32,000 bases of DNA, taken from Candidatus Methanoperedens sp. (GTDB lineage Archaea; Halobacteriota; Methanosarcinia; Methanosarcinales; Methanoperedenaceae). Positions within the stretch are counted from its first letter, which is position 1. Every line of letters starts with the position of its first letter. The notes beneath the pieces are model-generated. The model was not told the origin of the DNA. It saw only the letters and a program-made list of their open reading frames with translations, and did no database searches. Made by a program: the position numbers and the translations under genes. Shown here one piece after another: positions 1 through 32,000 of the stretch. Location: positions 1 through 32,000 of the forward strand of contig JAPZAR010000012.1 in assembly GCA_027460535.1 (NCBI GenBank). The letters run 5' to 3'.

Positions 1-690
1 ATGAAGGAGATCGGGACAAAACGCGGTTTACCTGTTTCCGGGATGCTTGGCGGGCTTGTGAACAGTCAGGCAACGACAGGAGCCCTTGCTGCGATGGCAA
101 AAAAAAGAACCGAGTTAATAGAATCCAGTTACCTGGGGATTATCCTTTCAAATGCTGCAACGCTGGCAAGGAACATGGTCATAGCATTGATTGTAGACCC
201 GAGCGGAAAAGTGCTTTTATTGATGGCTCCTGTGCAGATTGTCATTATCCTGTTTCTCGCAGCCACAGCTATTAAATCAAGTAACCATATGGTTTCAAAC
301 GAGACAATACAATTGCAGTCCCCGTTTGCGCTATCTCCGGCGGTAAAATTTGCCTTCGGGTTCACGGCATTATCTTTTATTTCAAGATTTGCTTACCTGT
401 GGGCAGGTGTTGCAGGAGTTTACGCGACTGCGCTGGGTGGATTTATAAGTAGCGCAGTGGTAATCGCGTCGGTGACGGCGCTTGCTGTTAACCACACGGT
501 TTCATACAATACGGCTGCAATAACCGTTGTCCTTGCAAGTATAATAAGCGTAGGCAGTAATATGATATTTGTAAAATTGTCAGGACCGCCTGAACTTATG
601 CAATTGATAAAAAAGTCCTTCACCCGCTTCATAATATTTGGTACGGTTGTTCTTATTATATGGGCGATTTTAATAAATCATAACTTTTAG
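1..690 (+). CDS. Polytopic membrane protein, C-terminal part (DUF4010 / MgtC-SapB-associated type); probably truncated by the window edge
   Basis: Frame is open from position 1. The 229 aa are almost entirely hydrophobic helices rich in small residues (GGLVNSQATTGALAAMA, ALGGFISSAVVIASVTALAV), as in DUF4010 membrane domains. The family call is from memory only. Confidence 0.45.
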   Translation: MKEIGTKRGLPVSGMLGGLVNSQATTGALAAMAKKRTELIESSYLGIILSNAATLARNMVIALIVDPSGKVLLLMAPVQIVIILFLAATAIKSSNHMVSNETIQLQSPFALSPAVKFAFGFTALSFISRFAYLWAGVAGVYATALGGFISSAVVIASVTALAVNHTVSYNTAAITVVLASIISVGSNMIFVKLSGPPELMQLIKKSFTRFIIFGTVVLIIWAILINHNF

Positions 691-1078
691 GGATAATAAT
701 CGCATTTGAGGTATCATATATTCTTGCTTTTTCCATTCCAAGGATGTTCAAAACAAACACCGAAACTAACACAGGAGATAGAAGGGATACTGAGTTACAA
801 TTCACCGTAAGGGCTTATCTACTTTGGCAAAAAAGTGTCGACATGTTCACGCAGTACGAGCTAAGCTGACGCATTGATTTTTGTTTGCTTGGGTCTGGGT
901 TGTTTTATAAAATGTAAGCTCTGCTTATAAAACAAAGTTAATATTAGTTGTCTATAAAAAAGTTGTATCATTGCTCAACCAAAAACTTTTAAACTTTAAA
1001 CTCTTACCAATACGATATAAACTGAAGCATTGATTTTGATTCGGTTTTTATTCTGTTACTAAAATAAGTCCTCGAAAT

Positions 1079-1891
1079 GTGTTTAATAATATGATTATGC
1101 ATATAGATAACTACAAGGTGAAATCTAAGGACGATTTTAAGCTCTCAAAATTAGAGACTTCATCGACATTTAAGCAGCCTGAGGAAAAAGAATTAAAGAA
1201 GATGCTCCTTAATGATACGGAAAAAATAGCGGCACTTCAGTATAAATTATATGCCGAGAATCGCCAGTCTTTATTGATTATTCTACAAGGTATGGATAGT
1301 TCGGGGAAGGACGGCAGCATTAAACATATTATGAGTGGTGTTAATCCGCAAGGTGTTTTGGTTCATAGTTTTAAACATCCCTCCGATTTAGAATTAGAAC
1401 ATGATTATTTATGGCGTCATTATCAAAAATTGCCAGAACATGGACAGATAGCTATTTTCAACCGTTCGCATTATGAAAATGTACTTATCTCAAAAGTACA
1501 TCCGAAAATAGTTCTGGTGGAACGAATTCCTGGTATTGATTCCATTGAGAAAATAGACAAAAATTTTTGGGCGAAGCGTTACAAGCAAATCAATCATTTT
1601 GAAAAAAGTATTACAGAAAGTGGGACACGTATTTTGAAATTTTTTCTTCACTTGTCGAAGCAGGAACAATGTAAACGTTTTTTAGAAAGAATTGAAAACA
1701 AAGAAAGACATTGGAAATTTTCTTCCAGCGATATTATAGAGCGTGGTTATTGGGATGATTATCAAAAGGCTTATGAAAAAGCAATAATAAATACCAATAC
1801 AAAAACTGCTCCCTGGTATATCATCCCTGCTGATGATAAATGGTTCACGCATTTGTTGATTGGAAATATTATTTCGGAAGAGGCGAAGTAA
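1079..1891 (+). CDS. ppk2: PPK2-family polyphosphate:nucleotide phosphotransferase (single-domain form)
   Basis: PPK2 Walker-A LLIILQGMDSSGKDGSIKHI, lid/Walker-B region FNRSHYENVLISKVH, and C-terminal APWYIIPADDKWF. The GTG at 1079 is the first start; ATG at 1091 or 1100 are alternatives. The gene is visibly more AT-rich than its neighbours. Confidence 0.85.
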   Translation: MFNNMIMHIDNYKVKSKDDFKLSKLETSSTFKQPEEKELKKMLLNDTEKIAALQYKLYAENRQSLLIILQGMDSSGKDGSIKHIMSGVNPQGVLVHSFKHPSDLELEHDYLWRHYQKLPEHGQIAIFNRSHYENVLISKVHPKIVLVERIPGIDSIEKIDKNFWAKRYKQINHFEKSITESGTRILKFFLHLSKQEQCKRFLERIENKERHWKFSSSDIIERGYWDDYQKAYEKAIINTNTKTAPWYIIPADDKWFTHLLIGNIISEEAK

Positions 1892-1982
1892 AATAAAAAA
1901 GGCTTTGGCATGACCAGGATATTTGTCGATGAGAGGAATTTTTCTAAAAACAAAAACGCCGATAATCTGTATCGCCTTTCGG

Positions 1983-2022
1983 TATTCCTGGAATAACCCC
2001 CCAGGAATATTTTCTTATTTTC
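1983..2022 (+). terminator. Hairpin plus T-tract downstream of ppk2
   Basis: TATTCCTGG (1983-1991) pairs with CCAGGAATA (2001-2009) across a 9-nt loop, followed by TTTTCTTATTTTC. It lies in the convergent gap between ppk2 and the PPDK-like gene. Confidence 0.35.
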
Positions 2023-2066
2023 AGTTCTCATTATTTATCTACAAATTTTTATTGAATATATTACAA

Positions 2067-3656
2067 TTATATAGTACCCCAGCTTTTAACGACGTCGATC
2101 AGCGCGAGTGGCTTCTCATATACCACATCCACTTTTCCATGGTCAAGATACACTAAGCCAGCATTTCCGTCCAGGGTGATTTCATCTCCTTCAGAAAGCT
2201 CCCGTCTGCCCAGCCGGCACTTATGATTGGGAACGTCAATATCAAGATCAGTGCAGTTCACAATACAGACCTTGCCCATCTGGCGGGCAACTACTGCAGC
2301 ATGTGAGGTTCTTGCCCCGCGGGCAGTGAGTATTCCTGCGCAGATGGCGATTCCCGGAATGTCGTCAGGGGTGACCATATCCCTGACCAGGATAACAGGC
2401 CCGTCAGCAGAGAACCTTTCCGCCACCTCGCCTGTGAATGCGATTCGACCAGAGACTACACCGCTGGACGCGGATATTCCCGCAGCAAGGGGAGAATCAT
2501 GAGAGATTACCTTCTGGATGCTGATAGATTCGATATCCACTTCTCGAAGCCTCTCCCGCGCTTCCTGCGGCGAGATGATTCCTTCCTGGCACAGCTCTAT
2601 GGCAATTCTAAGAGCCGCAAGCTGCGACCTCTTTCCGTCGCGGCTCTGGAGGATATAGAGCTTCCCCTCCTGCACCGTGAACTCTATATCCTGCATATCT
2701 TTAAAATGGGATTCGATCTTCCTGCCAACAGCAAGGAGTTCCTGATCTAACTGGGGCATGGTTTCCAGCAGCTCTCTCTGTGTGACGGTTGATCGTGCAC
2801 CGGATACCACATCCTCTCCCTGGGCTCCGAACTTGAAGTCGAGCAGGAGTTCGTTCTCCCCTGTCCAGGGGTTCCTCGTGAAGGCAACGCCTGCCCCGGA
2901 ACGCGGACCTATGTTCCCATAGACCATGGCCTGCACCGTGACAGCGGTCCCGCGGACATTATTCACCAGGTTCATCTTGCGGAATGCCTGCGCCCTGGGG
3001 TTCATCCAGGACCGAAGGACTTCGACCACAGCAAGCTCCAATTGTTCATGAACGTCCTCCGGGATCTTGTGGCCTCCCTCCAGAAATATCCTTTCATATT
3101 CCCCTGCAAGGCGCTTAAGACTGCTGGATTCCAGCTCCACTTCATCCAGTGCACCCTCTTTTTTCATGGCATCCTTTAAGAGCGATCTGTATTGCCCGGC
3201 GTCATGCGAGAACACTACTTCACCGAAGTTTTCCATCAGTCTCCTGTAGCAATCCCAGGAAAAGCGGGGGTTTCCTGTCAGGGATATCATTCTCCGAAGT
3301 GTTTCCCTGTTGAGACCCACGTTCAGCAATGTATCCATAACTCCGGGCATCGTGACCGGGGCACCGGATCTCACCGATACAAGAAGCGGTTTACGTCCGC
3401 CGAATATCAGTCCTGTGGCTCTCTCAATGAATGCGATTCCCTGACGCAGGAGGTCAGGCACGTCTCCGGGGAGTCTCCCTCCATTCCGGTAGTATTCCTC
3501 GCAGATTGAAACGTTCAAAGAGAAGCCGGGTGGAACTGGAATCCCAAGTTCTGCTATTCTCGCCAGATAAGCTGCCTTATTTCCGAAATCCTCAGATGTT
3601 ATCTCGCCCTGGCGGCCATGCCCGAACGTAACCATTCTTGGAACATCGCTTGGCAT
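2067..3656 (-). CDS. Pyruvate,phosphate dikinase homologue with only the ATP-grasp nucleotide-binding and phosphohistidine swivel domains; no PEP/pyruvate-binding TIM barrel
   Basis: PPDK signatures run along the whole length: LLVSVRSGAPVTMPGVMDTLLNVGLN, GNPRFSWDCYRRL, GAGVAFTRNPWTGE, AQGEDVVSG, DMQDIEFTVQEGKLYILQSRDGKR, and catalytic-His motif TARGARTSHAAVVARQMG. It is 529 aa versus about 870-880 aa for canonical PPDK. The ATG lies 5 nt after the upstream gene's stop. Confidence 0.8.
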   Translation of the reverse strand: MPSDVPRMVTFGHGRQGEITSEDFGNKAAYLARIAELGIPVPPGFSLNVSICEEYYRNGGRLPGDVPDLLRQGIAFIERATGLIFGGRKPLLVSVRSGAPVTMPGVMDTLLNVGLNRETLRRMISLTGNPRFSWDCYRRLMENFGEVVFSHDAGQYRSLLKDAMKKEGALDEVELESSSLKRLAGEYERIFLEGGHKIPEDVHEQLELAVVEVLRSWMNPRAQAFRKMNLVNNVRGTAVTVQAMVYGNIGPRSGAGVAFTRNPWTGENELLLDFKFGAQGEDVVSGARSTVTQRELLETMPQLDQELLAVGRKIESHFKDMQDIEFTVQEGKLYILQSRDGKRSQLAALRIAIELCQEGIISPQEARERLREVDIESISIQKVISHDSPLAAGISASSGVVSGRIAFTGEVAERFSADGPVILVRDMVTPDDIPGIAICAGILTARGARTSHAAVVARQMGKVCIVNCTDLDIDVPNHKCRLGRRELSEGDEITLDGNAGLVYLDHGKVDVVYEKPLALIDVVKSWGTI

Positions 3657-3661
3657 AAAAC

Positions 3662-5569
3662 CTATCTCCCTATGCTTTCGAGAATGTTTTCATGCATGAT
3701 GCCTGCAGCATTCGTGAGAGAACTTATAGATGTCATGATACTGCGGGTAAGCTCAAAGCAAACCAATAACCCCTTATCGTCCTCACTTTCCCTGAGGATC
3801 CCTTGCACAGTTTTCCGCAGCGCCTCATCACACTCCATTTCCAGGCCCATCACACTGTCCGAAGCCCTGAGGAAGTCCGCCATCTCATCACGGTTGTAAC
3901 CTTTATGAACTTCCCGGGCAGATATGAGGGCTTTTAAGAATTCCTGACTGCACCTCTGCGCTATCTCGGCCATTGTGCGCAGATCAGCATGGACTTCCCT
4001 TGATCCTGCATCCGGGAGAATGAGTGTGGCAAAGAACGACACCTCTTCGAGATGGTCAAGCGCATCGTCAGACGCGTTAATCAGCGCGGCAAAGAACGAT
4101 GCATCTTCAATCCTCCTGGAAAGGGCTCGAACCTTCTTCACGAGTTCATCTGCCTGACCTTCCCAGACCCGGACCTTCTGCGCACTGCGGGCTGCGACGT
4201 CCCCATCACGATGGAGAAGGGAATCGCTCACCGCGGTTGCTGCTTCGATTATGAGTGATGCATGCTCCTCGCACAATCCCATGAGATCATCATATGCGGA
4301 TCCGAGCTGTCCTAAGAGCTCAGCCTTTATTTCATTATGAATGAGAGATCGGGAATTGCCGGCCAAAAGATCGGTCGCTGCCGTCTGGAGCACCCACTGA
4401 AAATATTCCATGCACTTCTCACGGCCCAATCTTTGATGAAGTGGTTCTCCGCAGGGCACAGACAGTAAAAGGGCGTCATAGATGATCCTTTCCCCGCCCA
4501 GGTTGAAGAAAGCGATATGTCCAACCTCATTGTCTGCCGCCCATTTAAGAACTGTGATGCAGTCTTTATTGGGGAGGAAGTTCCCAAGCCGCTTACGTGC
4601 CCTGTTCCAGTCGATCAGGAACACTAGCCTTGATCCAAGGTGGGTAAAGAAGGCCCCAAGATCTGTCAGGTCCCTGGCCGTATATCTCCCTGTCAAGAGA
4701 TTATATGTCTCCTTTTCGAACTGATCACCGACGCGCTTTGATAGGGTATCCTCCCACTTCACATCCCATGCGTCGAAAAGGCTCTGGAAGAATTTTAGCC
4801 TGGGCACATGAATATCTGTGTGCACGATGGAGGCAGTCATTCCTTCGATGTTCACCACCAGCACATGCGCATCGGTCAAGCCTATATCGTTCTGAATGAC
4901 GAGCCTTGAGCCCATGCGCGTGGCGGTTGTCCCCAGGCCGGCGTGATCAAATTTGAGAGGTGCTGTGCGGTTAACCCCCGCCATGAACGCCCTGACCAGT
5001 ACCCTGTCGTTCTCCTCCAGCAGGTAGGTCATGGCCCCGTTGATATTCTCCTGCGAGAGCTCTCCCTGCATGGAATTCAGTACCCTGTGCATGTCCATCA
5101 CGAGGAGGTGGAGGCTGTCCCCGCTTTTTCGGTCGCCCGAAGTTATCTTCTGGAGAAACTGCTCGCTCAGGGCTTCTTCTCCGCCATCTGGCCAGCCCTC
5201 CAGTAGCTCTGTGAATCGTTTATCAAAATCGTGCGCCTCCCCACGTGCCAGAATGGGAAGAGACATCTCCTGCATGCATGCTTTTATAGCTGAGAGTATC
5301 TCTCCTGCATAGGGAATTCGATATGTCCCGGAACCAAGTCCTTCTGCCTCCTGCACTACACTATCAAGTAGCGCATTCTCAACCCTGGCAGTTTCCCTCT
5401 CTATTTTAAGACTGGGGAATTCACGGTCCGGATGCAGAGCACTGGACTGGGCTGTCTGGAGCAGCGTGAAATAGTACTTAATCCTGTCATTGGCCACAAG
5501 CGCCGCGTTCACTAGCTCAGGCAGGAGGAACTCTTCTTCGCCCATCTCTTTCAGGATATTCTTCTTCAT
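3662..5569 (-). CDS. 635-aa protein: unrecognised ~430-aa N-terminal region plus C-terminal PhoU_div/DUF47-like helical bundle
   Basis: The ORF track extends to 5680, but ATG 5569 (MKKNILKEMGEEE) forms an ATGA start/stop overlap with the upstream gene. The C-terminal ~200 aa align by eye with the window's own DUF47 protein (21111-21740): EGQADELVKKV/EHQGDDFVHEI, FAALINASDDALDHLEEVS/ISALASAFDDVLDYIDGTA, GLEMECDEALRKTVQGIL/RLENIADDIYKTSVAQLF. Confidence 0.6.
   Translation of the reverse strand: MKKNILKEMGEEEFLLPELVNAALVANDRIKYYFTLLQTAQSSALHPDREFPSLKIERETARVENALLDSVVQEAEGLGSGTYRIPYAGEILSAIKACMQEMSLPILARGEAHDFDKRFTELLEGWPDGGEEALSEQFLQKITSGDRKSGDSLHLLVMDMHRVLNSMQGELSQENINGAMTYLLEENDRVLVRAFMAGVNRTAPLKFDHAGLGTTATRMGSRLVIQNDIGLTDAHVLVVNIEGMTASIVHTDIHVPRLKFFQSLFDAWDVKWEDTLSKRVGDQFEKETYNLLTGRYTARDLTDLGAFFTHLGSRLVFLIDWNRARKRLGNFLPNKDCITVLKWAADNEVGHIAFFNLGGERIIYDALLLSVPCGEPLHQRLGREKCMEYFQWVLQTAATDLLAGNSRSLIHNEIKAELLGQLGSAYDDLMGLCEEHASLIIEAATAVSDSLLHRDGDVAARSAQKVRVWEGQADELVKKVRALSRRIEDASFFAALINASDDALDHLEEVSFFATLILPDAGSREVHADLRTMAEIAQRCSQEFLKALISAREVHKGYNRDEMADFLRASDSVMGLEMECDEALRKTVQGILRESEDDKGLLVCFELTRSIMTSISSLTNAAGIMHENILESIGR
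5373..5447. repeat. Copy A of a ~75-bp duplicated segment (inside the 5' part of the 635-aa gene)
   Basis: GCATTCTCAACCCTGGCAGTTTCCCTCTCTATTTTAAGACTGGGGAATTCACGG... matches 11134-11207 in the same orientation. By hand alignment 53 of the first 56 positions are identical, followed by weaker similarity with a 1-nt indel. Confidence 0.85.
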
Positions 5570-7080
5570 GGTACAAGGTCTAATGAAATTGCGAGGTCCC
5601 GATTGAATACCTTCTCGAACAGATCTCCTTTTTTCATGGCTCTGTCCTTCTCGGTTTCTGCTTCCCCTGAAATAGCACAATTGACAATCACCTGCTCGGG
5701 GGAAACCTCAGATGTGATATCTTTAACAAGGCTCTGCTGCGTGAAATCCAGTCCGTCCGCCACGCGAAGAATCGCTGACAGCGCCTTTACTTTCTGCCGC
5801 TCGTCCCGTCGCAGAGCAGCAAAGTACCGGTGCCCTTTATTTGGAAGTTCTCTCCTGTGGTAACGGGCGATTGAACCTACGATATTTCGTTCCCTTTCGT
5901 CAAAGGGAAGGTGCGGCTCGGCAAGGATGATGCGGAGTGAGGTCTTGTGATGCCCCTTCTGCCCTTCGATCCACCCGATATCATGAAGTATGCCGGCACA
6001 CTGGAGCCAGAAGCGTTCCTCGGCACCGAGGCCGTGAAGCTCTCCGAGTTCATCGAAGAGCCGCATAGCCAGCCTTGTCACCTGACTACTGTGCCCCTCA
6101 TTATAGGAAACGCTGCGAGCTGTCTTCCGAACTTCCTCCAGGCGGTTTTCATTCTTCTTTGATAGTTCCTGAGCCACCGCATCTGGTGATAGCCCCTGAA
6201 GAGTCATCTGGGCGAAAACCTCAGGAAGGCCGTTTTCCCGTATGGCTGCTGCGGCTTTCTCCACGTCATAGTCGACACGGTAGTGTTTCACTTCAAAGGG
6301 GTTTATCCACAGGATCGCGTAGCTGGCTCGAGGATCACCATCATCCTGCCTTCCTGCGCCCCCGGGGTTAATAAACCATACACCATCAACCTGACGGGAA
6401 AAGGGACGGTGCGAATGCCCGAAGATTATCACGTCAGCATCAGCGAGAAGAGCAAACTCACGAAGTTTTTCATCCGGCGTTTCAGGGCCTATTTCGGGCA
6501 AAGGGCTCCTGTGGGTAAGAAGTATTCGCTTTCCTCCAGCCTCCAGTCTGAGTTCCTCAGGCAGAGATTTGAGGTATTTGCGGTTCTTCTTAGAAAGATT
6601 GTTATATGTCCACTTGATGGCATTCCAGTCTTCAGGCGACTCTTTTTTCTCTCCCTCCTCTTCCTCTTTCTTTTCCTTGACCTTCAGAACCTTGAGGTCA
6701 TAGTTCCCAACCACGCTCTGGGCGTTCTCCTTGCGCAGTCTCCTGACAACATCATCCGGAAAAGCACCGTACCCCGTTAGGTCACCCACATTCCATATCT
6801 CTGAAACCTCTCTGTTGCTGGCATCTTCCAGGACAGACTTCAGGGCAGGCAGGTTGGCATGAACGTCCCCAATGAGTAGAAAGGCTTCGTGTTCTGCGGG
6901 TTGGGATAACTCCAGAGCAGGCAGGTTTGCAGTTTCTTTTTCTGCCTCAGCTTTCTTTATTTTTGTTTCTGCTTTAGCAAGTTTAGGTTTTGTCGTACTT
7001 CGCAGTATTTTAGGTCTCTCTTCCCACCACGAAGATACTTTGGTGTTCTTGCTTTTTTTCTTATCTTTCATATATTTCAC
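5566..7080 (-). CDS. Fusion protein: Lys-rich N-terminal tail, calcineurin-like metallophosphoesterase (YfcE/MJ0936-like) and PPX/GppA-type C-terminal HD module
   Basis: MPP motifs GDVHAN, VGDLTGYG, GNYD, LLTHRSP, GHSHRP, INPGGAG. The C-terminal ~190 aa parallel the C-terminus of the Ppx in this window: LHDIGW/LHDIGG, IARYHRRELPNKGH/VARFHRKKLPKRKD, ILRVADGLD/LLRLAEKLD. Confidence 0.75.
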   Translation of the reverse strand: MKYMKDKKKSKNTKVSSWWEERPKILRSTTKPKLAKAETKIKKAEAEKETANLPALELSQPAEHEAFLLIGDVHANLPALKSVLEDASNREVSEIWNVGDLTGYGAFPDDVVRRLRKENAQSVVGNYDLKVLKVKEKKEEEEGEKKESPEDWNAIKWTYNNLSKKNRKYLKSLPEELRLEAGGKRILLTHRSPLPEIGPETPDEKLREFALLADADVIIFGHSHRPFSRQVDGVWFINPGGAGRQDDGDPRASYAILWINPFEVKHYRVDYDVEKAAAAIRENGLPEVFAQMTLQGLSPDAVAQELSKKNENRLEEVRKTARSVSYNEGHSSQVTRLAMRLFDELGELHGLGAEERFWLQCAGILHDIGWIEGQKGHHKTSLRIILAEPHLPFDERERNIVGSIARYHRRELPNKGHRYFAALRRDERQKVKALSAILRVADGLDFTQQSLVKDITSEVSPEQVIVNCAISGEAETEKDRAMKKGDLFEKVFNRDLAISLDLVP

Positions 7081-7089
7081 ACTCCATAC

Positions 7090-8088
7090 TTATTTTACTT
7101 TTGCCTGATTCTTAGATTTTTCATCGAATGTTAACTGGATAAATTGCTTCGTGTCATTCCATATATTCTGCTCCTGAATATCTTTCCAGTATGCTACAAA
7201 CTCCTCGTATATCGCAGAACGGCGCTCGCGCAGATGCTGCTGGAAGTGCAGCAGTCCGGGCTCAAGAATCCCAAAGGAGTCGTCCTGCCCGAAATAATCA
7301 AGAGAATATGCCCGTTCATCATCCATGAATTGAGGCAAATATTCCATCCATACATCGCAGTCGTGCAGATCTCCGAGCATATCCTGGAGTTTTTTGCAGA
7401 CCAGAAGCTGGTTCTCCAGTTCCTCCTCGTAAAGGGGTGAAAACACCTCCATCGTGTAGCGAAGGCGCTTTACAGCAATACGCATGGCATGGTGCTCTTT
7501 TATATTTTCAGGGATGTAAACTGAGGCTTCATGAGCGAATATCTCATCAAGCCGCGTTGTTATGTGGACAATCGCTTTTTGATAAATCTTTGGAGAATTG
7601 ACTTCAGCTCTACCCTTGCGCATCTTACGGCACAACTTTTCCATATCCTCCGCCACGCCACTCTCATGAAGCCTGTCAATGGCCTCGATCACACGCGGTT
7701 GCGTCCGCTCCCTGCGCTGCCTGAGGCGCAGGAGGAAGCGCTGCGCACCAGGGCGGAGGCTTTCCTCTTTTAGCTTCTCGGTGTATGCCTTAAGGAAAGC
7801 TATCTGCACATCTGCATCCCGTGCCTCCCTAAGAGCGCGAGTGATATTGCGGATCTCTTTTCGCCAGTCCCTGTACTTCTTAGGAGGGAAACACTCTTCA
7901 AAAAGTGGAAGGCAGGAGCGGATCCGCCTTGATGCGACTCGCATCCTGTGAATGAACTCAATGTCCTTCGCCTCACGCACGCCTTCTATCTCCCTGGAAA
8001 GGGACCGAAGAAGCGGGCGAAGTCTATCCGCTCCGAAAAGGCAATATCCAGTGAAGTTTTTCAGAGATCCTTTCCTCTTAGAAATCAC
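7090..8088 (-). CDS. CHAD domain-containing protein
   Basis: Helical protein with CHAD signatures FIHRMRVASRRIRSCLPLF and HHAMRIAVKRLRYTMEVF. The GTG start at 8088 overlaps the ppk1 stop by 11 nt. Confidence 0.8.
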   Translation of the reverse strand: MISKRKGSLKNFTGYCLFGADRLRPLLRSLSREIEGVREAKDIEFIHRMRVASRRIRSCLPLFEECFPPKKYRDWRKEIRNITRALREARDADVQIAFLKAYTEKLKEESLRPGAQRFLLRLRQRRERTQPRVIEAIDRLHESGVAEDMEKLCRKMRKGRAEVNSPKIYQKAIVHITTRLDEIFAHEASVYIPENIKEHHAMRIAVKRLRYTMEVFSPLYEEELENQLLVCKKLQDMLGDLHDCDVWMEYLPQFMDDERAYSLDYFGQDDSFGILEPGLLHFQQHLRERRSAIYEEFVAYWKDIQEQNIWNDTKQFIQLTFDEKSKNQAKVK

Positions 8089-10321
8089 CGTGCCACAACC
8101 CCCTGTTCCCGATCAGCCACTCCTGCGAATTCATCTCTTTCTCTCCGGGAGAAAGTGTAACGCGCTCGTACGTACTATCGCTCAATAACCGCCTTGCTTT
8201 TACATTGTCCTTCAGGTGGACATTGAGTATATCCTTGATTATCACAGATTTTATATCCGGATCCTCCACAGGGAAGAGCGTTTCCACCCGGTCGTCAAAG
8301 TTCCGTGTCCTGAGGTCCGCACTTCCGAGCAGGACCTCTTCATCCCCGCCGTTTCTGAAATAGTATATTCGTGCGTGTTCGAGAAAACGTCCTACAATGG
8401 ATGTTACAGTGATATTCTCACTTACCCCCGGAATTCCGGGGCGAAGGGCGCACAGGGCGCGCACGTTCAGGTCGATTTTTACACCTGCTTGAGACGCCCT
8501 GTAAAGAGCCAGGATTATCTCCATGTCAGTTATGCCATTGTTCTTGAATGCCATATATCCGTCCCCGTGCTCTCTATGGCGTGTGATCTCTCTTTCGATG
8601 CGTCCCAGGAATTCCCGTCGCAAATCATAAGGCGCAACAAGGAGTTTGTGATACTTCTGCTTTCCATAATAACCTGTGAGTGCGTTGAAGAGGTGGGACA
8701 TATCTGCACAGATCTGCGGGTTGCAGGTAAAGTAGCCAAGGTCGCCATAGATCCTGGCTGTGACGGAATTGAAGTTCCCCGAACTAAGGTAACCGTATCG
8801 GATTATTTCCTTTCCTTCTCTCCTGACAACAAGGCATAATTTGGCATGAACCTTCAGTCCCGGTCTCCCGTATACCACATGCACACCCGCCCGCTCAAGT
8901 GCATGCCCCCACCCAATATTTTTTTCTTCATCGAAGCGCGCTGTCAGTTCCACAACAACAGCCACCTGCTTACCATTCTGCCGCGCCTTAATAAGTGCAT
9001 CAATGACGGGGGAATTGGCATCGATCCGGTAAAGCGTTATTTTTATAGCCAGCACATCAGGATCCTGTGCAGCCTGATGTAAGAATTTGATAAAGGGCAA
9101 AAAACTGTCATAAGGATAGTAGAACAGGACATCACGGTTGCGCATAGCCGGGAAAATTCTTTTTTCGTTATCTAAGAATGAAGGATTTGAAGGAAGAAAC
9201 TGTTTATCCTTCAGATCGGGGCGGTCCAGTCTCATCAATTCCCATAAATCTGCAGTCCCCATGATACCCTCTATATCACTGACCAGGTAGGAAGGCAGTG
9301 CAAGTTTATTGGCAAGCATGTGACGGATGTCGTCGGGCATGGATACATCCACTTCAAGCCTCACTGGCGGCCCGGTACGGCGAAACTCCATACTTTCCTC
9401 AACCTGGGTCGCAAGGTCATACTCCCCATTCAGATGAGCCTTAATTTCAGAATCGCGCGTGATGCGGAAAGGATACGATGCAACCACTTCCATGCCCGGG
9501 AAGAGCATGTCCAGATTTGCGGCAATGAGATCTTCAAGCAGGACGAAGTGGGTGTTTTTCCAGCTGGCAGCGCTGTGTTCGGTATTCTTACCGTTTTCCA
9601 CTTCCGGCACACCGATAAAGCGCGGGAATAAACAGGTGGGTACCTTGACGCGTGCAAACATTTGTTTTTCAAAGTTACCTTGAGTTACCCTGACCACAAC
9701 AGCAATATTGATCGTGAGATTGGAAATGAATGGAAAAGGATGAGCCGCATCGAATGCCAGAGGGGTTAGGGTCGGAAATATTTCATATTCGAAGAAGCGT
9801 CGCAGAAGAACCTTCTGTTCTTCCTCAAGGTCGCTATATCTGTCGATATGGATACCTTCGCTGTGGAGCTTTGGTAAGAGTTCATACCAGCCGCGTGCAT
9901 GATCAGCAATAAGTGGAATTAACTCTTTTTGAATCGCTTCCAGTTGTTCTGACGGTGACATCCTGTCAGGGCGTGCTTTGACCGTCCCTGTGGCACGCCG
10001 CAGGGATGAAACCCGAACCATGAAGAACTCATCGATGTTGCTTCCACAAATAGCCAGAAACTTCACTCTTTCCAGGACTGGCTGGCGCTCATCCATTGCT
10101 TCCTCAAGCACCCGCTGATTGAATTTGAGCCAGCTAAGCTCACTATTGATGAAGTTTCCGGGATCATCAAGAGAAACGCTTTCCGTACTGATTTTCAATG
10201 GCTTTTCAATAACACTCTCCTCGGAATTTATATCCATCTGTTGTTTTTCCATAATACAGGCATCCTGTTGATCAGTAGTAAATTTTCGACATCCCAATCC
10301 CGAAACTCCCTTTCTCATCAT
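8078..10321 (-). CDS. ppk1: Polyphosphate kinase 1
   Basis: Full-length PPK1 similarity: FINSELSWLKFNQRVLEEA, VKFLAICGSNIDEFFMVRV, TPLAFDAAHPFPFISNL, the phospho-His region GLKVHAKLCLVVRRE, and C-terminal PLD-like domains. The true start may be the internal MEKQQMD, 23 codons downstream. Confidence 0.9.
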   Translation of the reverse strand: MMRKGVSGLGCRKFTTDQQDACIMEKQQMDINSEESVIEKPLKISTESVSLDDPGNFINSELSWLKFNQRVLEEAMDERQPVLERVKFLAICGSNIDEFFMVRVSSLRRATGTVKARPDRMSPSEQLEAIQKELIPLIADHARGWYELLPKLHSEGIHIDRYSDLEEEQKVLLRRFFEYEIFPTLTPLAFDAAHPFPFISNLTINIAVVVRVTQGNFEKQMFARVKVPTCLFPRFIGVPEVENGKNTEHSAASWKNTHFVLLEDLIAANLDMLFPGMEVVASYPFRITRDSEIKAHLNGEYDLATQVEESMEFRRTGPPVRLEVDVSMPDDIRHMLANKLALPSYLVSDIEGIMGTADLWELMRLDRPDLKDKQFLPSNPSFLDNEKRIFPAMRNRDVLFYYPYDSFLPFIKFLHQAAQDPDVLAIKITLYRIDANSPVIDALIKARQNGKQVAVVVELTARFDEEKNIGWGHALERAGVHVVYGRPGLKVHAKLCLVVRREGKEIIRYGYLSSGNFNSVTARIYGDLGYFTCNPQICADMSHLFNALTGYYGKQKYHKLLVAPYDLRREFLGRIEREITRHREHGDGYMAFKNNGITDMEIILALYRASQAGVKIDLNVRALCALRPGIPGVSENITVTSIVGRFLEHARIYYFRNGGDEEVLLGSADLRTRNFDDRVETLFPVEDPDIKSVIIKDILNVHLKDNVKARRLLSDSTYERVTLSPGEKEMNSQEWLIGNRGLWHGDF

Positions 10322-10400
10322 GCGAATTGTTTTCTAAGTATTTATTGACCTGGCTCAGAACTGCTCATACTACATTCTGATTTTTCTGAAGAGATATATA

Positions 10401-10898
10401 TCAAGCGCATGCATCCACGGTATTTACTGCGCTCTGTGTCTCGGATTCATACTCTTCTCTTACAAACCCTTTTGAGACTTCAAACAAATCAGAAAGCCAT
10501 TTCTTACCATTATCATGGAAAATGATGGGAAGCTTCGCTTCCAGCGGTTTAAGCCTGTTTAAGAACTGCCCAACGGTCTCGGATTCGATCAGAATCTGGC
10601 AGAAGGGGTGCTCTGGATACGATATGCTGATCGCCTTAAGATAGACTAAAGGATCGCCGCCGTTCTCAATGAACTTACACATCATCTTAATGGGTGTGAA
10701 TTCAACATTGGTCGCTTCTTTGCCATTATCTGCAACACCTTCCACCATTCTGATAAAGTTATCCCAGCCGTTGCCATTCTCCCATTTTTTAAACCTCTCT
10801 TCAATGAGTAAAATGTCTCTTCTGTGAATCTTCTGAATGAGCTGGAGATCTTTCCTGTAAATCTCTTCTTTGAATAGCTCGATATTATCTAATTTCAT
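10401..10898 (-). CDS. Hypothetical protein (165 aa), no recognisable domain
   Basis: Clean ATG-initiated ORF, AT-rich. It ends 79 bp upstream of ppk1 on the same strand, and a copy of the TATAGATT-N12-TATATA module lies upstream of it. Confidence 0.5.
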   Translation of the reverse strand: MKLDNIELFKEEIYRKDLQLIQKIHRRDILLIEERFKKWENGNGWDNFIRMVEGVADNGKEATNVEFTPIKMMCKFIENGGDPLVYLKAISISYPEHPFCQILIESETVGQFLNRLKPLEAKLPIIFHDNGKKWLSDLFEVSKGFVREEYESETQSAVNTVDACA

Positions 10899-10996
10899 TA
10901 TATAGGCCTCCCAGTCCGTTTATCAGCTTCATGGGTCATTCCTTTTTTATCAGGTGGCAAAAACGAATGACCCTTAATTATTGTTAAAATTCTGAT

Positions 10997-11031
10997 GTTA
11001 TATACTTAATCTCTATAATCTATATAGAAAA
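10997..11031 (-). promoter_or_regulatory. Promoter/operator module copy (minus orientation) upstream of the 165-aa gene
   Basis: The minus strand reads TTTTCTATATAGATTATAGAGATTAAGTATATAAC. The TATATAGATT core and the downstream TATATAAC box have the same spacing as the module at 14575-14620. Confidence 0.5.
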
Positions 11032-11120
11032 CCAGCAGAAGCCGTGTGATTAGAATGGTTGTAAATGGTCATTTCGTGAATGATTGGTACTTACCTAAGA
11101 AGACAAGTTATAATCACATC

Positions 11121-12770
11121 TTATGCATGCAGTGCATTCTCAACCCCGGCAGTTTCCCTCCCTATTTTAAGACTGGAGAATTCACGGTTCCAATGAGAGC
11201 CCTGGATTACATTCAAATTGAGCTTCCTCCTGAATATTTTTTCGAATGCTTTCACATTCGACTCTACACCCCACACTTCAAGCTCGCAGCCGCCATCAGG
11301 CCATATAGCGAGATCGACTTTTGTTCTATCTTTCCCGGTGAATTCTGCCTTTTTTACGAGGCAGGTATGGCTTCTGTCGAGTTTCTCAGCAAGGCGCAGC
11401 AGCATGGATAGGATAATCACGGTATTCGCAGAGTGCTCATCGAGCAGAGCTAAAGCCTGGTCCTTTCTCTTTGGAAGCTTCTTCCTGTGGAACCTGGCAA
11501 CGTTTGCCATTATATTTATCTCGATCTGGTCAAAGCCGGGGAGCTCTGTGTTGCCTATTATGTAATGCGAGTGGAGATGATGACTTTTAAATGCTATGAA
11601 GCCGCCGATATCGTGCAGGAACGAAGAGTACTTCAATAGCTCCCTCTCCCGTTCATCCATGTCGTGCAGCCCGATCCTCCTAGAACTGTCAAAAAGCGAA
11701 AGTGCAAGAGATATGACAGCGTTGGCGTGCCGCTCGTTGATATTGCATGATCTTCCAAGCTGGAGCACGCTCATCTCCCTGACAGACATCTCCTGGAACT
11801 GCGGAAACCCTTCATGTTTTGACAGGTAATCCATGAGCATTCCGTGGACTATGCCCCTGTCGCTGATTGTAATCTCTTCAAGCCCGAACTCCTCCATTAT
11901 TGTCTCGAGGATAGCAGCGCCCCCAACGATTATGTCCGCTCTCTCGGGGTTGATTCCCTGGATCTTCTTTCTCTCATCGAGGGCAAGCGCGCAGAGTGTC
12001 GAAACTACCTTCCTTAGATTCTTGTAGTTCAGGACAAGGTTTCTTCCTGCGCCGTCCCGTTCATGCAGATTCATCGCTATCTCGGCCAGGTTAACGATAG
12101 TGCCTGAACTTCCGAAAGCGCACTCTATCCTCGCACTCTTCATGAATTGAGCTGTTTTGAGAATTCTGTTCTTGATGTACAGCTTCATCCTTGCATAAAC
12201 ATCCTGTGGCACAGGTGCTGTCCCCCCATCCTGAATGAACCTAGTAGTGAGCCTTATTGCCCCTAGTTCGAAGCTGTCGACGTAATATTGCTGGAACTGA
12301 TCGCCTATCGCAAGCTCCGTGCTCCCTCCCCCTATATCGATGAAGATTGCCTTCCTCTTGCCAATATGGACTCCGCTCGAGACCCCAAGATAGATGAGAC
12401 GTGCCTCTTCCTTTCCAGGTATGACCCTGACTTCCAGCTTCGCCTCATCTTTTAGCTGTTCAAGGAATTCTACCTGGTTTTTCGCCTCCCGTGCCGCAGA
12501 AGTGGCTATAGCGATAATCTCTCCAGCGCCGAAGGATTTTGCGAGTTCCGCGAACTTTTTGCAAACCAGAACCGCTCGCTCCATTGCCTCTGGCTGGAGG
12601 TGATTGCTCTTGAACTCGTTCTCGCCGAGCCTGACAACCTCCTTCTCCTGCCGCAGCACAGTATACGAATGATTGGGGTTGAGTCTGACGAGTATAAGTC
12701 GGATAGAGTTTGTCCCAATATCTATGAACGCCAGTATCTTTTCCTCAAGTTGATCAAGGTGCATTCTCAT
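11121..12770 (-). CDS. ppx: Exopolyphosphatase / guanosine pentaphosphate phosphohydrolase family (Ppx/GppA) with C-terminal HD domain
   Basis: ASKHA N-terminus AFIDIGTNSIRLILV, FIDIGGGSTEL, then HD module FLHDIGGFIAFKSHHLHS and VARFHRKK. The ORF is open to 12905, but the first 45 codons are AT-rich and low-complexity, so ATG 12770 or 12764 is preferred. The last ~25 codons come from a duplicated DNA segment (see repeat features). Confidence 0.85.
   Translation of the reverse strand: MRMHLDQLEEKILAFIDIGTNSIRLILVRLNPNHSYTVLRQEKEVVRLGENEFKSNHLQPEAMERAVLVCKKFAELAKSFGAGEIIAIATSAAREAKNQVEFLEQLKDEAKLEVRVIPGKEEARLIYLGVSSGVHIGKRKAIFIDIGGGSTELAIGDQFQQYYVDSFELGAIRLTTRFIQDGGTAPVPQDVYARMKLYIKNRILKTAQFMKSARIECAFGSSGTIVNLAEIAMNLHERDGAGRNLVLNYKNLRKVVSTLCALALDERKKIQGINPERADIIVGGAAILETIMEEFGLEEITISDRGIVHGMLMDYLSKHEGFPQFQEMSVREMSVLQLGRSCNINERHANAVISLALSLFDSSRRIGLHDMDERERELLKYSSFLHDIGGFIAFKSHHLHSHYIIGNTELPGFDQIEINIMANVARFHRKKLPKRKDQALALLDEHSANTVIILSMLLRLAEKLDRSHTCLVKKAEFTGKDRTKVDLAIWPDGGCELEVWGVESNVKAFEKIFRRKLNLNVIQGSHWNREFSSLKIGRETAGVENALHA
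11134..11207. repeat. Copy B of the ~75-bp duplicated segment (3' end of ppx, up to 13 bp from its stop codon at 11121-11123)
   Basis: GCATTCTCAACCCCGGCAGTTTCCCTCCCTATTTTAAGACTGGAGAATTCACGG... On the minus strand it encodes HWNREFSSLKIGRETAGVENAL, versus HPDREFPSLKIERETARVENAL in the 635-aa protein. Confidence 0.85.
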
Positions 12771-12951
12771 ATAATTATAATCATGATTAGGTTCTATTAT
12801 ATCATGTTTTCTACCGTTGCCATTTCCATCCCCTTCAATACGGTCTGGGCAAGGACTCAACTTGCTAAAATTAAAGCCCCCACAAAATGTTTTCATAGCG
12901 TTCATTCAAGTGTTAATTAAATCTTAGTCAGAGGTTTTTAAATAACTTATG

Positions 12952-12961
12952 TATATAGATT
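12952..12961 (+). promoter_or_regulatory. Isolated TATATAGATT core in the ppx / PHP divergent spacer
   Basis: Exact 10-mer shared with the modules at 14591, 15546 and (reverse) 11017 and 13537. Confidence 0.35.
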
Positions 12962-13536
12962 ATATATTCTATTTATCTAAGGAACTATCTCTTAAGCTTA
13001 TCAACGATTCGGTTAGTTCCTCTACAAAATGCAATATGGACTTTGCAAACAGGGTTATCGAAGAACATAAAGGATTAGGTGAGGACTAACAATCCGTAAA
13101 TCATACCTTGAAATGTTGCTTGAGAAAAAAATAACTGCCTTCTATTTAGCCTATATACTTTTAGAGACATCAATGGCTAACTCAGCGATTATGCAGCATA
13201 GTTTCCTATCCTCTTTACGCTATCTGCCATGAGCCCGATGGACATGACCGCATCGGGATCAGAGCTGTTGCTGGATGTGTTAATCTTGAACTGTGCAAAG
13301 GAAGGTTTCAGGCGTTAAAAGGAGAAGAAGAAGTTAAAGTGGTAAATATTAAAGAGCTGCTCAGCGGAAGCAAGTTCTATTACTTTTTAGTTCAGTTGCT
13401 TCTCGCCTGGGTATAGAAAAAATCGGCGTAGATTGTCCATATTATATTTATATGATTAGAATATAGAATATTAGAATATATTAACTTTTTATTTTATGTT
13501 AATACCCCAACCGCTACGGTCGGAACAAAGGGTAAG

Positions 13537-13546
13537 AATCTATATA
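13537..13546 (-). promoter_or_regulatory. Isolated TATATAGATT core (reverse orientation) about 60 bp upstream of the PHP gene
   Basis: The plus strand reads AATCTATATA, followed by the TATA-like CATTATATATTTTA and ATG 13602. Confidence 0.35.
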
Positions 13547-13601
13547 CATTATATATTTTACTAAGATAGTCTTTATTTTGTTAATGTAATAATCGTTCTG
13601 C

Positions 13602-14495
13602 ATGGAAAATATCGAACAGAAGAATCATATTGGCAAAGCAGATATTCACGTACACACCAGGTATTCAGGGTTCGGACAATGTTCTTTTATTCATTTCCCT
13701 GAATCTGTTACCGAGCCAGTTAAAGCCGTCGAGGCTGCCCGCAGGAAAGAACTTGATGTCCTTTGCATAACAGACCACAACACAATCCGGGGTGCTATCA
13801 TCGCCCAAAAACATTCACGGGATATCGAGGTTGTAGTTGGAGAAGAGATTTCAAGCGCAGACGGAGAGATCCTGGCGCTGTTCATCCAGGAAGAGATCAA
13901 ACCCATGCGCAGCGCTCCTGAGACTATAGACCTTATACACGGCCAGGGAGGTATTGCTATAGCTGCACATCCTTTTAGCCCATATTGCCACTCTCTCGAA
14001 ACTAAAATACATAATTTAAAACTGGACGGAGTGGAAGTATTCAATGCATACCATCGTGATGCCTACTCTAATTTAATGGCCCAGACCTTCACTTCAGGAA
14101 GACTGGCAAAGCTGGGGAGCAGCGATGCCCATTCAATAAATATGATAGGCAACGGATACACAATTTTTGAGGGAAAAACCTCAGAGGAACTTAGGAAATC
14201 CATCATAAACAGAAAAACCTCCTTTGGCGGAACAAGAACGCCTCTGTCAGAATGCATTTCGTGGAGCAAAGAAATAGCCTCGGAGAGCATTAAAATGATT
14301 TATGATTCCCTGACAGGAGAGAAAAGCCAGGACATATTATACTTGGAAATAGATAAAACTACAAGAAGGACCAAAGCCCTGGGATTGATTGGCGCTGCAC
14401 TGTATATCGGGCTACCATTATCGTATTTTTTCGGTGTCTCGGGGGAAATTATCTTGAATTTAAAGGGTAAAAGAAAATGGAATGAGAACATATAG
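13602..14495 (+). CDS. PHP-domain metal-dependent phosphoesterase with C-terminal transmembrane anchor
   Basis: PHP motifs ADIHVHTRYS, CITDHNTIRGA, GEEISSADGEILALF, IAAHPFSP, GVEVFNAY, GSSDAHS. C-terminal hydrophobic helix ALGLIGAALYIGLPLSYFFGV. Confidence 0.8.
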   Translation: MENIEQKNHIGKADIHVHTRYSGFGQCSFIHFPESVTEPVKAVEAARRKELDVLCITDHNTIRGAIIAQKHSRDIEVVVGEEISSADGEILALFIQEEIKPMRSAPETIDLIHGQGGIAIAAHPFSPYCHSLETKIHNLKLDGVEVFNAYHRDAYSNLMAQTFTSGRLAKLGSSDAHSINMIGNGYTIFEGKTSEELRKSIINRKTSFGGTRTPLSECISWSKEIASESIKMIYDSLTGEKSQDILYLEIDKTTRRTKALGLIGAALYIGLPLSYFFGVSGEIILNLKGKRKWNENI

Positions 14496-14574
14496 GTATG
14501 CTGGTTTAATGCGAGAACTGTGCCATAGCGTATCCATTATCAAAATAACGGCCAATGAACAGAATAATTTTCTA

Positions 14575-14620
14575 CTGATTTTATGTAGCATATATAGATT
14601 ATTGTGATAAATTATATAAC
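14575..14620 (+). promoter_or_regulatory. Conserved 46-bp promoter/operator module, copy 1
   Basis: CTGATTTTATGTAGCATATATAGATTATTGTGATAAATTATATAAC. The TATA-like box at 14609-14618 lies about 27 bp before ATG 14641, consistent with a leaderless transcript. Confidence 0.6.
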
Positions 14621-14640
14621 TCTGTGGGTGGAATTTCGAT

Positions 14641-14790
14641 ATGGTGATAGAAATGAAAGAAAAGAAACAAATTATGAAAAAATCCCTCTCCTGCGGCACA
14701 CGATTTCCACCGGAAGAAGGATTTATGGAAATAAATCAGGAAGACAAGGAGATTTACCTGTTCCTGCGCGGCGGATTTTCTGCCAAGTAG
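14641..14790 (+). CDS. Candidate small protein (49 aa)
   Basis: ATG placed at leaderless distance from the module's TATA box. Translates as MVIEMKEKKQIMKKSLSCGTRFPPEEGFMEINQEDKEIYLFLRGGFSAK. No homology recognised and too short for the ORF track. Confidence 0.25.
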   Translation: MVIEMKEKKQIMKKSLSCGTRFPPEEGFMEINQEDKEIYLFLRGGFSAK

Positions 14791-14804
14791 GAAGAGTTGA
14801 GACT

Positions 14805-14963
14805 ATGAATACACTTGACATTCTGATATACATCTGCGAAAAAAGAGAGGAATTTGTAGTGAATGGATTGAATGCACAGGATGCATTAGCAAAAGCAACG
14901 CAGGCAATAGCTGAAGAATATCATATATGCTCTGCATCCATAACTAAACTGGTTACTCTATGA
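14805..14963 (+). CDS. Candidate small protein (52 aa)
   Basis: Internal ATG of the 14604-14963 track ORF, whose GTG start lies inside the promoter module. Translates as MNTLDILIYICEKREEFVVNGLNAQDALAKATQAIAEEYHICSASITKLVTL. No homology recognised. Confidence 0.3.
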   Translation: MNTLDILIYICEKREEFVVNGLNAQDALAKATQAIAEEYHICSASITKLVTL

Positions 14964-15084
14964 TGAAACCGGATTGAATCTGCATTTATCCTCGACCTTA
15001 TTGATCTTAAAAAATGAGCTTGAATAGGATTGAAATTTTTCTGATAATTCTTCTTTTCTTACTTGCTTTGATGATGGTATTTAA

Positions 15085-15492
15085 ATGATTGACCATCCAA
15101 AATTTTTCAAAAAAATTACTGATTCCATTGTTACCATCGTCCTGTATATATTGCTGTTAACCCTTATCGCAGGGATGCTGCGGATTTTACTTGATATGCG
15201 CTCTGTGGCGATAGACTCGGTGGAGGGCGGTTTTAACAAAATAGTTACTAATGTTCTCACGCTTTTTATTGTAATTGAGTTCTTCAAAACCTTTGCAGAC
15301 TATTCGAAACTCGAAAGAATCAAACTCACCGACATAACCGACGTCACGATTTTAATAGCTATGCGTGAGGTCACTGTCGGGCTTTACTCCAAATCATTTG
15401 GATATGAAACTATTTTCGCCCTCTCAGCGCTGCTGCTGGTGCTTGGAGTGATAAGGATGCTGGCTGTAAAGTACTCGCCAGAAAAGATTTGA
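15085..15492 (+). CDS. psiE: PsiE-like (phosphate-starvation-inducible protein E family) small membrane protein
   Basis: 135 aa with four hydrophobic segments. Length and layout match PsiE (VLTLFIVIEFFKTFADY, VTILIAMREVTVG). Family assignment is from memory of E. coli PsiE, not from a search. Confidence 0.55.
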   Translation: MIDHPKFFKKITDSIVTIVLYILLLTLIAGMLRILLDMRSVAIDSVEGGFNKIVTNVLTLFIVIEFFKTFADYSKLERIKLTDITDVTILIAMREVTVGLYSKSFGYETIFALSALLLVLGVIRMLAVKYSPEKI

Positions 15493-15529
15493 GAGTGATT
15501 GCAGCTCTTTGATAGGAAATCTAATTATA

Positions 15530-15575
15530 CTGATTTTCTTTAGAATATATAGATTATTGAGATAAAATATATTAC
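15530..15575 (+). promoter_or_regulatory. Conserved 46-bp promoter/operator module, copy 2
   Basis: CTGATTTTCTTTAGAATATATAGATTATTGAGATAAAATATATTAC. The TATA-like box at 15565-15574 lies about 28 bp before ATG 15598. Confidence 0.6.
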
Positions 15576-15597
15576 ATATAGCGTGAAGCTATAATAT

Positions 15598-16488
15598 ATG
15601 AATACAAAAATTGGCATAAACTCTCCTCAGATAAAAGATTTTGGAGGAGCAATAGATCCATGTGAAGTGGATATCATTGAACTTGGTCTTGATAGAATGG
15701 ATTTTTTAGACGAACAAAAAGAGAAGGAACTATTGTCTAAAACTGCCTATCTTGCCTCATCTTTTGGCACTGAATTCACTATCCATGCCCCACACATTGA
15801 CTCCAGGATTGAAAGATTAAAGATCGATTTTTCAACCAATAATGAAAAAATTTTTACTGTTATGGAGAAGGTCTTCATAATCGCCGCAGAAATAGGAGCA
15901 GAATATATAGTTGTTCATCCAGGCAGTCAGAATGGCGGAAGAAAATGTCTTAACTTGAATATTCTTAATTTAATACATATATGTGGTCTTGCCGAAGAAT
16001 ACGGCGTCATCCTCCTTTTGGAGAACCTGTTTGACAGGAACGGTGGAAATAAAGTTGGTGTGTTTCCTGGAGAAATTTTCCATATGATTGAAATGGTAGA
16101 TTCGGAGCATTTAAAGATAAATCTGGATATCGGTCATGCGTTTATTGCCTCCAATGCTTATGGATTATCCCTGGAAGATTATTTTGAATTAGGTGGCTAC
16201 ATACATCAAATGCATCTTCATGATAACTTTGGCATTCTGGAGTCTGAAGAAGCAATGTTTGGAGACCGCCACCTTCCACTAGGGCTTGGAAAAATAAATT
16301 TCAGGGAAGTTTTCAAAAACATATTAAAGACAAATGCAAGAAATTTAATCTTGGAAATTAAGAACTCACCGAGAGAATATACCCTCACAAGCCTTACACA
16401 AATCAGAGAATTTTGCAGTTTAAGGTTTGGTTTAAAGCCCCCTGCAATTACGTATTCTATTGAACCTGCTATCGCATGCATTCAATAA
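15598..16488 (+). CDS. Xylose-isomerase-like TIM-barrel protein (sugar phosphate isomerase/epimerase family)
   Basis: Family pattern FTIHAPH, YIVVHPG, LLLENL, NLDIGHAF, MHLHDN. Confidence 0.7.
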   Translation: MNTKIGINSPQIKDFGGAIDPCEVDIIELGLDRMDFLDEQKEKELLSKTAYLASSFGTEFTIHAPHIDSRIERLKIDFSTNNEKIFTVMEKVFIIAAEIGAEYIVVHPGSQNGGRKCLNLNILNLIHICGLAEEYGVILLLENLFDRNGGNKVGVFPGEIFHMIEMVDSEHLKINLDIGHAFIASNAYGLSLEDYFELGGYIHQMHLHDNFGILESEEAMFGDRHLPLGLGKINFREVFKNILKTNARNLILEIKNSPREYTLTSLTQIREFCSLRFGLKPPAITYSIEPAIACIQ

Positions 16489-16537
16489 GGCTTAGATTTT
16501 ATATCTCCTCTAAACATCTCCCTGGAATCATAATTTA

Positions 16538-16583
16538 CTGATTTTCTATAGCATCTATAGATTCTTGGGAGAAGCTATATATT
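16538..16583 (+). promoter_or_regulatory. Conserved 46-bp promoter/operator module, copy 3 (pst operon)
   Basis: CTGATTTTCTATAGCATCTATAGATTCTTGGGAGAAGCTATATATT contains the perfect palindrome ATCTATAGAT. The TATA-like box is at 16575-16584, a GGTGA Shine-Dalgarno-like site precedes the start, and ATG is at 16621. Confidence 0.6.
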
Positions 16584-16620
16584 ATTTGATGCTAAAATTC
16601 CTGCTGGTGAAAAAAAGAAA

Positions 16621-17724
16621 ATGAATCGATTAAAGATAATACTAATTTTGATTCTGGCAGGCGTGCTGGTAGCTGGGTGTGTAAGCACGCCGCCTGCCCA
16701 AGTACAGCCTACAGTACAAACAACGGCGCAGCCTCCGGCAACTATAACCTTAAATGGTGCGGGTGCAACATTTCCATACCCTCTGATATCCAAATGGAGT
16801 TCGGAACATAGCAAAATAAATCCAAATATCCAGATCAATTATCAGAGCGTGGGAAGCGGTGCGGGAATACAGCAGATAACTGCAAAAACGGTAGATTTTG
16901 GCGCAAGTGATGCGCCTCTCTCAGAGCAGGTATATAAAAATCTTACAGGCATCCTGCAAATACCCGAAACCATAGGTGCAGTGGTCGTAGCGTATAACCT
17001 GCCCGGCATACAGAAGGGAGTGAATTTGAGCGGCGATGTAATTGCTGACATTTTCCTTGGAAAAATCACAAAATGGAACGACCCGAGGATAGTCTCACTT
17101 AATCCTGATATTCAATTCCCGCCAAAAGACATTATCGTAGCACACAGGAGCGATGGAAGCGGCACGACTTTCGTATTCACGGATTATCTTTCAGCGGTAA
17201 GCCCTGACTGGAAATCACAGGTTGGAAAAGGTACATCAGTCAACTGGCCTGTCGGTCTTGGCGGGAAAGGCAACGAGGGCGTTGCAGGTATCTTGAGCCA
17301 GAACCCTTACGCTATAGGGTATGTCGAACTTATCTATGCCAAGGCTCAGAACAACATCTCCTATTCATATATCAAGAACAAGGCAGGGATATTCATTGAA
17401 CCCACACTTGAGACAACGGCAAGCGCCGTTGCTGGAGCTGTGCCAACGCTGCCCGCAGGCGACGCAAGCTGGTCATCCGTAAGTGTTGTGAATGCCCCGG
17501 GAGACAATTCATACCCCATAAGCAGCTTTACCTATCTTCTTGTCTACAAAAACCAGGCAGAACTGACCAAGGGTAAAGCACTGGCTGAATTCCTCTGGTG
17601 GGCAGTACACGATGGACAGAGTTATTCCTCCGATCTCCAGTATGTGACGCTGCCAAAAGAAGTCGTAAGTCTGAATGAAAAAACCATAAAACTTATGAAC
17701 TACAACGGACAACCGCTAATCTAG
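16621..17724 (+). CDS. pstS: Phosphate ABC transporter substrate-binding lipoprotein
   Basis: Signal peptide with lipobox LVAGC, then PstS pattern GAGATFPYPL, YQSVGSGAGI, DFGASDAPL, HRSDGSGTT. Confidence 0.9.
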   Translation: MNRLKIILILILAGVLVAGCVSTPPAQVQPTVQTTAQPPATITLNGAGATFPYPLISKWSSEHSKINPNIQINYQSVGSGAGIQQITAKTVDFGASDAPLSEQVYKNLTGILQIPETIGAVVVAYNLPGIQKGVNLSGDVIADIFLGKITKWNDPRIVSLNPDIQFPPKDIIVAHRSDGSGTTFVFTDYLSAVSPDWKSQVGKGTSVNWPVGLGGKGNEGVAGILSQNPYAIGYVELIYAKAQNNISYSYIKNKAGIFIEPTLETTASAVAGAVPTLPAGDASWSSVSVVNAPGDNSYPISSFTYLLVYKNQAELTKGKALAEFLWWAVHDGQSYSSDLQYVTLPKEVVSLNEKTIKLMNYNGQPLI

Positions 17725-18729
17725 ATGGATAGATCGAGATTGCCTTCTTTCCGTATCAGCCGGAGCAAACTCTCAGGCGATTTTATTTTTGAAGCTGTAG
17801 TCGGCTCATTTGCTCTGGGAATAATAATCCTTGCAATTTTATTGTTCAGGGAACTTTTTATAGAGTCTCAACTTTCAAGAGATGCTTTTGGCACGGGTTT
17901 TTTGACAGGTTCTGTATGGGATCCAGTGAAAGAGGTATTCGGCGCCCTGCCTTTTATCTTCGGGACTCTTGTTTCATCATTCCTTGCCCTGCTCATAGCT
18001 GTCCCATTTAGCCTCGGGATAGCGATATTTCTCTCAGAACTCGCTCCGGAAAAGCTGAGGACGCCCCTATCTTTCATCATAGAATTGCTTGCCGCCGTCC
18101 CAAGCGTCATTATCGGGCTCTGGGGCATATTCATTCTCGCCCCGTTCATCCACGACTATCTTGCGCCGCCTCTTTCAACATATCTTGGTTTTCTGCCGCT
18201 CTTCCAGGGACCAATGTACGGTCCGTCCATGCTTACCGGTGGCATGATACTTGCAATAATGATTATCCCGATAACCTCATCGGTGTCTAAGGAAGTCCTC
18301 ATGACAGTGCCGACGCAACAGCGGGAAGCAGCCATCGCTCTCGGCGCTACAGGCTGGGAGACCACACGGATTGCGGTACTCCCCTATGCCAGATCTGGAA
18401 TATTCGGGGCGGTAATTCTTGGATTTGGACGTGCTATCGGCGAAACAATGGCAGTAACCATGGTCATCGGGAACAGCCACCACATCAAGGCATCCCTTTT
18501 CGCGCCATCAGATACCATGGCATCGGTTATTGCAAACGAGTTAATGGAGGCACCGTCCAAGCTTTACGTCTCATCTCTTATTGAGATCGGGTTTTTGCTT
18601 CTGGTGATATCCGTCATAATCAACATAGCAGCCAGGATTTTGGTGTGGAAGTTTGATGAATCCAATGATATCCACCTTTTTAGACGGATTCGTCAAATGC
18701 TTAATGTGGAAGGAGGCGAGAGGGCATGA
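17725..18729 (+). CDS. pstC: Phosphate ABC transporter permease PstC
   Basis: Polytopic permease with the EAA-type loop REAAIALGATGWETTRIAVLPYARSGI. The ATG directly follows the pstS stop. Confidence 0.9.
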   Translation: MDRSRLPSFRISRSKLSGDFIFEAVVGSFALGIIILAILLFRELFIESQLSRDAFGTGFLTGSVWDPVKEVFGALPFIFGTLVSSFLALLIAVPFSLGIAIFLSELAPEKLRTPLSFIIELLAAVPSVIIGLWGIFILAPFIHDYLAPPLSTYLGFLPLFQGPMYGPSMLTGGMILAIMIIPITSSVSKEVLMTVPTQQREAAIALGATGWETTRIAVLPYARSGIFGAVILGFGRAIGETMAVTMVIGNSHHIKASLFAPSDTMASVIANELMEAPSKLYVSSLIEIGFLLLVISVIINIAARILVWKFDESNDIHLFRRIRQMLNVEGGERA

Positions 18730-19562
18730 AATGGAATAAAAGAAAATTAATTGACCGAACTATGTCCTTCCTGACCGCCGCCTGCGTTGCTATCGCCATA
18801 ATCCCACTGCTGAGCATCCTCTACACAGTAACCATCAATGGGATATCATCTATAAACCCGGATTTTCTTACACAGCTCCCCAAACCTGTGGGTGAAGCAG
18901 GAGGCGGGCTTGGGAACGCTATCCAGGGGACATTTATAGTCGTAGGGATTGCCTGCTTAATCGGGCTTCCCATAGGCATTCTTTCAGGGATATATCTTTC
19001 AGAATATGGGGCAAACAGGTTTGGACGTTTTGTAAGTTTCGTGGCTGATGTCCTCACCGGCACGCCCTCGATAGCTGCAGGGATGTTCGGTTATACCTTC
19101 ATAGTCCTTTATTTTGGAAGCTTCTCTGCAATTGCAGGCGGGGTAGCTCTCTCTGTATTGATGATCCCCATTGTTACGAGAACTACCGAGGAGTCCCTCA
19201 AACTTGTGCCTGGATCAATTAAAGAAGCTTCCCTTGCCCTTGGGATACCGCGGTGGAAAACAACATTATATATTGTTTTGAGCACTGCCAGGAGCGGTAT
19301 AATCACTGGAGCATTACTGGCAATCGCAAGAATATCTGGTGAGACCGCGCCTCTCCTTTTCACTTCATTTGGGAACATGTTCTGGGCTAGCGGAATAGAC
19401 AAACCAATATCGACACTGCCGGTGCAGATTTACACATATGCAATAACACCCTTCCCTGACTGGCATGCCAAAGCCTGGGGAGGAGCCCTCATTCTGATCA
19501 TTCTGATTCTTATTTTAAATATTGGTGTGAGGTTCATTATCAGAAGAAGATATTCAGTGTAA
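18726..19562 (+). CDS. pstA: Phosphate ABC transporter permease PstA
   Basis: Permease with [34 protein letters not shown] overlap with pstC. Confidence 0.9.
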
Positions 19563-19578
19563 GAATAGGAGTATAAAA

Positions 19579-20337
19579 GTGCAGAATAAGATTACCGTTG
19601 AAGCCCTCAATGCATGGTTCGGAACAAAGCATGTTCTAAAAGATATTGATCTTGGTTTCCAGGAAAACAGGATAACCGCCATCATAGGCCCTTCCGGATG
19701 CGGAAAATCCACATTTATCCGATGCCTCAACCGGATGCATGAAGTTGTACCCAGGGCAAAAGTCTCAGGAAAAGTACTGGTTGATGGCAAGGATATCTAT
19801 GAAAGCGATGTCGACCCTGTAGACATAAGAAGGCGCATAGGTATGGTATTCCAGAAGCCCAACCCTTTCCCTACGATGTCTATTAGTGATAATGTTGTGG
19901 CTGGATTGAAGCTCAGTGGAGTGAAAGATAAAAAGATCCTTGATAACATTGCCGAGGAGAGTCTAAAAAAAGCCGCACTATGGGACGAAGTGAAGAATGA
20001 CCTCAATAAATCGGGTGTGAGTCTGTCAGGCGGTCAGCAGCAGCGTCTCTGCATCGCAAGAGCATTAGCTGTTGAGCCAGAGGTTATCCTGTTTGACGAA
20101 CCCTGCTCAGCTTTAGACCCTATATCCACAAGCAAGATTGAAGATTTAATGATGGAACTGAAAGAAAAATATACCCTTATTATAGTAACGCATAATATGC
20201 AGCAGGCAGCAAGGGTAAGCGATTTTACAGCTTTCTTTCTTTATGGAGAGTTAATAGAGTTTGGAGAAACAAATCAGATATTTAAGAAGCCACAGGAAAA
20301 GAGTACCGAGGATTACATAGTCGGGAGGTTTGGATAA
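19579..20337 (+). CDS. pstB: Phosphate ABC transporter ATP-binding protein PstB
   Basis: Walker [10 protein letters not shown], signature [14 protein letters not shown], Walker [13 protein letters not shown]-loop VTHNM. GTG start. Confidence 0.95.
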
Positions 20338-20338
20338 T

Positions 20339-20992
20339 ATGGTTCGCGAAGCGTATCACAGAGATCTTCATAAGTTAAGGGAGGAAGTAGTCAGCATGGG
20401 AAGCCTTGTAGGCAAGGCGATAGGAGATTCGGTTCTATCCCTCAAGAATCGGGATGTGGGAATGGCCCAGAAGGTCATTGATATGGATATTGAGATTGAT
20501 GCCCTCGATCAGAGCATTGAGGAGGGCTGCATGCGACTGCTCGCACTCCAGCAGCCTATGGCGAGGGATTTGAGACTTATAATCTCGGTATTAAAGATGT
20601 CCATTGACCTTGAAAGGATGGGTGACCTTGCTTTAGAGATAGCGGTTATTACAAAGATTACAGCTAATGTGCCGCCAGTGAAGCCGCTCATAGACATACC
20701 GAGAATGGCAGAGACATGCCAGCAAATGTTGGCGAATACCATGACCGCTTTTGAAAATAAGGATGTGGAGCTTGCAAAGACTATTGCAAAGCGGGATGAT
20801 GAAGTCGATATGCTCTTTGACCAGGTAAGAAGAGAGCTGATTTCCTATATGATCGAGGACCCAAAAAAGATAACCGGCGCCCAGCACCTAACCTTTGTGG
20901 CAAGGTATCTTGAGAGGATAGGTGACCACATAACGAATCTCTGTGAAAACGTGGTGTTCATGGTGACAGGCGAACGGGCGGAGTTGAATTGA
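20339..20992 (+). CDS. phoU: Phosphate signalling complex protein PhoU
   Basis: Two PhoU repeats (IDALDQSIEEGCMRLLALQQPMARDLR; DEVDMLFDQVRRELISYM; ARYLERIGDHITNL). The track ORF starts at TTG 20330, but ATG 20339, just after the pstB stop, is preferred. Confidence 0.9.
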   Translation: MVREAYHRDLHKLREEVVSMGSLVGKAIGDSVLSLKNRDVGMAQKVIDMDIEIDALDQSIEEGCMRLLALQQPMARDLRLIISVLKMSIDLERMGDLALEIAVITKITANVPPVKPLIDIPRMAETCQQMLANTMTAFENKDVELAKTIAKRDDEVDMLFDQVRRELISYMIEDPKKITGAQHLTFVARYLERIGDHITNLCENVVFMVTGERAELN

Positions 20993-21110
20993 CATTCTCC
21001 CTTTGTCGCAAGAACCATACGTACTTATAATCCGTATGAATAACGAAGTCTTCATTATAAATGGAAAACGATTTTAGCTATAACTTAATTTAGGATAAGG
21101 AGATTGAAAC

Positions 21111-21740
21111 ATGGGACTTAAAGAATGGATCCTTCCTCAGGATAAACACTTTTTTAATATGCTTGAAAATGAATCACAGAACGTGCTTGATGGCTCGAAT
21201 GCTTTCCTTGATATGCTAAAAAATTACGACAATATCAAACAAAAACAACAGGCGATAAAGGATATCGAACATCAGGGAGATGATTTTGTTCATGAGATAT
21301 TTGAAGAGCTCAACAAGACGTTCATTACCCCCATCGACCACGAGGATATATCAGCGCTTGCCTCGGCGTTCGATGATGTTCTTGATTATATCGATGGCAC
21401 CGCAGCACGCTGTGTTCTATACGAAATAACAAAGCCGGAAGAGAACATGATAAAGCTGGCTGAAGTACTTGTAAAGCAGACCACTGAATTAAATATCGCC
21501 CTTTCGGGATTACGGAACCTCAGGAACCCCAAGGAAATCGAAAAAAGGTGTATCGAAGTAAACCGCCTTGAAAATATTGCCGATGATATTTATAAAACCT
21601 CGGTCGCCCAGCTTTTCAAACGAAAGGATGCGATTGAAATAATGAAATTGAAAGAGGTGTATGAGCGCCTTGAGTTTGCAACAGACAAATGCGAGGATGC
21701 TGCAAACGTTATCAGCGACATTGTTGTAAAAAATAGTTAA
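21111..21740 (+). CDS. DUF47 / PhoU_div family protein (PiT-associated phosphate transport regulator)
   Basis: IEHQGDDFVHEIFEELNKTFITPIDHEDISALASAFDDVLDYID is the DUF47 signature. A GGAGAT Shine-Dalgarno-like site precedes the ATG. It lies immediately upstream of a PiT gene, as is typical for this family. Confidence 0.85.
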   Translation: MGLKEWILPQDKHFFNMLENESQNVLDGSNAFLDMLKNYDNIKQKQQAIKDIEHQGDDFVHEIFEELNKTFITPIDHEDISALASAFDDVLDYIDGTAARCVLYEITKPEENMIKLAEVLVKQTTELNIALSGLRNLRNPKEIEKRCIEVNRLENIADDIYKTSVAQLFKRKDAIEIMKLKEVYERLEFATDKCEDAANVISDIVVKNS

Positions 21741-21788
21741 GAGGCGATCGTTCTGGAAATTTTCGTCATCTTTACTATTATCATTGCC

Positions 21789-22754
21789 TTGGTTTTTGAT
21801 TTCATCAATGGATTCCACGATTCGGCCAATGCCATTGCCACAGTAGTGGCAACAAAGGTACTTTCCCCCATAAAAGCTGTTACCATGGCTGCCATTTTCA
21901 ATCTTGCTGGCCCGCTTGTTTTTGGCACGGCCATCGCAACAACTATGGGAAAGGGCATAATTGACAGCCATGTCATAACTGTAAACCTTATTTTTGCAGC
22001 TATTATGGGTGCTATAATCTGGGATCTAATCACCTGGTACCTGGCTCTTCCCACATCAAGCAGCCATGCCCTGGTTGGAGGCCTTGTAGGAGCAGGGATA
22101 GCTGCTGCCGGGACAGGTTCCGTCAATGCTAAAGGTGTCGAAACGATTGTGCTTTTCATGGTAATTTCCCCCATTATCGGCCTCGTCATAGGGTTTTTCT
22201 TTGCTCTTTTAATAATGAGAGGCTTCAGGAAATCCCATCCTTCCACCATTAACCACTATTTCCGGAGGCTTCAGCTTTTTTCTTCGGCGTTTTATTCTCT
22301 GACGCACGGGACTAATGATGCACAAAAGACGATGGGGATTATCGCAATCCTTCTTGTTTCATCGAGCATATCGACACCTATGAGCACCAGCGGACTTCCT
22401 ATTCCGTTGTGGGTGATCGTTTCATGCGCGGGAGCAATCGGTCTGGGCACTTTCTTTGGCGGGTGGCGTATTGTGAAAACAATGGCGCAGAGAGTTACGC
22501 GCTTGCGCCCTTATCAGGGATTTAGCGCTGAAACCTCAAGCGGTCTTGTGCTTGCAAGCATGGCGGCTCTGGGAATTCCTGTGAGCACCACTCACGTGAT
22601 CTCCTCATCAATAATGGGGGTGGGAGCAACAGATAAGCTTTCTGCCGTGAGGTGGGGTATTGCGCGGAAGATTGTTGGTGCCTGGATCCTTACGATACCT
22701 GTTGCAGCTCTGATTTCGGCCTCAGTTTATTTAATTATGTCATCTCTACTCTGA
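21789..22754 (+). CDS. pit: Inorganic phosphate transporter, PiT family (true start probably upstream at a non-canonical codon, 21747-21759)
   Basis: FDFINGFHDSANAIATVV, GTNDAQKTMGII and STTHVISSSIMGVG are PiT signatures. The first canonical start (TTG 21789) leaves only 6 residues before NGFHD, yet the frame is open back to 21741 and encodes the rest of TM1. Confidence 0.85.
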   Translation: MVFDFINGFHDSANAIATVVATKVLSPIKAVTMAAIFNLAGPLVFGTAIATTMGKGIIDSHVITVNLIFAAIMGAIIWDLITWYLALPTSSSHALVGGLVGAGIAAAGTGSVNAKGVETIVLFMVISPIIGLVIGFFFALLIMRGFRKSHPSTINHYFRRLQLFSSAFYSLTHGTNDAQKTMGIIAILLVSSSISTPMSTSGLPIPLWVIVSCAGAIGLGTFFGGWRIVKTMAQRVTRLRPYQGFSAETSSGLVLASMAALGIPVSTTHVISSSIMGVGATDKLSAVRWGIARKIVGAWILTIPVAALISASVYLIMSSLL

Positions 22755-22799
22755 TTTCTCAGAAAAGTATTAGAGTTTTAAAAAGCTAACAGGTGCATA

Positions 22800-23093
22800 A
22801 TGTTGAAGGACAAAACCAAGCTTGTCATATGGCCAGTTTATCTCGACGCCACCAAATCAAGGGCTGAAGGCAGGATCCTTTCCATGAAGGATTCGGTGAA
22901 ATCACCCGTTTTGAAGGAGATAGAGAAAGCAGCCGTTGAGTTGAACCTTACTCCCATAGTGGAACCTGAAAAAGCTCATCCCAAATCATGGTGGGCCACA
23001 AGCGGCAGGGTGCTTGTAGATAAGAAAGGTCCGAAATCCATACTAGCAAAGCAGATAGCACAGAAAATAAATAAAAGCCGGGGACAAAAATGA
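22800..23093 (+). CDS. srp19: Signal recognition particle protein SRP19
   Basis: LVIWPVYLDATKSRAEGRILS is the SRP19 signature. 97 aa. Confidence 0.85.
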   Translation: MLKDKTKLVIWPVYLDATKSRAEGRILSMKDSVKSPVLKEIEKAAVELNLTPIVEPEKAHPKSWWATSGRVLVDKKGPKSILAKQIAQKINKSRGQK

Positions 23094-23734
23094 TAGACCT
23101 TCATACACATTCCTCTTTCAGCGACGGCGAGCTTATACCGAGTGAACTCGTGCGGCGTGCCGTTGTGAAAGGGTACAAGGCGATCGCAATAACCGATCAT
23201 GCCGATTTCACAAATATCGAGCATGTTCTTTCTTGCATTAAGACGGTAAAATTCCTCGAAGACGATTATGATATCCAGATTTTTGTAGGGGTGGAATTGA
23301 CCCACGTTCCACCGGCAAAGATGCCAAGGCTTGTGGAAAAGGCAAGGTACCTTGGGGCAGAAATTATCGTGGTGCACGGTGAGACCATTGTTGAGCCAGT
23401 ATCCCCAGGCACTAACCATATGGCAGTGTCGCTGGATATCAACATATTAGCTCATCCGGGTTTAATCACAGTAGAAGATGCAGAACTTGCCAGGGAGAAC
23501 GATATAACTCTCGAAATAACCTCGCGTAACGGTCACAACCGAACCAATGGCCATGTGGTCAGGATGGGAAAAGAAACCGGAGCGAACCTTACCGTAAATA
23601 CGGATACACATGCCCCGGAAGATCTGATCACTGATGAAACCGCATTCAATATCGCAATGGGAGCAGGTCTTGATCAAAAGGGCGCAAGGGCTGCAACAAT
23701 CTCACAACCTTTAAATATCATAAAATCCCTTTAA
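23090..23734 (+). CDS. PHP-domain phosphoesterase (histidinol-phosphatase-related family)
   Basis: MIDLHTHSSFSDGE, IAITDHADF, VHGE and NTDTHAPEDL. ATGA overlap with srp19. Confidence 0.7.
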   Translation: MIDLHTHSSFSDGELIPSELVRRAVVKGYKAIAITDHADFTNIEHVLSCIKTVKFLEDDYDIQIFVGVELTHVPPAKMPRLVEKARYLGAEIIVVHGETIVEPVSPGTNHMAVSLDINILAHPGLITVEDAELARENDITLEITSRNGHNRTNGHVVRMGKETGANLTVNTDTHAPEDLITDETAFNIAMGAGLDQKGARAATISQPLNIIKSL

Positions 23735-23799
23735 TAAATGAATTGCGAAACCTATAAATATTAGATGACCTCTATAGGTCACTTCCGTAGAGGCGAATA

Positions 23800-24045
23800 T
23801 TGAAAAGATTGGGAACTGTTCTTCATATTATTGATGATCTGTTGATAGTTCGTTCTGATAAGACCACTGAAAAAGGTGCTCCATTTCAGGACTCTACAGT
23901 GATTACAAAAAAGATGAGGAGGATCGGAAAAATAAAAGAACTTTTCGGTCCGGTAAATAACCCCTACTTTTCTGTCAGGATATTCAAAAATGTGCCAGAG
24001 TCCGAAATCAGACAGTTGAAAAATGAAAGAGTCTACTTGCAGTAG
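23800..24045 (+). CDS. gar1: H/ACA ribonucleoprotein complex subunit Gar1
   Basis: MKRLGTVLHIIDDLLIVRSD...RIGKIKELFGPVNNPYFSVR matches the archaeal Gar1 pattern. TTG start. Confidence 0.75.
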   Translation: MKRLGTVLHIIDDLLIVRSDKTTEKGAPFQDSTVITKKMRRIGKIKELFGPVNNPYFSVRIFKNVPESEIRQLKNERVYLQ

Positions 24046-24064
24046 TTCTGAACAAGGTGAATAA

Positions 24065-25096
24065 ATGAGAGAAGTTGAGAAGATCAAAGAAGTTGAAAAA
24101 GTTAAGGAAGTCGAGAAATCTGAACGCGAAAAAATCAAGGAAAGTATAAAGGAGCGGAAAGAAAAACAGAAGCTCGGCCAGTTCGAGAAAGCAACAGTGG
24201 AGTGCCCGGAGTGCGGAAGTCATACCCTTGTGCATGATTATGAACGTGCAGAACTTGTCTGCAACGAATGCGGTCTTGTTGTTGACGCCGACTTTATAGA
24301 CCAGGGACCAGAATGGAGGGCTTTTGACCATGACCAGAGGATGAAGCGCTCACGTGTAGGCGCACCCATGACCTATACTATCCATGATAAAGGCCTGTCC
24401 ACCATGATAGACTGGAGGAACAGGGACTCATACGGCAAATCCATCTCATCAAAGAGCAGAGCGCAGCTATACAGGCTCAGGAAATGGCAGCGCCGCATCC
24501 GTGTTAGCAATGCCACGGAGCGAAACCTGGCGTTTGCGCTGTCAGAACTTGACAGGATGGCATCGGCGCTCGGGTTATCCAGGAACGTGAGGGAGACCGC
24601 AGCAGTGGTGTACAGGAAGGCTGTGGAGAAGAACCTGATAAGAGGACGGAGCATCGAGGGCGTGGCAGCAGCAGCACTATATGCGGCATGCAGGCAGTGC
24701 AATGTTCCAAGGACGCTTGACGAGATAGGTGAAGTCTCAAGAGTGAGCAGAAAGGAGATCGGGAGAACATACAGGTTCATCTCAAGGGAACTCGGTCTGA
24801 AATTGATCCCCACCTCACCCATCGATTATGTCCCACGGTTCTGCTCAGGGTTGAACCTGCGCGGCGAGGTGCAGTCCAAGGCTGTGGAAATTCTCAGGCA
24901 GGCTTCCGAGAAAGAACTCACGAGCGGACGTGGCCCAACGGGTGTTGCCGCAGCTGCGATATACATCGCTTCCATATTGTGCGGTGACAGGCGAACGCAG
25001 CGAGAGGTCGCCGAGGTCGCAGGCATCACCGAGGTAACGATCCGTAACAGATACAAGGAATTGGCAGAAGAGCTGGATATCGAAATAATACTTTAA
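24065..25096 (+). CDS. tfb: Transcription initiation factor IIB (TFB)
   Basis: Zn-ribbon [25 protein letters not shown]-finger/linker [33 protein letters not shown], and two cyclin repeats. The N-terminus is a Lys/Glu-rich EVEK repeat. Confidence 0.95.
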
Positions 25097-25276
25097 GGAT
25101 GTAAGGATTCAGTCATCGAGGACCAGATCGAAAGAGACCTGAAAAAATCCCGCCTGCAGGGCATGATTGAAGAGGTACAACACCAGATCGAGCGAGCGAA
25201 AGATGATGTCCAGCGCGCCCGGTTTCAGAACAGGGCTGAAAAGCTGAGAGGGGAGTTGAATCTCCTCTCGGATTGA

Positions 25277-25293
25277 TTTTTTTCAATTGAAAA
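25277..25293. terminator. T-rich perfect palindrome between convergent units
   Basis: TTTTTTTCAATTGAAAA, in which TTTTCAATTGAAAA is a perfect palindrome. It sits between the TFB-side unit and the minus-strand superoperon end, and archaeal termination uses T-tracts. Confidence 0.4.
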
Positions 25294-25340
25294 TATATTG
25301 TTATTCAACAGCAAAACTTTTTTAAAATACAGCGGCAGTA

Positions 25341-26285
25341 CTAAATCCCATACATCCTTACCGACATCGCATCTCTCAGCACCTGCTGTGGGTTCAAACC
25401 CTGCGCATCCATGCTTTTCATTATCAAAGGATAATTATACCCTTCCATAATCATCTTTATCAACTTCCCCTCTCCCCCCGCGATGACATACTGTATATCC
25501 TTATGTTTCTCGATCATCAGACCGAGCGATGCCCTTACCTTGTCGGAATGGTGCTTCACATCCTCTTCAATAAGACTCTGGAAACGCTTCTGGCTCCAGC
25601 CGCCCTTTGAGTGTTTCCCCATCACGCTGCTCCTTACGACGTCATGCTCCACGAAAGCATCATTTTCGATTATGCCTGCGAATGTCTCGCCCGCATGAGC
25701 ATTTATGACTAGGGTTTTATCGCTGTCCATGCTTTTTTTCAATGATTCGAGGTTGAATCTCCGCTCAAGCGCGTATTCAGAATGAGATATCGGGAATACC
25801 GGGATCATTGCCAATCTTATAATCCCGCCGATATCGTAAAAGATTGCTTTTCCCACAGATGACTGAATTTTTTCAATAAGAAAAATCGCATTAATGCCGA
25901 TCTGATTAATCCTGTCTTTTGCCACGTTTCCAAGAGATTCGCCCGGTTCAAGATAGATACTTACCAGTGTGGAAGTTTTTGACTGCACAGATTCGACCAA
26001 AAAAAGAACATCCTCAAACCTGCTTCGAGGCAGATTTTCTGAAAAACGGAACTTCAAATCACCTGCTGTCTCCATATTCAATTTCTGTATCTCACTCTCA
26101 AGCGACAAGATTTTCTGTCTTGATTCATTCAATTCCCTGTCTACTTCCTGCTTGGTCGATATTGTTCTCCTTGTTTTTTCTTCCCTCTTTCCAAGCTGGA
26201 GCGAGAGTTTGCTGTTCTCCTCTTCAAGCTGTGCTACTCTGGCTTTCAGGTTATTAATCTCTTCTTTCCTGAACAGATCGAACAA
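25341..26285 (-). CDS. Vms1/ANKZF1-type (VLRF1, eRF1-fold) putative peptidyl-tRNA hydrolase with N-terminal coiled coil
   Basis: A 70-aa coiled coil is followed by a globular domain with GKHSKGGWSQKRFQSLIEED, resembling the conserved Gln-containing loop of VLRF1 domains. The assignment is from memory of the family motif. Confidence 0.45.
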   Translation of the reverse strand: MFDLFRKEEINNLKARVAQLEEENSKLSLQLGKREEKTRRTISTKQEVDRELNESRQKILSLESEIQKLNMETAGDLKFRFSENLPRSRFEDVLFLVESVQSKTSTLVSIYLEPGESLGNVAKDRINQIGINAIFLIEKIQSSVGKAIFYDIGGIIRLAMIPVFPISHSEYALERRFNLESLKKSMDSDKTLVINAHAGETFAGIIENDAFVEHDVVRSSVMGKHSKGGWSQKRFQSLIEEDVKHHSDKVRASLGLMIEKHKDIQYVIAGGEGKLIKMIMEGYNYPLIMKSMDAQGLNPQQVLRDAMSVRMYGI

Positions 26286-26706
26286 TCCCCTCGCCTCTGA
26301 TTCCTATTATTTTCAATCTAATGACAGGTTCATCCTTATCGACAAATTCAATTTTGTCATTGACACGGATAATCCTTTCCGAGCATCCTCCCAATTTAAA
26401 ACCTGTCGCCCTGCTCAGCGCAGCGGCTAAAGGAAGGTTTCCCTGAATAGCCGGCTCCTGTCCCGGATTGACCTCTCTATCCAGGGAAACATTCGCGCGG
26501 ATGGAAAGAAGAGGCTCTCTATTATTGAAAAAAATAAAACTTCCCGGGTTCCCTTTATATTCACCGACCATCAAAAAAGGTTCAGCTCCAAGTTCTTGCA
26601 GGCTGGTTTTACCGCGGGGAACATAATCACAGCCCGTGAACCTGCTCAGATGCTTGCAGAATGTCCGGATCTTTGAAGAAGGTTTTCGGGCCGTGGTAAT
26701 GATCAT
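26254..26706 (-). CDS. Brix-domain ribosome biogenesis protein (Imp4 superfamily)
   Basis: [23 protein letters not shown]...PRGK matches the archaeal Brix N-terminus. It occupies the canonical superoperon position after rpoP. ATGA overlap with rpoP. Confidence 0.75.
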
Positions 26707-26840
26707 TCAGCCTTAACGCGCTTTACGAGCACGGGCCTTTCCTTTACAAGGATGCGGTGACCGCAGTAAGGACAGCGGATGCCGCTATACTGATAATCGA
26801 TCTCAACTGCCCTTTTACAGCGTGTGCATTTGTATACCAT
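26703..26840 (-). CDS. rpoP: DNA-directed RNA polymerase subunit P (Rpo12)
   Basis: A 45-aa ORF not in the track: [45 protein letters not shown]. It has a CxxC...CxxC zinc ribbon and the canonical position between L37Ae and Brix. Confidence 0.8.
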
Positions 26841-26842
26841 GC

Positions 26843-27151
26843 TTACTTTTCCTGCGCTGGAGATCCACTTGCCGCAGGGATCTTCTCTCCCGCCACGGCC
26901 CTAAGTACTGTGAGATGCGCAGAGGTCTGCGGTACATACGCGCCGCCGGTGAATGTTACCTTGCATTTTCTGCACTGCCAGATACCGGTTGCCGTTCTTT
27001 TTAATTTTACCGCGCCGCATTTTGAACATGCATAGTCGGCATGCATCTTCTCTTCAATATCGGCCACAAGTTTTCTGTTCTTGACACCATATCTGGTGCC
27101 GAATCTCCCGGCAGACCTTGTTTTTCTTCCTTTCGCTTTGATTTCAACCAT
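26843..27151 (-). CDS. rpl37ae: 50S ribosomal protein L37Ae (eL43)
   Basis: [13 protein letters not shown]...[33 protein letters not shown]. Confidence 0.9.
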
Positions 27152-27153
27152 GA

Positions 27154-27942
27154 TTATATCACCAGGAATTTCTCTCTGATTTCTTTTGCCTTCTCAATTG
27201 CAATATCCACTATATAATTTATCTGTTCGGTGGTAAGGGGATGGACGCCGCTCTTCTGCATGGCAGATATGGCCCCGTCCTGGTTGGATGTAACGGTCAG
27301 CTTGGTGCCTGCTATGCTCTCCTCATCCAGGGATGGGTCAAGCATTATCGCCCCTCCGATCTCAACAGCGGTCACGGAAACAGGTACTTCCCTCATGGGG
27401 ACATCCGTATCTTCACCGAGATCAAAACGCTTGTTGGGCAGCTTTGCAGTTAAGAGTGCCGCCACAGAGCCGAGGGATGCGGCATCCATGATATTTCCAC
27501 CGTCATCCAGTACATGGACATCGATGAATACCATCCACACTTTTTCTCCCGGTGTAATGCACAGCTTGGAAAGATCAATAGACTGGGACTCCCTTATTCC
27601 CCTGTCCACCACCCTTGCAAGTTCGATAGCATCCTCTCTCGGGGGCCCCGCTTCAAATACGGGTGATGCAAGCGGGATTAGCTCAAGATTGGTAATGATG
27701 ACTCCCTGATCTGGCGTGTCGGGAAATGGCGTACCAGTCTGTATCTTTACACCCACAACCAGTTGAGTGTCCCCTATCTTCACGCGCGCAGAACCCTCGG
27801 CCTTGTCGATGACCCTTGTATCTATGGTTATTTCCCTGTACTGATCAAATGCCCGTCCGTCCTCCCGCTCGCCTTTGATCATGAGATTGTAGATATAATC
27901 CTTGCGGAGTTCTGCCATTATCTCATTACTCATTGACATCAC
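27154..27942 (-). CDS. rrp42: Exosome complex protein Rrp42
   Basis: RNase PH-like inactive subunit: [41 protein letters not shown]. Follows rrp41. Confidence 0.9.
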
Positions 27943-28657
27943 CTTCTATCTGCGAGGAGTATTTTTCCATAAGGGCATTTTTCTGCATTTCGTGGATCTC
28001 AAGGCACCCTTTTTTTGCCATTTCAAGGGCTTCTCTGAATTCATCCCTGGTAAGATGACCGTCCATTTGCAGCAAGGTGATATTCCCATCAGGTGTCATC
28101 GCAACAGGCATGTCACACTGCCCGTAGTTATCTTCATCCTTGAACAGGTCAAGGACCAGGGTATCATCCACTTTTCCCACAGCACACGCCGAGACAAGGC
28201 TTTTCATAGGAATACCTGCATCAGCCAGGGCTATGGAGGCAGCATTGATGCCCGCAGTCCTCGTGCCCGCATCTGCCTGGAGCACCTCTACAAAAATGTC
28301 AATGGCAGAGCGCGGGAAATATTCCTCGAAGATCACGGGTTCAAGAGCCTCCCGGCTTACCTTGGAGACTTCGATACTTCTCCTGTCAGGTCCGGGACGC
28401 TTTCGCTCCTCGACCGAGAACGATGCCATATTATACCTGTACCTAACAACTGCGCTTGTTGATTTCTGCATGTGTCGCGGATGTACTTCCCTTGGGCCGT
28501 AAACTGCGGCGATCACTTTATTCTTGCCGAATTCAAAATAGCATGAGCCATCTGCTCTGTTCAAAATACCCACCTTGATTTTTATGGGCCTTAACTCATC
28601 TGGTTTTCTGCCGTCAAGGCGAATACCGTTTTCAATCAACTTTTCCGGTTTACTCAT
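27926..28657 (-). CDS. rrp41: Exosome complex exonuclease Rrp41
   Basis: [45 protein letters not shown], plus [21 protein letters not shown]. Confidence 0.9.
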
Positions 28658-28700
28658 AAATTTCCTCTTCTCTTTCTTCCTCTTTCGTTATAAAAAAAAT

Positions 28701-29519
28701 CTATTTCTCATCACTGAGGAGCTCATCCAGAATACCTCCGGACTTTTCCTCTTCAGTTTTTTCTTCCTTTTCCGCCTGAGATTCTTTCTCTCCCTCAGTT
28801 TCTATATTCAATGTGGCTTCTTCCTTCTTCCCAGGTTCTATTTCCTTAACTGTTTGTCCTTTTTCCTCTTTTAAAAACCTGGTAATCCTGTCCGTAAGAC
28901 CAGAAATATGCGTCTCCCTTTCGATCTTGAATATGGCTTTCACTGCCAGGTCCATATCCTTGTCTTTGCCTGTTATCCATATCCTGCCATTCTGCCCGAT
29001 AAAGATATTGCAGTTAGTTTCATTTTTGAGCATCGCTATCATGGAGCCGCTGCGGCCTATAAATCTGGGCACTTTGGAAGGCGTCACTTCTATTATTCGA
29101 CCTTCTTTTATCTGCCTCAATCTCTGGTCGTTCAGGGTCAACTCAACTTTCATACTGGCGTCGACATCCTTCACGAAGGTCATTATAGAATCACCCACCT
29201 TGAGATATTTGGACATGTCCGTGCTCTCGATCCGTCTTGGAAATTCTGATATGTGCAGAAGCCCCTCATATGGCGACCGGATATTGACTATCCAGTTTGA
29301 AAAAGCTACTTCATTCACAGTGCCGATTATCATGTCCCCCGGCTTTGGTATATATTTGCCGGAAAGCGGGACGACCCGTATGTGATTCTTAAAAGATGCT
29401 ATACCGAAGACCGATGAGTATACCTTGTCATTTTCAACATAGGTACCTTCGTCCGCTATCTTTACATCATCTGATAGATAATCACCCGGAATTACTAATT
29501 TTTTATCCATTTCAATCAC
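28701..29519 (-). CDS. rrp4: Exosome complex RNA-binding protein Rrp4 (S1 + KH), with acidic/Lys-rich C-terminal tail
   Basis: PGDMIIGTVNEVAFSNWIVNIRSPYEGLLHISE (S1 domain), then KH region RFIGRSGSMIAMLKNETNCNIFIGQNGRIWI. Confidence 0.9.
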   Translation of the reverse strand: MIEMDKKLVIPGDYLSDDVKIADEGTYVENDKVYSSVFGIASFKNHIRVVPLSGKYIPKPGDMIIGTVNEVAFSNWIVNIRSPYEGLLHISEFPRRIESTDMSKYLKVGDSIMTFVKDVDASMKVELTLNDQRLRQIKEGRIIEVTPSKVPRFIGRSGSMIAMLKNETNCNIFIGQNGRIWITGKDKDMDLAVKAIFKIERETHISGLTDRITRFLKEEKGQTVKEIEPGKKEEATLNIETEGEKESQAEKEEKTEEEKSGGILDELLSDEK

Positions 29520-30211
29520 TTTATCAATTTTGTTTCCGCAGAGCCTTTGGTAAGATGGTTTAAAAGCTTGTACAGGTCATCCTGCATCCCGGCGGGTATG
29601 GTAATGACTCCTATCCATGAACCATCGTTCTGCCATTCCTGCTTTATCAGGTTTCCGAACTTCGCGATGTTCCCGTAAGCCTTTACAGCATATTCCGGGC
29701 TTATCTTCATCGCCACTTTCACTTCTTCAAAACGTATCGGGATTATCGGCCGTATCGCTTTCATTGTGACATTCACAAGTTCATCCACGCTCTTCATGGG
29801 ATCGATATGAACGCCAGCCTCTTCCATAGCGGCTTCTATCCGCGCAGGGGGATGCGGGGATTTTGTCTGGGGATTTATTGCATTCTGGGCAATGACAGTT
29901 ATTACCTGCCTCTTTTTATCCTCTTGTATCTTCTTTCTCTGCTCTGTTGTTAGTTGAAGCTCGCCATCAAGAATGATTTTTTCTGCGATCTTAAGAACGT
30001 CCTTTGTCCCGAAAGCATTCAGGATATCCTGCTCAGCAGGTCTATCCCCTGTTTTTGCGTCTGAGAATACATCCTCCACTGCAAGTATGTCCTCAATTTT
30101 TACCTGGTCCCCCTTTTTTAAGGCAAGCGATCCGTCCGGGTCAACAAAAACTTCAAATGTCTTGCCGTGCGTCTTGAGCCGCGCTATTATGGACTCATCA
30201 AGGGCAACCAT
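29516..30211 (-). CDS. sdo1: Ribosome maturation protein SDO1 (SBDS family)
   Basis: ARLKTHGKTFEVFVDPDGSLALKKG...VFSDAKTGDRPAEQDILNAFGT. Confidence 0.9.
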   Translation of the reverse strand: MVALDESIIARLKTHGKTFEVFVDPDGSLALKKGDQVKIEDILAVEDVFSDAKTGDRPAEQDILNAFGTKDVLKIAEKIILDGELQLTTEQRKKIQEDKKRQVITVIAQNAINPQTKSPHPPARIEAAMEEAGVHIDPMKSVDELVNVTMKAIRPIIPIRFEEVKVAMKISPEYAVKAYGNIAKFGNLIKQEWQNDGSWIGVITIPAGMQDDLYKLLNHLTKGSAETKLIK

Positions 30212-30217
30212 ATTAAC

Positions 30218-30991
30218 TCACTCTTCTGTTTTCTTTTTCTTTTCTTTTCCTTTCTCCTCTGAAGCGTGCGTCTTTATAACCTGGTTAACATATTTTTCTA
30301 CTTCGGATGGTAGAAGTTTCCTGAACTTCCTGGTCGAGAGTTCGATCACACCGATCTCGATAGTCGCAGCGTTAAAAACTCCTTCCGTGGTGCTGTGGAG
30401 TGCATCAAGTCCGAGAATTATAGCATTCTCAAGGTTAATGTCATCTGTATATTTCTTTTCAAAGATCTCCATTGTCTCTGCTCTTCCCGAGCCTATGCCT
30501 GTGGCCTTGTATTCAAGCAAAGCGCCGCTTGGGTCTGTCTCAAAAAGGCGCGCCCTGTTGTCGTCAACGCCTGCGATAAGGAGCGCAGTCCCGAAGGGTC
30601 TGACGCCGCCATACTGGGTATATGATTGCTTGAAGTCGCAGATTTTTTTGGCCAGCACCTCAACGCCTATAGGCTCATCGTAAGTGACCTTATTGATCTG
30701 TGCCTCCACGCGCGCGCGGTCAATAAGCATCCTTGCATCTGCCACCAACCCCGAGGTGGCTGCTCCAATATGATCATCTATCTGGAATATCTTCTCAATT
30801 GAGGCGGCTTCAAGGAGTTTACTTGTAACCCTCTTATCCACCAATAGAGCTACTCCATCCACTGCTTTTACTCCTACAGCAGTTGTCCCCCGTTTAACTG
30901 CCTCACGTGCATATTCTACCTGAAACAACCTTCCATCAGGGCTGAATACTGTTATTGCCCTGTCGTATCCCATCTGTGGTGCCATTTGCAT
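30218..30991 (-). CDS. psmA: Proteasome subunit alpha
   Basis: [33 protein letters not shown]. Confidence 0.95.
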
Positions 30992-31102
30992 TATATCATC
31001 TCCAAGATTTCAAAAACGTAATTCCTGTTGGGTTCGAAATATTTTGTTTCACATCAAGAGGATTTTCCGGGAATATATCCATTTCGTTTCAATGCGAAAC
31101 AA

Positions 31103-31498
31103 TTATTTTCCGGCTACAGGAATTGAGTGTTCTTGTCTGTCTTTATCTGGTTCTAACTCTTTAATGAGACGCTGTTGTATAAACTTTTCCATGGCTCCTT
31201 TAATGGTGCCTGATATTCCCAGCACCAGGATTGAAATGCGAAATCCCCGGACTTTATTTATGCAGGCAAGAGCTGCCCTTGTTTTTTCGGTATTCTCCTT
31301 TGAGCAGCGAATGATTCCATATATTCCACCGAATGACATGAGCCCGAAATTGATCTCACTGCATCCCGCATCACCGAACAATGAGCGCATCGAGTTTGAA
31401 ATTTCTCCCACCAGTTCCTGCCTTGTTATTTCTTGTTCGGATGCGACCTCAAAGGCCAGATACCGTTTCTTGTCCCGAAGGACAGGCAGTGTCTTCAT
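31103..31498 (-). CDS. rnp2: RNase P protein component 2 (Pop5/Rpp14)
   Basis: MKTLPVLRDKKRYLAFEV...YGIIRCSKE matches the Pop5 pattern. Canonical position upstream of psmA. Confidence 0.8.
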   Translation of the reverse strand: MKTLPVLRDKKRYLAFEVASEQEITRQELVGEISNSMRSLFGDAGCSEINFGLMSFGGIYGIIRCSKENTEKTRAALACINKVRGFRISILVLGISGTIKGAMEKFIQQRLIKELEPDKDRQEHSIPVAGK

Positions 31499-32000
31499 AT
31501 CAGTTCAACACCAGCCTGTATATAATCCAGGCTTTTTCTTTTCAGGATTTCAAGAGGCGTTGCACTCATGGCATTGACCGCTTCATCTGGTGTCATCCCG
31601 AAAATACCTGCCAGAGCGCTCATTTCTCTTGGCGACCGGAGGTCATAATGAGAATATGCATCGCTTGCAAGGATCATTTTCATGTCATATTTTCGGGCAT
31701 GCTTCAGGTTGTTTCTCATTATTGTAAATTCCCTGGTGCGTGTCTCTCCCCGTGTTCTGATAATTGAACCGATATTGAAACCGAGAGCAATAGAGTTATC
31801 GGCGGCTGTTTTTGCAAGGACATTGTTGAATCTGGCAGGCTGAAGAAGTATATCGAGCTCATCAGTCTCCACAGCAGCCCGGTTGAACTCTTCGTCTCCG
31901 TTTCTGGCGATCAGTATCCTGCCTTCTTTACATTTTCTTATTTCATCCCTCAGTTTTGAAGGTTTGCATGAGATCTCCGCAGCAGAATAAATTGAAAAAT
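31495..32000 (-). CDS. rnp3: RNase P protein component 3 (Rpp30), N-terminus beyond the window edge
   Basis: On hand translation the frame stays open from 31872 to the window end, and the GTG at 31872 is internal. Rpp30-like PHP/TIM pattern, 4-nt overlap with Pop5, canonical superoperon position. Confidence 0.75.
   Translation of the reverse strand, partial: FSIYSAAEISCKPSKLRDEIRKCKEGRILIARNGDEEFNRAAVETDELDILLQPARFNNVLAKTAADNSIALGFNIGSIIRTRGETRTREFTIMRNNLKHARKYDMKMILASDAYSHYDLRSPREMSALAGIFGMTPDEAVNAMSATPLEILKRKSLDYIQAGVELI

Follow-up and report, generated by a model that had tools for sequence, protein, structure and literature searches.

A Conserved Gene Pair in a Polyphosphate Operon

The last two genes of a five-gene polyphosphate (polyP) operon of the methane-oxidizing archaeon Ca. 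Methanoperedens, which encode an orphan 635-aa protein (hereafter X) and a PPDK homologue without the PEP/pyruvate domain (hereafter PPDKt), form the conserved unit of this locus; the five genes taken together do not. Judging by their sequences, X and PPDKt work together, and they probably constitute an undescribed phosphate-transfer or phosphate-sensing device. No earlier description of the pair or of the system was found in the literature, in agreement with the original prediction, which had named it a candidate undescribed system.

The window analyzed is a 32,000-nucleotide stretch of contig JAPZAR010000012.1, and its features are collected in Table 1. All five predicted minus-strand ORFs of the operon are present, with unchanged coordinates, in the order ppk1, CHAD, MPP::HD, X and PPDKt. 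The junctions were checked base by base, and all four read as predicted: the ppk1 TAA (positions 8078-8080) lies within GTGATTTCTAA, so that ppk1 and CHAD, whose GTG is at 8088, overlap by 11 nt, 9 nt lie between the CHAD stop and the MPP::HD GTG (7080), MPP::HD and X share an ATGA overlap (5566-5569), and X and PPDKt are separated by a 5-nt gap (3657-3661). The domain architecture that had been described for the five genes likewise holds. The hairpin and T-runs downstream of PPDKt likely mark the end of the transcription unit. Genes of an operon are commonly this tightly spaced; what chance does not explain is that the last two genes have been conserved in both archaea and bacteria.

Table 1. 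Features of the operon and its surroundings (window positions).
Feature	Position	Strand	Basis or remark
PPK2	1079..1891	+	Pfam PPK2, E 8e-64; convergent with the operon
Hairpin ATTCCTGG...CCAGGAAT, then T-runs	1940..2012	-	directly past the PPDKt stop; read from the sequence
PPDKt, 529 aa	2067..3656	-	Pfam PPDK_N and PEP-utilizers mobile domain
X, 635 aa, obligate PPDKt partner	3662..5569	-	adjacency, fusions
X, C-terminal PhoU-like/DUF47 six-helix bundle (residues ~425-635)	3665..4297	-	Foldseek and Pfam matches of homologues
X, N-terminal region (residues ~1-420)	4310..5569	-	helices and a ~10-strand beta region; undescribed domain
70-nt direct repeat, copy 1	5365..5434	-	inside X, codons 46-69
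MPP::HD fusion	5566..7080	-	YfcE-type metallophosphoesterase and PPX domain III (HD)
CHAD-domain protein, polyP-binding module	7090..8088	-	Pfam CHAD, 184.5 bits
PPK1 (polyphosphate kinase 1)	8078..10321	-	all four PPK1 Pfam domains; TIGR03705
165-aa gene	10401..10898	-	no family match
70-nt direct repeat, copy 2	11126-11195		PPX 3' end
PPX/GppA, full-length exopolyphosphatase, 594 aa	11121..12905	-	Pfam Ppx-GppA and domain III; upstream of the operon

PPDKt is located directly downstream of X and on the same strand in 74 of the 75 loci with room downstream, with a median gap of 8 nt (72 pairs). Archaeal loci come from Methanoperedens, Methanomicrobiales, Methanosarcinaceae, Methanomassiliicoccales and Nitrososphaerales and bacterial ones from Burkholderiales (including Ca. 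Accumulibacter), Geobacteraceae, Planctomycetota and Acidimicrobiaceae; at least 556 matching stretches in archaeal and bacterial genomes, representing hundreds of species, were confirmed. Pairwise identities of X and of PPDKt correlate (r=0.95, 51 loci), and X is about as conserved as PPDKt (mean identity 0.48 versus 0.49). X::PPDKt single chains of ~1190-1240 aa form at least 85 clusters and occur on contigs of up to 3.5 Mb; the named fusion clusters belong to Solirubrobacteraceae. Adjacency and fusion thus bear out the proposal that the 635-aa protein is the partner of PPDKt. The gene-order survey was less kind to the idea of one conserved five-gene system: X-PPDKt is kept across lineages, whereas the five-gene order was seen only in Methanoperedens (loci L004 and L029), and PPK1-MPP::HD is separable from the rest.

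PPDKt Is a Two-Domain Dikinase Homologue

PPDKt aligns to residues ~4-509 of the 874 residues of PPDK, ends ~25 aa past the swivel domain and thus consists of the ATP-grasp and swivel phospho-histidine domains only, the PEP/pyruvate TIM barrel being absent. The phospho-histidine is predicted to be His452 (codon 2301-2303), and the TSHAAV motif was confirmed at 2292-2309. Equivalents of K22, R92, G101, R135, E323, Q335, R337, T453 and H455 are invariant in 52 PPDKt orthologues. With every ATP-grasp catalytic residue and His452 retained, PPDKt looks active.

Complete PPDKt orthologues are 526-570 aa long in 68 of 70 cases, both outliers being masked-sequence artefacts. Since complete copies all fall within this range, the truncation is ancestral, and the prediction of a PPDK homologue devoid of an acceptor domain holds for 68/68 complete unmasked orthologues rather than for one strain. 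A decaying strain-specific PPDK, packed incidentally into the operon, would agree with the score of PPDKt under the full-length PPDK cut-off (TIGR01828, 513 versus 843), but this explanation is refuted by the position directly downstream of X (74/75), by the conserved lengths and invariant catalytic residues and by the natural fusions.

X Is a Largely New Protein with a PhoU-Like End

NCBI annotates X as a 672-aa protein starting from a TTG; alignment of homologues favors the 635-aa ATG start originally assigned. The window protein has no Pfam, NCBIfam or PDB sequence match, and at least 3896 homologues, in 1006 clusters at 50% identity, were found. X is largely new in that its first ~420 residues match neither a Pfam family nor a PDB sequence nor a known fold. 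In 63 sequences from archaea and bacteria, ~50 polar residues, 7 His among them, are invariant; the His/Asp/Arg motifs of the N-terminal region are DSLHxxxxDxH, FDHxGLGTTATR, QNDIGxTDAH, TDxHxxR and GSRxVFLIDWNRARK. With the AF2 model of X (pLDDT 84.5), Foldseek found no PDB or BFVD entry that significantly matched the N-terminal region. The beta region of X weakly matches YbjN-like proteins (probability 0.5-0.7), which the Foldseek output labels putative transcription regulators and whose fold is presumably a protein-binding scaffold.

The C-terminal bundle of the model superposes on DUF47/PhoU crystal structures (Foldseek TM 0.85 for 3l39; also 2olt, 2iiu and 4q25) and carries the conserved motifs E470xxxD474, D501-D502-x-x-D505-x-x-E508 and E577xxxD581xxxR585. 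The window protein gave 0 Pfam matches to PhoU_div/DUF47, but its homologues clear the Pfam cut-off; together with the superposition and the ExxxD motifs, this upholds the earlier PhoU_div/DUF47 assignment. An AF2 model of a natural X::PPDKt fusion showed no confident docking (pTM 0.50); for its PPDK half, the best superpositions were with 1kbl and 1dik, two crystal structures of C. symbiosum PPDK (rmsd 3.2-3.4), whose conformer we take to have the His domain at the ATP-grasp site.

The Pair Is Linked to Polyphosphate

CHAD, to which PMC6537752 assigns a polyP-binding role, is fused to X in Isosphaeraceae, where a separate PPDKt follows. Methanoregula (L010) has the arrangement CHAD::HD-X-PPDKt, and a Geobacteraceae operon (L061) consists of a thymidylate-kinase-like gene, CHAD, PPX, X and PPDKt. 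At L088, PPX-X-PPDKt has PPK1 nearby, and at L086, MPP and HD precede X::PPDKt and CHAD comes after it. In Methanoculleus, the pair is convergent with PPK1-CHAD::MPP-HD-PPX, and in several operons PPX overlaps X directly. The predicted tie to polyP is thus real, as CHAD::X fusions exist and CHAD, PPX, HD, MPP or PPK1 neighbors occur in many unrelated lineages. PolyP genes were found within 10 kb of the pair in 15 of the 78 scanned loci (at least 8 families), with none in the remaining 63. Some bacterial pairs adjoin signaling genes (histidine kinases, GGDEF, EAL, SpoIIE and anti-sigma-like ATPases), and no biosynthetic or catabolic genes recur in the neighborhoods examined.

The other three genes of the operon form a separate module. 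PPK1 scores 792 bits with TIGR03705 (cut-off 466). The MPP::HD protein combines Metallophos_2 (residues 68-258) with Ppx-GppA_III/HD (residues 315-449), is devoid of the ASKHA domains of PPX and begins with a Lys-rich extension of ~65 aa; an alternative ATG start at 7071, with GGAG 10 nt upstream, is as good as the GTG at 7080 and is used in database cluster P0406 (501 aa). The fusion is not rare (868 homologues at E<=1e-10), and in bacterial CYTH-CHAD/PPK2/PPK1 operons it comes directly after ppk1. PPK1 followed by MPP::HD is a separately conserved module of bacterial polyP operons that is found without X and PPDKt. In the window, the 165-aa gene, ppk1, CHAD and MPP::HD lie between the two copies of the 70-nt repeat, which are separated by 5761 nt and share 87% identity, and the last 26 residues of PPX copy residues 44-69 of X; a second Methanoperedens genome (L029) has the same PPX tail. 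Because the repeat brackets the ppk1 module and PPX and X are adjacent elsewhere, a secondary insertion of this module is suggested.

Relation to Known Systems

PPDKt resembles PPDK (EC 2.7.9.1) in its ATP-grasp and swivel domains (phmmer E ~1e-114 to solved PPDKs) and in all residues of the first half-reaction and the T-S-H motif. It differs in that the C-terminal PEP/pyruvate TIM barrel is absent from every PPDKt orthologue and in that a gene for the unrelated 635-aa protein, whose fold is mostly novel, always precedes it; in X::PPDKt fusions, X is N-terminal and not C-terminal to the PPDK part. Another relative is VadK (Rv1127c) of Mycobacterium tuberculosis, although PPDKt scores under the cut-off (401 versus 456 bits) of NCBIfam NF004531, a ~530-aa PPDK model that we take to describe the VadK-type family. 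VadK shows the same two-domain truncation, is an autophosphorylating histidine kinase whose proven site is the His equivalent to His452 and has a tightly binding operonic partner, Rv1126c (PMC13400623). In contrast to the pair, VadK is linked to the methylcitrate cycle and not to phosphate, and its partner, which has no known relation to X, is encoded downstream, whereas X is upstream of PPDKt.

The C-terminal ~210 residues of X share the fold and paired ExxxD motifs of PhoU/DUF47 proteins (PhoU_div, YkaA). Classical DUF47 proteins, however, are stand-alone (~210 aa) and encoded beside Pit, whereas the bundle of X stands behind an undescribed 420-aa domain, in a protein coupled to a dikinase. 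Rifampin phosphotransferase, glucan water dikinase and PigC/RedH, found among the weaker profile and fold matches of the pair, follow the same logic, with an ATP-grasp domain and a swivel His delivering a beta-phosphoryl group to an exchangeable second site; phenylphosphate synthase is also a dikinase-superfamily enzyme with an alternative or split acceptor module. None of these dikinases, however, has a PhoU-like or X-type module or is tied to polyP genes. PPK1, PPK2 and PPK3 share the genomic company of X-PPDKt, that is, operons with CHAD and PPX, and PPK1 also acts through a phospho-histidine intermediate, but the PPK families have no sequence or fold relation to X-PPDKt, whose proposed nucleotide product would be AMP together with PPi, not ADP. 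X-PPDKt operons carry either PPK1 (the window and L088) or a thymidylate-kinase-like, possibly PPK3-like gene (L061; PMC12995831).

Proposed Mechanism and Alternatives

Our preferred reading, to which we give a probability of roughly 0.4, is that X and PPDKt are a split dikinase that performs its second half-reaction on X and joins polyP with AMP/PPi and ATP/Pi. The unit would be X plus PPDKt, a single chain in some lineages, with X standing in for the TIM barrel. Conserved residues and the biochemistry of PPDK and VadK suggest that the ATP-grasp domain would phosphorylate the swivel His452 (ATP + Pi + His <-> AMP + PPi + His~P). The swivel domain would then take the phosphoryl group to X, where the ~420-aa domain, with its conserved His, Asp and Arg, may form the acceptor/donor site and the PhoU-like bundle may bind phosphate or metal-phosphate. 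On genomic association, the acceptor/donor would be a phosphoanhydride at the polyP granule, most simply a polyP chain end, so that the net reaction would be polyP(n+1) + AMP + PPi <-> polyP(n) + ATP + Pi, a PPDK-like AMP/PPi salvage with polyP replacing PEP. In Methanoperedens, the pair has been joined to the separately conserved PPK1-CHAD-MPP::HD module, probably by its insertion between PPX and X.

A split dikinase is favored by the obligate pairing, the fusions and the correlated identities, by the retained ATP-grasp residues and T-S-H motif, by the enzyme-like appearance of X, with its ~50 invariant polar residues and a conservation equal to that of PPDKt, and by the CHAD::X fusions and recurrent polyP operons and neighborhoods; VadK, itself a truncated PPDK, autophosphorylates on the equivalent His (PMC13400623). 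On the other hand, 63 of 78 scanned pairs lack a polyP gene within 10 kb, so that the acceptor may be something other than polyP, and for polyP turnover the cell is already equipped with PPK1, PPK2 and PPX. The absence of confident docking in the fusion model also counts against it, as do the YbjN-like beta region, the signaling genes beside some bacterial pairs, the regulatory rather than catalytic role for which the PhoU and DUF47 families are known, and the description of the sole characterized truncated PPDK as a regulatory kinase. The main rival, possible but in our view rather unlikely, is a phospho-histidine sensor or regulator: phosphorylation of His452 would report the ratio of ATP x Pi to AMP x PPi, X would bind, or be phosphorylated by, PPDKt~P, and its PhoU-like domain would switch polyP synthesis or breakdown (PPK1, PPX, MPP::HD) or phosphate uptake, with X itself not turning over polyP. 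PhoU proteins regulate Pst and PhoR, and X ends in a PhoU-like domain; signaling genes are frequent beside bacterial pairs, and pairs in general usually lie apart from polyP enzymes, as a global regulator would. VadK, the only truncated PPDK studied, is reported to be a regulatory histidine kinase that binds metabolic enzymes and co-purifies with its operonic partner (PMC13400623). A sensor, however, does not account well for the enzyme-like conservation of the 420-aa N-domain, with its many invariant His, Asp and Arg; X has neither a DNA-binding domain nor an obvious output domain, and its fusion to CHAD places it at the polyP granule, as in the case of the hydrolases CHAD::MPP and CHAD::HD.

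It is unlikely that the pair is a dikinase for another acceptor, a metabolite or protein side chain bound by the N-domain of X, with the PhoU-like domain acting only as a phosphate-responsive regulator and polyP neighbors reflecting shared phosphate regulation, not a shared substrate. The dikinase superfamily has swapped acceptor modules repeatedly, rifampin phosphotransferase, PigC/RedH, PEP synthase and the alpha-glucan water dikinase domain are among the family matches, most scanned pairs have no polyP neighbors, and the N-domain has no detectable relative that would constrain its substrate. Yet the CHAD::X fusion is hard to explain without a role at the polyP granule, PPX overlaps X directly in several operons, and no metabolic genes recur beside the pair. 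The single obligatory machine of PPK1, CHAD, MPP::HD, X and PPDKt that was originally proposed seems quite improbable: although the packing is reminiscent of translational coupling, Methanoperedens loci share the order and CHAD, MPP and HD recur near X-PPDKt elsewhere in other arrangements, the other three genes are missing from most scanned X-PPDKt loci, PPK1 followed by MPP::HD is also found where the pair is absent, and the repeat and PPX-X adjacency point to secondary insertion.

Phosphate Genes around the Operon

Membership of the 165-aa gene in the system is doubtful. It has no recognizable domain (Pfam, NCBIfam) and, among the scanned loci, was found only in the two Methanoperedens ones (L004 and L029), so that the proposed sixth member is not a conserved one. 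Its "Pho-like promoter" was not confirmed: nothing beyond TATA-like elements and a single 15-nt inverted repeat, itself unshared, was seen.

PPX, PPK2, PsiE, PstSCAB-PhoU and a DUF47-Pit pair (21111-22754) surround the operon in the window and were absent from the original prediction. The operon and PPK2 lie within a phosphate island of ~22 kb.

X and PPDKt Are a Conserved Dikinase-Type Module

The last two genes of the five-gene minus-strand operon (PPK1, CHAD, MPP::HD, X, PPDKt) code for the orphan protein X and for PPDKt, a PPDK homologue without the PEP/pyruvate domain. X-PPDKt is a two-protein, sometimes single-chain, dikinase-type module that is widespread, is linked to polyphosphate (polyP) and contains a novel domain. 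At least 3896 homologues of X were retrieved at E ≤ 1e-3 from a database clustered at 90% identity, and the family comprises 1006 clusters at 50% identity. In a search with one genome per species, at least 556 stretches related to X were confirmed among the 600 matches listed. The neighbourhood counts rest on the best 79 of these at least 556 X loci, which were scanned by tblastn with the window proteins.

In 74 of the best 79 loci X is followed directly downstream, on the same strand, by PPDKt, with a median gap of 8 nt (25 nt or less in 62 of 72 pairs). Four of the five exceptions run into a contig edge. The only one of the 79 with room but without PPDKt is a Methanospirillum MAG (L057, 9905-11941), where the gene may lie elsewhere in the genome or may have been lost. 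Pairwise identities of X and of PPDKt are correlated with r = 0.95 (51 loci); the two genes have therefore been inherited and transferred as a unit. Among the best 79 loci, archaeal carriers are Methanoperedens, Methanomicrobiales, Methanosarcinaceae, Methanomassiliicoccales and Nitrososphaerales, and bacterial carriers are Burkholderiales, Thiobacillus, Geobacteraceae, Planctomycetota, Acidimicrobiaceae and Dongiaceae. Among the Burkholderiales are Ca. Accumulibacter and Ca. Methylophosphatis, both polyphosphate accumulators. Methanogens and anaerobic methane oxidisers carry the module, as do ammonia-oxidising archaea and polyphosphate accumulators of wastewater such as Ca. Accumulibacter.

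The pairing is obligate and extends to fusion. At least 85 clusters consist of single X::PPDKt chains of ~1200 aa, in which Pfam shows X and PhoU_div ahead of PPDK_N and PEP-utilizers and which contain a linker of ~45 aa rich in Ala and Pro; those with a named source come from Solirubrobacteraceae, and some of the contigs reach 3.5 Mb. AF2, applied to a natural fusion, gave a model with confident domains but no confidence between them (pTM 0.50). For the PPDK half, the best superposition is with the crystal structures 1kbl and 1dik of C. symbiosum PPDK (rmsd 3.2-3.4), a conformer which we take to have the His domain placed at the ATP-grasp site. A second type of fusion, CHAD::X, was found in Isosphaeraceae: proteins of ~1000 aa whose residues 27-254 are CHAD and which continue with a full-length X. 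In the one genomic context read, a separate PPDKt of 541 aa comes after CHAD::X; a P-type cation ATPase lies on the opposite strand of this contig. CHAD is a characterised polyP-binding module (PMC6537752), and the CHAD::X fusion is therefore domain-level evidence for X acting at polyP.

PPDKt Retains the First Half of PPDK

PPDKt spans positions ~4-509 of solved 874-aa PPDKs in alignment and ends ~25 residues past the swivel domain. Alignment to 9pzl/1kbl showed that the equivalents of PPDK K22, R92, G101, M103, R135, D321, E323, Q335, R337 and T453-S454-H455 are retained. In 52 orthologues, those of K22, R92, G101, R135, E323, Q335, R337, T453 and H455 are invariant, and those of M103, D321 and S454 are kept in 71-85%. 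The swivel motif GARTSHAAVVAR is of the T-S-H type (PEP-utilizers, 76 bits) and includes His452 (codon 2301-2303), the predicted phospho-histidine. In the C-terminal tail, P516 and W526 are invariant. Since a Pfam search gave no match to PEP-utilizers_C, i.e., to the C-terminal PEP/pyruvate TIM barrel, and the score against TIGR01828 is 513 (cut-off 843), PPDKt is not a PPDK; judged from its sequence, it may work like the first half of one.

According to the original prediction, full-length PPDKs at the orthologous loci of relatives would make the window copy a strain-specific truncation. Complete orthologues are instead uniformly 526-570 aa long, the two outliers (425 and 984 aa) being due to masked runs of N, and strain-specific truncation is ruled out. 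Since all orthologues are shortened, the truncation is ancestral: the residues of the first half-reaction are intact and the acceptor domain was lost in an ancestor.

The two-domain architecture fits that of truncated PPDKs of the VadK type (~490-530 aa). PPDKt scores 401 bits, below the cut-off of 456, against the ~530-aa PPDK model NF004531/PRK05878 of NCBIfam, which we take to represent the VadK-type family. VadK (Rv1127c of Mycobacterium tuberculosis) is the closest characterised analogue of PPDKt: it autophosphorylates on the catalytic His in an ATP- and Mg-dependent manner, co-purifies with its operonic partner Rv1126c and is tied to the methylcitrate cycle (PMC13400623). Both proteins are shortened PPDKs with a partner, whereas the methylcitrate-cycle tie is that of VadK. 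X-PPDKt belongs with the swivel-histidine dikinase superfamily, and truncated PPDKs, to which the mycobacterial VadK has lately drawn attention, occur broadly and have partner proteins dedicated to them.

X Combines a Novel Domain with a PhoU-like Bundle

Window X has no sequence match in Pfam, NCBIfam or the PDB. In the AF2 model (pLDDT 84.5), residues 1-420 form helices, a beta region of ~10 strands and further helices, and residues ~425-635 form a C-terminal six-helix bundle. Foldseek placed the bundle on DUF47/PhoU structures (3l39, TM 0.85; 2olt, 0.78; 2iiu, 0.81). It consists of two three-helix repeats with conserved ExxxD motifs (E470/D474 and E577/D581). PhoU_div (PF01865) does not match window X itself; 10 of 33 close homologues match it at E < 1, and distant homologues exceed the threshold of 24.4 (P0164, 34.7; P0375, 34.4). 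X thus carries a PhoU-like phosphate-type domain. It is nevertheless no classical DUF47 protein: the latter is a stand-alone protein of ~210 aa beside Pit, such as the genuine DUF47-Pit pair at 21111-22754, whereas X has 635 aa and lies beside PPDKt. A 30-nt imperfect direct repeat in the PhoU-like part of the gene (4019-4108; 80% identical, 60-nt spacing) probably mirrors two similar helices of the bundle.

The N-terminal domain is a new conserved domain of ~420 aa, without family or fold assignment. It had no relative in the PDB by phmmer or profile search, no family in Pfam (33 family members searched) or NCBIfam, no significant Foldseek match (two AF2 models against the PDB and BFVD) and no link to a described family by hhalign against PPK1, PPX, CHAD and DUF47 of the window. 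The best weak fold matches, YbjN-like proteins with a probability of 0.5-0.7, were not trusted. On predicted secondary structure, a TIM-barrel replacement is ruled out for the domain. Across 63 archaeal and bacterial sequences of X ~50 polar residues are invariant, including H154, H161, H209, H235, H254, H351 and H436 as well as D151, D228, D252, D320, R257, R314, R325 and K326. In the public annotation (MCZ7356466.1) X is a 672-aa hypothetical protein that starts at a TTG (3662-5680) and overlaps the upstream gene by 115 nt; the family alignment favours the ATG at 5569 and a product of 635 aa.

Association with Polyphosphate Genes

PolyP stores phosphate and energy in many microbes, among them the organisms behind biological phosphorus removal and methane cycling; to our knowledge, few enzyme families make or spend it. 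In 15 of 78 distinct scanned loci, from at least eight families, X has a polyP gene (PPK1, CHAD, PPX, HD domain III or MPP) within 10 kb; Pst/PhoU genes lie near X-PPDKt in about a dozen. Most scanned pairs (L002, L085 and L087, for example) have no polyP neighbour. Signalling genes adjoin some bacterial pairs.

The order in Methanoperedens (the window and loci L004 and L029) is PPX, 165-aa gene, PPK1, CHAD, MPP::HD, X, PPDKt. In Methanoregula (L010) it is CHAD::HD, X, PPDKt, and in Geobacteraceae and Dongiaceae (L061, L065) a thymidylate-kinase-like gene, CHAD, PPX, X, PPDKt. In L088 the genes for PPX, X and PPDKt overlap, and a PPK1::His_Phos_1 fusion lies 4 kb off. In an actinobacterial locus (L086), MPP and HD genes precede a fused X::PPDKt and CHAD comes after it, and in Methanoculleus X-PPDKt is convergent with PPK1, CHAD::MPP, HD and PPX. 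Such varied arrangements argue against plain inheritance of one operon; the physical and genomic linkage of X-PPDKt with polyP proteins is a repeated one.

The upstream part of the window operon has a distribution of its own. MPP::HD, a family of 868 homologues, consists of a YfcE-type metallophosphoesterase (TIGR00040, 61.6 against 56.25) and, of PPX, only domain III (HD); profile searches detected no N-terminal ASKHA Ppx-GppA catalytic domains. In bacteria it directly follows ppk1 in CYTH-CHAD/PPK2/PPK2/PPK1/MPP::HD operons that contain neither X nor PPDKt. Bacterial polyP operons of the type CYTH-CHAD, (ADK), PPK2, PPK2, PPK1, MPP::HD (L083, 3852-7437; L084, 3827-7359) regularly end with this gene, which overlaps the ppk1 stop. 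The window operon is therefore a junction of two separately conserved modules. Of the five-gene polyP system that had been proposed, the link to polyP stands, while the conserved unit is reduced to the last two genes.

Several features of these loci were noted in passing. MPP::HD is annotated merely as a YfcE family phosphodiesterase, and its polyP role appears uncharacterised. The Methanoperedens protein has a Lys-rich N-terminal extension of ~65 aa (MKDKKKSKNTK...KIKKAEAEKE; window 6880-7071), possibly a polyP-binding tail, which is missing from bacterial homologues; these cover just 86% of the query. The thymidylate-kinase-like gene that heads the CHAD-PPX-X-PPDKt operon (L061, 915-1595; L065, 620-1300) may be a bacterial PPK3-like gene, PPK3 polyP kinases being thymidylate-kinase-like and encoded in ppx/CHAD/SixA operons (PMC12995831). 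The L088 fusion (14329-16995; 888 aa) joins PPK1 to a domain of the histidine phosphatase superfamily; this fusion and the SixA of PPK3 operons give a hint of a recurrent association between phospho-histidine phosphatases and polyP genes. Of five Burkholderiales loci, which include L047 (3965-6574), four have a P-type cation ATPase gene (Cation_ATPase_N/C, E1-E2) just 3′ of PPDKt and on its strand, and CorA lies near X-PPDKt in L086 and L088. These cation transporters may be linked to the counter-cations of polyP.

Proposed Reaction and Alternatives

By analogy with the chemistry of PPDK (Herzberg et al. 1996, cited in PMC13400623) and with VadK autophosphorylation, PPDKt would form His452~P from ATP in a reversible reaction that converts Pi to PPi. 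X would provide the second site, where the acceptor or donor would be polyP, PPi or a Pi species, and the net reaction would be polyP(n+1) + AMP + PPi <-> polyP(n) + ATP + Pi. We favour the reading that one of these species is the acceptor or donor of X-PPDKt, at a tentative probability of about 0.4. A polyP-type acceptor is preferred on three grounds: the fusion of CHAD to X, the overlap of PPX with X in several operons, and a conservation of X like that of an enzyme. The main rival, somewhat doubtful in our judgement, is a His~P sensor that would weigh ATP × Pi against AMP × PPi and act via the PhoU-like domain; the VadK precedent, the regulatory nature of PhoU proteins and the signalling genes next to X-PPDKt argue for it. 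The use of some different acceptor, with ties to phosphate that are regulatory only, would leave the CHAD::X fusion to be accounted for and seems improbable.

The polyP-type reading has a stronger form, which we consider unlikely: X-PPDKt would be a fourth, mechanistically distinct type of polyP kinase, a "polyphosphate, phosphate dikinase" that makes ATP straight from AMP and PPi using polyP, or the reverse, via a phospho-histidine that swivels and a catalytic domain not seen before. The module would represent either a novel path linking polyP with the AMP/PPi/ATP pool or a novel sensor of phosphate status and energy status. We found no description of the X-PPDKt pair, or of a link between CHAD and a dikinase, in the literature, which does not prove that there is none.

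Organisation of the Window

By its best database matches, the window belongs to Candidatus Methanoperedens. The operon is housed in a phosphate island of ~22 kb (~1 to 23 kb of the window). Its genes and surroundings are listed below.

Features of the operon and its surroundings (window coordinates)
Feature	Position	Strand	Details
PPK2	1079-1891	+	
PPDKt	2067-3656	-	529 aa; PPDK_N and PEP-utilizers only
X	3662-5569	-	635 aa
MPP::HD	5566-7080	-	504 aa from GTG 7080; 501 aa from ATG 7071
CHAD protein	7090-8088	-	332 aa; PF05235, 184.5 bits (cut-off 25.6); polyP binding predicted
PPK1	8078-10321	-	747 aa; four PPK1 domains; TIGR03705, 792 bits (cut-off 466)
70-nt direct repeat	5365-5434; 11126-11195		87% identical, 5761 nt apart
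PPX	11121-12905		upstream of the operon
PHP-domain genes	13602-14495; 23090-23734		
PsiE	15085-15492		
AP_endonuc_2 gene			in the phosphate island
PstS, PstC, PstA, PstB, PhoU	16621-20992		
Stand-alone DUF47	21111-21740		
Pit	21789-22754		paired with DUF47
TFB gene	24065-25096		

The original prediction held as an observation and in part as an interpretation. Each junction, when read, had exactly the predicted geometry (an 11-nt overlap of ppk1 and CHAD, a 9-nt gap, an ATGA overlap and a 5-nt gap), and Pfam and NCBIfam profile searches bore out the domain architecture. The ATG at 7071 of the third gene is preceded by GGAG and matches the GTG at 7080 in quality as a start. A hairpin and T-runs lie 3′ of the PPDKt stop. 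The supposed Pho-like promoter of the 165-aa gene came down to TATA-like elements and one 15-nt inverted repeat, GGGTCATTCCTTTTT / AAAAACGAATGACCC, with an 11-nt spacer (10933-10973; ~25 nt 5′ of the gene start). None of the other promoters of phosphate genes in the window shares this repeat, and the motif is no more frequent than in shuffled sequences.

The last 26 residues of PPX (window 11121-11201) copy residues 44-69 of X (window 5365-5440; hhalign E 1.8e-4), and the copies of the 70-nt direct repeat flank the 165-aa gene, ppk1, CHAD, MPP::HD and the start of X. The X-like tail of PPX is also present in a second Methanoperedens genome (L029, 4209-4303). Within X, the repeated stretch is among the most conserved parts, with E57, R58 and D69 invariant. 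An alternative is that the tail is a docking peptide common to PPX and X. Geobacteraceae and L088 have PPX directly 5′ of X, and the repeat is therefore most simply read as a scar left when the ppk1 module was inserted between these two genes.

Follow-up and report, generated by a model that had tools for sequence, protein, structure and literature searches.

When a gene follows pyruvate, phosphate dikinase (PPDK) closely through its first two domains and then stops before the PEP/pyruvate TIM barrel, is it a broken copy of a longer enzyme or a complete gene with a function of its own? The question is raised by a locus of Candidatus Methanoperedens sp., in a stretch of 32,000 nucleotides (contig JAPZAR010000012.1, positions 1 to 32,000; here called the window). 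An open reading frame on its reverse strand runs from a start ATG to a stop TAA and encodes 529 aa. The parts of this short PPDK are as follows.

2067..3656 (-): short PPDK-like protein, 529 aa, with ATP-grasp domain, linker 1, swivelling phosphohistidine domain and C-terminal tail helix (ORF; Pfam PPDK_N and PEP-utilizers; PDB alignments; AF2 and Foldseek)
2622..3656 (-): ATP-grasp nucleotide-binding domain, about residues 1-345 (PPDK alignment and conservation)
2142..2501 (-): central swivelling His domain, about residues 386-505 (PF00391 over residues 420-500; match to the 2fm4 phosphoryl carrier domain)
2070..2141 (-): C-terminal tail, residues 506-529, folded as a strand followed by a helix where PPDK has linker 2 (AF2 secondary structure and conservation)

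A preliminary description, made from the sequence alone, had claimed that similarity to PPDK extends from the N-terminus through the His motif, that the protein ends at the linker before the TIM barrel, and that the PEP/pyruvate-binding domain is absent. All three claims are borne out. Pfam recognises PPDK_N (PF01326, E 2.8e-40) and the PEP-utilizers mobile domain (PF00391, E 1.3e-21); there is no Pfam match to PEP-utilizers_C (PF02896), the TIM barrel is absent, and positions 14-505 of 865 are the sole part of the TIGR01828 PPDK model that is matched. In phmmer, residues 7-504 align with residues 4-509 of Flaveria PPDK (5jvn) and residues 24-504 with residues 18-506 of the C. symbiosum enzyme (1kbl), and the alignments to PPDK structures stop at about residue 504, with the tail in the linker-2 place. 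Identity to solved PPDKs is 36-39%, and the AF2 model (pLDDT 87.5) matches 1kbl over 532 columns with a TMq of 0.86 (Foldseek).

The residues expected of a working kinase are also present. Five positions of the ATP-grasp domain, K27, R96, E325, Q337 and R339, are at least 97% conserved among 70 family members, and we take them to be the counterparts of K22, R92, E323, Q335 and R337 of C. symbiosum PPDK; PDB titles among the structure matches include 'K22A' (1jde) and 'R337A' (2dik). The predicted catalytic residue is His452 (codon 2303..2301), within GARTSHAAVVAR, with T450 two residues N-terminal to it in a TSH motif; residues 445-462 read TARGARTSHAAVVARQMG. In the phmmer alignment GARTSH452AAVVAR pairs with GGMTSHAAVVAR of 5jvn, and T450, H452, A453 and R458 are again at least 97% conserved in the 70 members. 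Judged by residue conservation and by the PPDK-like model, the catalytic machinery appears to be intact.

The protein ends with PLALIDVVKSWGTI before its stop codon, and in the AF2 model its last 25 residues comprise a strand (510-514) followed by a helix (517-528). Linker 2 of the C. symbiosum enzyme presumably spans about residues 505-533, which is where these residues fall. The tail has a signature of its own in the family, (E/K)(R/K)P-x2-L-x6-W, in which P516 and W526 are at least 97% conserved across Archaea and Bacteria, and it is kept in the fusion proteins described below; it is a candidate docking or hinge element. In Flaveria PPDK the central domain comprises aa 380-515, and the tail of the short protein comes just after it (PMC5371819).

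Whether this end is native had been left open, and the preliminary description had noted that it coincides with a switch into an AT-rich segment carrying a ppk2 gene. The coincidence is real: GC is 0.50-0.57 within the short PPDK gene vs 0.27-0.36 over 750..2100. The segment carries ppk2, which runs towards the short PPDK gene from the opposite strand.

1079..1891 (+): PPK2-family polyphosphate kinase in the AT-rich segment (Pfam, NCBIfam, GC profile)

DNA homology to other Methanoperedens contigs moreover ends at window positions 2048-2078, within about 20 nt of the stop codon. Both the sharp GC drop and the break in homology would be expected of a decaying remnant, left when the ppk2 segment inserted into a full-length PPDK. 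This reading is nevertheless almost certainly wrong. There are more than 120 homologues, 55-91% identical, and a search for homologues of similar length, as had been proposed, shows that the best 120 are all 501-553 aa long. At about 70 loci from Archaea and Bacteria the stop falls 0-24 residues past window residue 526, regardless of what lies downstream, and no longer or full-length gene was found at the locus in relatives (best 120 homologues, about 70 loci). The comparison of dN/dS with orthologues gave 0.15-0.28, with no elevation, as under purifying selection. In one related locus, L003, the short PPDK ends identically and there is no ppk2 downstream; in two others, L028 and L010, a ppk2 occupies the corresponding position with only 49% aa identity. 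The neighbourhood thus differs between strains and does not trace to a single insertion event, and ppk2 is a variable neighbour, outside the conserved pair described below. Because of the common end point, the conserved tail and catalytic residues and the low dN/dS, 2067..3656 is an intact, widely conserved short form and not a broken PPDK, and the break in DNA homology marks the native gene end. From these family-wide alignments the short length appears to be a trait ancestral to the family. Of the earlier proposal of a functional stand-alone ATP-grasp/swivel-His module, the functional part and the clean domain-boundary end stand (length, tail, dN/dS); the stand-alone part does not, as the gene is one half of a conserved pair.

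The other half lies directly upstream. The stop TAG of the upstream gene (3664..3662) is followed after 5 nt by the ATG of the short PPDK (3656), with GGGAGA 9 nt before this ATG, in agreement with the coupled start seen earlier. The upstream gene encodes a protein that will be called the partner.

3662..5569 (-): partner protein, 635 aa (ATG 5569 start; homologues of 635-650 aa; pairing with short PPDK)
4298..5569 (-): N-terminal domain of the partner, about residues 1-424, alpha/beta (conservation, 74 sequences)
3665..4297 (-): C-terminal PhoU/DUF47-like helical domain of the partner, about residues 425-635 (Foldseek, Pfam on homologues, BLASTP, motifs)

Translation of the partner probably begins at ATG 5569, which forms an ATGA overlap with the upstream TGA, and not at TTG 5680, the mechanical ORF start. 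Of 75 informative loci, 74 have the short PPDK directly after the partner and in the same orientation, and the reverse check agreed in 5 of 5. The range covers, in Archaea, Methanoperedens, Methanomicrobiales, Methanosarcinales, Methanomassiliicoccales and Nitrososphaerales and, in Bacteria, Betaproteobacteria (including Accumulibacter and Thiobacillus), Geobacteraceae, Planctomycetota and Acidimicrobiia. The exception is L053, a Methanospirillum locus where the partner has no adjoining short PPDK. Two natural fusions (P0262, 1205 aa; P0287, 1200 aa) join the N-domain, PhoU_div, PPDK_N and PEP-utilizers in one chain. The conserved pairing and the fusions point to the short PPDK and the partner as a functional unit, as far as gene order and protein sequence can indicate it. 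A literature search found no paper describing a pairing of PPDK with DUF47 or PhoU. A third universal neighbour was looked for by clustering all ORFs of 80 loci (79 genome loci and L001) and can be rejected: apart from the two genes and their antisense shadow ORFs no cluster reaches beyond 20 loci, and the largest of the rest, Pyr_redox_2 (12 loci) and an NrpR-like gene (8 loci), are lineage-specific.

The N-terminal domain of the partner has no match in Pfam or NCBIfam by hmmscan and none in the PDB, where Foldseek matches fall only in the C-terminal part and a profile search against PDB sequences was empty. Its fold rests on an AF2 model of the full-length protein that was built with archaeal sequences only. 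Across 74 sequences 76 partner positions are at least 96% identical, and the share of the N-domain includes six His and four Asp. Among these positions are D151, H154, H161, H209, T215, Q226, N227, D228, T232 and H235, and further D252, H254, R257, D320, W321, N322, R325, K326 and H351. Between Archaea and Bacteria the N-domain is 38-60% identical, which makes it as well conserved as the kinase itself, and dN/dS of the partner is 0.23-0.25. By these invariant residues the partner looks like an enzyme module, and its N-domain is a candidate second active site or acceptor site. An invariant loop of the partner, FDHPGLGTTATR, could accept a phosphoryl group.

Foldseek matches the C-terminal domain to 3l39 (E 4.8e-4, TMt 0.85) and also to 2iiu and the PhoU structures 4q25, 1t72 and 2i0m. 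It contains E/D-x3-D motifs (E470..D474, D501/D502..D505/E508 and E577..D581/R585), in which E470/D474, D501/D505/E508 and E577/D581 are at least 96% conserved. Pfam gives no match for the window partner at E <= 1; four homologues (P0262, P0287, P0306, P0284) match PF01865 with E 1.6e-8 to 1.2e-4 and 22-35 bits, partly above and partly below the gathering score of 24.4, and two others (P0208, P0212) carry a precomputed PF01865 match. In BLASTP the partner also aligns with the DUF47 protein encoded in the window itself (E 0.003), the alignment taking in the DDxLD motif.

The partner also bears on a further explanation of the missing barrel, namely that the short PPDK is the larger part of a split canonical PPDK whose TIM barrel is encoded elsewhere in the genome and assembles with it. 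The 36-39% identity of these N-terminal two thirds to true PPDKs would fit; still, the idea is very improbable. PEP-utilizers_C was found in none of the larger window ORFs scanned, and it is absent from the recurring neighbour clusters of the 79 loci and from the locus ORFs scanned. The constant neighbour is instead the PhoU-like partner, and in the natural fusions the kinase is joined to this partner with the barrel still missing. A cryptic TIM barrel within the partner can be rejected as well: its AF2 model shows helices and beta-hairpins followed by a PhoU bundle, with no (beta/alpha)8 barrel, and neither Foldseek, Pfam nor the PDB-sequence profile finds a PPDK-like match in it.

How does the pair compare with known systems? 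With PPDK itself (EC 2.7.9.1; 1KBL, 5JVN) the short protein shares the ATP-grasp domain, linker 1, the swivelling TSH domain and the linker-2 element. It differs in lacking the PEP/pyruvate TIM barrel of about 340 aa and in having a PhoU-like pair partner or fusion, which is absent from PPDK. Its TIGR01828 score of 513.3 bits is below the cut-off of 843.45, and four bacterial family members and one from Nitrososphaerales score 493-574 bits. PEP synthase and PTS Enzyme I have in common with it the mobile His domain (PF00391) and phosphohistidine chemistry, but both carry the PEP-utilizers_C barrel that it lacks; against PEP synthase models (TIGR01418/NF005057, cut-offs 598-740) it reaches 89-104 bits.

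Rifampin phosphotransferase (RPH, 5HV1/5FBS), glucan water dikinase and the prodigiosin ligases PigC/RedH are comparable in combining an ATP-grasp domain and a swivel His domain with a third, family-specific acceptor domain. RPH is recovered with the short PPDK by Foldseek (E 1e-10) and with a low score by NCBIfam, and sequence similarity to these dikinases is 12-18%. The short PPDK scores 49 bits against NF041857 (rifampin phosphotransferase, cut-off 999) and has the PPDK domain order with no interposed rifampin-binding domain. In all these enzymes the acceptor domain sits in the same chain and is unrelated to the partner, whereas in our case the third module is as a rule a protein of its own, with a PhoU-like domain.

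The closest precedent, in another subfamily, is VadK (Rv1127c) of Mycobacterium tuberculosis, a truncated PPDK which autophosphorylates on His with ATP and Mg2+ and has been proposed to regulate partner enzymes by binding (PMC13400623). Its gene adjoins methylcitrate-cycle genes and it has no PhoU-like partner (PMC13400623). The short PPDK is likewise a two-domain protein, ATP-binding and His, without the PEP/pyruvate domain, but its family is marked by the PhoU-like partner and a polyphosphate/Pho context, and prp genes (prpC, prpD, prpR) are not among the recurrent neighbours of the pair in 79 loci. NF004531/PRK05878, which we assume to represent the VadK-like family, has a cut-off of 456 bits; the window protein scores 401 and five other family members 404-445. 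With all of these below the cut-off and the gene context different, membership of NF004531 was rejected.

PhoU/DUF47 proteins resemble the C-terminal 210 residues of the partner in their helical fold (3l39), their E/D-x3-D motifs and their phosphate-related context. Clades described so far consist of small proteins that stand alone or of domains of transporters; each goes with Pst, Pit or NptA, and PhoU-family proteins are known as regulators and not enzymes (PMC13170248). Here, in contrast, the PhoU-like domain shares its chain with a novel domain of 420 aa, and the pairing is with a PPDK-type kinase. The partner also differs from PitR/Pap-type proteins: it adjoins the short PPDK and not Pit, and the DUF47-Pit pair of the window consists of separate genes.

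The surroundings of the pair in the window form a polyphosphate/phosphate island.

5566..7080 (-): metallophosphoesterase and HD (Ppx-GppA domain III) protein, whose stop codon overlaps the partner start (Pfam, ATGA overlap)
7090..8088 (-): CHAD-domain protein (Pfam PF05235, E 3.8e-54), of a family that we take to be associated with polyphosphate granules
8078..10321 (-): polyphosphate kinase 1 (Pfam PP_kinase N, middle, C1 and C2 domains)
11121..12905 (-): exopolyphosphatase of the Ppx/GppA family, heading the same-strand gene string (Pfam PF02541, PF21447)
21111..21740: canonical DUF47 protein, adjoining PHO4/PiT at 21789..22754

Elsewhere CHAD, PPX, PPK or Pst/Pho genes lie beside the pair in 19 of the 79 loci and in several phyla, with polyphosphate genes in 11 loci and Pst/PhoU/PhoR genes in 8 others. 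In other lineages CHAD-, PPX- or Metallophos-type genes occupy the operon position of 5566..7080 or sit nearby. As examples, CHAD and PPX are directly upstream of the partner in Geobacteraceae and Dongiaceae, as is PPX in Thiobacillus, and CHAD-Metallophos fusion genes are close to the pair in Methanoculleus and Methanomicrobiaceae. At three quarters of the loci no phosphate gene lies within 6 kb of the pair; Methanoregulaceae have trp genes, an NrpR-like regulator and a flavoprotein next to it.

From gene context and domain structure together, the short PPDK and its partner probably make up a phosphoryl-transfer system, so far undescribed, with a link to phosphate/polyphosphate metabolism. 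On balance we favour a two-subunit PPDK-type dikinase, sometimes fused, in which the partner takes the place of the TIM barrel. ATP would be bound by the ATP-grasp domain and its beta-gamma pyrophosphoryl group transferred to His452 with release of AMP; Pi, or possibly water, would then remove the gamma-phosphate as PPi or Pi and leave His452~P, both steps being modelled on the conserved residues and on the biochemistry of PPDK and VadK. The His domain may swivel on linker 1 and the conserved C-terminal tail and dock on the partner. There the N-domain, with its invariant His, Asp, Arg and Lys, would provide the second active site from which the phosphoryl group passes to an acceptor. The PhoU/DUF47-like domain could couple the reaction to phosphate status, and fold and gene context suggest a role in phosphate/polyphosphate homeostasis.

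Several observations count against a dikinase. PhoU proteins are regulators and the proposed role of VadK is regulatory, which makes signalling with no small-molecule acceptor a serious alternative; most loci have no phosphate gene nearby; and the Methanospirillum partner has no short PPDK next to it. A regulatory phosphorelay or sensor like VadK would autophosphorylate according to the balance of ATP-Pi and AMP-PPi, bind or phosphorylate the partner and so modulate polyphosphate turnover or phosphate uptake, and no metabolite would be phosphorylated. The target residues would be the partner's invariant His, Thr or Asp. Autophosphorylation and the proposed binding role of VadK (PMC13400623), the PhoU/DUF47 fold and the invariant loop as a possible phosphoryl acceptor all speak for this, and we regard it as possible, if rather unlikely. 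The N-domain, however, is conserved like the kinase, and its many invariant His and Asp would be less usual on a docking surface than in a catalytic or metal site. The family is also under the cut-off of NF004531 (assumed VadK-like) with a different gene context, and nowhere is a transporter or two-component gene consistently adjacent.

The dikinase proposal can be made more specific, but then only tentatively. The pair may be an unrecognised PPDK-type dikinase with an acceptor domain of new fold, probably metal-dependent, and a PhoU-like domain, and would then carry out a new ATP/AMP/PPi-linked phosphoryl transfer belonging to inorganic phosphate chemistry. On this reading it would occur in no fewer than several hundred species of Archaea and Bacteria. 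Acceptors or donors might be, for example, Pi, PPi, polyphosphate or a component of the polyphosphate granule. The carriers would include methanogens, ammonia-oxidising archaea, Methanoperedens and the phosphate-accumulating Accumulibacter.

New to the literature searched is the combination of a PPDK-derived phosphohistidine module with a PhoU-like protein that has a new domain, recurring beside CHAD, PPX, PPK and Pst genes. An enzymatic pair would mean one more reaction in the metabolism of phosphate, pyrophosphate or polyphosphate. A regulatory one would place PhoU-type domains in a fourth context and would be a second case of the VadK principle, far more widespread than the first. Annotation is affected too. 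Short-PPDK genes are labelled 'pyruvate, phosphate dikinase', 'PEP synthase' or 'PEP/pyruvate-binding domain-containing protein' in databases. Through these labels a metabolic reconstruction, be it of methanogens, Methanoperedens, Nitrososphaerales or polyphosphate accumulators, may wrongly assign to the genes a PEP-pyruvate interconversion of which their products are not capable.

Two minor observations concern the operon itself. An anti-phage defence system was considered and rejected, with no PADLOC match for four operon proteins. A scan for bacterial-type intrinsic terminators 3' of the short PPDK found none; the convergent intergenic region does contain the following element, which folds with -27.3 kcal/mol (z = -2.98) and is a plausible operon terminator.

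1946..2007 (-): hairpin UAUUCCUGGGG...CCAGGAAUA, a second small hairpin and a U5GU5 run, 3' of the short PPDK stop (sequence and RNA fold)

A Pfam scan of the short PPDK hit the AMP/ATP-binding domain of PPDK (PF01326, E 2.8e-40) and, for the mobile phosphohistidine domain, PF00391 (E 1.3e-21); PEP-utilizers_C was not among its matches. The gene, its upstream partner and the segment downstream are arranged as follows.

691..2066: AT-rich segment (GC 0.27-0.36; flanks about 0.52), with ppk2 inside at 1079..1891 (plus strand)
2067..3656, minus strand: short PPDK, ORF of 529 aa
3662..5569, minus strand: partner, 635 aa, directly upstream of the short PPDK

Only positions 14-505 of 865 in the NCBIfam PPDK model TIGR01828 are covered, with a score of 513 bits (cut-off 843); with no barrel and a score under the cut-off, the protein does not qualify as PPDK proper. 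In phmmer alignments, residues 7-504 match residues 4-509 of Flaveria PPDK (5jvn), whose central domain is aa 380-515 (PMC5371819), and residues 24-504 match residues 18-506 of the Clostridium symbiosum enzyme (1kbl). The AF2 model (pLDDT 87.5, pTM 0.84) superposes on 1kbl with a TMq of 0.86 over 532 columns, and its last 25 residues, a strand (510-514) and a helix (517-528), are predicted to sit where the second linker would, just past the central domain. The preliminary description had placed the end at the linker before the TIM barrel, and all of these comparisons agree with it. It was also right about the catalytic His motif (GARTSH452AAVVAR), the intact start coupled to the upstream gene (TAG, 5 nt, ATG, with GGGAGA upstream) and the fall in GC at the gene end into the ppk2 segment.

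That fall in GC had raised the alternative that the gene was cut by a ppk2 insertion, next to the preferred reading of a functional module with a clean domain-boundary end. Truncation is refuted. The best 120 homologues in the database, from Methanoperedens-like archaea, Methanoregulaceae, Methanoculleus, Methanolinea and Methanocella, are all 501-553 aa long at 55-91% identity, and in about 70 archaeal and bacterial loci the gene stops 0-24 residues past window residue 526. The exceptions are L012, joined by read-through to an amine oxidase, and L071, which has a 43-aa low-complexity extension; frameshifts or stops in the gene occur in L008, L033 and L039, which are error-prone MAGs. P516 and W526, in the family signature that the tail carries, are at least 97% conserved, and the catalytic apparatus is intact and equally conserved (K27, R96, E325, Q337, R339, T450 and H452, which we take to be K22, R92, E323, Q335, R337, T453 and H455 of C. 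symbiosum). The gene is under selection, with dN/dS of 0.15-0.28 against three Methanoperedens orthologues. The functional-module reading is supported. DNA homology with Methanoperedens relatives stops at 2048-2078, exactly at the stop codon, and this break is the native end of the operon. What lies beyond it varies: in L003 ppk2 is absent downstream of the short PPDK, and a 97.8% identical fragment lies at 1..274 of that locus, on the other side of the polyphosphate island, beside the 165-aa gene; in L028 and L010 a convergent ppk2 holds the same position as in the window, with a protein identity to the window's of just 49%. The position of the ppk2 segment thus differs among Methanoperedens genomes. 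Normal GC returns beyond it with a partial DUF4010 membrane protein (1..690, plus strand) that runs off the window start.

The short PPDK makes up one half of a two-gene system that is widespread and uncharacterised. A partner profile scanned against one genome per species confirmed at least 546 relatives, and 79 loci were fetched for gene order, 4 of which end before a short PPDK could show. It lies directly downstream of the partner on the same strand in 74 of the 79 (74 of the 75 informative loci), and in the reverse check from short-PPDK proteins the partner was upstream in 5/5. The pairing is obligate, with one true exception, L053 from a Methanospirillum MAG; there the partner (5905..7941) is followed by an opposite-strand 336-aa ORF of no known identity and gyrase A. 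Archaeal carriers are Methanoperedens, Methanomicrobiales, Methanosarcinales, Methanomassiliicoccales and Nitrososphaerales/Nitrosopumilales; bacterial carriers include many Betaproteobacteria (Thiobacillus, Ca. Accumulibacter, Ca. Methylophosphatis), Geobacteraceae, Dongiaceae, Planctomycetota and Acidimicrobiaceae. The two halves also occur fused in one protein, as an exhaustive HMMER search showed: P0262 has 1205 aa, P0287 has 1200 aa, and P0306 is cut at 987 aa. Their modules run N-domain, PhoU_div, PPDK_N, PEP-utilizers with a low-complexity linker as joint, and in the two complete ones, P0262 and P0287, the chain still stops past the RP..L..W tail. Across loci there is no conserved third gene, and no description of such a PPDK-like/PhoU-like pairing was found in the literature. 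In a Methanoregula MAG (L012 4322..7276) the short PPDK frame continues into a flavin amine-oxidase/NAD-binding domain (984 aa); this could be a genuine fusion or result from misassembly or a frameshift.

The partner has no match in Pfam, NCBIfam or PDB sequences, and its homologues, typically about 647 aa long, number thousands. A mechanical ORF call (3662..5680, minus strand) starts at TTG 5680, giving 672 aa and a 115-nt overlap with the upstream gene; homologue lengths and the ATGA overlap with the preceding gene's stop point to ATG 5569 as the real start, and several 667-672 aa database entries probably share the over-extended one. The AF2 model (pLDDT 83) divides the partner in two. Its C-terminal ~210 residues fold into a PhoU/DUF47-like bundle (Foldseek 3l39, E 4.8e-4, TMt 0.85; also the PhoU structures 4q25, 1t72 and 2i0m). 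The N-terminal ~420 are alpha/beta; for them Foldseek gave no significant match, and a profile compared with PDB sequences gave none. Of the partner's positions, 76 show at least 96% identity among 74 sequences from Archaea and Bacteria, including D151, H154, H161, H209, T215, Q226, N227, D228, T232, H235, D252, H254, R257, D320, W321, N322, R325, K326 and H351 in the N-domain and three E/D-x3-D motifs in the PhoU-like domain (E470/D474, D501/D505/E508, E577/D581).

Rifampin phosphotransferase, glucan water dikinase and PigC/RedH combine an ATP-grasp, a swivelling His domain and a family-specific acceptor domain. The pair shares this modular logic, but its third module is a separate protein, made of a PhoU-like domain and a domain without match to anything known. 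The short PPDK family does not belong to NF004531 (401-445 bits, cut-off 456, different gene context), which we take to be the proteins like VadK (Rv1127c). The best-supported model, which we consider somewhat probable, is a two-subunit PPDK-type dikinase with an enzymatic acceptor site on the partner. His452 would be pyrophosphorylated from ATP with release of AMP, Pi (as in PPDK) or water would take off the gamma-phosphate to leave His~P, and the swivelling domain would contact the partner and hand the phosphoryl group to a site standing in for the TIM barrel. The main rival, a regulatory role, is possible but rather unlikely. Its precedent is VadK, a truncated M. tuberculosis PPDK with autophosphorylation at its His, for which modulation of methylcitrate-cycle enzymes through binding has been proposed (PMC13400623). 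We modestly prefer the dikinase with its enzymatic acceptor site: invariant His/Asp residues are dense, and the partner is conserved between domains of life in the manner of an enzyme.

The window is a phosphate island. Its minus strand carries PPX, a 165-aa ORF, PPK1, CHAD, Metallophos-HD, partner and short PPDK, with PPK2 convergent, and its plus strand PstSCAB-PhoU and a canonical DUF47-PiT pair.

5566..7080, minus strand: calcineurin-like metallophosphoesterase with Ppx/GppA HD domain III, Lys-rich N-terminus, upstream of partner
10401..10898, minus strand: 165-aa ORF between PPK1 and PPX
13602..14495 and 23090..23734, plus strand: two PHP-domain proteins (polymerase/histidinol-phosphatase-type phosphoesterase) flanking the Pst/Pit block
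16621..22754, plus strand: PstS-PstC-PstA-PstB-PhoU, then stand-alone DUF47/PhoU_div, then PHO4/PiT
21111..21740, plus strand: the stand-alone canonical DUF47/PhoU_div protein
21789..22754, plus strand: the PHO4/PiT transporter

Elsewhere, the partner is directly preceded by CHAD and PPX in Geobacteraceae (L057) and Dongiaceae (L061) and by PPX in Thiobacillus (L068, L078), and Methanoculleus, Methanomicrobiaceae and Methanoregula have CHAD-Metallophos fusion or CHAD-PpxIII genes close to the pair. Polyphosphate genes occur within about 6 kb in 11 of the 79 loci and Pst/PhoU/PhoR genes in 8 more; most loci have no such neighbour. Since such genes account for well under 1% of a genome, a rough estimate and not a computed control, the neighbours appear several-fold enriched, and the pair may be linked to phosphate.

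Three PhoU-superfamily proteins thus share one 32-kb window in three contexts (Pst, Pit and the PPDK-like partner). The Methanomicrobiales relatives of the Metallophos-HD gene (L007 11690..13696; L025 396..2426; L009 3552..5387) are fused to CHAD, and Metallophos-HD, CHAD-Metallophos and CHAD-PpxIII are unusual architectures for polyphosphate-related phosphoesterases. The 165-aa ORF, with no Pfam, NCBIfam or PADLOC match, keeps its position in L003 and L028 at 74-77% aa identity and may be another uncharacterised polyphosphate-related gene; the PHP-domain proteins may also belong to the island. In Methanoregulaceae/Methanolinea (L001, L082, L084 and other Methanoregulaceae loci) the pair sits inside a conserved block, flanked on one side by genes for trp biosynthesis and a GHMP-kinase-like gene and on the other by a convergent Pyr_redox_2 flavoprotein, a ~320-aa protein without Pfam match and an NrpR-like regulator.

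Follow-up and report, generated by a model that had tools for sequence, protein, structure and literature searches.

A large archaeal and bacterial protein family inseparable from a truncated PPDK is probably one half of a previously undescribed bipartite enzyme or switch for phosphoryl transfer, with a link to phosphate and polyphosphate metabolism

Introduction

What is a 635-aa protein with a PhoU-like C-terminus doing in a polyphosphate (polyP) gene cluster, and which of its neighbours does it actually work with? The stretch of Candidatus Methanoperedens DNA analysed here (32,000 nucleotides, the window) is a phosphate island, carrying pstSCAB-phoU, a DUF47-PiT pair, PPX and PPK2. An earlier note on this DNA had described the gene at 3662-5569 (the target) as an orphan, in which a domain of no assignable family is fused to a third PhoU-like bundle, and had proposed that it provides a PhoU-type input dedicated to the polyP operon. 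Our follow-up supports this account in part. The description of the two domains largely holds, whereas the orphan status and the dedicated role do not, and a different gene emerges as the constant companion of the target.

DUF47 proteins are stand-alone proteins of about 205-215 aa, typically encoded beside a PiT transporter gene. The dikinases PPDK, PEP synthase, rifampicin phosphotransferase, glucan water dikinase and phenylphosphate synthase combine an ATP-grasp domain with a mobile phosphohistidine domain that serves a separate acceptor-binding module; across these swivelling-His enzymes the acceptor module varies, and in the three-protein phenylphosphate synthase it is a separate polypeptide.

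Results

The target gene and its family

3662..5569, minus strand: target gene, 635 aa, stop codon at 3662-3664 (translation, homologues, start fitting the family consensus)

The open reading frame is a real gene. Homologues with an identical start (MxxKKxIIxELGEE) back the position of its ATG, which shares an ATGA (5566-5569) with the stop codon of the gene before it; on the other side, 5 nt lie between the target and the gene at 2067-3656. Rather than an orphan, the target is, judged by sequence similarity, a member of a large uncharacterised family of archaea and bacteria, for which a capped search at E<=1e-3 gave at least 3,896 homologues. There are 1,520 clusters of relatives at 50% identity, and 455 clusters are reached at E<=1e-30. 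These relatives come from at least 571 species genomes, among them those of methanogens, Nitrososphaerales, Thiobacillus and Ca. Accumulibacter, and are typically ~635-650 aa in size. The literature that we searched (on DUF47, dikinases, CHAD, COG1392 and Methanoperedens polyP, together with the archaeal polyP survey PMC6864096) gave no description of the family. The AlphaFold model of the whole protein has a pTM of 0.58 with uncertain inter-domain geometry.

An obligate partner directly downstream

2067..3656, minus strand: truncated PPDK partner of 529 aa; its sole Pfam matches are PF01326 (ATP-grasp, PPDK_N) and PF00391 (mobile domain with the phosphohistidine)
2301-2303, minus strand: catalytic His452 of the partner, within RTSHAAVVAR

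Among 80 loci related to the target, 76 had at least 300 nt of room downstream, and in every one of these 76 a truncated PPDK lies directly downstream on the same strand, at projected gaps of -10 to +145 nt (median ~11). The reverse also holds, as three of three partner homologues picked irrespective of the target have a gene of 645-648 aa with no Pfam match directly upstream, and the one such gene that was compared with the target shows 51% identity. Some bacteria have natural fusions of target and partner, proteins of 1,200-1,205 aa in the order target, PhoU_div, PPDK_N, PEP-utilizers, which occur on several independent contigs (including NCBI MGO8905770.1). Identity to the window proteins also tracks between target and partner (r = 0.96 over 70 loci). 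The target and the truncated PPDK are thus inseparable across archaea and bacteria, and the PPDK-like gene, which had been taken for an ordinary member of the operon, is an obligate partner.

The partner matches PF01326 at E 2.8e-40 and PF00391 at E 1.3e-21, and aligns to residues 4-509 of solved 875-aa PPDKs (E 3e-116); the catalytic His is kept by all 64 of the partners compared. The PEP/pyruvate TIM barrel (PEP-utilizers_C) is absent from the partner by both Pfam and the PPDK alignment, the protein ending ~20 aa past the His domain, and the target has no PEP-utilizers_C match in Pfam either. Related partner reading frames end at most ~40 aa from the end of the window partner, most within 20 aa, and likewise have no TIM barrel. 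The sole exception, a 992-aa frame at locus L013, was considered as a full-length PPDK and rejected as a read-through into an amine-oxidase gene. Against the NCBIfam model for truncated PPDK (NF004531, 534 positions) the partner scores 401 bits, below the cut-off of 456, and it scores better against full-length PPDK (TIGR01828); an independent truncation is therefore possible.

The target and partner genes appear to be translationally coupled.

An N-terminal domain with a near-invariant polar set

4355..5569, minus strand: N-terminal alpha/beta domain, aa 1-405, holding the family's most conserved residues (AF2 pLDDT 80.7)
5087..5119, minus strand: helix motif DSLHLLVMDMH with D151, H154, D159 and H161, 90-97% conserved in 165 sequences
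4916..4951, minus strand: loop FDHAGLGTTATR with H209 and G211; G213, T214, T215 and T217 are invariant in the archaeal set
4799..4894, minus strand: two beta-hairpin motifs, QNDIGLTDAH (N227, D228, H235) and TDIHVPR (D252, H254, R257), from the AF2 model and conservation
4592..4612, minus strand: basic motif DWNRARK with D320, W321, N322, R325 and K326, at least 97% conserved

The view that the N-terminal two thirds belongs to no assignable family is borne out. Residues 1-405 have no match in Pfam or NCBIfam, and profile searches of the PDB sequences, run for the entire family and for the N-domain by itself, returned nothing but one chance match to HA2 (E 0.097). Neither PDB nor BFVD yielded a Foldseek match to the N-domain model at E<=0.001, and TM scores in PDB reached at most 0.28. 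Apparent likenesses to influenza PA, Arp2/3 p34, the histidine-kinase CA domain/ChpT and YbjN/AmyR were set aside as chance on the grounds of their low probability and TM (at most 0.28 in PDB). The predicted secondary structure of the target (AF2 model) contains no beta-alpha barrel.

Conservation is nevertheless high in this domain. In a set of 165 sequences with identities down to 27%, fifteen positions are at least 97% conserved: R118, H209, G211, N227, H235, D252, H254, R257, W272, D320, W321, N322, R325, K326 and H351. The loop FDHAGLGTTATR is flexible in the N-domain model, with pLDDT below 50 at residues 207-211. This near-invariant set of His, Asp, Arg and Lys residues looks like a putative active or phospho-acceptor site, and not like a passive sensor scaffold; it is conservation that points to such a site, since the domain has no recognisable catalytic fold.

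A C-terminal bundle of the PhoU/DUF47 type

3665..4351, minus strand: PhoU/DUF47-type six-helix bundle, aa 407-635 (~230 aa), from AF2 helices at 407-634, Foldseek and PF01865 in relatives
4148-4162, minus strand: acidic motif E470xxxD474 (EGQAD), at least 90% conserved in 165 sequences
4046-4069, minus strand: acidic motif D501xxxD505xxE508 (DDALDHLE), at least 90% conserved in 165 sequences
3815-3841, minus strand: acidic motif E577xxxD581 plus R585; E577xxxD581 at least 90% conserved in 165 sequences
20330-20992, plus strand, for comparison: canonical PhoU, after pstSCAB (PF01895, 4.8e-49)
21111-21740, plus strand, for comparison: stand-alone DUF47 (PF01865, 5.6e-23), before PiT at 21789-22754

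On the evidence of PF01865 matches in relatives and of the fold match of the AlphaFold model, the C-terminus of the target is a PhoU/DUF47-type bundle. AF2 predicts six long helices, and the best PDB fold matches of the domain are all DUF47/PhoU proteins: 3l39 (E 2.5e-4, TM-target 0.81, rmsd 2.7 A over 209 columns, probability 1.00), 2olt and 2iiu (TM-target ~0.8, probability 1.00) and the PhoU entries 4q25, 1t72 and 1xwm (TM-target 0.6-0.76). The Pfam profiles give a divided answer, in that the window protein itself has no match at E<=1, PF01865 and PF01895 included, whereas 22 of 58 relatives match PF01865 (PhoU_div/DUF47), the best at E 1.1e-7, and the further relatives P0163, P0181 and P0149 reach 34.7, 27.0 and 26.4 bits against a curated cut-off of 24.4. 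PF01895 does not appear in the list of the 25 families that these 58 relatives match most often.

The kinship proposed between this bundle and the DUF47 protein of the window stands on the fold and the PF01865 matches of relatives; the motifs quoted in the earlier note are present, but the similarity of the two sequences is marginal. BLASTP pairs EGQAD and DDALD of the target with EHQGD and DDVLD of DUF47 at E 0.004 over 85 aa, and hhalign of the family profile with the single DUF47 sequence reaches E 0.052 with 160 columns in register; with the single PhoU sequence of the window the value is E 0.23. The count of three PhoU-like bundles in the window is correct, the PhoU and DUF47 genes being real and the target bundle the third.

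Comparison with DUF47/PhoU_div proteins of solved structure (PF01865; 3L39, BT4638; 2OLT/2IIU, SO_3770) highlights a shared six-helix fold of two three-helix repeats, and acidic ExxxD/DxxxD motifs common to DUF47 and the target C-domain. The two differ in setting, as in the target the bundle makes up the last third of a much longer chain (635 aa), which is tied to a truncated PPDK; a PiT gene was found in none of the 80 target-related loci (phmmer E<=1e-10). With PhoU (PF01895) the target has in common a related helical-bundle fold and a phosphate-related genomic context, but it has no PF01895 match and does not adjoin pstB. We also considered a basic, CHAD-like polyP-binding surface; the target is acidic (pI 5.1 for the whole protein, 4.8 for the C-domain) and therefore unlike a basic CHAD-type polyP binder.

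Genomic neighbourhood

5566..10321, minus strand: upstream cluster genes PPK1 (8078-10321), CHAD (7090-8088) and Metallophos + Ppx-GppA domain III/HD (5566-7080), assigned by Pfam

In the window these upstream genes are tightly packed with the target in one minus-strand cluster, and the order PPK1-CHAD-Metallophos/HD-target-PPDK recurs in other Methanoperedens loci (L004 and L029). Across the family, the constant neighbour is the truncated PPDK. The PPK1/CHAD/Metallophos context, absent at most loci, is lineage-specific and no constant part of the module. As a raw count, polyP genes (PPK1, CHAD, PPX, Metallophos-HD, PPK2) lie within ~8 kb of the target at 15 of the 80 loci, in Methanoperedens, Methanoculleus, Methanoregula, Methanosarcinaceae, Geobacteraceae, Dongiaceae, Nitrososphaerales and Thiobacillus. 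Other loci have Pst/PhoU genes near the pair; in Ca. Accumulibacter its neighbours are pstSCAB-phoU and a two-gene set of histidine kinase and response regulator. At 62 of the 80 loci (~77%) there is no phosphate-related gene within ~8 kb, and in Methanolinea mesophila the pair adjoins trp genes. Given that polyP or Pst/PhoU genes recur beside the pair in distant lineages, a phosphate link is likely.

Two further sets of neighbours were discarded. The third-largest cluster of neighbouring reading frames (14 loci) consists of antisense low-complexity frames in high-GC genomes, and Pyr_redox_2, TPP-enzyme/LeuA and PEGA neighbours reflect lineage-specific synteny.

Discussion

A model for the pair

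Because the target is always found upstream of, or fused to, a shortened PPDK, the pair probably makes up an enzyme or switch of a new kind, built from two parts, that transfers phosphoryl groups and has a link to phosphate/polyphosphate metabolism. The specific form that we favour, with a probability of roughly 0.5, is that the target acts as the dedicated partner subunit, acceptor or output, of the truncated PPDK, the two proteins together forming a phosphohistidine relay or split dikinase. In this model the partner would autophosphorylate on His452 from ATP, probably using Pi and releasing PPi, since its similarity to PPDK far exceeds that to PEP synthase. Its mobile His domain would then hand the phosphoryl group to a site among the conserved His, Asp, Arg and Lys residues of the target N-domain, which would stand in for the missing third domain of PPDK, and from there the group would pass to a further acceptor or be retained for signalling. 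The DUF47-like bundle carries conserved acidic E/DxxxD motifs, and may bind metal-phosphate or may dock and regulate the kinase. In the least secure step of the model, the acceptor or effector would most likely be a phosphate species (Pi, PPi or polyP), as polyP and Pst/PhoU genes recur beside the pair; one example of such a reaction would be ATP + Pi + polyP(n) <-> AMP + PPi + polyP(n+1).

Measured against the known dikinases, the pair keeps the PPDK_N ATP-grasp and the mobile His domain with its TSH motif, but its acceptor module would combine a DUF47 bundle with a domain whose fold is not recognised, and the PEP-utilizers_C TIM barrel is missing. The order also differs: the substrate domain of PPDK is C-terminal, whereas the target precedes the ATP-grasp in the fusions, and a simple domain replacement is therefore only presumptive.

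The closest characterised analogue of the pair is VadK (Rv1127c) of M. tuberculosis, a truncated PPDK that acts as a regulatory histidine kinase with protein partners (PMC13400623). VadK autophosphorylates on its catalytic His422 with ATP and Mg, tightly binds its operonic partner Rv1126c, co-expression of which raises VadK solubility, and is linked to the methylcitrate cycle (PMC13400623). As VadK is described (PMC13400623), the window partner resembles it in having ATP-binding and catalytic-His domains without a PEP/pyruvate domain. Both have an operonic partner, bound tightly in the case of VadK and closely associated as a gene in the case of the target. The two systems differ in gene order, with Rv1126c downstream of VadK (as we infer from the numbering of the M. 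tuberculosis locus on the complementary strand) and the target upstream of its truncated PPDK, and in context, that of VadK being the methylcitrate cycle and not phosphate.

Alternative explanations

The regulatory role of VadK also lends itself to a signalling interpretation, in which the target is not a catalytic subunit but the end-point of a relay, phosphorylated on a conserved His or merely bound by a VadK-like kinase, with its PhoU/DUF47-like bundle modulating phosphate transport, polyP enzymes or other proteins, as PhoU does PstB and PhoR. The fold of the C-terminus fits this, as does the histidine kinase/response regulator pair and pstSCAB-phoU adjoining the Ca. Accumulibacter genes, and weak, non-significant Foldseek matches of the N-domain recur on HK853, YycG and ChpT (4fpp). 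However, these histidine-kinase-like matches are at chance level (probability at most 0.2, TM at most 0.26), more than ten near-invariant polar residues over ~250 residues exceed the need of a single phospho-acceptor site, and an obvious regulated neighbour is missing at most loci. We consider this interpretation unlikely, while keeping it as the first alternative to the split dikinase.

A narrower version of the dikinase model, in which the third module (N-domain plus DUF47 bundle) acts on inorganic phosphate species and not on pyruvate, is offered as a quite doubtful proposal. Possible reactions would be AMP + PPi + polyP(n) <-> ATP + Pi + polyP(n-1), or AMP + 2 PPi <-> ATP + 2 Pi.

This work started from the proposal that the target serves the PPK1-CHAD-phosphoesterase operon as its dedicated sensor or regulator of PhoU type, with Pi or metal sensed by the C-terminal bundle. 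The tight gene cluster in the window and in the other Methanoperedens loci, the phosphate island around it and the PhoU/DUF47 fold with conserved acidic motifs all agree with it. Across the family, however, the invariant neighbour is the truncated PPDK (76 of 76 loci) and not polyP genes (15 of 80), as the trp-adjoining pair of Methanolinea mesophila illustrates, and a dedicated sensor would leave the large conserved N-domain and the PPDK fusions unexplained; we therefore regard it as very improbable.

Least probable is a non-catalytic accessory, a chaperone or anti-kinase that would hold the truncated PPDK stable, place it in the cell or inhibit it without phosphotransfer, a role in line with the strict pairing, the apparent translational coupling and the greater solubility of VadK co-expressed with Rv1126c, but one in which the near-invariant His/Asp/Arg/Lys set and the acidic E/DxxxD motifs would be unusual and for which 635 aa would be large.

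Implications

A two-gene module present in at least 571 species genomes from both prokaryotic domains has no described function, and for one half of the module there is neither a Pfam model nor a recognisable fold. The recent work on VadK shows that truncated PPDKs can be functional phospho-His kinases; the target-partner family would extend this idea far beyond actinobacteria, and would offer a defined, co-evolving partner for the study of truncated PPDKs. With a phosphate species as acceptor, it would add a new reaction to polyphosphate/PPi energy metabolism. Should the phosphate-acting dikinase prove true, it would constitute a new enzymatic link among the ATP, PPi and polyP pools of methanogens, methanotrophic archaea, ammonia-oxidising archaea and polyphosphate-accumulating bacteria such as Ca. 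Accumulibacter.

A final observation concerns annotation. Routine annotation calls the partner "pyruvate, orthophosphate dikinase" or "PEP synthase" despite its having no PEP/pyruvate domain, and for this reason methanogens, ANME-2d archaea and EBPR bacteria may in metabolic reconstructions be wrongly credited with a gluconeogenic or PPi-linked enzyme.

Gene organization and spread of the family

The minus-strand ORF 3662-5569 translates into an acidic protein (pI 5.1) of 635 aa, hereafter the target, and is gene 4 of 5 in a tightly packed minus-strand cluster. Its start codon shares bases with the stop of the gene before it (ATGA, 5566-5569), and 5 nt separate its own stop from the ATG of the next gene, which encodes its partner, a 529-aa PPDK-like protein. 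The remainder of the window is an archaeal phosphate island.

Genes of the cluster and of the surrounding window
8078-10321, minus strand: PPK1 (cluster gene 1)
7090-8088, minus strand: CHAD protein (cluster gene 2)
5566-7080, minus strand: Metallophos + Ppx-GppA domain III/HD (cluster gene 3)
3662-5569, minus strand: target (cluster gene 4)
2067-3656, minus strand: 529-aa PPDK-like protein, the partner (cluster gene 5)
1079-1891: PPK2 (phosphate island)
11121-12905: PPX (phosphate island)
16621-20992: pstSCAB-phoU (phosphate island)
21111-22754: DUF47-PiT (phosphate island)
24065-25096: TFIIB gene (archaeal window)

The earlier note had described the target as an orphan, which is wrong: at least 3,896 homologues were found at E ≤ 1e-3, a cluster search gave 1,520 clusters at 50% identity (455 of them at E ≤ 1e-30), and relatives are present in at least 571 species genomes. 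The closest belong to Candidatus Methanoperedens. Archaeal genomes with relatives include Methanoperedens, Methanomicrobiales, Methanosarcinales, Methanomassiliicoccales and Nitrososphaerales/Nitrosopumilales, and bacterial ones include Burkholderiales, Thiobacillus, Rhodocyclaceae, Ca. Accumulibacter, Geobacteraceae, Planctomycetota and Actinomycetota. No description of the family was found in the literature.

Linkage to a truncated PPDK

The ORFs of the best 80 of at least 571 loci were searched with the window proteins. A PPDK-like gene lies downstream of the target homologue, on the same strand, in all 76 of these 80 loci with at least 300 nt of room, the other four having a contig edge there. 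Projected gaps between the two genes run from -10 to +145 nt (median about 11), 64 of 64 partners keep the histidine of RT[SA]HAAVVAR, and the end point of every partner but one lies no more than about 40 aa from that of the window partner, for most of them within 20. The exception (locus L013, 4298-7273) is an ORF of 992 aa from stop to stop whose additional 455 residues read through into an amine-oxidase/NAD-binding domain, which may reflect a genuine fusion, a frameshift or an assembly error. Identity to the window proteins is correlated between target and partner (r = 0.96 over 70 loci), which agrees with inheritance as a unit; common descent by itself would yield such a correlation as well.

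The same association appears from the partner's side. For three of its best 120 homologues, chosen regardless of the target, a 645-648-aa gene without a Pfam match lies directly upstream in every case, and the one upstream gene that was compared shares 51% identity with the target. Some bacteria have the two proteins as one chain of 1,200-1,205 aa, in the order target-family region with PhoU_div, PPDK_N, PEP-utilizers; these fusions come from several independent contigs, one of which is an 833-kb contig of Solirubrobacteraceae. One metagenomic contig has, as the next gene after the pair, a member of the histidine-phosphatase superfamily (His_Phos_1, 164 aa; L084, 7799-8293); this single instance could bear on a phospho-His relay.

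The partner aligns with residues 4-509 of 875-aa PPDKs (E 3e-116) and retains the catalytic His452 (RTSHAAVVAR, codon 2301-2303), as well as SVRSGA, MPGVMDT, DIEFTVQ and LQSRDGKR, which by eye we take to be the PPDK ATP-grasp motifs. It ends about 20 residues past the mobile domain and thus has no PEP/pyruvate TIM barrel; of the three domains that define a PPDK the pair has two and lacks the third, and so is not a PPDK. Since its scores place the partner much nearer to PPDK than to PEP synthase, comparison of the sequences suggests that it may retain the Pi/PPi partial reaction. Its best 120 homologues (P0283-P0402) are all of 501-553 aa with only PF01326 and PF00391, and carry public names such as 'pyruvate, orthophosphate dikinase', 'phosphoenolpyruvate synthase' and 'PEP/pyruvate-binding domain-containing protein'. 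As all 120 lack the PEP/pyruvate domain, this is likely a systematic mis-annotation, and one that affects metabolic reconstructions.

Domain structure of the target

The target itself has no Pfam match at E ≤ 1 and no NCBIfam match at E ≤ 0.1. The earlier note had aligned its C-terminus with the DUF47 protein of the window; the motifs are indeed in register, but the pairwise similarity is marginal, with BLASTP giving E 0.004 over 85 aa spanning the ExxGD and DDxLD motifs, and hhalign of the family profile against the single DUF47 sequence aligning 160 columns in register at E 0.052. The DUF47/PhoU-type assignment of the C-domain is nonetheless solid, as PF01865 matches in relatives and the fold match provide two independent lines. 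PF01865 is matched by 22 of 58 scanned family members (best E 1.1e-7), and the distant members P0163, P0181 and P0149 score 34.7, 27.0 and 26.4 bits, above the curated cut-off of 24.4. The AlphaFold2 model of the target (58-sequence input alignment, pLDDT 84.8) has six long helices over residues 407-634, and its top PDB fold matches are DUF47/PhoU proteins throughout: 3l39 (E 2.5e-4, TM-target 0.81, rmsd 2.7 Å over 209 columns), 2olt and 2iiu (TM about 0.8), and the PhoU entries 4q25, 1t72 and 1xwm. Across 165 sequences, down to 27% identity, conservation reaches at least 90% in the acidic motifs E470xxxD474, D501xxxD505xxE508 and E577xxxD581, and at least 97% at R585. The C-domain is therefore like the DUF47 family in fold and motifs, but does not share its stand-alone, PiT-linked setting.

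The N-terminal region, which the earlier note could not assign, likewise resisted classification here: its 405 residues matched nothing in Pfam, NCBIfam or PDB profile searches, and Foldseek of a separate N-domain model (pLDDT 80.7) against PDB and BFVD gave a best E of about 0.05 and a best PDB TM of 0.28. The predicted fold is unrecognised. In the 165 sequences R118, H209, G211, N227, H235, D252, H254, R257, W272, D320, W321, N322, R325, K326 and H351 are at least 97% conserved, and D151, H154, D159, H161, Q226 and D228 90-97%; the motifs that hold them are DSLHLLVMDMH, FDHAGLGTTATR (a loop, flexible in the model), QNDIGLTDAH, TDIHVPR and DWNRARK. Judged by its conservation, this constellation suggests a putative metal/phosphate-handling or phospho-acceptor site.

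Proposed function of the pair

The explanation with the best support makes the target the second, dedicated subunit of a split phosphohistidine-relay enzyme that some bacteria have as a single chain. In this model, the swivelling His of the truncated PPDK would be loaded from ATP, the target would supply the site at which that phosphoryl group is used, replacing the missing pyruvate domain, and the DUF47-type bundle would act as a metal-phosphate binding, docking or regulatory element. We rate the pair as a putative swivelling-His dikinase or kinase in which the acceptor/output module is new, alike in design to split or variant dikinases and to VadK (Rv1127c) of M. tuberculosis.

VadK, which has the same truncated-PPDK architecture as the partner, is also the precedent for a signalling version, in which the target would be a phosphorylated or regulated end-point. 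With ATP and Mg it phosphorylates itself on the catalytic His422, acts as a regulatory histidine kinase, and binds its operonic partner Rv1126c so tightly that separation takes 2 M NaCl (PMC13400623). For the split relay enzyme, gene linkage, fusion and domain content are direct observations; phosphotransfer from partner to target we infer, and recurring polyP/Pst neighbours point to a phosphate species as the candidate acceptor. Such neighbours recur in lineages unrelated to one another, including archaea (Methanoperedens, Methanoculleus, Methanoregula, Methanosarcinaceae, Nitrososphaerales) and bacteria (Geobacteraceae, Dongiaceae, Thiobacillus, Ca. Accumulibacter).

The earlier note's idea that the target is a polyP-operon sensor, a PhoU-type input dedicated to that operon, fits its window setting but not the wider survey: among the best 80 of at least 571 loci, polyP genes lie within about 8 kb of the target in only 15, compared with a truncated PPDK in 76 of 76. 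Pst/PhoU/DUF47 genes add a few loci, for a phosphate-related total of 18 of 80, and the Methanolinea mesophila pair has trp genes next to it. The remaining rival, a purely structural accessory, has to be set against the candidate site in the N-domain.

Two Methanosarcinaceae loci have a PstS-like gene (PBP_like_2; L031, 6686-7615; L037, 6749-7633) immediately before the target homologue, in the same orientation, and a CHAD protein about 4 kb downstream. In Ca. Accumulibacter necessarius, a polyphosphate-accumulating bacterium (L072, 700-11605), genes for a MASE1 histidine kinase and a response regulator of the LuxR type immediately precede the pair; a pstS-phoU-pstC-pstA-pstB operon runs divergently from it and encodes an unusually long PhoU (363 aa).

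Other features of the window

In the gene that precedes the target, a calcineurin-like phosphoesterase (Metallophos) is joined to the Ppx-GppA domain III/HD domain. In Methanoculleus (L003, 15702-17657) Metallophos is fused to CHAD instead, with a separate small HD-CE protein after PPX; this shuffling of Metallophos, CHAD and HD modules between lineages suggests a polyP-associated phosphoesterase. Just upstream of PPK1, a 165-aa ORF (10401-10898, minus strand) without a Pfam match occupies the same position in the Methanoperedens-type loci L004 and L029 (E about 1e-85). Two PHP-domain proteins are encoded in the phosphate island, one between PPX and the pst operon (13602-14495, plus strand; PHP_C) and the other after PiT (23090-23734, plus strand; PHP). 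Finally, a 314-aa protein (25341-26285, minus strand) in this otherwise archaeal window matches acVLRF1, the Actinobacteria/Chloroflexi VLRF1 release-factor domain, with E 2.8e-15.

What the first reader, a model, noticed from the sequence alone, without database searches (positions are those of the whole stretch)
10997..16583. Conserved 46-bp promoter/operator module with near-palindromic TATATAGATT core: candidate archaeal Pho box
Three plus-strand units begin behind nearly the same sequence.
- 14575: CTGATTTTATGTAGCATATATAGATTATTGTGATAAATTATATAAC
- 15530: CTGATTTTCTTTAGAATATATAGATTATTGAGATAAAATATATTAC
- 16538: CTGATTTTCTATAGCATCTATAGATTCTTGGGAGAAGCTATATATT
By my hand alignment 34 of 46 columns are invariant in all three, without gaps. 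The 3' end is a TATA-like box. The centre is a near-palindrome (AATATATAGATT; perfect ATCTATAGAT at pstS) about 12 bp upstream of it, where a dimeric regulator would overlap BRE/TATA. The units driven are two tiny ORFs plus psiE-like, a TIM-barrel sugar-phosphate-isomerase-like gene, and pstSCAB-phoU. A fourth copy with the same core-to-TATA spacing lies on the minus strand (11031-10997) upstream of the orphan 165-aa gene that precedes ppk1. Isolated exact cores occur at 12952-12961 and, reversed, at 13537-13546 in the ppx/PHP divergent spacer. For scale, one given 10-mer is expected about 0.06 times in 64,000 strand positions at equal base frequencies, and more often in AT-rich DNA. I found five exact copies plus one 9/10 copy, all intergenic and all within 5.6 kb. 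For copies 1 and 2 the TATA-to-ATG distance (about 27-28 bp) implies leaderless mRNAs.
Basis: seen in the sequence. Interest (0 to 1): 0.75.

Follow-up and report, generated by a model that had tools for sequence, protein, structure and literature searches.

The report
Archaeal phosphate-regulon promoter/operator module
A conserved 48-bp DNA module sits in front of phosphate-uptake and polyphosphate genes in the methane-oxidising archaeon Methanoperedens, and in most relatives next to a gene for a fusion of a DNA-binding domain and a PhoU domain, so it is very probably the archaeal counterpart of a bacterial "Pho box" and points to the protein that reads it.

Summary
Three near-identical modules (14571-14618, 15526-15573, 16534-16581, + strand) share 34 of 46 columns. 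A shortened fourth copy lies at 10997-11039 (-). A weight matrix trained only on other genomes scores the three at 68-75 bits against a null maximum of -13, and finds nothing else in the 32 kb.

The window comes from a Candidatus Methanoperedens genome assembled from a metagenome. In about 35 other Methanoperedenaceae genomes the block T.TACTGATTTTaTaTAgtATaTATAGATTcTTGgGA.AAa.TATATA is nearly invariant, while its upstream flank cannot be aligned. It sits almost only before phosphate genes: pstSCAB-phoU, a tiny ORF plus psiE, a TIM-barrel phosphoesterase-like gene, orph165-ppk1-CHAD, phoU_div-pitA and a phoA cluster.

The main new result concerns a 333-340 aa AbrB/MazE + PhoU fusion protein. 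In most genomes, and in several distant archaeal lineages, its gene is transcribed divergently from such a module, starting 15-25 nt beyond its end. A paralogue is driven by a forward module. I conclude the module is a phosphate-regulon promoter/operator, most likely bound by AbrB-PhoU. Whether it activates or represses is unresolved.

No expression or binding data exist. The regulator gene was not located in the source genome, and the window holds only a scrambled pseudogene of the paralogue. "Pho-boxes" have been reported for Halobacterium pst promoters, so this is a new variant, not a new kind.

The parts
14571..14618 (+). Module 1, the full 48-bp promoter/operator. It contains ACTGATTTT (14574-14582), core TATATAGATT (14591-14600) and the TATA box (about 14612-14619). 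It drives tiny49-tiny52-psiE.
   Evidence: Scores 72.1 bits with a matrix trained on other genomes, against a null maximum of -13. Sequence read. Orthologous modules seen.
15526..15573 (+). Module 2, full. It drives the TIM-barrel (AP_endonuc_2) gene. The ATG follows TATAT by 25 nt, so the mRNA is probably leaderless.
   Evidence: Scores 68.0 bits. The 25-nt spacing is constant in L003, L004, L051, L098, L108 and L119.
16534..16581 (+). Module 3, full. Its core contains the perfect palindrome ATCTATAGAT. It drives pstSCAB-phoU through a roughly 15-nt leader carrying a GGTGA ribosome-binding site.
   Evidence: Scores 75.2 bits. The 15-species alignment is unalignable upstream and near-invariant from TACTGAT to TATATA.
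10997..11039 (-). Module 4, a shortened variant (CTGCTGGTTTT-CTATATAGATT-ATAGAGATTAAG-TATATAAC). It drives orph165-ppk1-CHAD and downstream genes.
   Evidence: The core-to-TATA sub-matrix scores 31.2 bits, against a null maximum of 8.1. A variant sits at the same position before orph165-ppk1 in L085 and L103.
13537..13560 (+). PHP-gene promoter element AATCTATATACATT followed by ATATATTTTA. In five orthologues it is the perfect 14-bp palindrome AATCTATATAGATT. The window copy carries a G-to-C change.
   Evidence: Alignment of six PHP upstream regions.
12940..12961 (+). Left arm of a 22-nt imperfect inverted repeat that contains the core TATATAGATT. Read on the minus strand it lies upstream of ppx.
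   Evidence: Inverted repeat I2, 86% complementary to 13537-13558. Core matches.
12985..13284 (.). Scrambled pseudogene of the type-B AbrB-PhoU paralogue. Residues 256-289 are on the + strand (12985-13086). Residues 293-336 are on the - strand (13284-13154), with a frameshift.
   Evidence: tblastn of the intact L094 and L025 proteins, E 1e-10 to 1e-11 and 2e-8 to 3e-8.
14641..14790 (+). tiny49, a conserved micropeptide whose likely true start is 14653. Its C-terminus E-x-YLF[LM]RGGF[AST]AK is invariant across species.
   Evidence: Orthologues in more than 20 loci, always the first gene after the module. No Pfam or NCBIfam match.
14805..15492 (+). tiny52 (14805-14963) and psiE (15085-15492), in the same unit as tiny49.
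   Evidence: Pfam PsiE at E 1.8e-10. Synteny.
15598..16488 (+). TIM-barrel AP_endonuc_2 protein, probably a phosphoesterase. The family is confined to Methanoperedens.
   Evidence: Pfam E 1.2e-30. Weak NCBIfam matches to CbiR phosphodiesterase and to Nfo. Homologue list.
16621..20992 (+). The pstS-pstC-pstA-pstB-phoU operon.
   Evidence: Pfam matches for PstS and PhoU. Called genes and their precomputed Pfam families for pstC, pstA and pstB.
8078..10898 (-). orph165 (10401-10898) and ppk1 (8078-10321), driven by module 4. CHAD, a metallophosphatase/HD protein, an unknown 672-aa protein and a PPDK-like protein follow downstream.
   Evidence: Pfam matches. Synteny in L103.
13602..14495 (+). PHP-family metallo-phosphoesterase gene. 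It occupies the place that the divergent abrB-phoU gene holds in most relatives.
   Evidence: Pfam PHP and PHP_C. Gene maps of relatives.

Best explanation
The 48-bp module is a self-contained archaeal promoter fused to the operator of a phosphate (Pho) regulon. Its 3' end (AAa.TATATA) is the BRE/TATA element. It places the transcription start about 26-27 nt downstream.

The 35 bp upstream span roughly -69 to -36. They consist of ACTGATTTT, a TATAG-type unit, the core TATATAGATT and TTGnGA. This stretch is the binding site of a phosphate-responsive transcription factor.

The most likely factor is the AbrB/MazE + PhoU fusion protein ('AbrB-PhoU', 333-340 aa). Its swapped-hairpin N-terminal domain would contact two GATT boxes, A[CT][TA]GATT[TC]T, lying 20 bp apart (two helical turns; 11 bp in the shortened ppk1 copy). 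Its PhoU domain would report phosphate status, as bacterial PhoU does through PstB.

At its own gene the module is read backwards. A TATAG unit on the opposite strand serves as that gene's TATA box, and the ATG lies 15-25 nt beyond ACTGAT. Binding therefore autoregulates the regulator.

Status of each step:
- Shown: the sequence conservation, its sharp boundaries, the restriction to phosphate genes, and the linkage to abrB-phoU.
- Inferred: that AbrB-PhoU is the binder (about 0.65), and that phosphate is the signal (about 0.85).
- Unresolved: the sign of regulation. I lean slightly to activation under phosphate limitation combined with autorepression (about 0.5), against repression at high phosphate (about 0.4).
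For: Observation and statistics.

Source and gene content: the window is from Candidatus Methanoperedens. It is a phosphate/polyphosphate island.

Phylogenetic footprint: information content is 1-2.3 bits from column -3 to +44 and about 0 in the flanks, over 49 distinct modules. The alignment of 15 pstS promoters shows the same pattern.

Regulon: across the genome-contig hits, the downstream genes are:
- pstSCAB of two types
- tiny49-(tiny52)-psiE
- the TIM-barrel gene
- orph165-ppk1-CHAD
- phoU_div(-pitA)
- abrB-phoU type B
- a small 58-aa protein followed by LMW-PTP and PhoA
. Of the 49 matches with the upstream element, 45 have phosphate-gene or regulator context.

Regulator linkage:
- abrB-phoU type A is the divergent neighbour of a module in L003, L006, L025, L040, L044, L055, L060, L078, L082 and L125.
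- The module stays with the regulator gene even where no tiny49 follows it, in L128, L130 and L132.
- The same layout with the same or a related motif occurs in distant lineages whose regulators are 43-61% identical: L086, L096, L114, L133 and L135. A Woesearchaeota locus (L008) is similar.
- The type-B paralogue is driven by a forward module.

Domains: PF04014 scores 34 bits against a cut-off of 24.7, and PF01895 scores 82 bits. The N-terminal motif METRKxYxSGGSTYVxSLPKKWV is nearly invariant in all eight type-A orthologues compared, from six non-Methanoperedens loci and two Methanoperedens genomes.

Geometry: direct self-similarity of the module peaks at offset 20.

Literature:
- Archaeal PhoU-family proteins are 'putative regulators of phosphate uptake' (PMC2872624).
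- Halobacterium pst promoters carry pho-boxes essential for up-regulation (PMC6560208, citing Furtwaengler 2010).
- Methanosarcina mazei induces pstSCAB-phoU and phoA on phosphate starvation, with no regulator known (PMC6864096).
Against: There are no transcript, transcription-start or binding data for any of these organisms.

It is therefore a sample, not a complete regulon.

Loci were fetched around motif hits, so absence elsewhere in a whole Methanoperedens genome was not shown directly. It was shown only in the 32-kb window and in a few 13-21 kb loci.

The window itself has no intact abrB-phoU, only a type-B pseudogene. I could not locate a type-A copy in the source genome.

Adjacency of a regulator gene to a site does not prove that its product binds there.

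The half-site spacing differs between the pstS core (ATC-N4-GAT) and the PHP palindrome (ATC-N6-GAT). That is awkward for a single rigid dimer.

The AbrB-domain match of the type-B paralogue is below Pfam's cut-off, at 20.5 bits.
Confidence: 0.62

Rival explanations
1. Same protein and same site, but AbrB-PhoU acts as a repressor at phosphate sufficiency. An oligomer covers the operator and spreads over the BRE/TATA, blocking TFB and TBP. Phosphate limitation releases it. This is a sub-rival concerning only the sign of regulation. Its probability is conditional on AbrB-PhoU being the binder.
For: - AbrB, MazE and MraZ-type proteins are mostly repressors, and bacterial PhoU is a negative regulator (established knowledge).
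- The promoters have near-consensus A-rich BRE and TATATA elements, which suggests intrinsic strength.
- The conserved block runs without a gap into the BRE position (G30, G32, A33 at 2.0-2.3 bits).
- The core is an inverted copy of the TATA region. The best inverted-repeat centre is at column 30.5.
- At its own gene the site overlaps the TATA box and start site.
Against: - The operator lies upstream of the BRE (-69 to -36), the usual place for archaeal activators.
- Halobacterium pho-boxes are reported as essential for up-regulation, not as sites whose loss de-represses (PMC6560208).
Confidence: 0.4
2. The module is a phosphate-regulon operator, but a different, unidentified factor binds it. 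Candidates are a winged-helix protein encoded elsewhere, or one of the small proteins tiny49 or tiny52. In this reading abrB-phoU is only another regulated target and acts solely at the transporter.
For: - Adjacency is not binding.
- The window locus has no intact abrB-phoU, yet its modules are perfectly conserved.
- tiny49 is always the first gene downstream of the module.
Against: - The module stays attached to abrB-phoU across lineages whose regulators are only 43-61% identical, even where all other neighbours change.
- The protein carries a recognised DNA-binding domain above Pfam's threshold.
- That domain is the best conserved part of the protein.
- tiny52 is missing from many genomes that have the module.
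- tiny49 and tiny52 match no known family.
Confidence: 0.2
3. The module is a strong constitutive, or bidirectional, promoter cassette. It spread by duplication inside the phosphate island and is conserved only as a basal promoter, with no phosphate-specific control.
For: - It contains two TATA-like units in opposite orientation and works as a divergent promoter at abrB-phoU.
- It has clearly been duplicated, for example in front of an S-layer gene in L003 and L109.
Against: - 35 bp upstream of the BRE are conserved at 1-2.3 bits. Basal archaeal promoters need only BRE, TATA and an initiator.
- No other gene in the window has the module, including TFB, proteasome, exosome, SRP19 and RNase P genes.
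- The upstream half is conserved where there is no divergent gene, as at the TIM-barrel and pstS promoters.
- The targets are functionally coherent.
Confidence: 0.07
4. The module is a recent repeat, a mobile element or the result of gene conversion. The three copies would be alike because they are young, not because they are selected.
For: Three copies lie within 2 kb, and the nearby spacer shows signs of rearrangement.
Against: - Each window copy is closer to its orthologue in other species than to its neighbours in the window. For example, the pstS-type TCTATAGATTCTTGGGAGAAGC is shared across species.
- There are no terminal repeats or target duplications.
- The full-module pattern has no hit in viral contigs.
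- The region matches no Rfam family.
Confidence: 0.03

Closest known systems
Pho-boxes of the pst1 and pst2 promoters of Halobacterium salinarum (Furtwaengler et al. 2010, Mol Microbiol 76:378, as summarised in PMC6560208)
   Same: Both are archaeal cis-elements in promoters of Pst phosphate transporters. Both are tied to phosphate-dependent transcription, and PMC6560208 attributes the Halobacterium boxes to 'PhoU regulators'. Neither system involves a PhoR/PhoB two-component pair.
   Different: I could not read the primary paper, so sequence and position cannot be compared. The element here is a 48-bp AT-rich cassette with fixed spacing to the TATA box. It is reused at seven or more operon types, including ppk1, pitA, phosphoesterase genes and the regulator genes themselves. 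It is defined by comparative genomics only. To my knowledge, binding of a PhoU-type protein has not been demonstrated in either system.
Bacterial Pho box with PhoB/PhoP (OmpR-family response regulator) and PhoR-PstSCAB-PhoU signalling
   Same: The logic is the same: a shared operator in front of pstSCAB-phoU, phosphatase or phosphoesterase genes, psiE and ppk. The repeated boxes are spaced by whole helical turns. A PhoU module is part of the signalling path.
   Different: The motif is unrelated (the E. coli box is CTGTCAT-N4-CTGTCAT, replacing the -35 element). The polymerase machinery differs (TBP/TFB). No histidine kinase or response regulator is involved. Here the PhoU domain is fused directly to a DNA-binding domain, which would make it a one-component system.
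AbrB/MazE/SpoVT/MraZ swapped-hairpin transcription factors
   Same: The N-terminal domain matches PF04014. These proteins bind as dimers or higher oligomers to extended, loosely repeated sites. MraZ binds direct repeats about 10 bp apart. They are often autoregulated from an adjacent promoter.
   Different: The C-terminal partner here is a double PhoU domain, not a toxin-binding tail, a GAF domain or a second AbrB domain. The family is archaeal. No structure of the full-length protein exists. Its binding site has never been determined.
Archaeal upstream activating sites placed directly upstream of the BRE (for example Ptr2, GvpE and TK0271/Tar)
   Same: The element sits immediately upstream of BRE/TATA and has a palindromic or repeated character. 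PMC6737238 describes this layout for the Tar activator.
   Different: The protein family and the signal differ. An activating role here is only one of two open possibilities.

Membership tests
Pho box (operator of a phosphate-starvation regulon), functional class | A shared motif upstream of several operons for phosphate uptake, scavenging and storage | tested here: met
   The module precedes pstSCAB-phoU, tiny49-psiE, the TIM-barrel gene and orph165-ppk1 in the window. In relatives it also precedes a second pst operon, phoU_div-pitA, the PHP gene, a phoA cluster and abrB-phoU.
Pho box (operator of a phosphate-starvation regulon), functional class | The motif is not a general promoter feature and is absent from unrelated genes | tested here: met
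   No further matrix hit occurs in the 32-kb window. Of 49 full-type matches in the genome scan, 45 have phosphate-gene or regulator context and the other 4 are bacterial chance hits. Caveat: the scan was truncated and no complete Methanoperedens genome was scanned.
Pho box (operator of a phosphate-starvation regulon), functional class | Transcription of the target genes responds to phosphate supply | not testable with these tools
   No expression data are available for Methanoperedens. There is indirect support only: M. mazei induces pstSCAB-phoU and phoA on starvation (PMC6864096).
Pho box (operator of a phosphate-starvation regulon), functional class | The motif is bound by the phosphate-responsive regulator | not testable with these tools
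   This needs gel-shift, footprint or DAP-seq experiments. There is only genomic linkage to abrB-phoU.
Bacterial PhoB/PhoP-type Pho box | Direct repeats of a CTGTCAT-like 7-mer with 11-bp periodicity, recognised by an OmpR-family response regulator | tested here: not met
   The consensus here is ACTGATTTT-N10-TATATAGATT-NTTGNGA. No response regulator or histidine kinase was found among the window ORFs scanned against Pfam (most large ORFs). The promoter is of the archaeal TATA/BRE type.
Archaeal TATA/BRE promoter | An A/T-rich TATA box about 26-28 nt upstream of the transcription start, preceded by a purine- or A-rich BRE | tested here: inconclusive
   TATATA at module columns 39-44 is preceded by GAnAAA. 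The TATAT-to-ATG spacing is a constant 25 nt for the leaderless-type TIM-barrel gene, and 38-40 nt with a GGTGA ribosome-binding site for pstS. Transcription starts were not mapped.
AbrB/MazE/SpoVT (PF04014) DNA-binding proteins (candidate regulator) | An N-terminal swapped-hairpin domain detected above the family threshold | tested here: met
   Type A proteins score 34-37 bits against a cut-off of 24.7 (P0065, P0188, P0207, P0234). Type B scores 20.5 bits, below the cut-off.
PhoU (PF01895) family (candidate regulator) | Two PhoU three-helix-bundle repeats | tested here: met
   PF01895 scores 82 bits with two matched stretches. The PDB relatives 1T72, 1SUM and 2I0M cover residues 148-333. The protein scores below NCBIfam's cut-off for canonical PhoU (72 against 130 bits), so it is not an orthologue of transporter-associated PhoU.

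The most novel reading that the evidence does not exclude
AbrB-PhoU is the long-missing one-component phosphate sensor and transcription factor of archaea. Its operator, made of TATAG-type repeats and GATT boxes next to the TATA box, is conserved from Methanosarcinales to Hydrothermarchaeales, Thermoplasmatales and possibly DPANN archaea. In Methanoperedens the operator has become a portable 48-bp bidirectional promoter cassette. That cassette has been copied in front of every phosphate and polyphosphate operon. The conserved micropeptide tiny49, which always follows it, acts as a partner of the regulator.
Probability: 0.3. Interest if true: 0.8.

Novelty: new variant of a known kind. Interest (0 to 1): 0.62.

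Why it matters
Archaea lack the PhoR/PhoB system, and how they control phosphate genes is largely unknown. The papers I could search offer only 'putative PhoU regulators', plus pho-boxes in one haloarchaeon.

This module gives a precise, testable operator. It also yields a regulon of about ten operon types and a named candidate protein, in a globally relevant methane-oxidising archaeon that stores polyphosphate. The same regulator-and-site pairing recurs in distant archaeal lineages. One gel-shift experiment with a 48-mer could therefore open the phosphate regulation of a large part of the domain.

The module is also a ready-made phosphate-tunable promoter for methanogen and ANME genetics.

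Tried and rejected
- Generic strong-promoter consensus: rejected, because the module occurs only in phosphate-gene context.
- RNA element: rejected. The module lies upstream of the TATA box, and nothing in Rfam matches 10300-17000 apart from one chance-level hit.
- Mobile or viral element: the full-module pattern has no hit in viral contigs.
- Recent duplication: rejected, because the copies are closer to their orthologues than to each other.
- Locating abrB-phoU in the source genome: the cluster look-up returned almost no accession numbers. The best candidate, P0066, belongs to another genome. This remains unresolved.
- Seeking distant named homologues (Methanosarcina, Thermococcus): both homologue lists were saturated by Methanoperedens proteins. 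Only unnamed or metagenome-assembled lineages could be inspected.
- Primary papers on the Halobacterium pho-box and the Methanococcus maripaludis pst promoter are not held. The comparison therefore rests on a secondary statement.
- A 9-bp periodic repeat model: partly supported (offsets 9 and 18), but offset 20 is stronger. I kept the two-box model only as a hypothesis.
- L015 (ArsR) and L062 (Lrp-like) lack the upstream element and were treated as noise. The Methanoregula and Methanoregulaceae hits (L022, L089, L092) also lack the upstream element; their neighbouring genes were not examined. They were treated as noise.

Full report
**1. The observation**

They share 34 of 46 ungapped columns. 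The invariant-column pattern hits three times at up to 3 mismatches and never in 100 dinucleotide-preserving shuffles. ATATAGATT occurs five times against 0.42 expected. The 10-mer census of five exact copies plus one 9/10 copy is correct.

The modules are 14571-14618, 15526-15573 and 16534-16581. The minus-strand copy at 10997-11039 keeps the core, the TTGnGA-like stretch and the TATA spacing, but lacks one roughly 9-10 bp unit upstream.

**2. Context**

The window is archaeal. It encodes TFB, exosome subunits, proteasome alpha, RNase P proteins and SRP19. It comes from a Candidatus Methanoperedens genome assembled from a metagenome. An identical locus is in GCA_027460495.1.

Positions 1-23 kb form a phosphate/polyphosphate island. 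Its genes are:
- PPK2, a PPDK-like protein, a metallophosphatase/HD protein and CHAD
- PPK1, an orphan 165-aa protein and PPX
- a PHP phosphoesterase
- two tiny ORFs and PsiE
- an AP_endonuc_2 TIM barrel, with weak similarity to the CbiR phosphodiesterase and to Nfo
- pstSCAB-phoU
- PhoU_div plus PitA

.

**3. Conservation elsewhere**

Orthologous loci from Methanoperedens species whose TIM-barrel protein is 72-84% identical all keep the module. It sits before the tiny-ORF/psiE unit, the TIM-barrel gene and pstS.

I scanned one genome per species (185,579 species) with TATAGATTNTWKNGRNWANNTATAT. About a third of the loci are Methanoperedenaceae. The rest are AT-rich bacteria without the upstream element.

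Of the 49 matches that also carry the upstream xTGAy element, 45 lie within 3 kb upstream of a phosphate gene or next to an AbrB-PhoU gene. The four exceptions are bacterial. The targets are:
- pstSCAB of two unrelated types
- tiny49-(tiny52)-psiE
- the TIM-barrel gene
- orph165-ppk1-CHAD
- phoU_div(-pitA)
- a small 58-aa protein followed by LMW-PTP and alkaline phosphatase
- an S-layer-type gene
- the regulator paralogue

.

Over 49 distinct modules, information content is about 0 upstream of column -3. It is 1-2.3 bits through column +44, then low again until the GGTGA ribosome-binding site. A 15-species alignment of pstS promoters shows the same sharp left edge.

A matrix trained without the window scores its three modules at 68-75 bits, against a null maximum of -13. 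It finds nothing else in 32 kb.

**4. The candidate regulator**

In L003 and L006 the gene divergent from the first module encodes a 337-aa protein with PF04014 (AbrB/MazE) and PF01895 (PhoU) domains. Direct scans confirm both domains above threshold.

Gene maps show this type-A gene beside a module in L003/L101, L006, L025, L040, L044, L055, L060, L078, L082 and L125. Its ATG lies only 15-25 nt beyond the ACTGAT end, on the other strand. A TATAG unit of the module must therefore be its TATA box.

The module stays with the gene even where nothing recognisable follows in the forward direction, as in L128, L130 and L132. A 30%-identical paralogue (type B) is driven by a forward module in L094, L132 and L128.

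The same layout of regulator, module, tiny ORF and pstSCAB-phoU occurs in lineages whose regulators are only 43-61% identical:
- a Guaymas Methanosarcinales genome (L086)
- SZUA-236 (L096)
- Hydrothermarchaeales (L114)
- a 56%-GC archaeon with cytochrome oxidase genes (L133), whose site ACTGATTTTCTATATAGTCTATAGATTCTTGGGAAAAAATATATA is almost the Methanoperedens consensus
- L135, with a consistent variant of the site

.

A Thermoplasmatales pstS promoter (L113) also carries the core-plus-TATA arrangement. So does a Woesearchaeota locus (L008) with a distant AbrB-PhoU.

The N-terminal DNA-binding segment METRKxYxSGGSTYVxSLPKKWV is nearly invariant in the type-A orthologues compared.

No full-length relative has a solved structure. 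Only bacterial PhoU matches the C-terminal part.

**5. The window's own peculiarity**

In the window's subclade (L051, L054, L080, L119, L126), a PHP phosphoesterase gene takes the place of the divergent regulator. Relatives in this subclade encode type A elsewhere:
- 3 kb away in L130
- about 15-20 kb away on the contig of L119 and L132
- on another contig in nzgw23

.

I could not find the copy in the source genome.

The ppx/PHP spacer of the window contains fragments of the type-B gene on both strands. They lie between nested inverted repeats. In the OBJ2 genome the intact arrangement is: module, type B, a 456-aa protein, a PstS-like protein, then PHP, module, tiny49 and so on (L094 and L126 are adjacent stretches of one contig).

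The right arm is the PHP promoter element. In five orthologues it is the perfect palindrome AATCTATATAGATT.

**6. Anatomy and mechanism**

Take the TIM-barrel ATG as +1. The spacing is constant at 25 nt and there is no ribosome-binding site.
- The TATA box is then centred near -27.5.
- GAnAAA occupies the BRE position.
- The core is centred near -48.
- ACTGAT lies at -69 to -64.

The module has direct self-similarity at offsets 9, 18 and, most strongly, 20. It also has inverted symmetry between the core and the TATA region. Two boxes A[CT][TA]GATT[TC]T lie 20 bp apart. In the shortened ppk1 module the spacing is 11 bp. Both spacings are whole helical turns, which suits a tetramer presenting two AbrB-type dimers. 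This is inference.

The sign of regulation is open.
- Activation at low phosphate is favoured by the position just upstream of the BRE. It is also favoured by the report that Halobacterium pho-boxes are essential for up-regulation.
- Repression is favoured by the habits of the AbrB family, by the negative role of bacterial PhoU, and by the consensus-quality BRE/TATA.

**7. Comparison with what is known**

The literature I could search offers the following:
- computational statements that archaeal PhoU-family proteins are putative phosphate regulators
- a chromatin-associated AbrB-PhoU in Thermococcus
- the M. mazei 'PHO stimulon', with no regulator known

The primary paper is not held.

The kind of element is therefore known. 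This motif, its cassette-like reuse, its extent beyond pst genes, and the comparative link to AbrB-PhoU across orders appear to be new.

**8. Verdict**

The finding is upgraded by a named candidate regulator and a regulon, and limited by the absence of any experimental evidence.

Noticed in passing
window 14641-14790 (+); orthologues in L003, L006, L020, L025, L040, L044, L051, L054, L055, L060, L080, L082, L097, L119, L126: tiny49 is a real, conserved micropeptide of 41-50 aa. Its N-terminus varies and its C-terminus is invariant (E-x-YLF[LM]RGGF[AST]AK). It is always the first gene after the module next to abrB-phoU and matches no known family. Distant lineages (L133, L135) have a CxxC mini-protein at the same place.
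   Followed up: partly
window 12940-13558: The ppx/PHP spacer holds a scrambled pseudogene of the type-B AbrB-PhoU paralogue, with pieces on both strands and a frameshift. It lies between nested imperfect inverted repeats (12940-13041 against 13435-13558), which suggests an inversion or deletion between palindromic operator copies.
   Followed up: partly
window 1-23000: This is an unusually complete phosphate/polyphosphate island. It includes PPK2, a PPDK-like enzyme, an unknown 672-aa protein, a metallophosphatase/HD fusion with a Ppx-GppA domain III, CHAD, PPK1, PPX, PHP, PsiE, Pst, PhoU, and PhoU_div plus PitA. GC content drops to 0.35-0.40 at 13-17 kb, against 0.45-0.52 in most of the rest of the window.
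   Followed up: partly
L044 2179-3157; L100 5094-6050 (minus strand): The pstS-type module, its 5' leader and the first codons (MNRLK...) are kept, while the rest of pstS is only 24-28% identical to the window's PstS. This suggests gene replacement behind a conserved promoter and signal-peptide cassette.
   Followed up: no
L003 11030-12471; L109 1733 onward: A duplicate of the pstS-type module, including its leader, drives an S-layer/PGF-CTERM surface protein inserted between the TIM-barrel gene and pstS. The module appears to have recruited a new gene.
   Followed up: no
window 11121-12905 (-): The ppx ORF can start at 12905 (594 aa) instead of the annotated 12770 (549 aa). The longer start lies about 30 nt downstream of a TTATTTAAAA box that follows the minus-strand core copy. 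The true start is uncertain.
   Followed up: no
window 15598-16488 (+) and 13602-14495 (+): The 'sugar-phosphate isomerase-like' TIM barrel scores best, though weakly, against the CbiR phosphodiesterase and endonuclease IV. The PHP protein resembles nucleoside-bisphosphate phosphatase and RNase RNM. Both look like phosphate-scavenging esterases rather than sugar isomerases.
   Followed up: partly
L119 about 4860 and 6606 (minus strand); L016 6105: A conserved 58-aa protein (MKYSVGDIVKF...) has its own module variant, in two tandem copies in L119. In L119 it precedes a prepilin-peptidase-like membrane protein, an LMW-PTP/ArsC protein and an alkaline phosphatase.
   Followed up: no
L008 1-260: A Woesearchaeota (DPANN) contig has TATAGATTATTGGGATTATTTATAT next to a divergent, distant 300-aa AbrB-PhoU-like gene. 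This hints that the site-and-regulator pairing is very old. It could still be chance in AT-rich DNA.
   Followed up: partly
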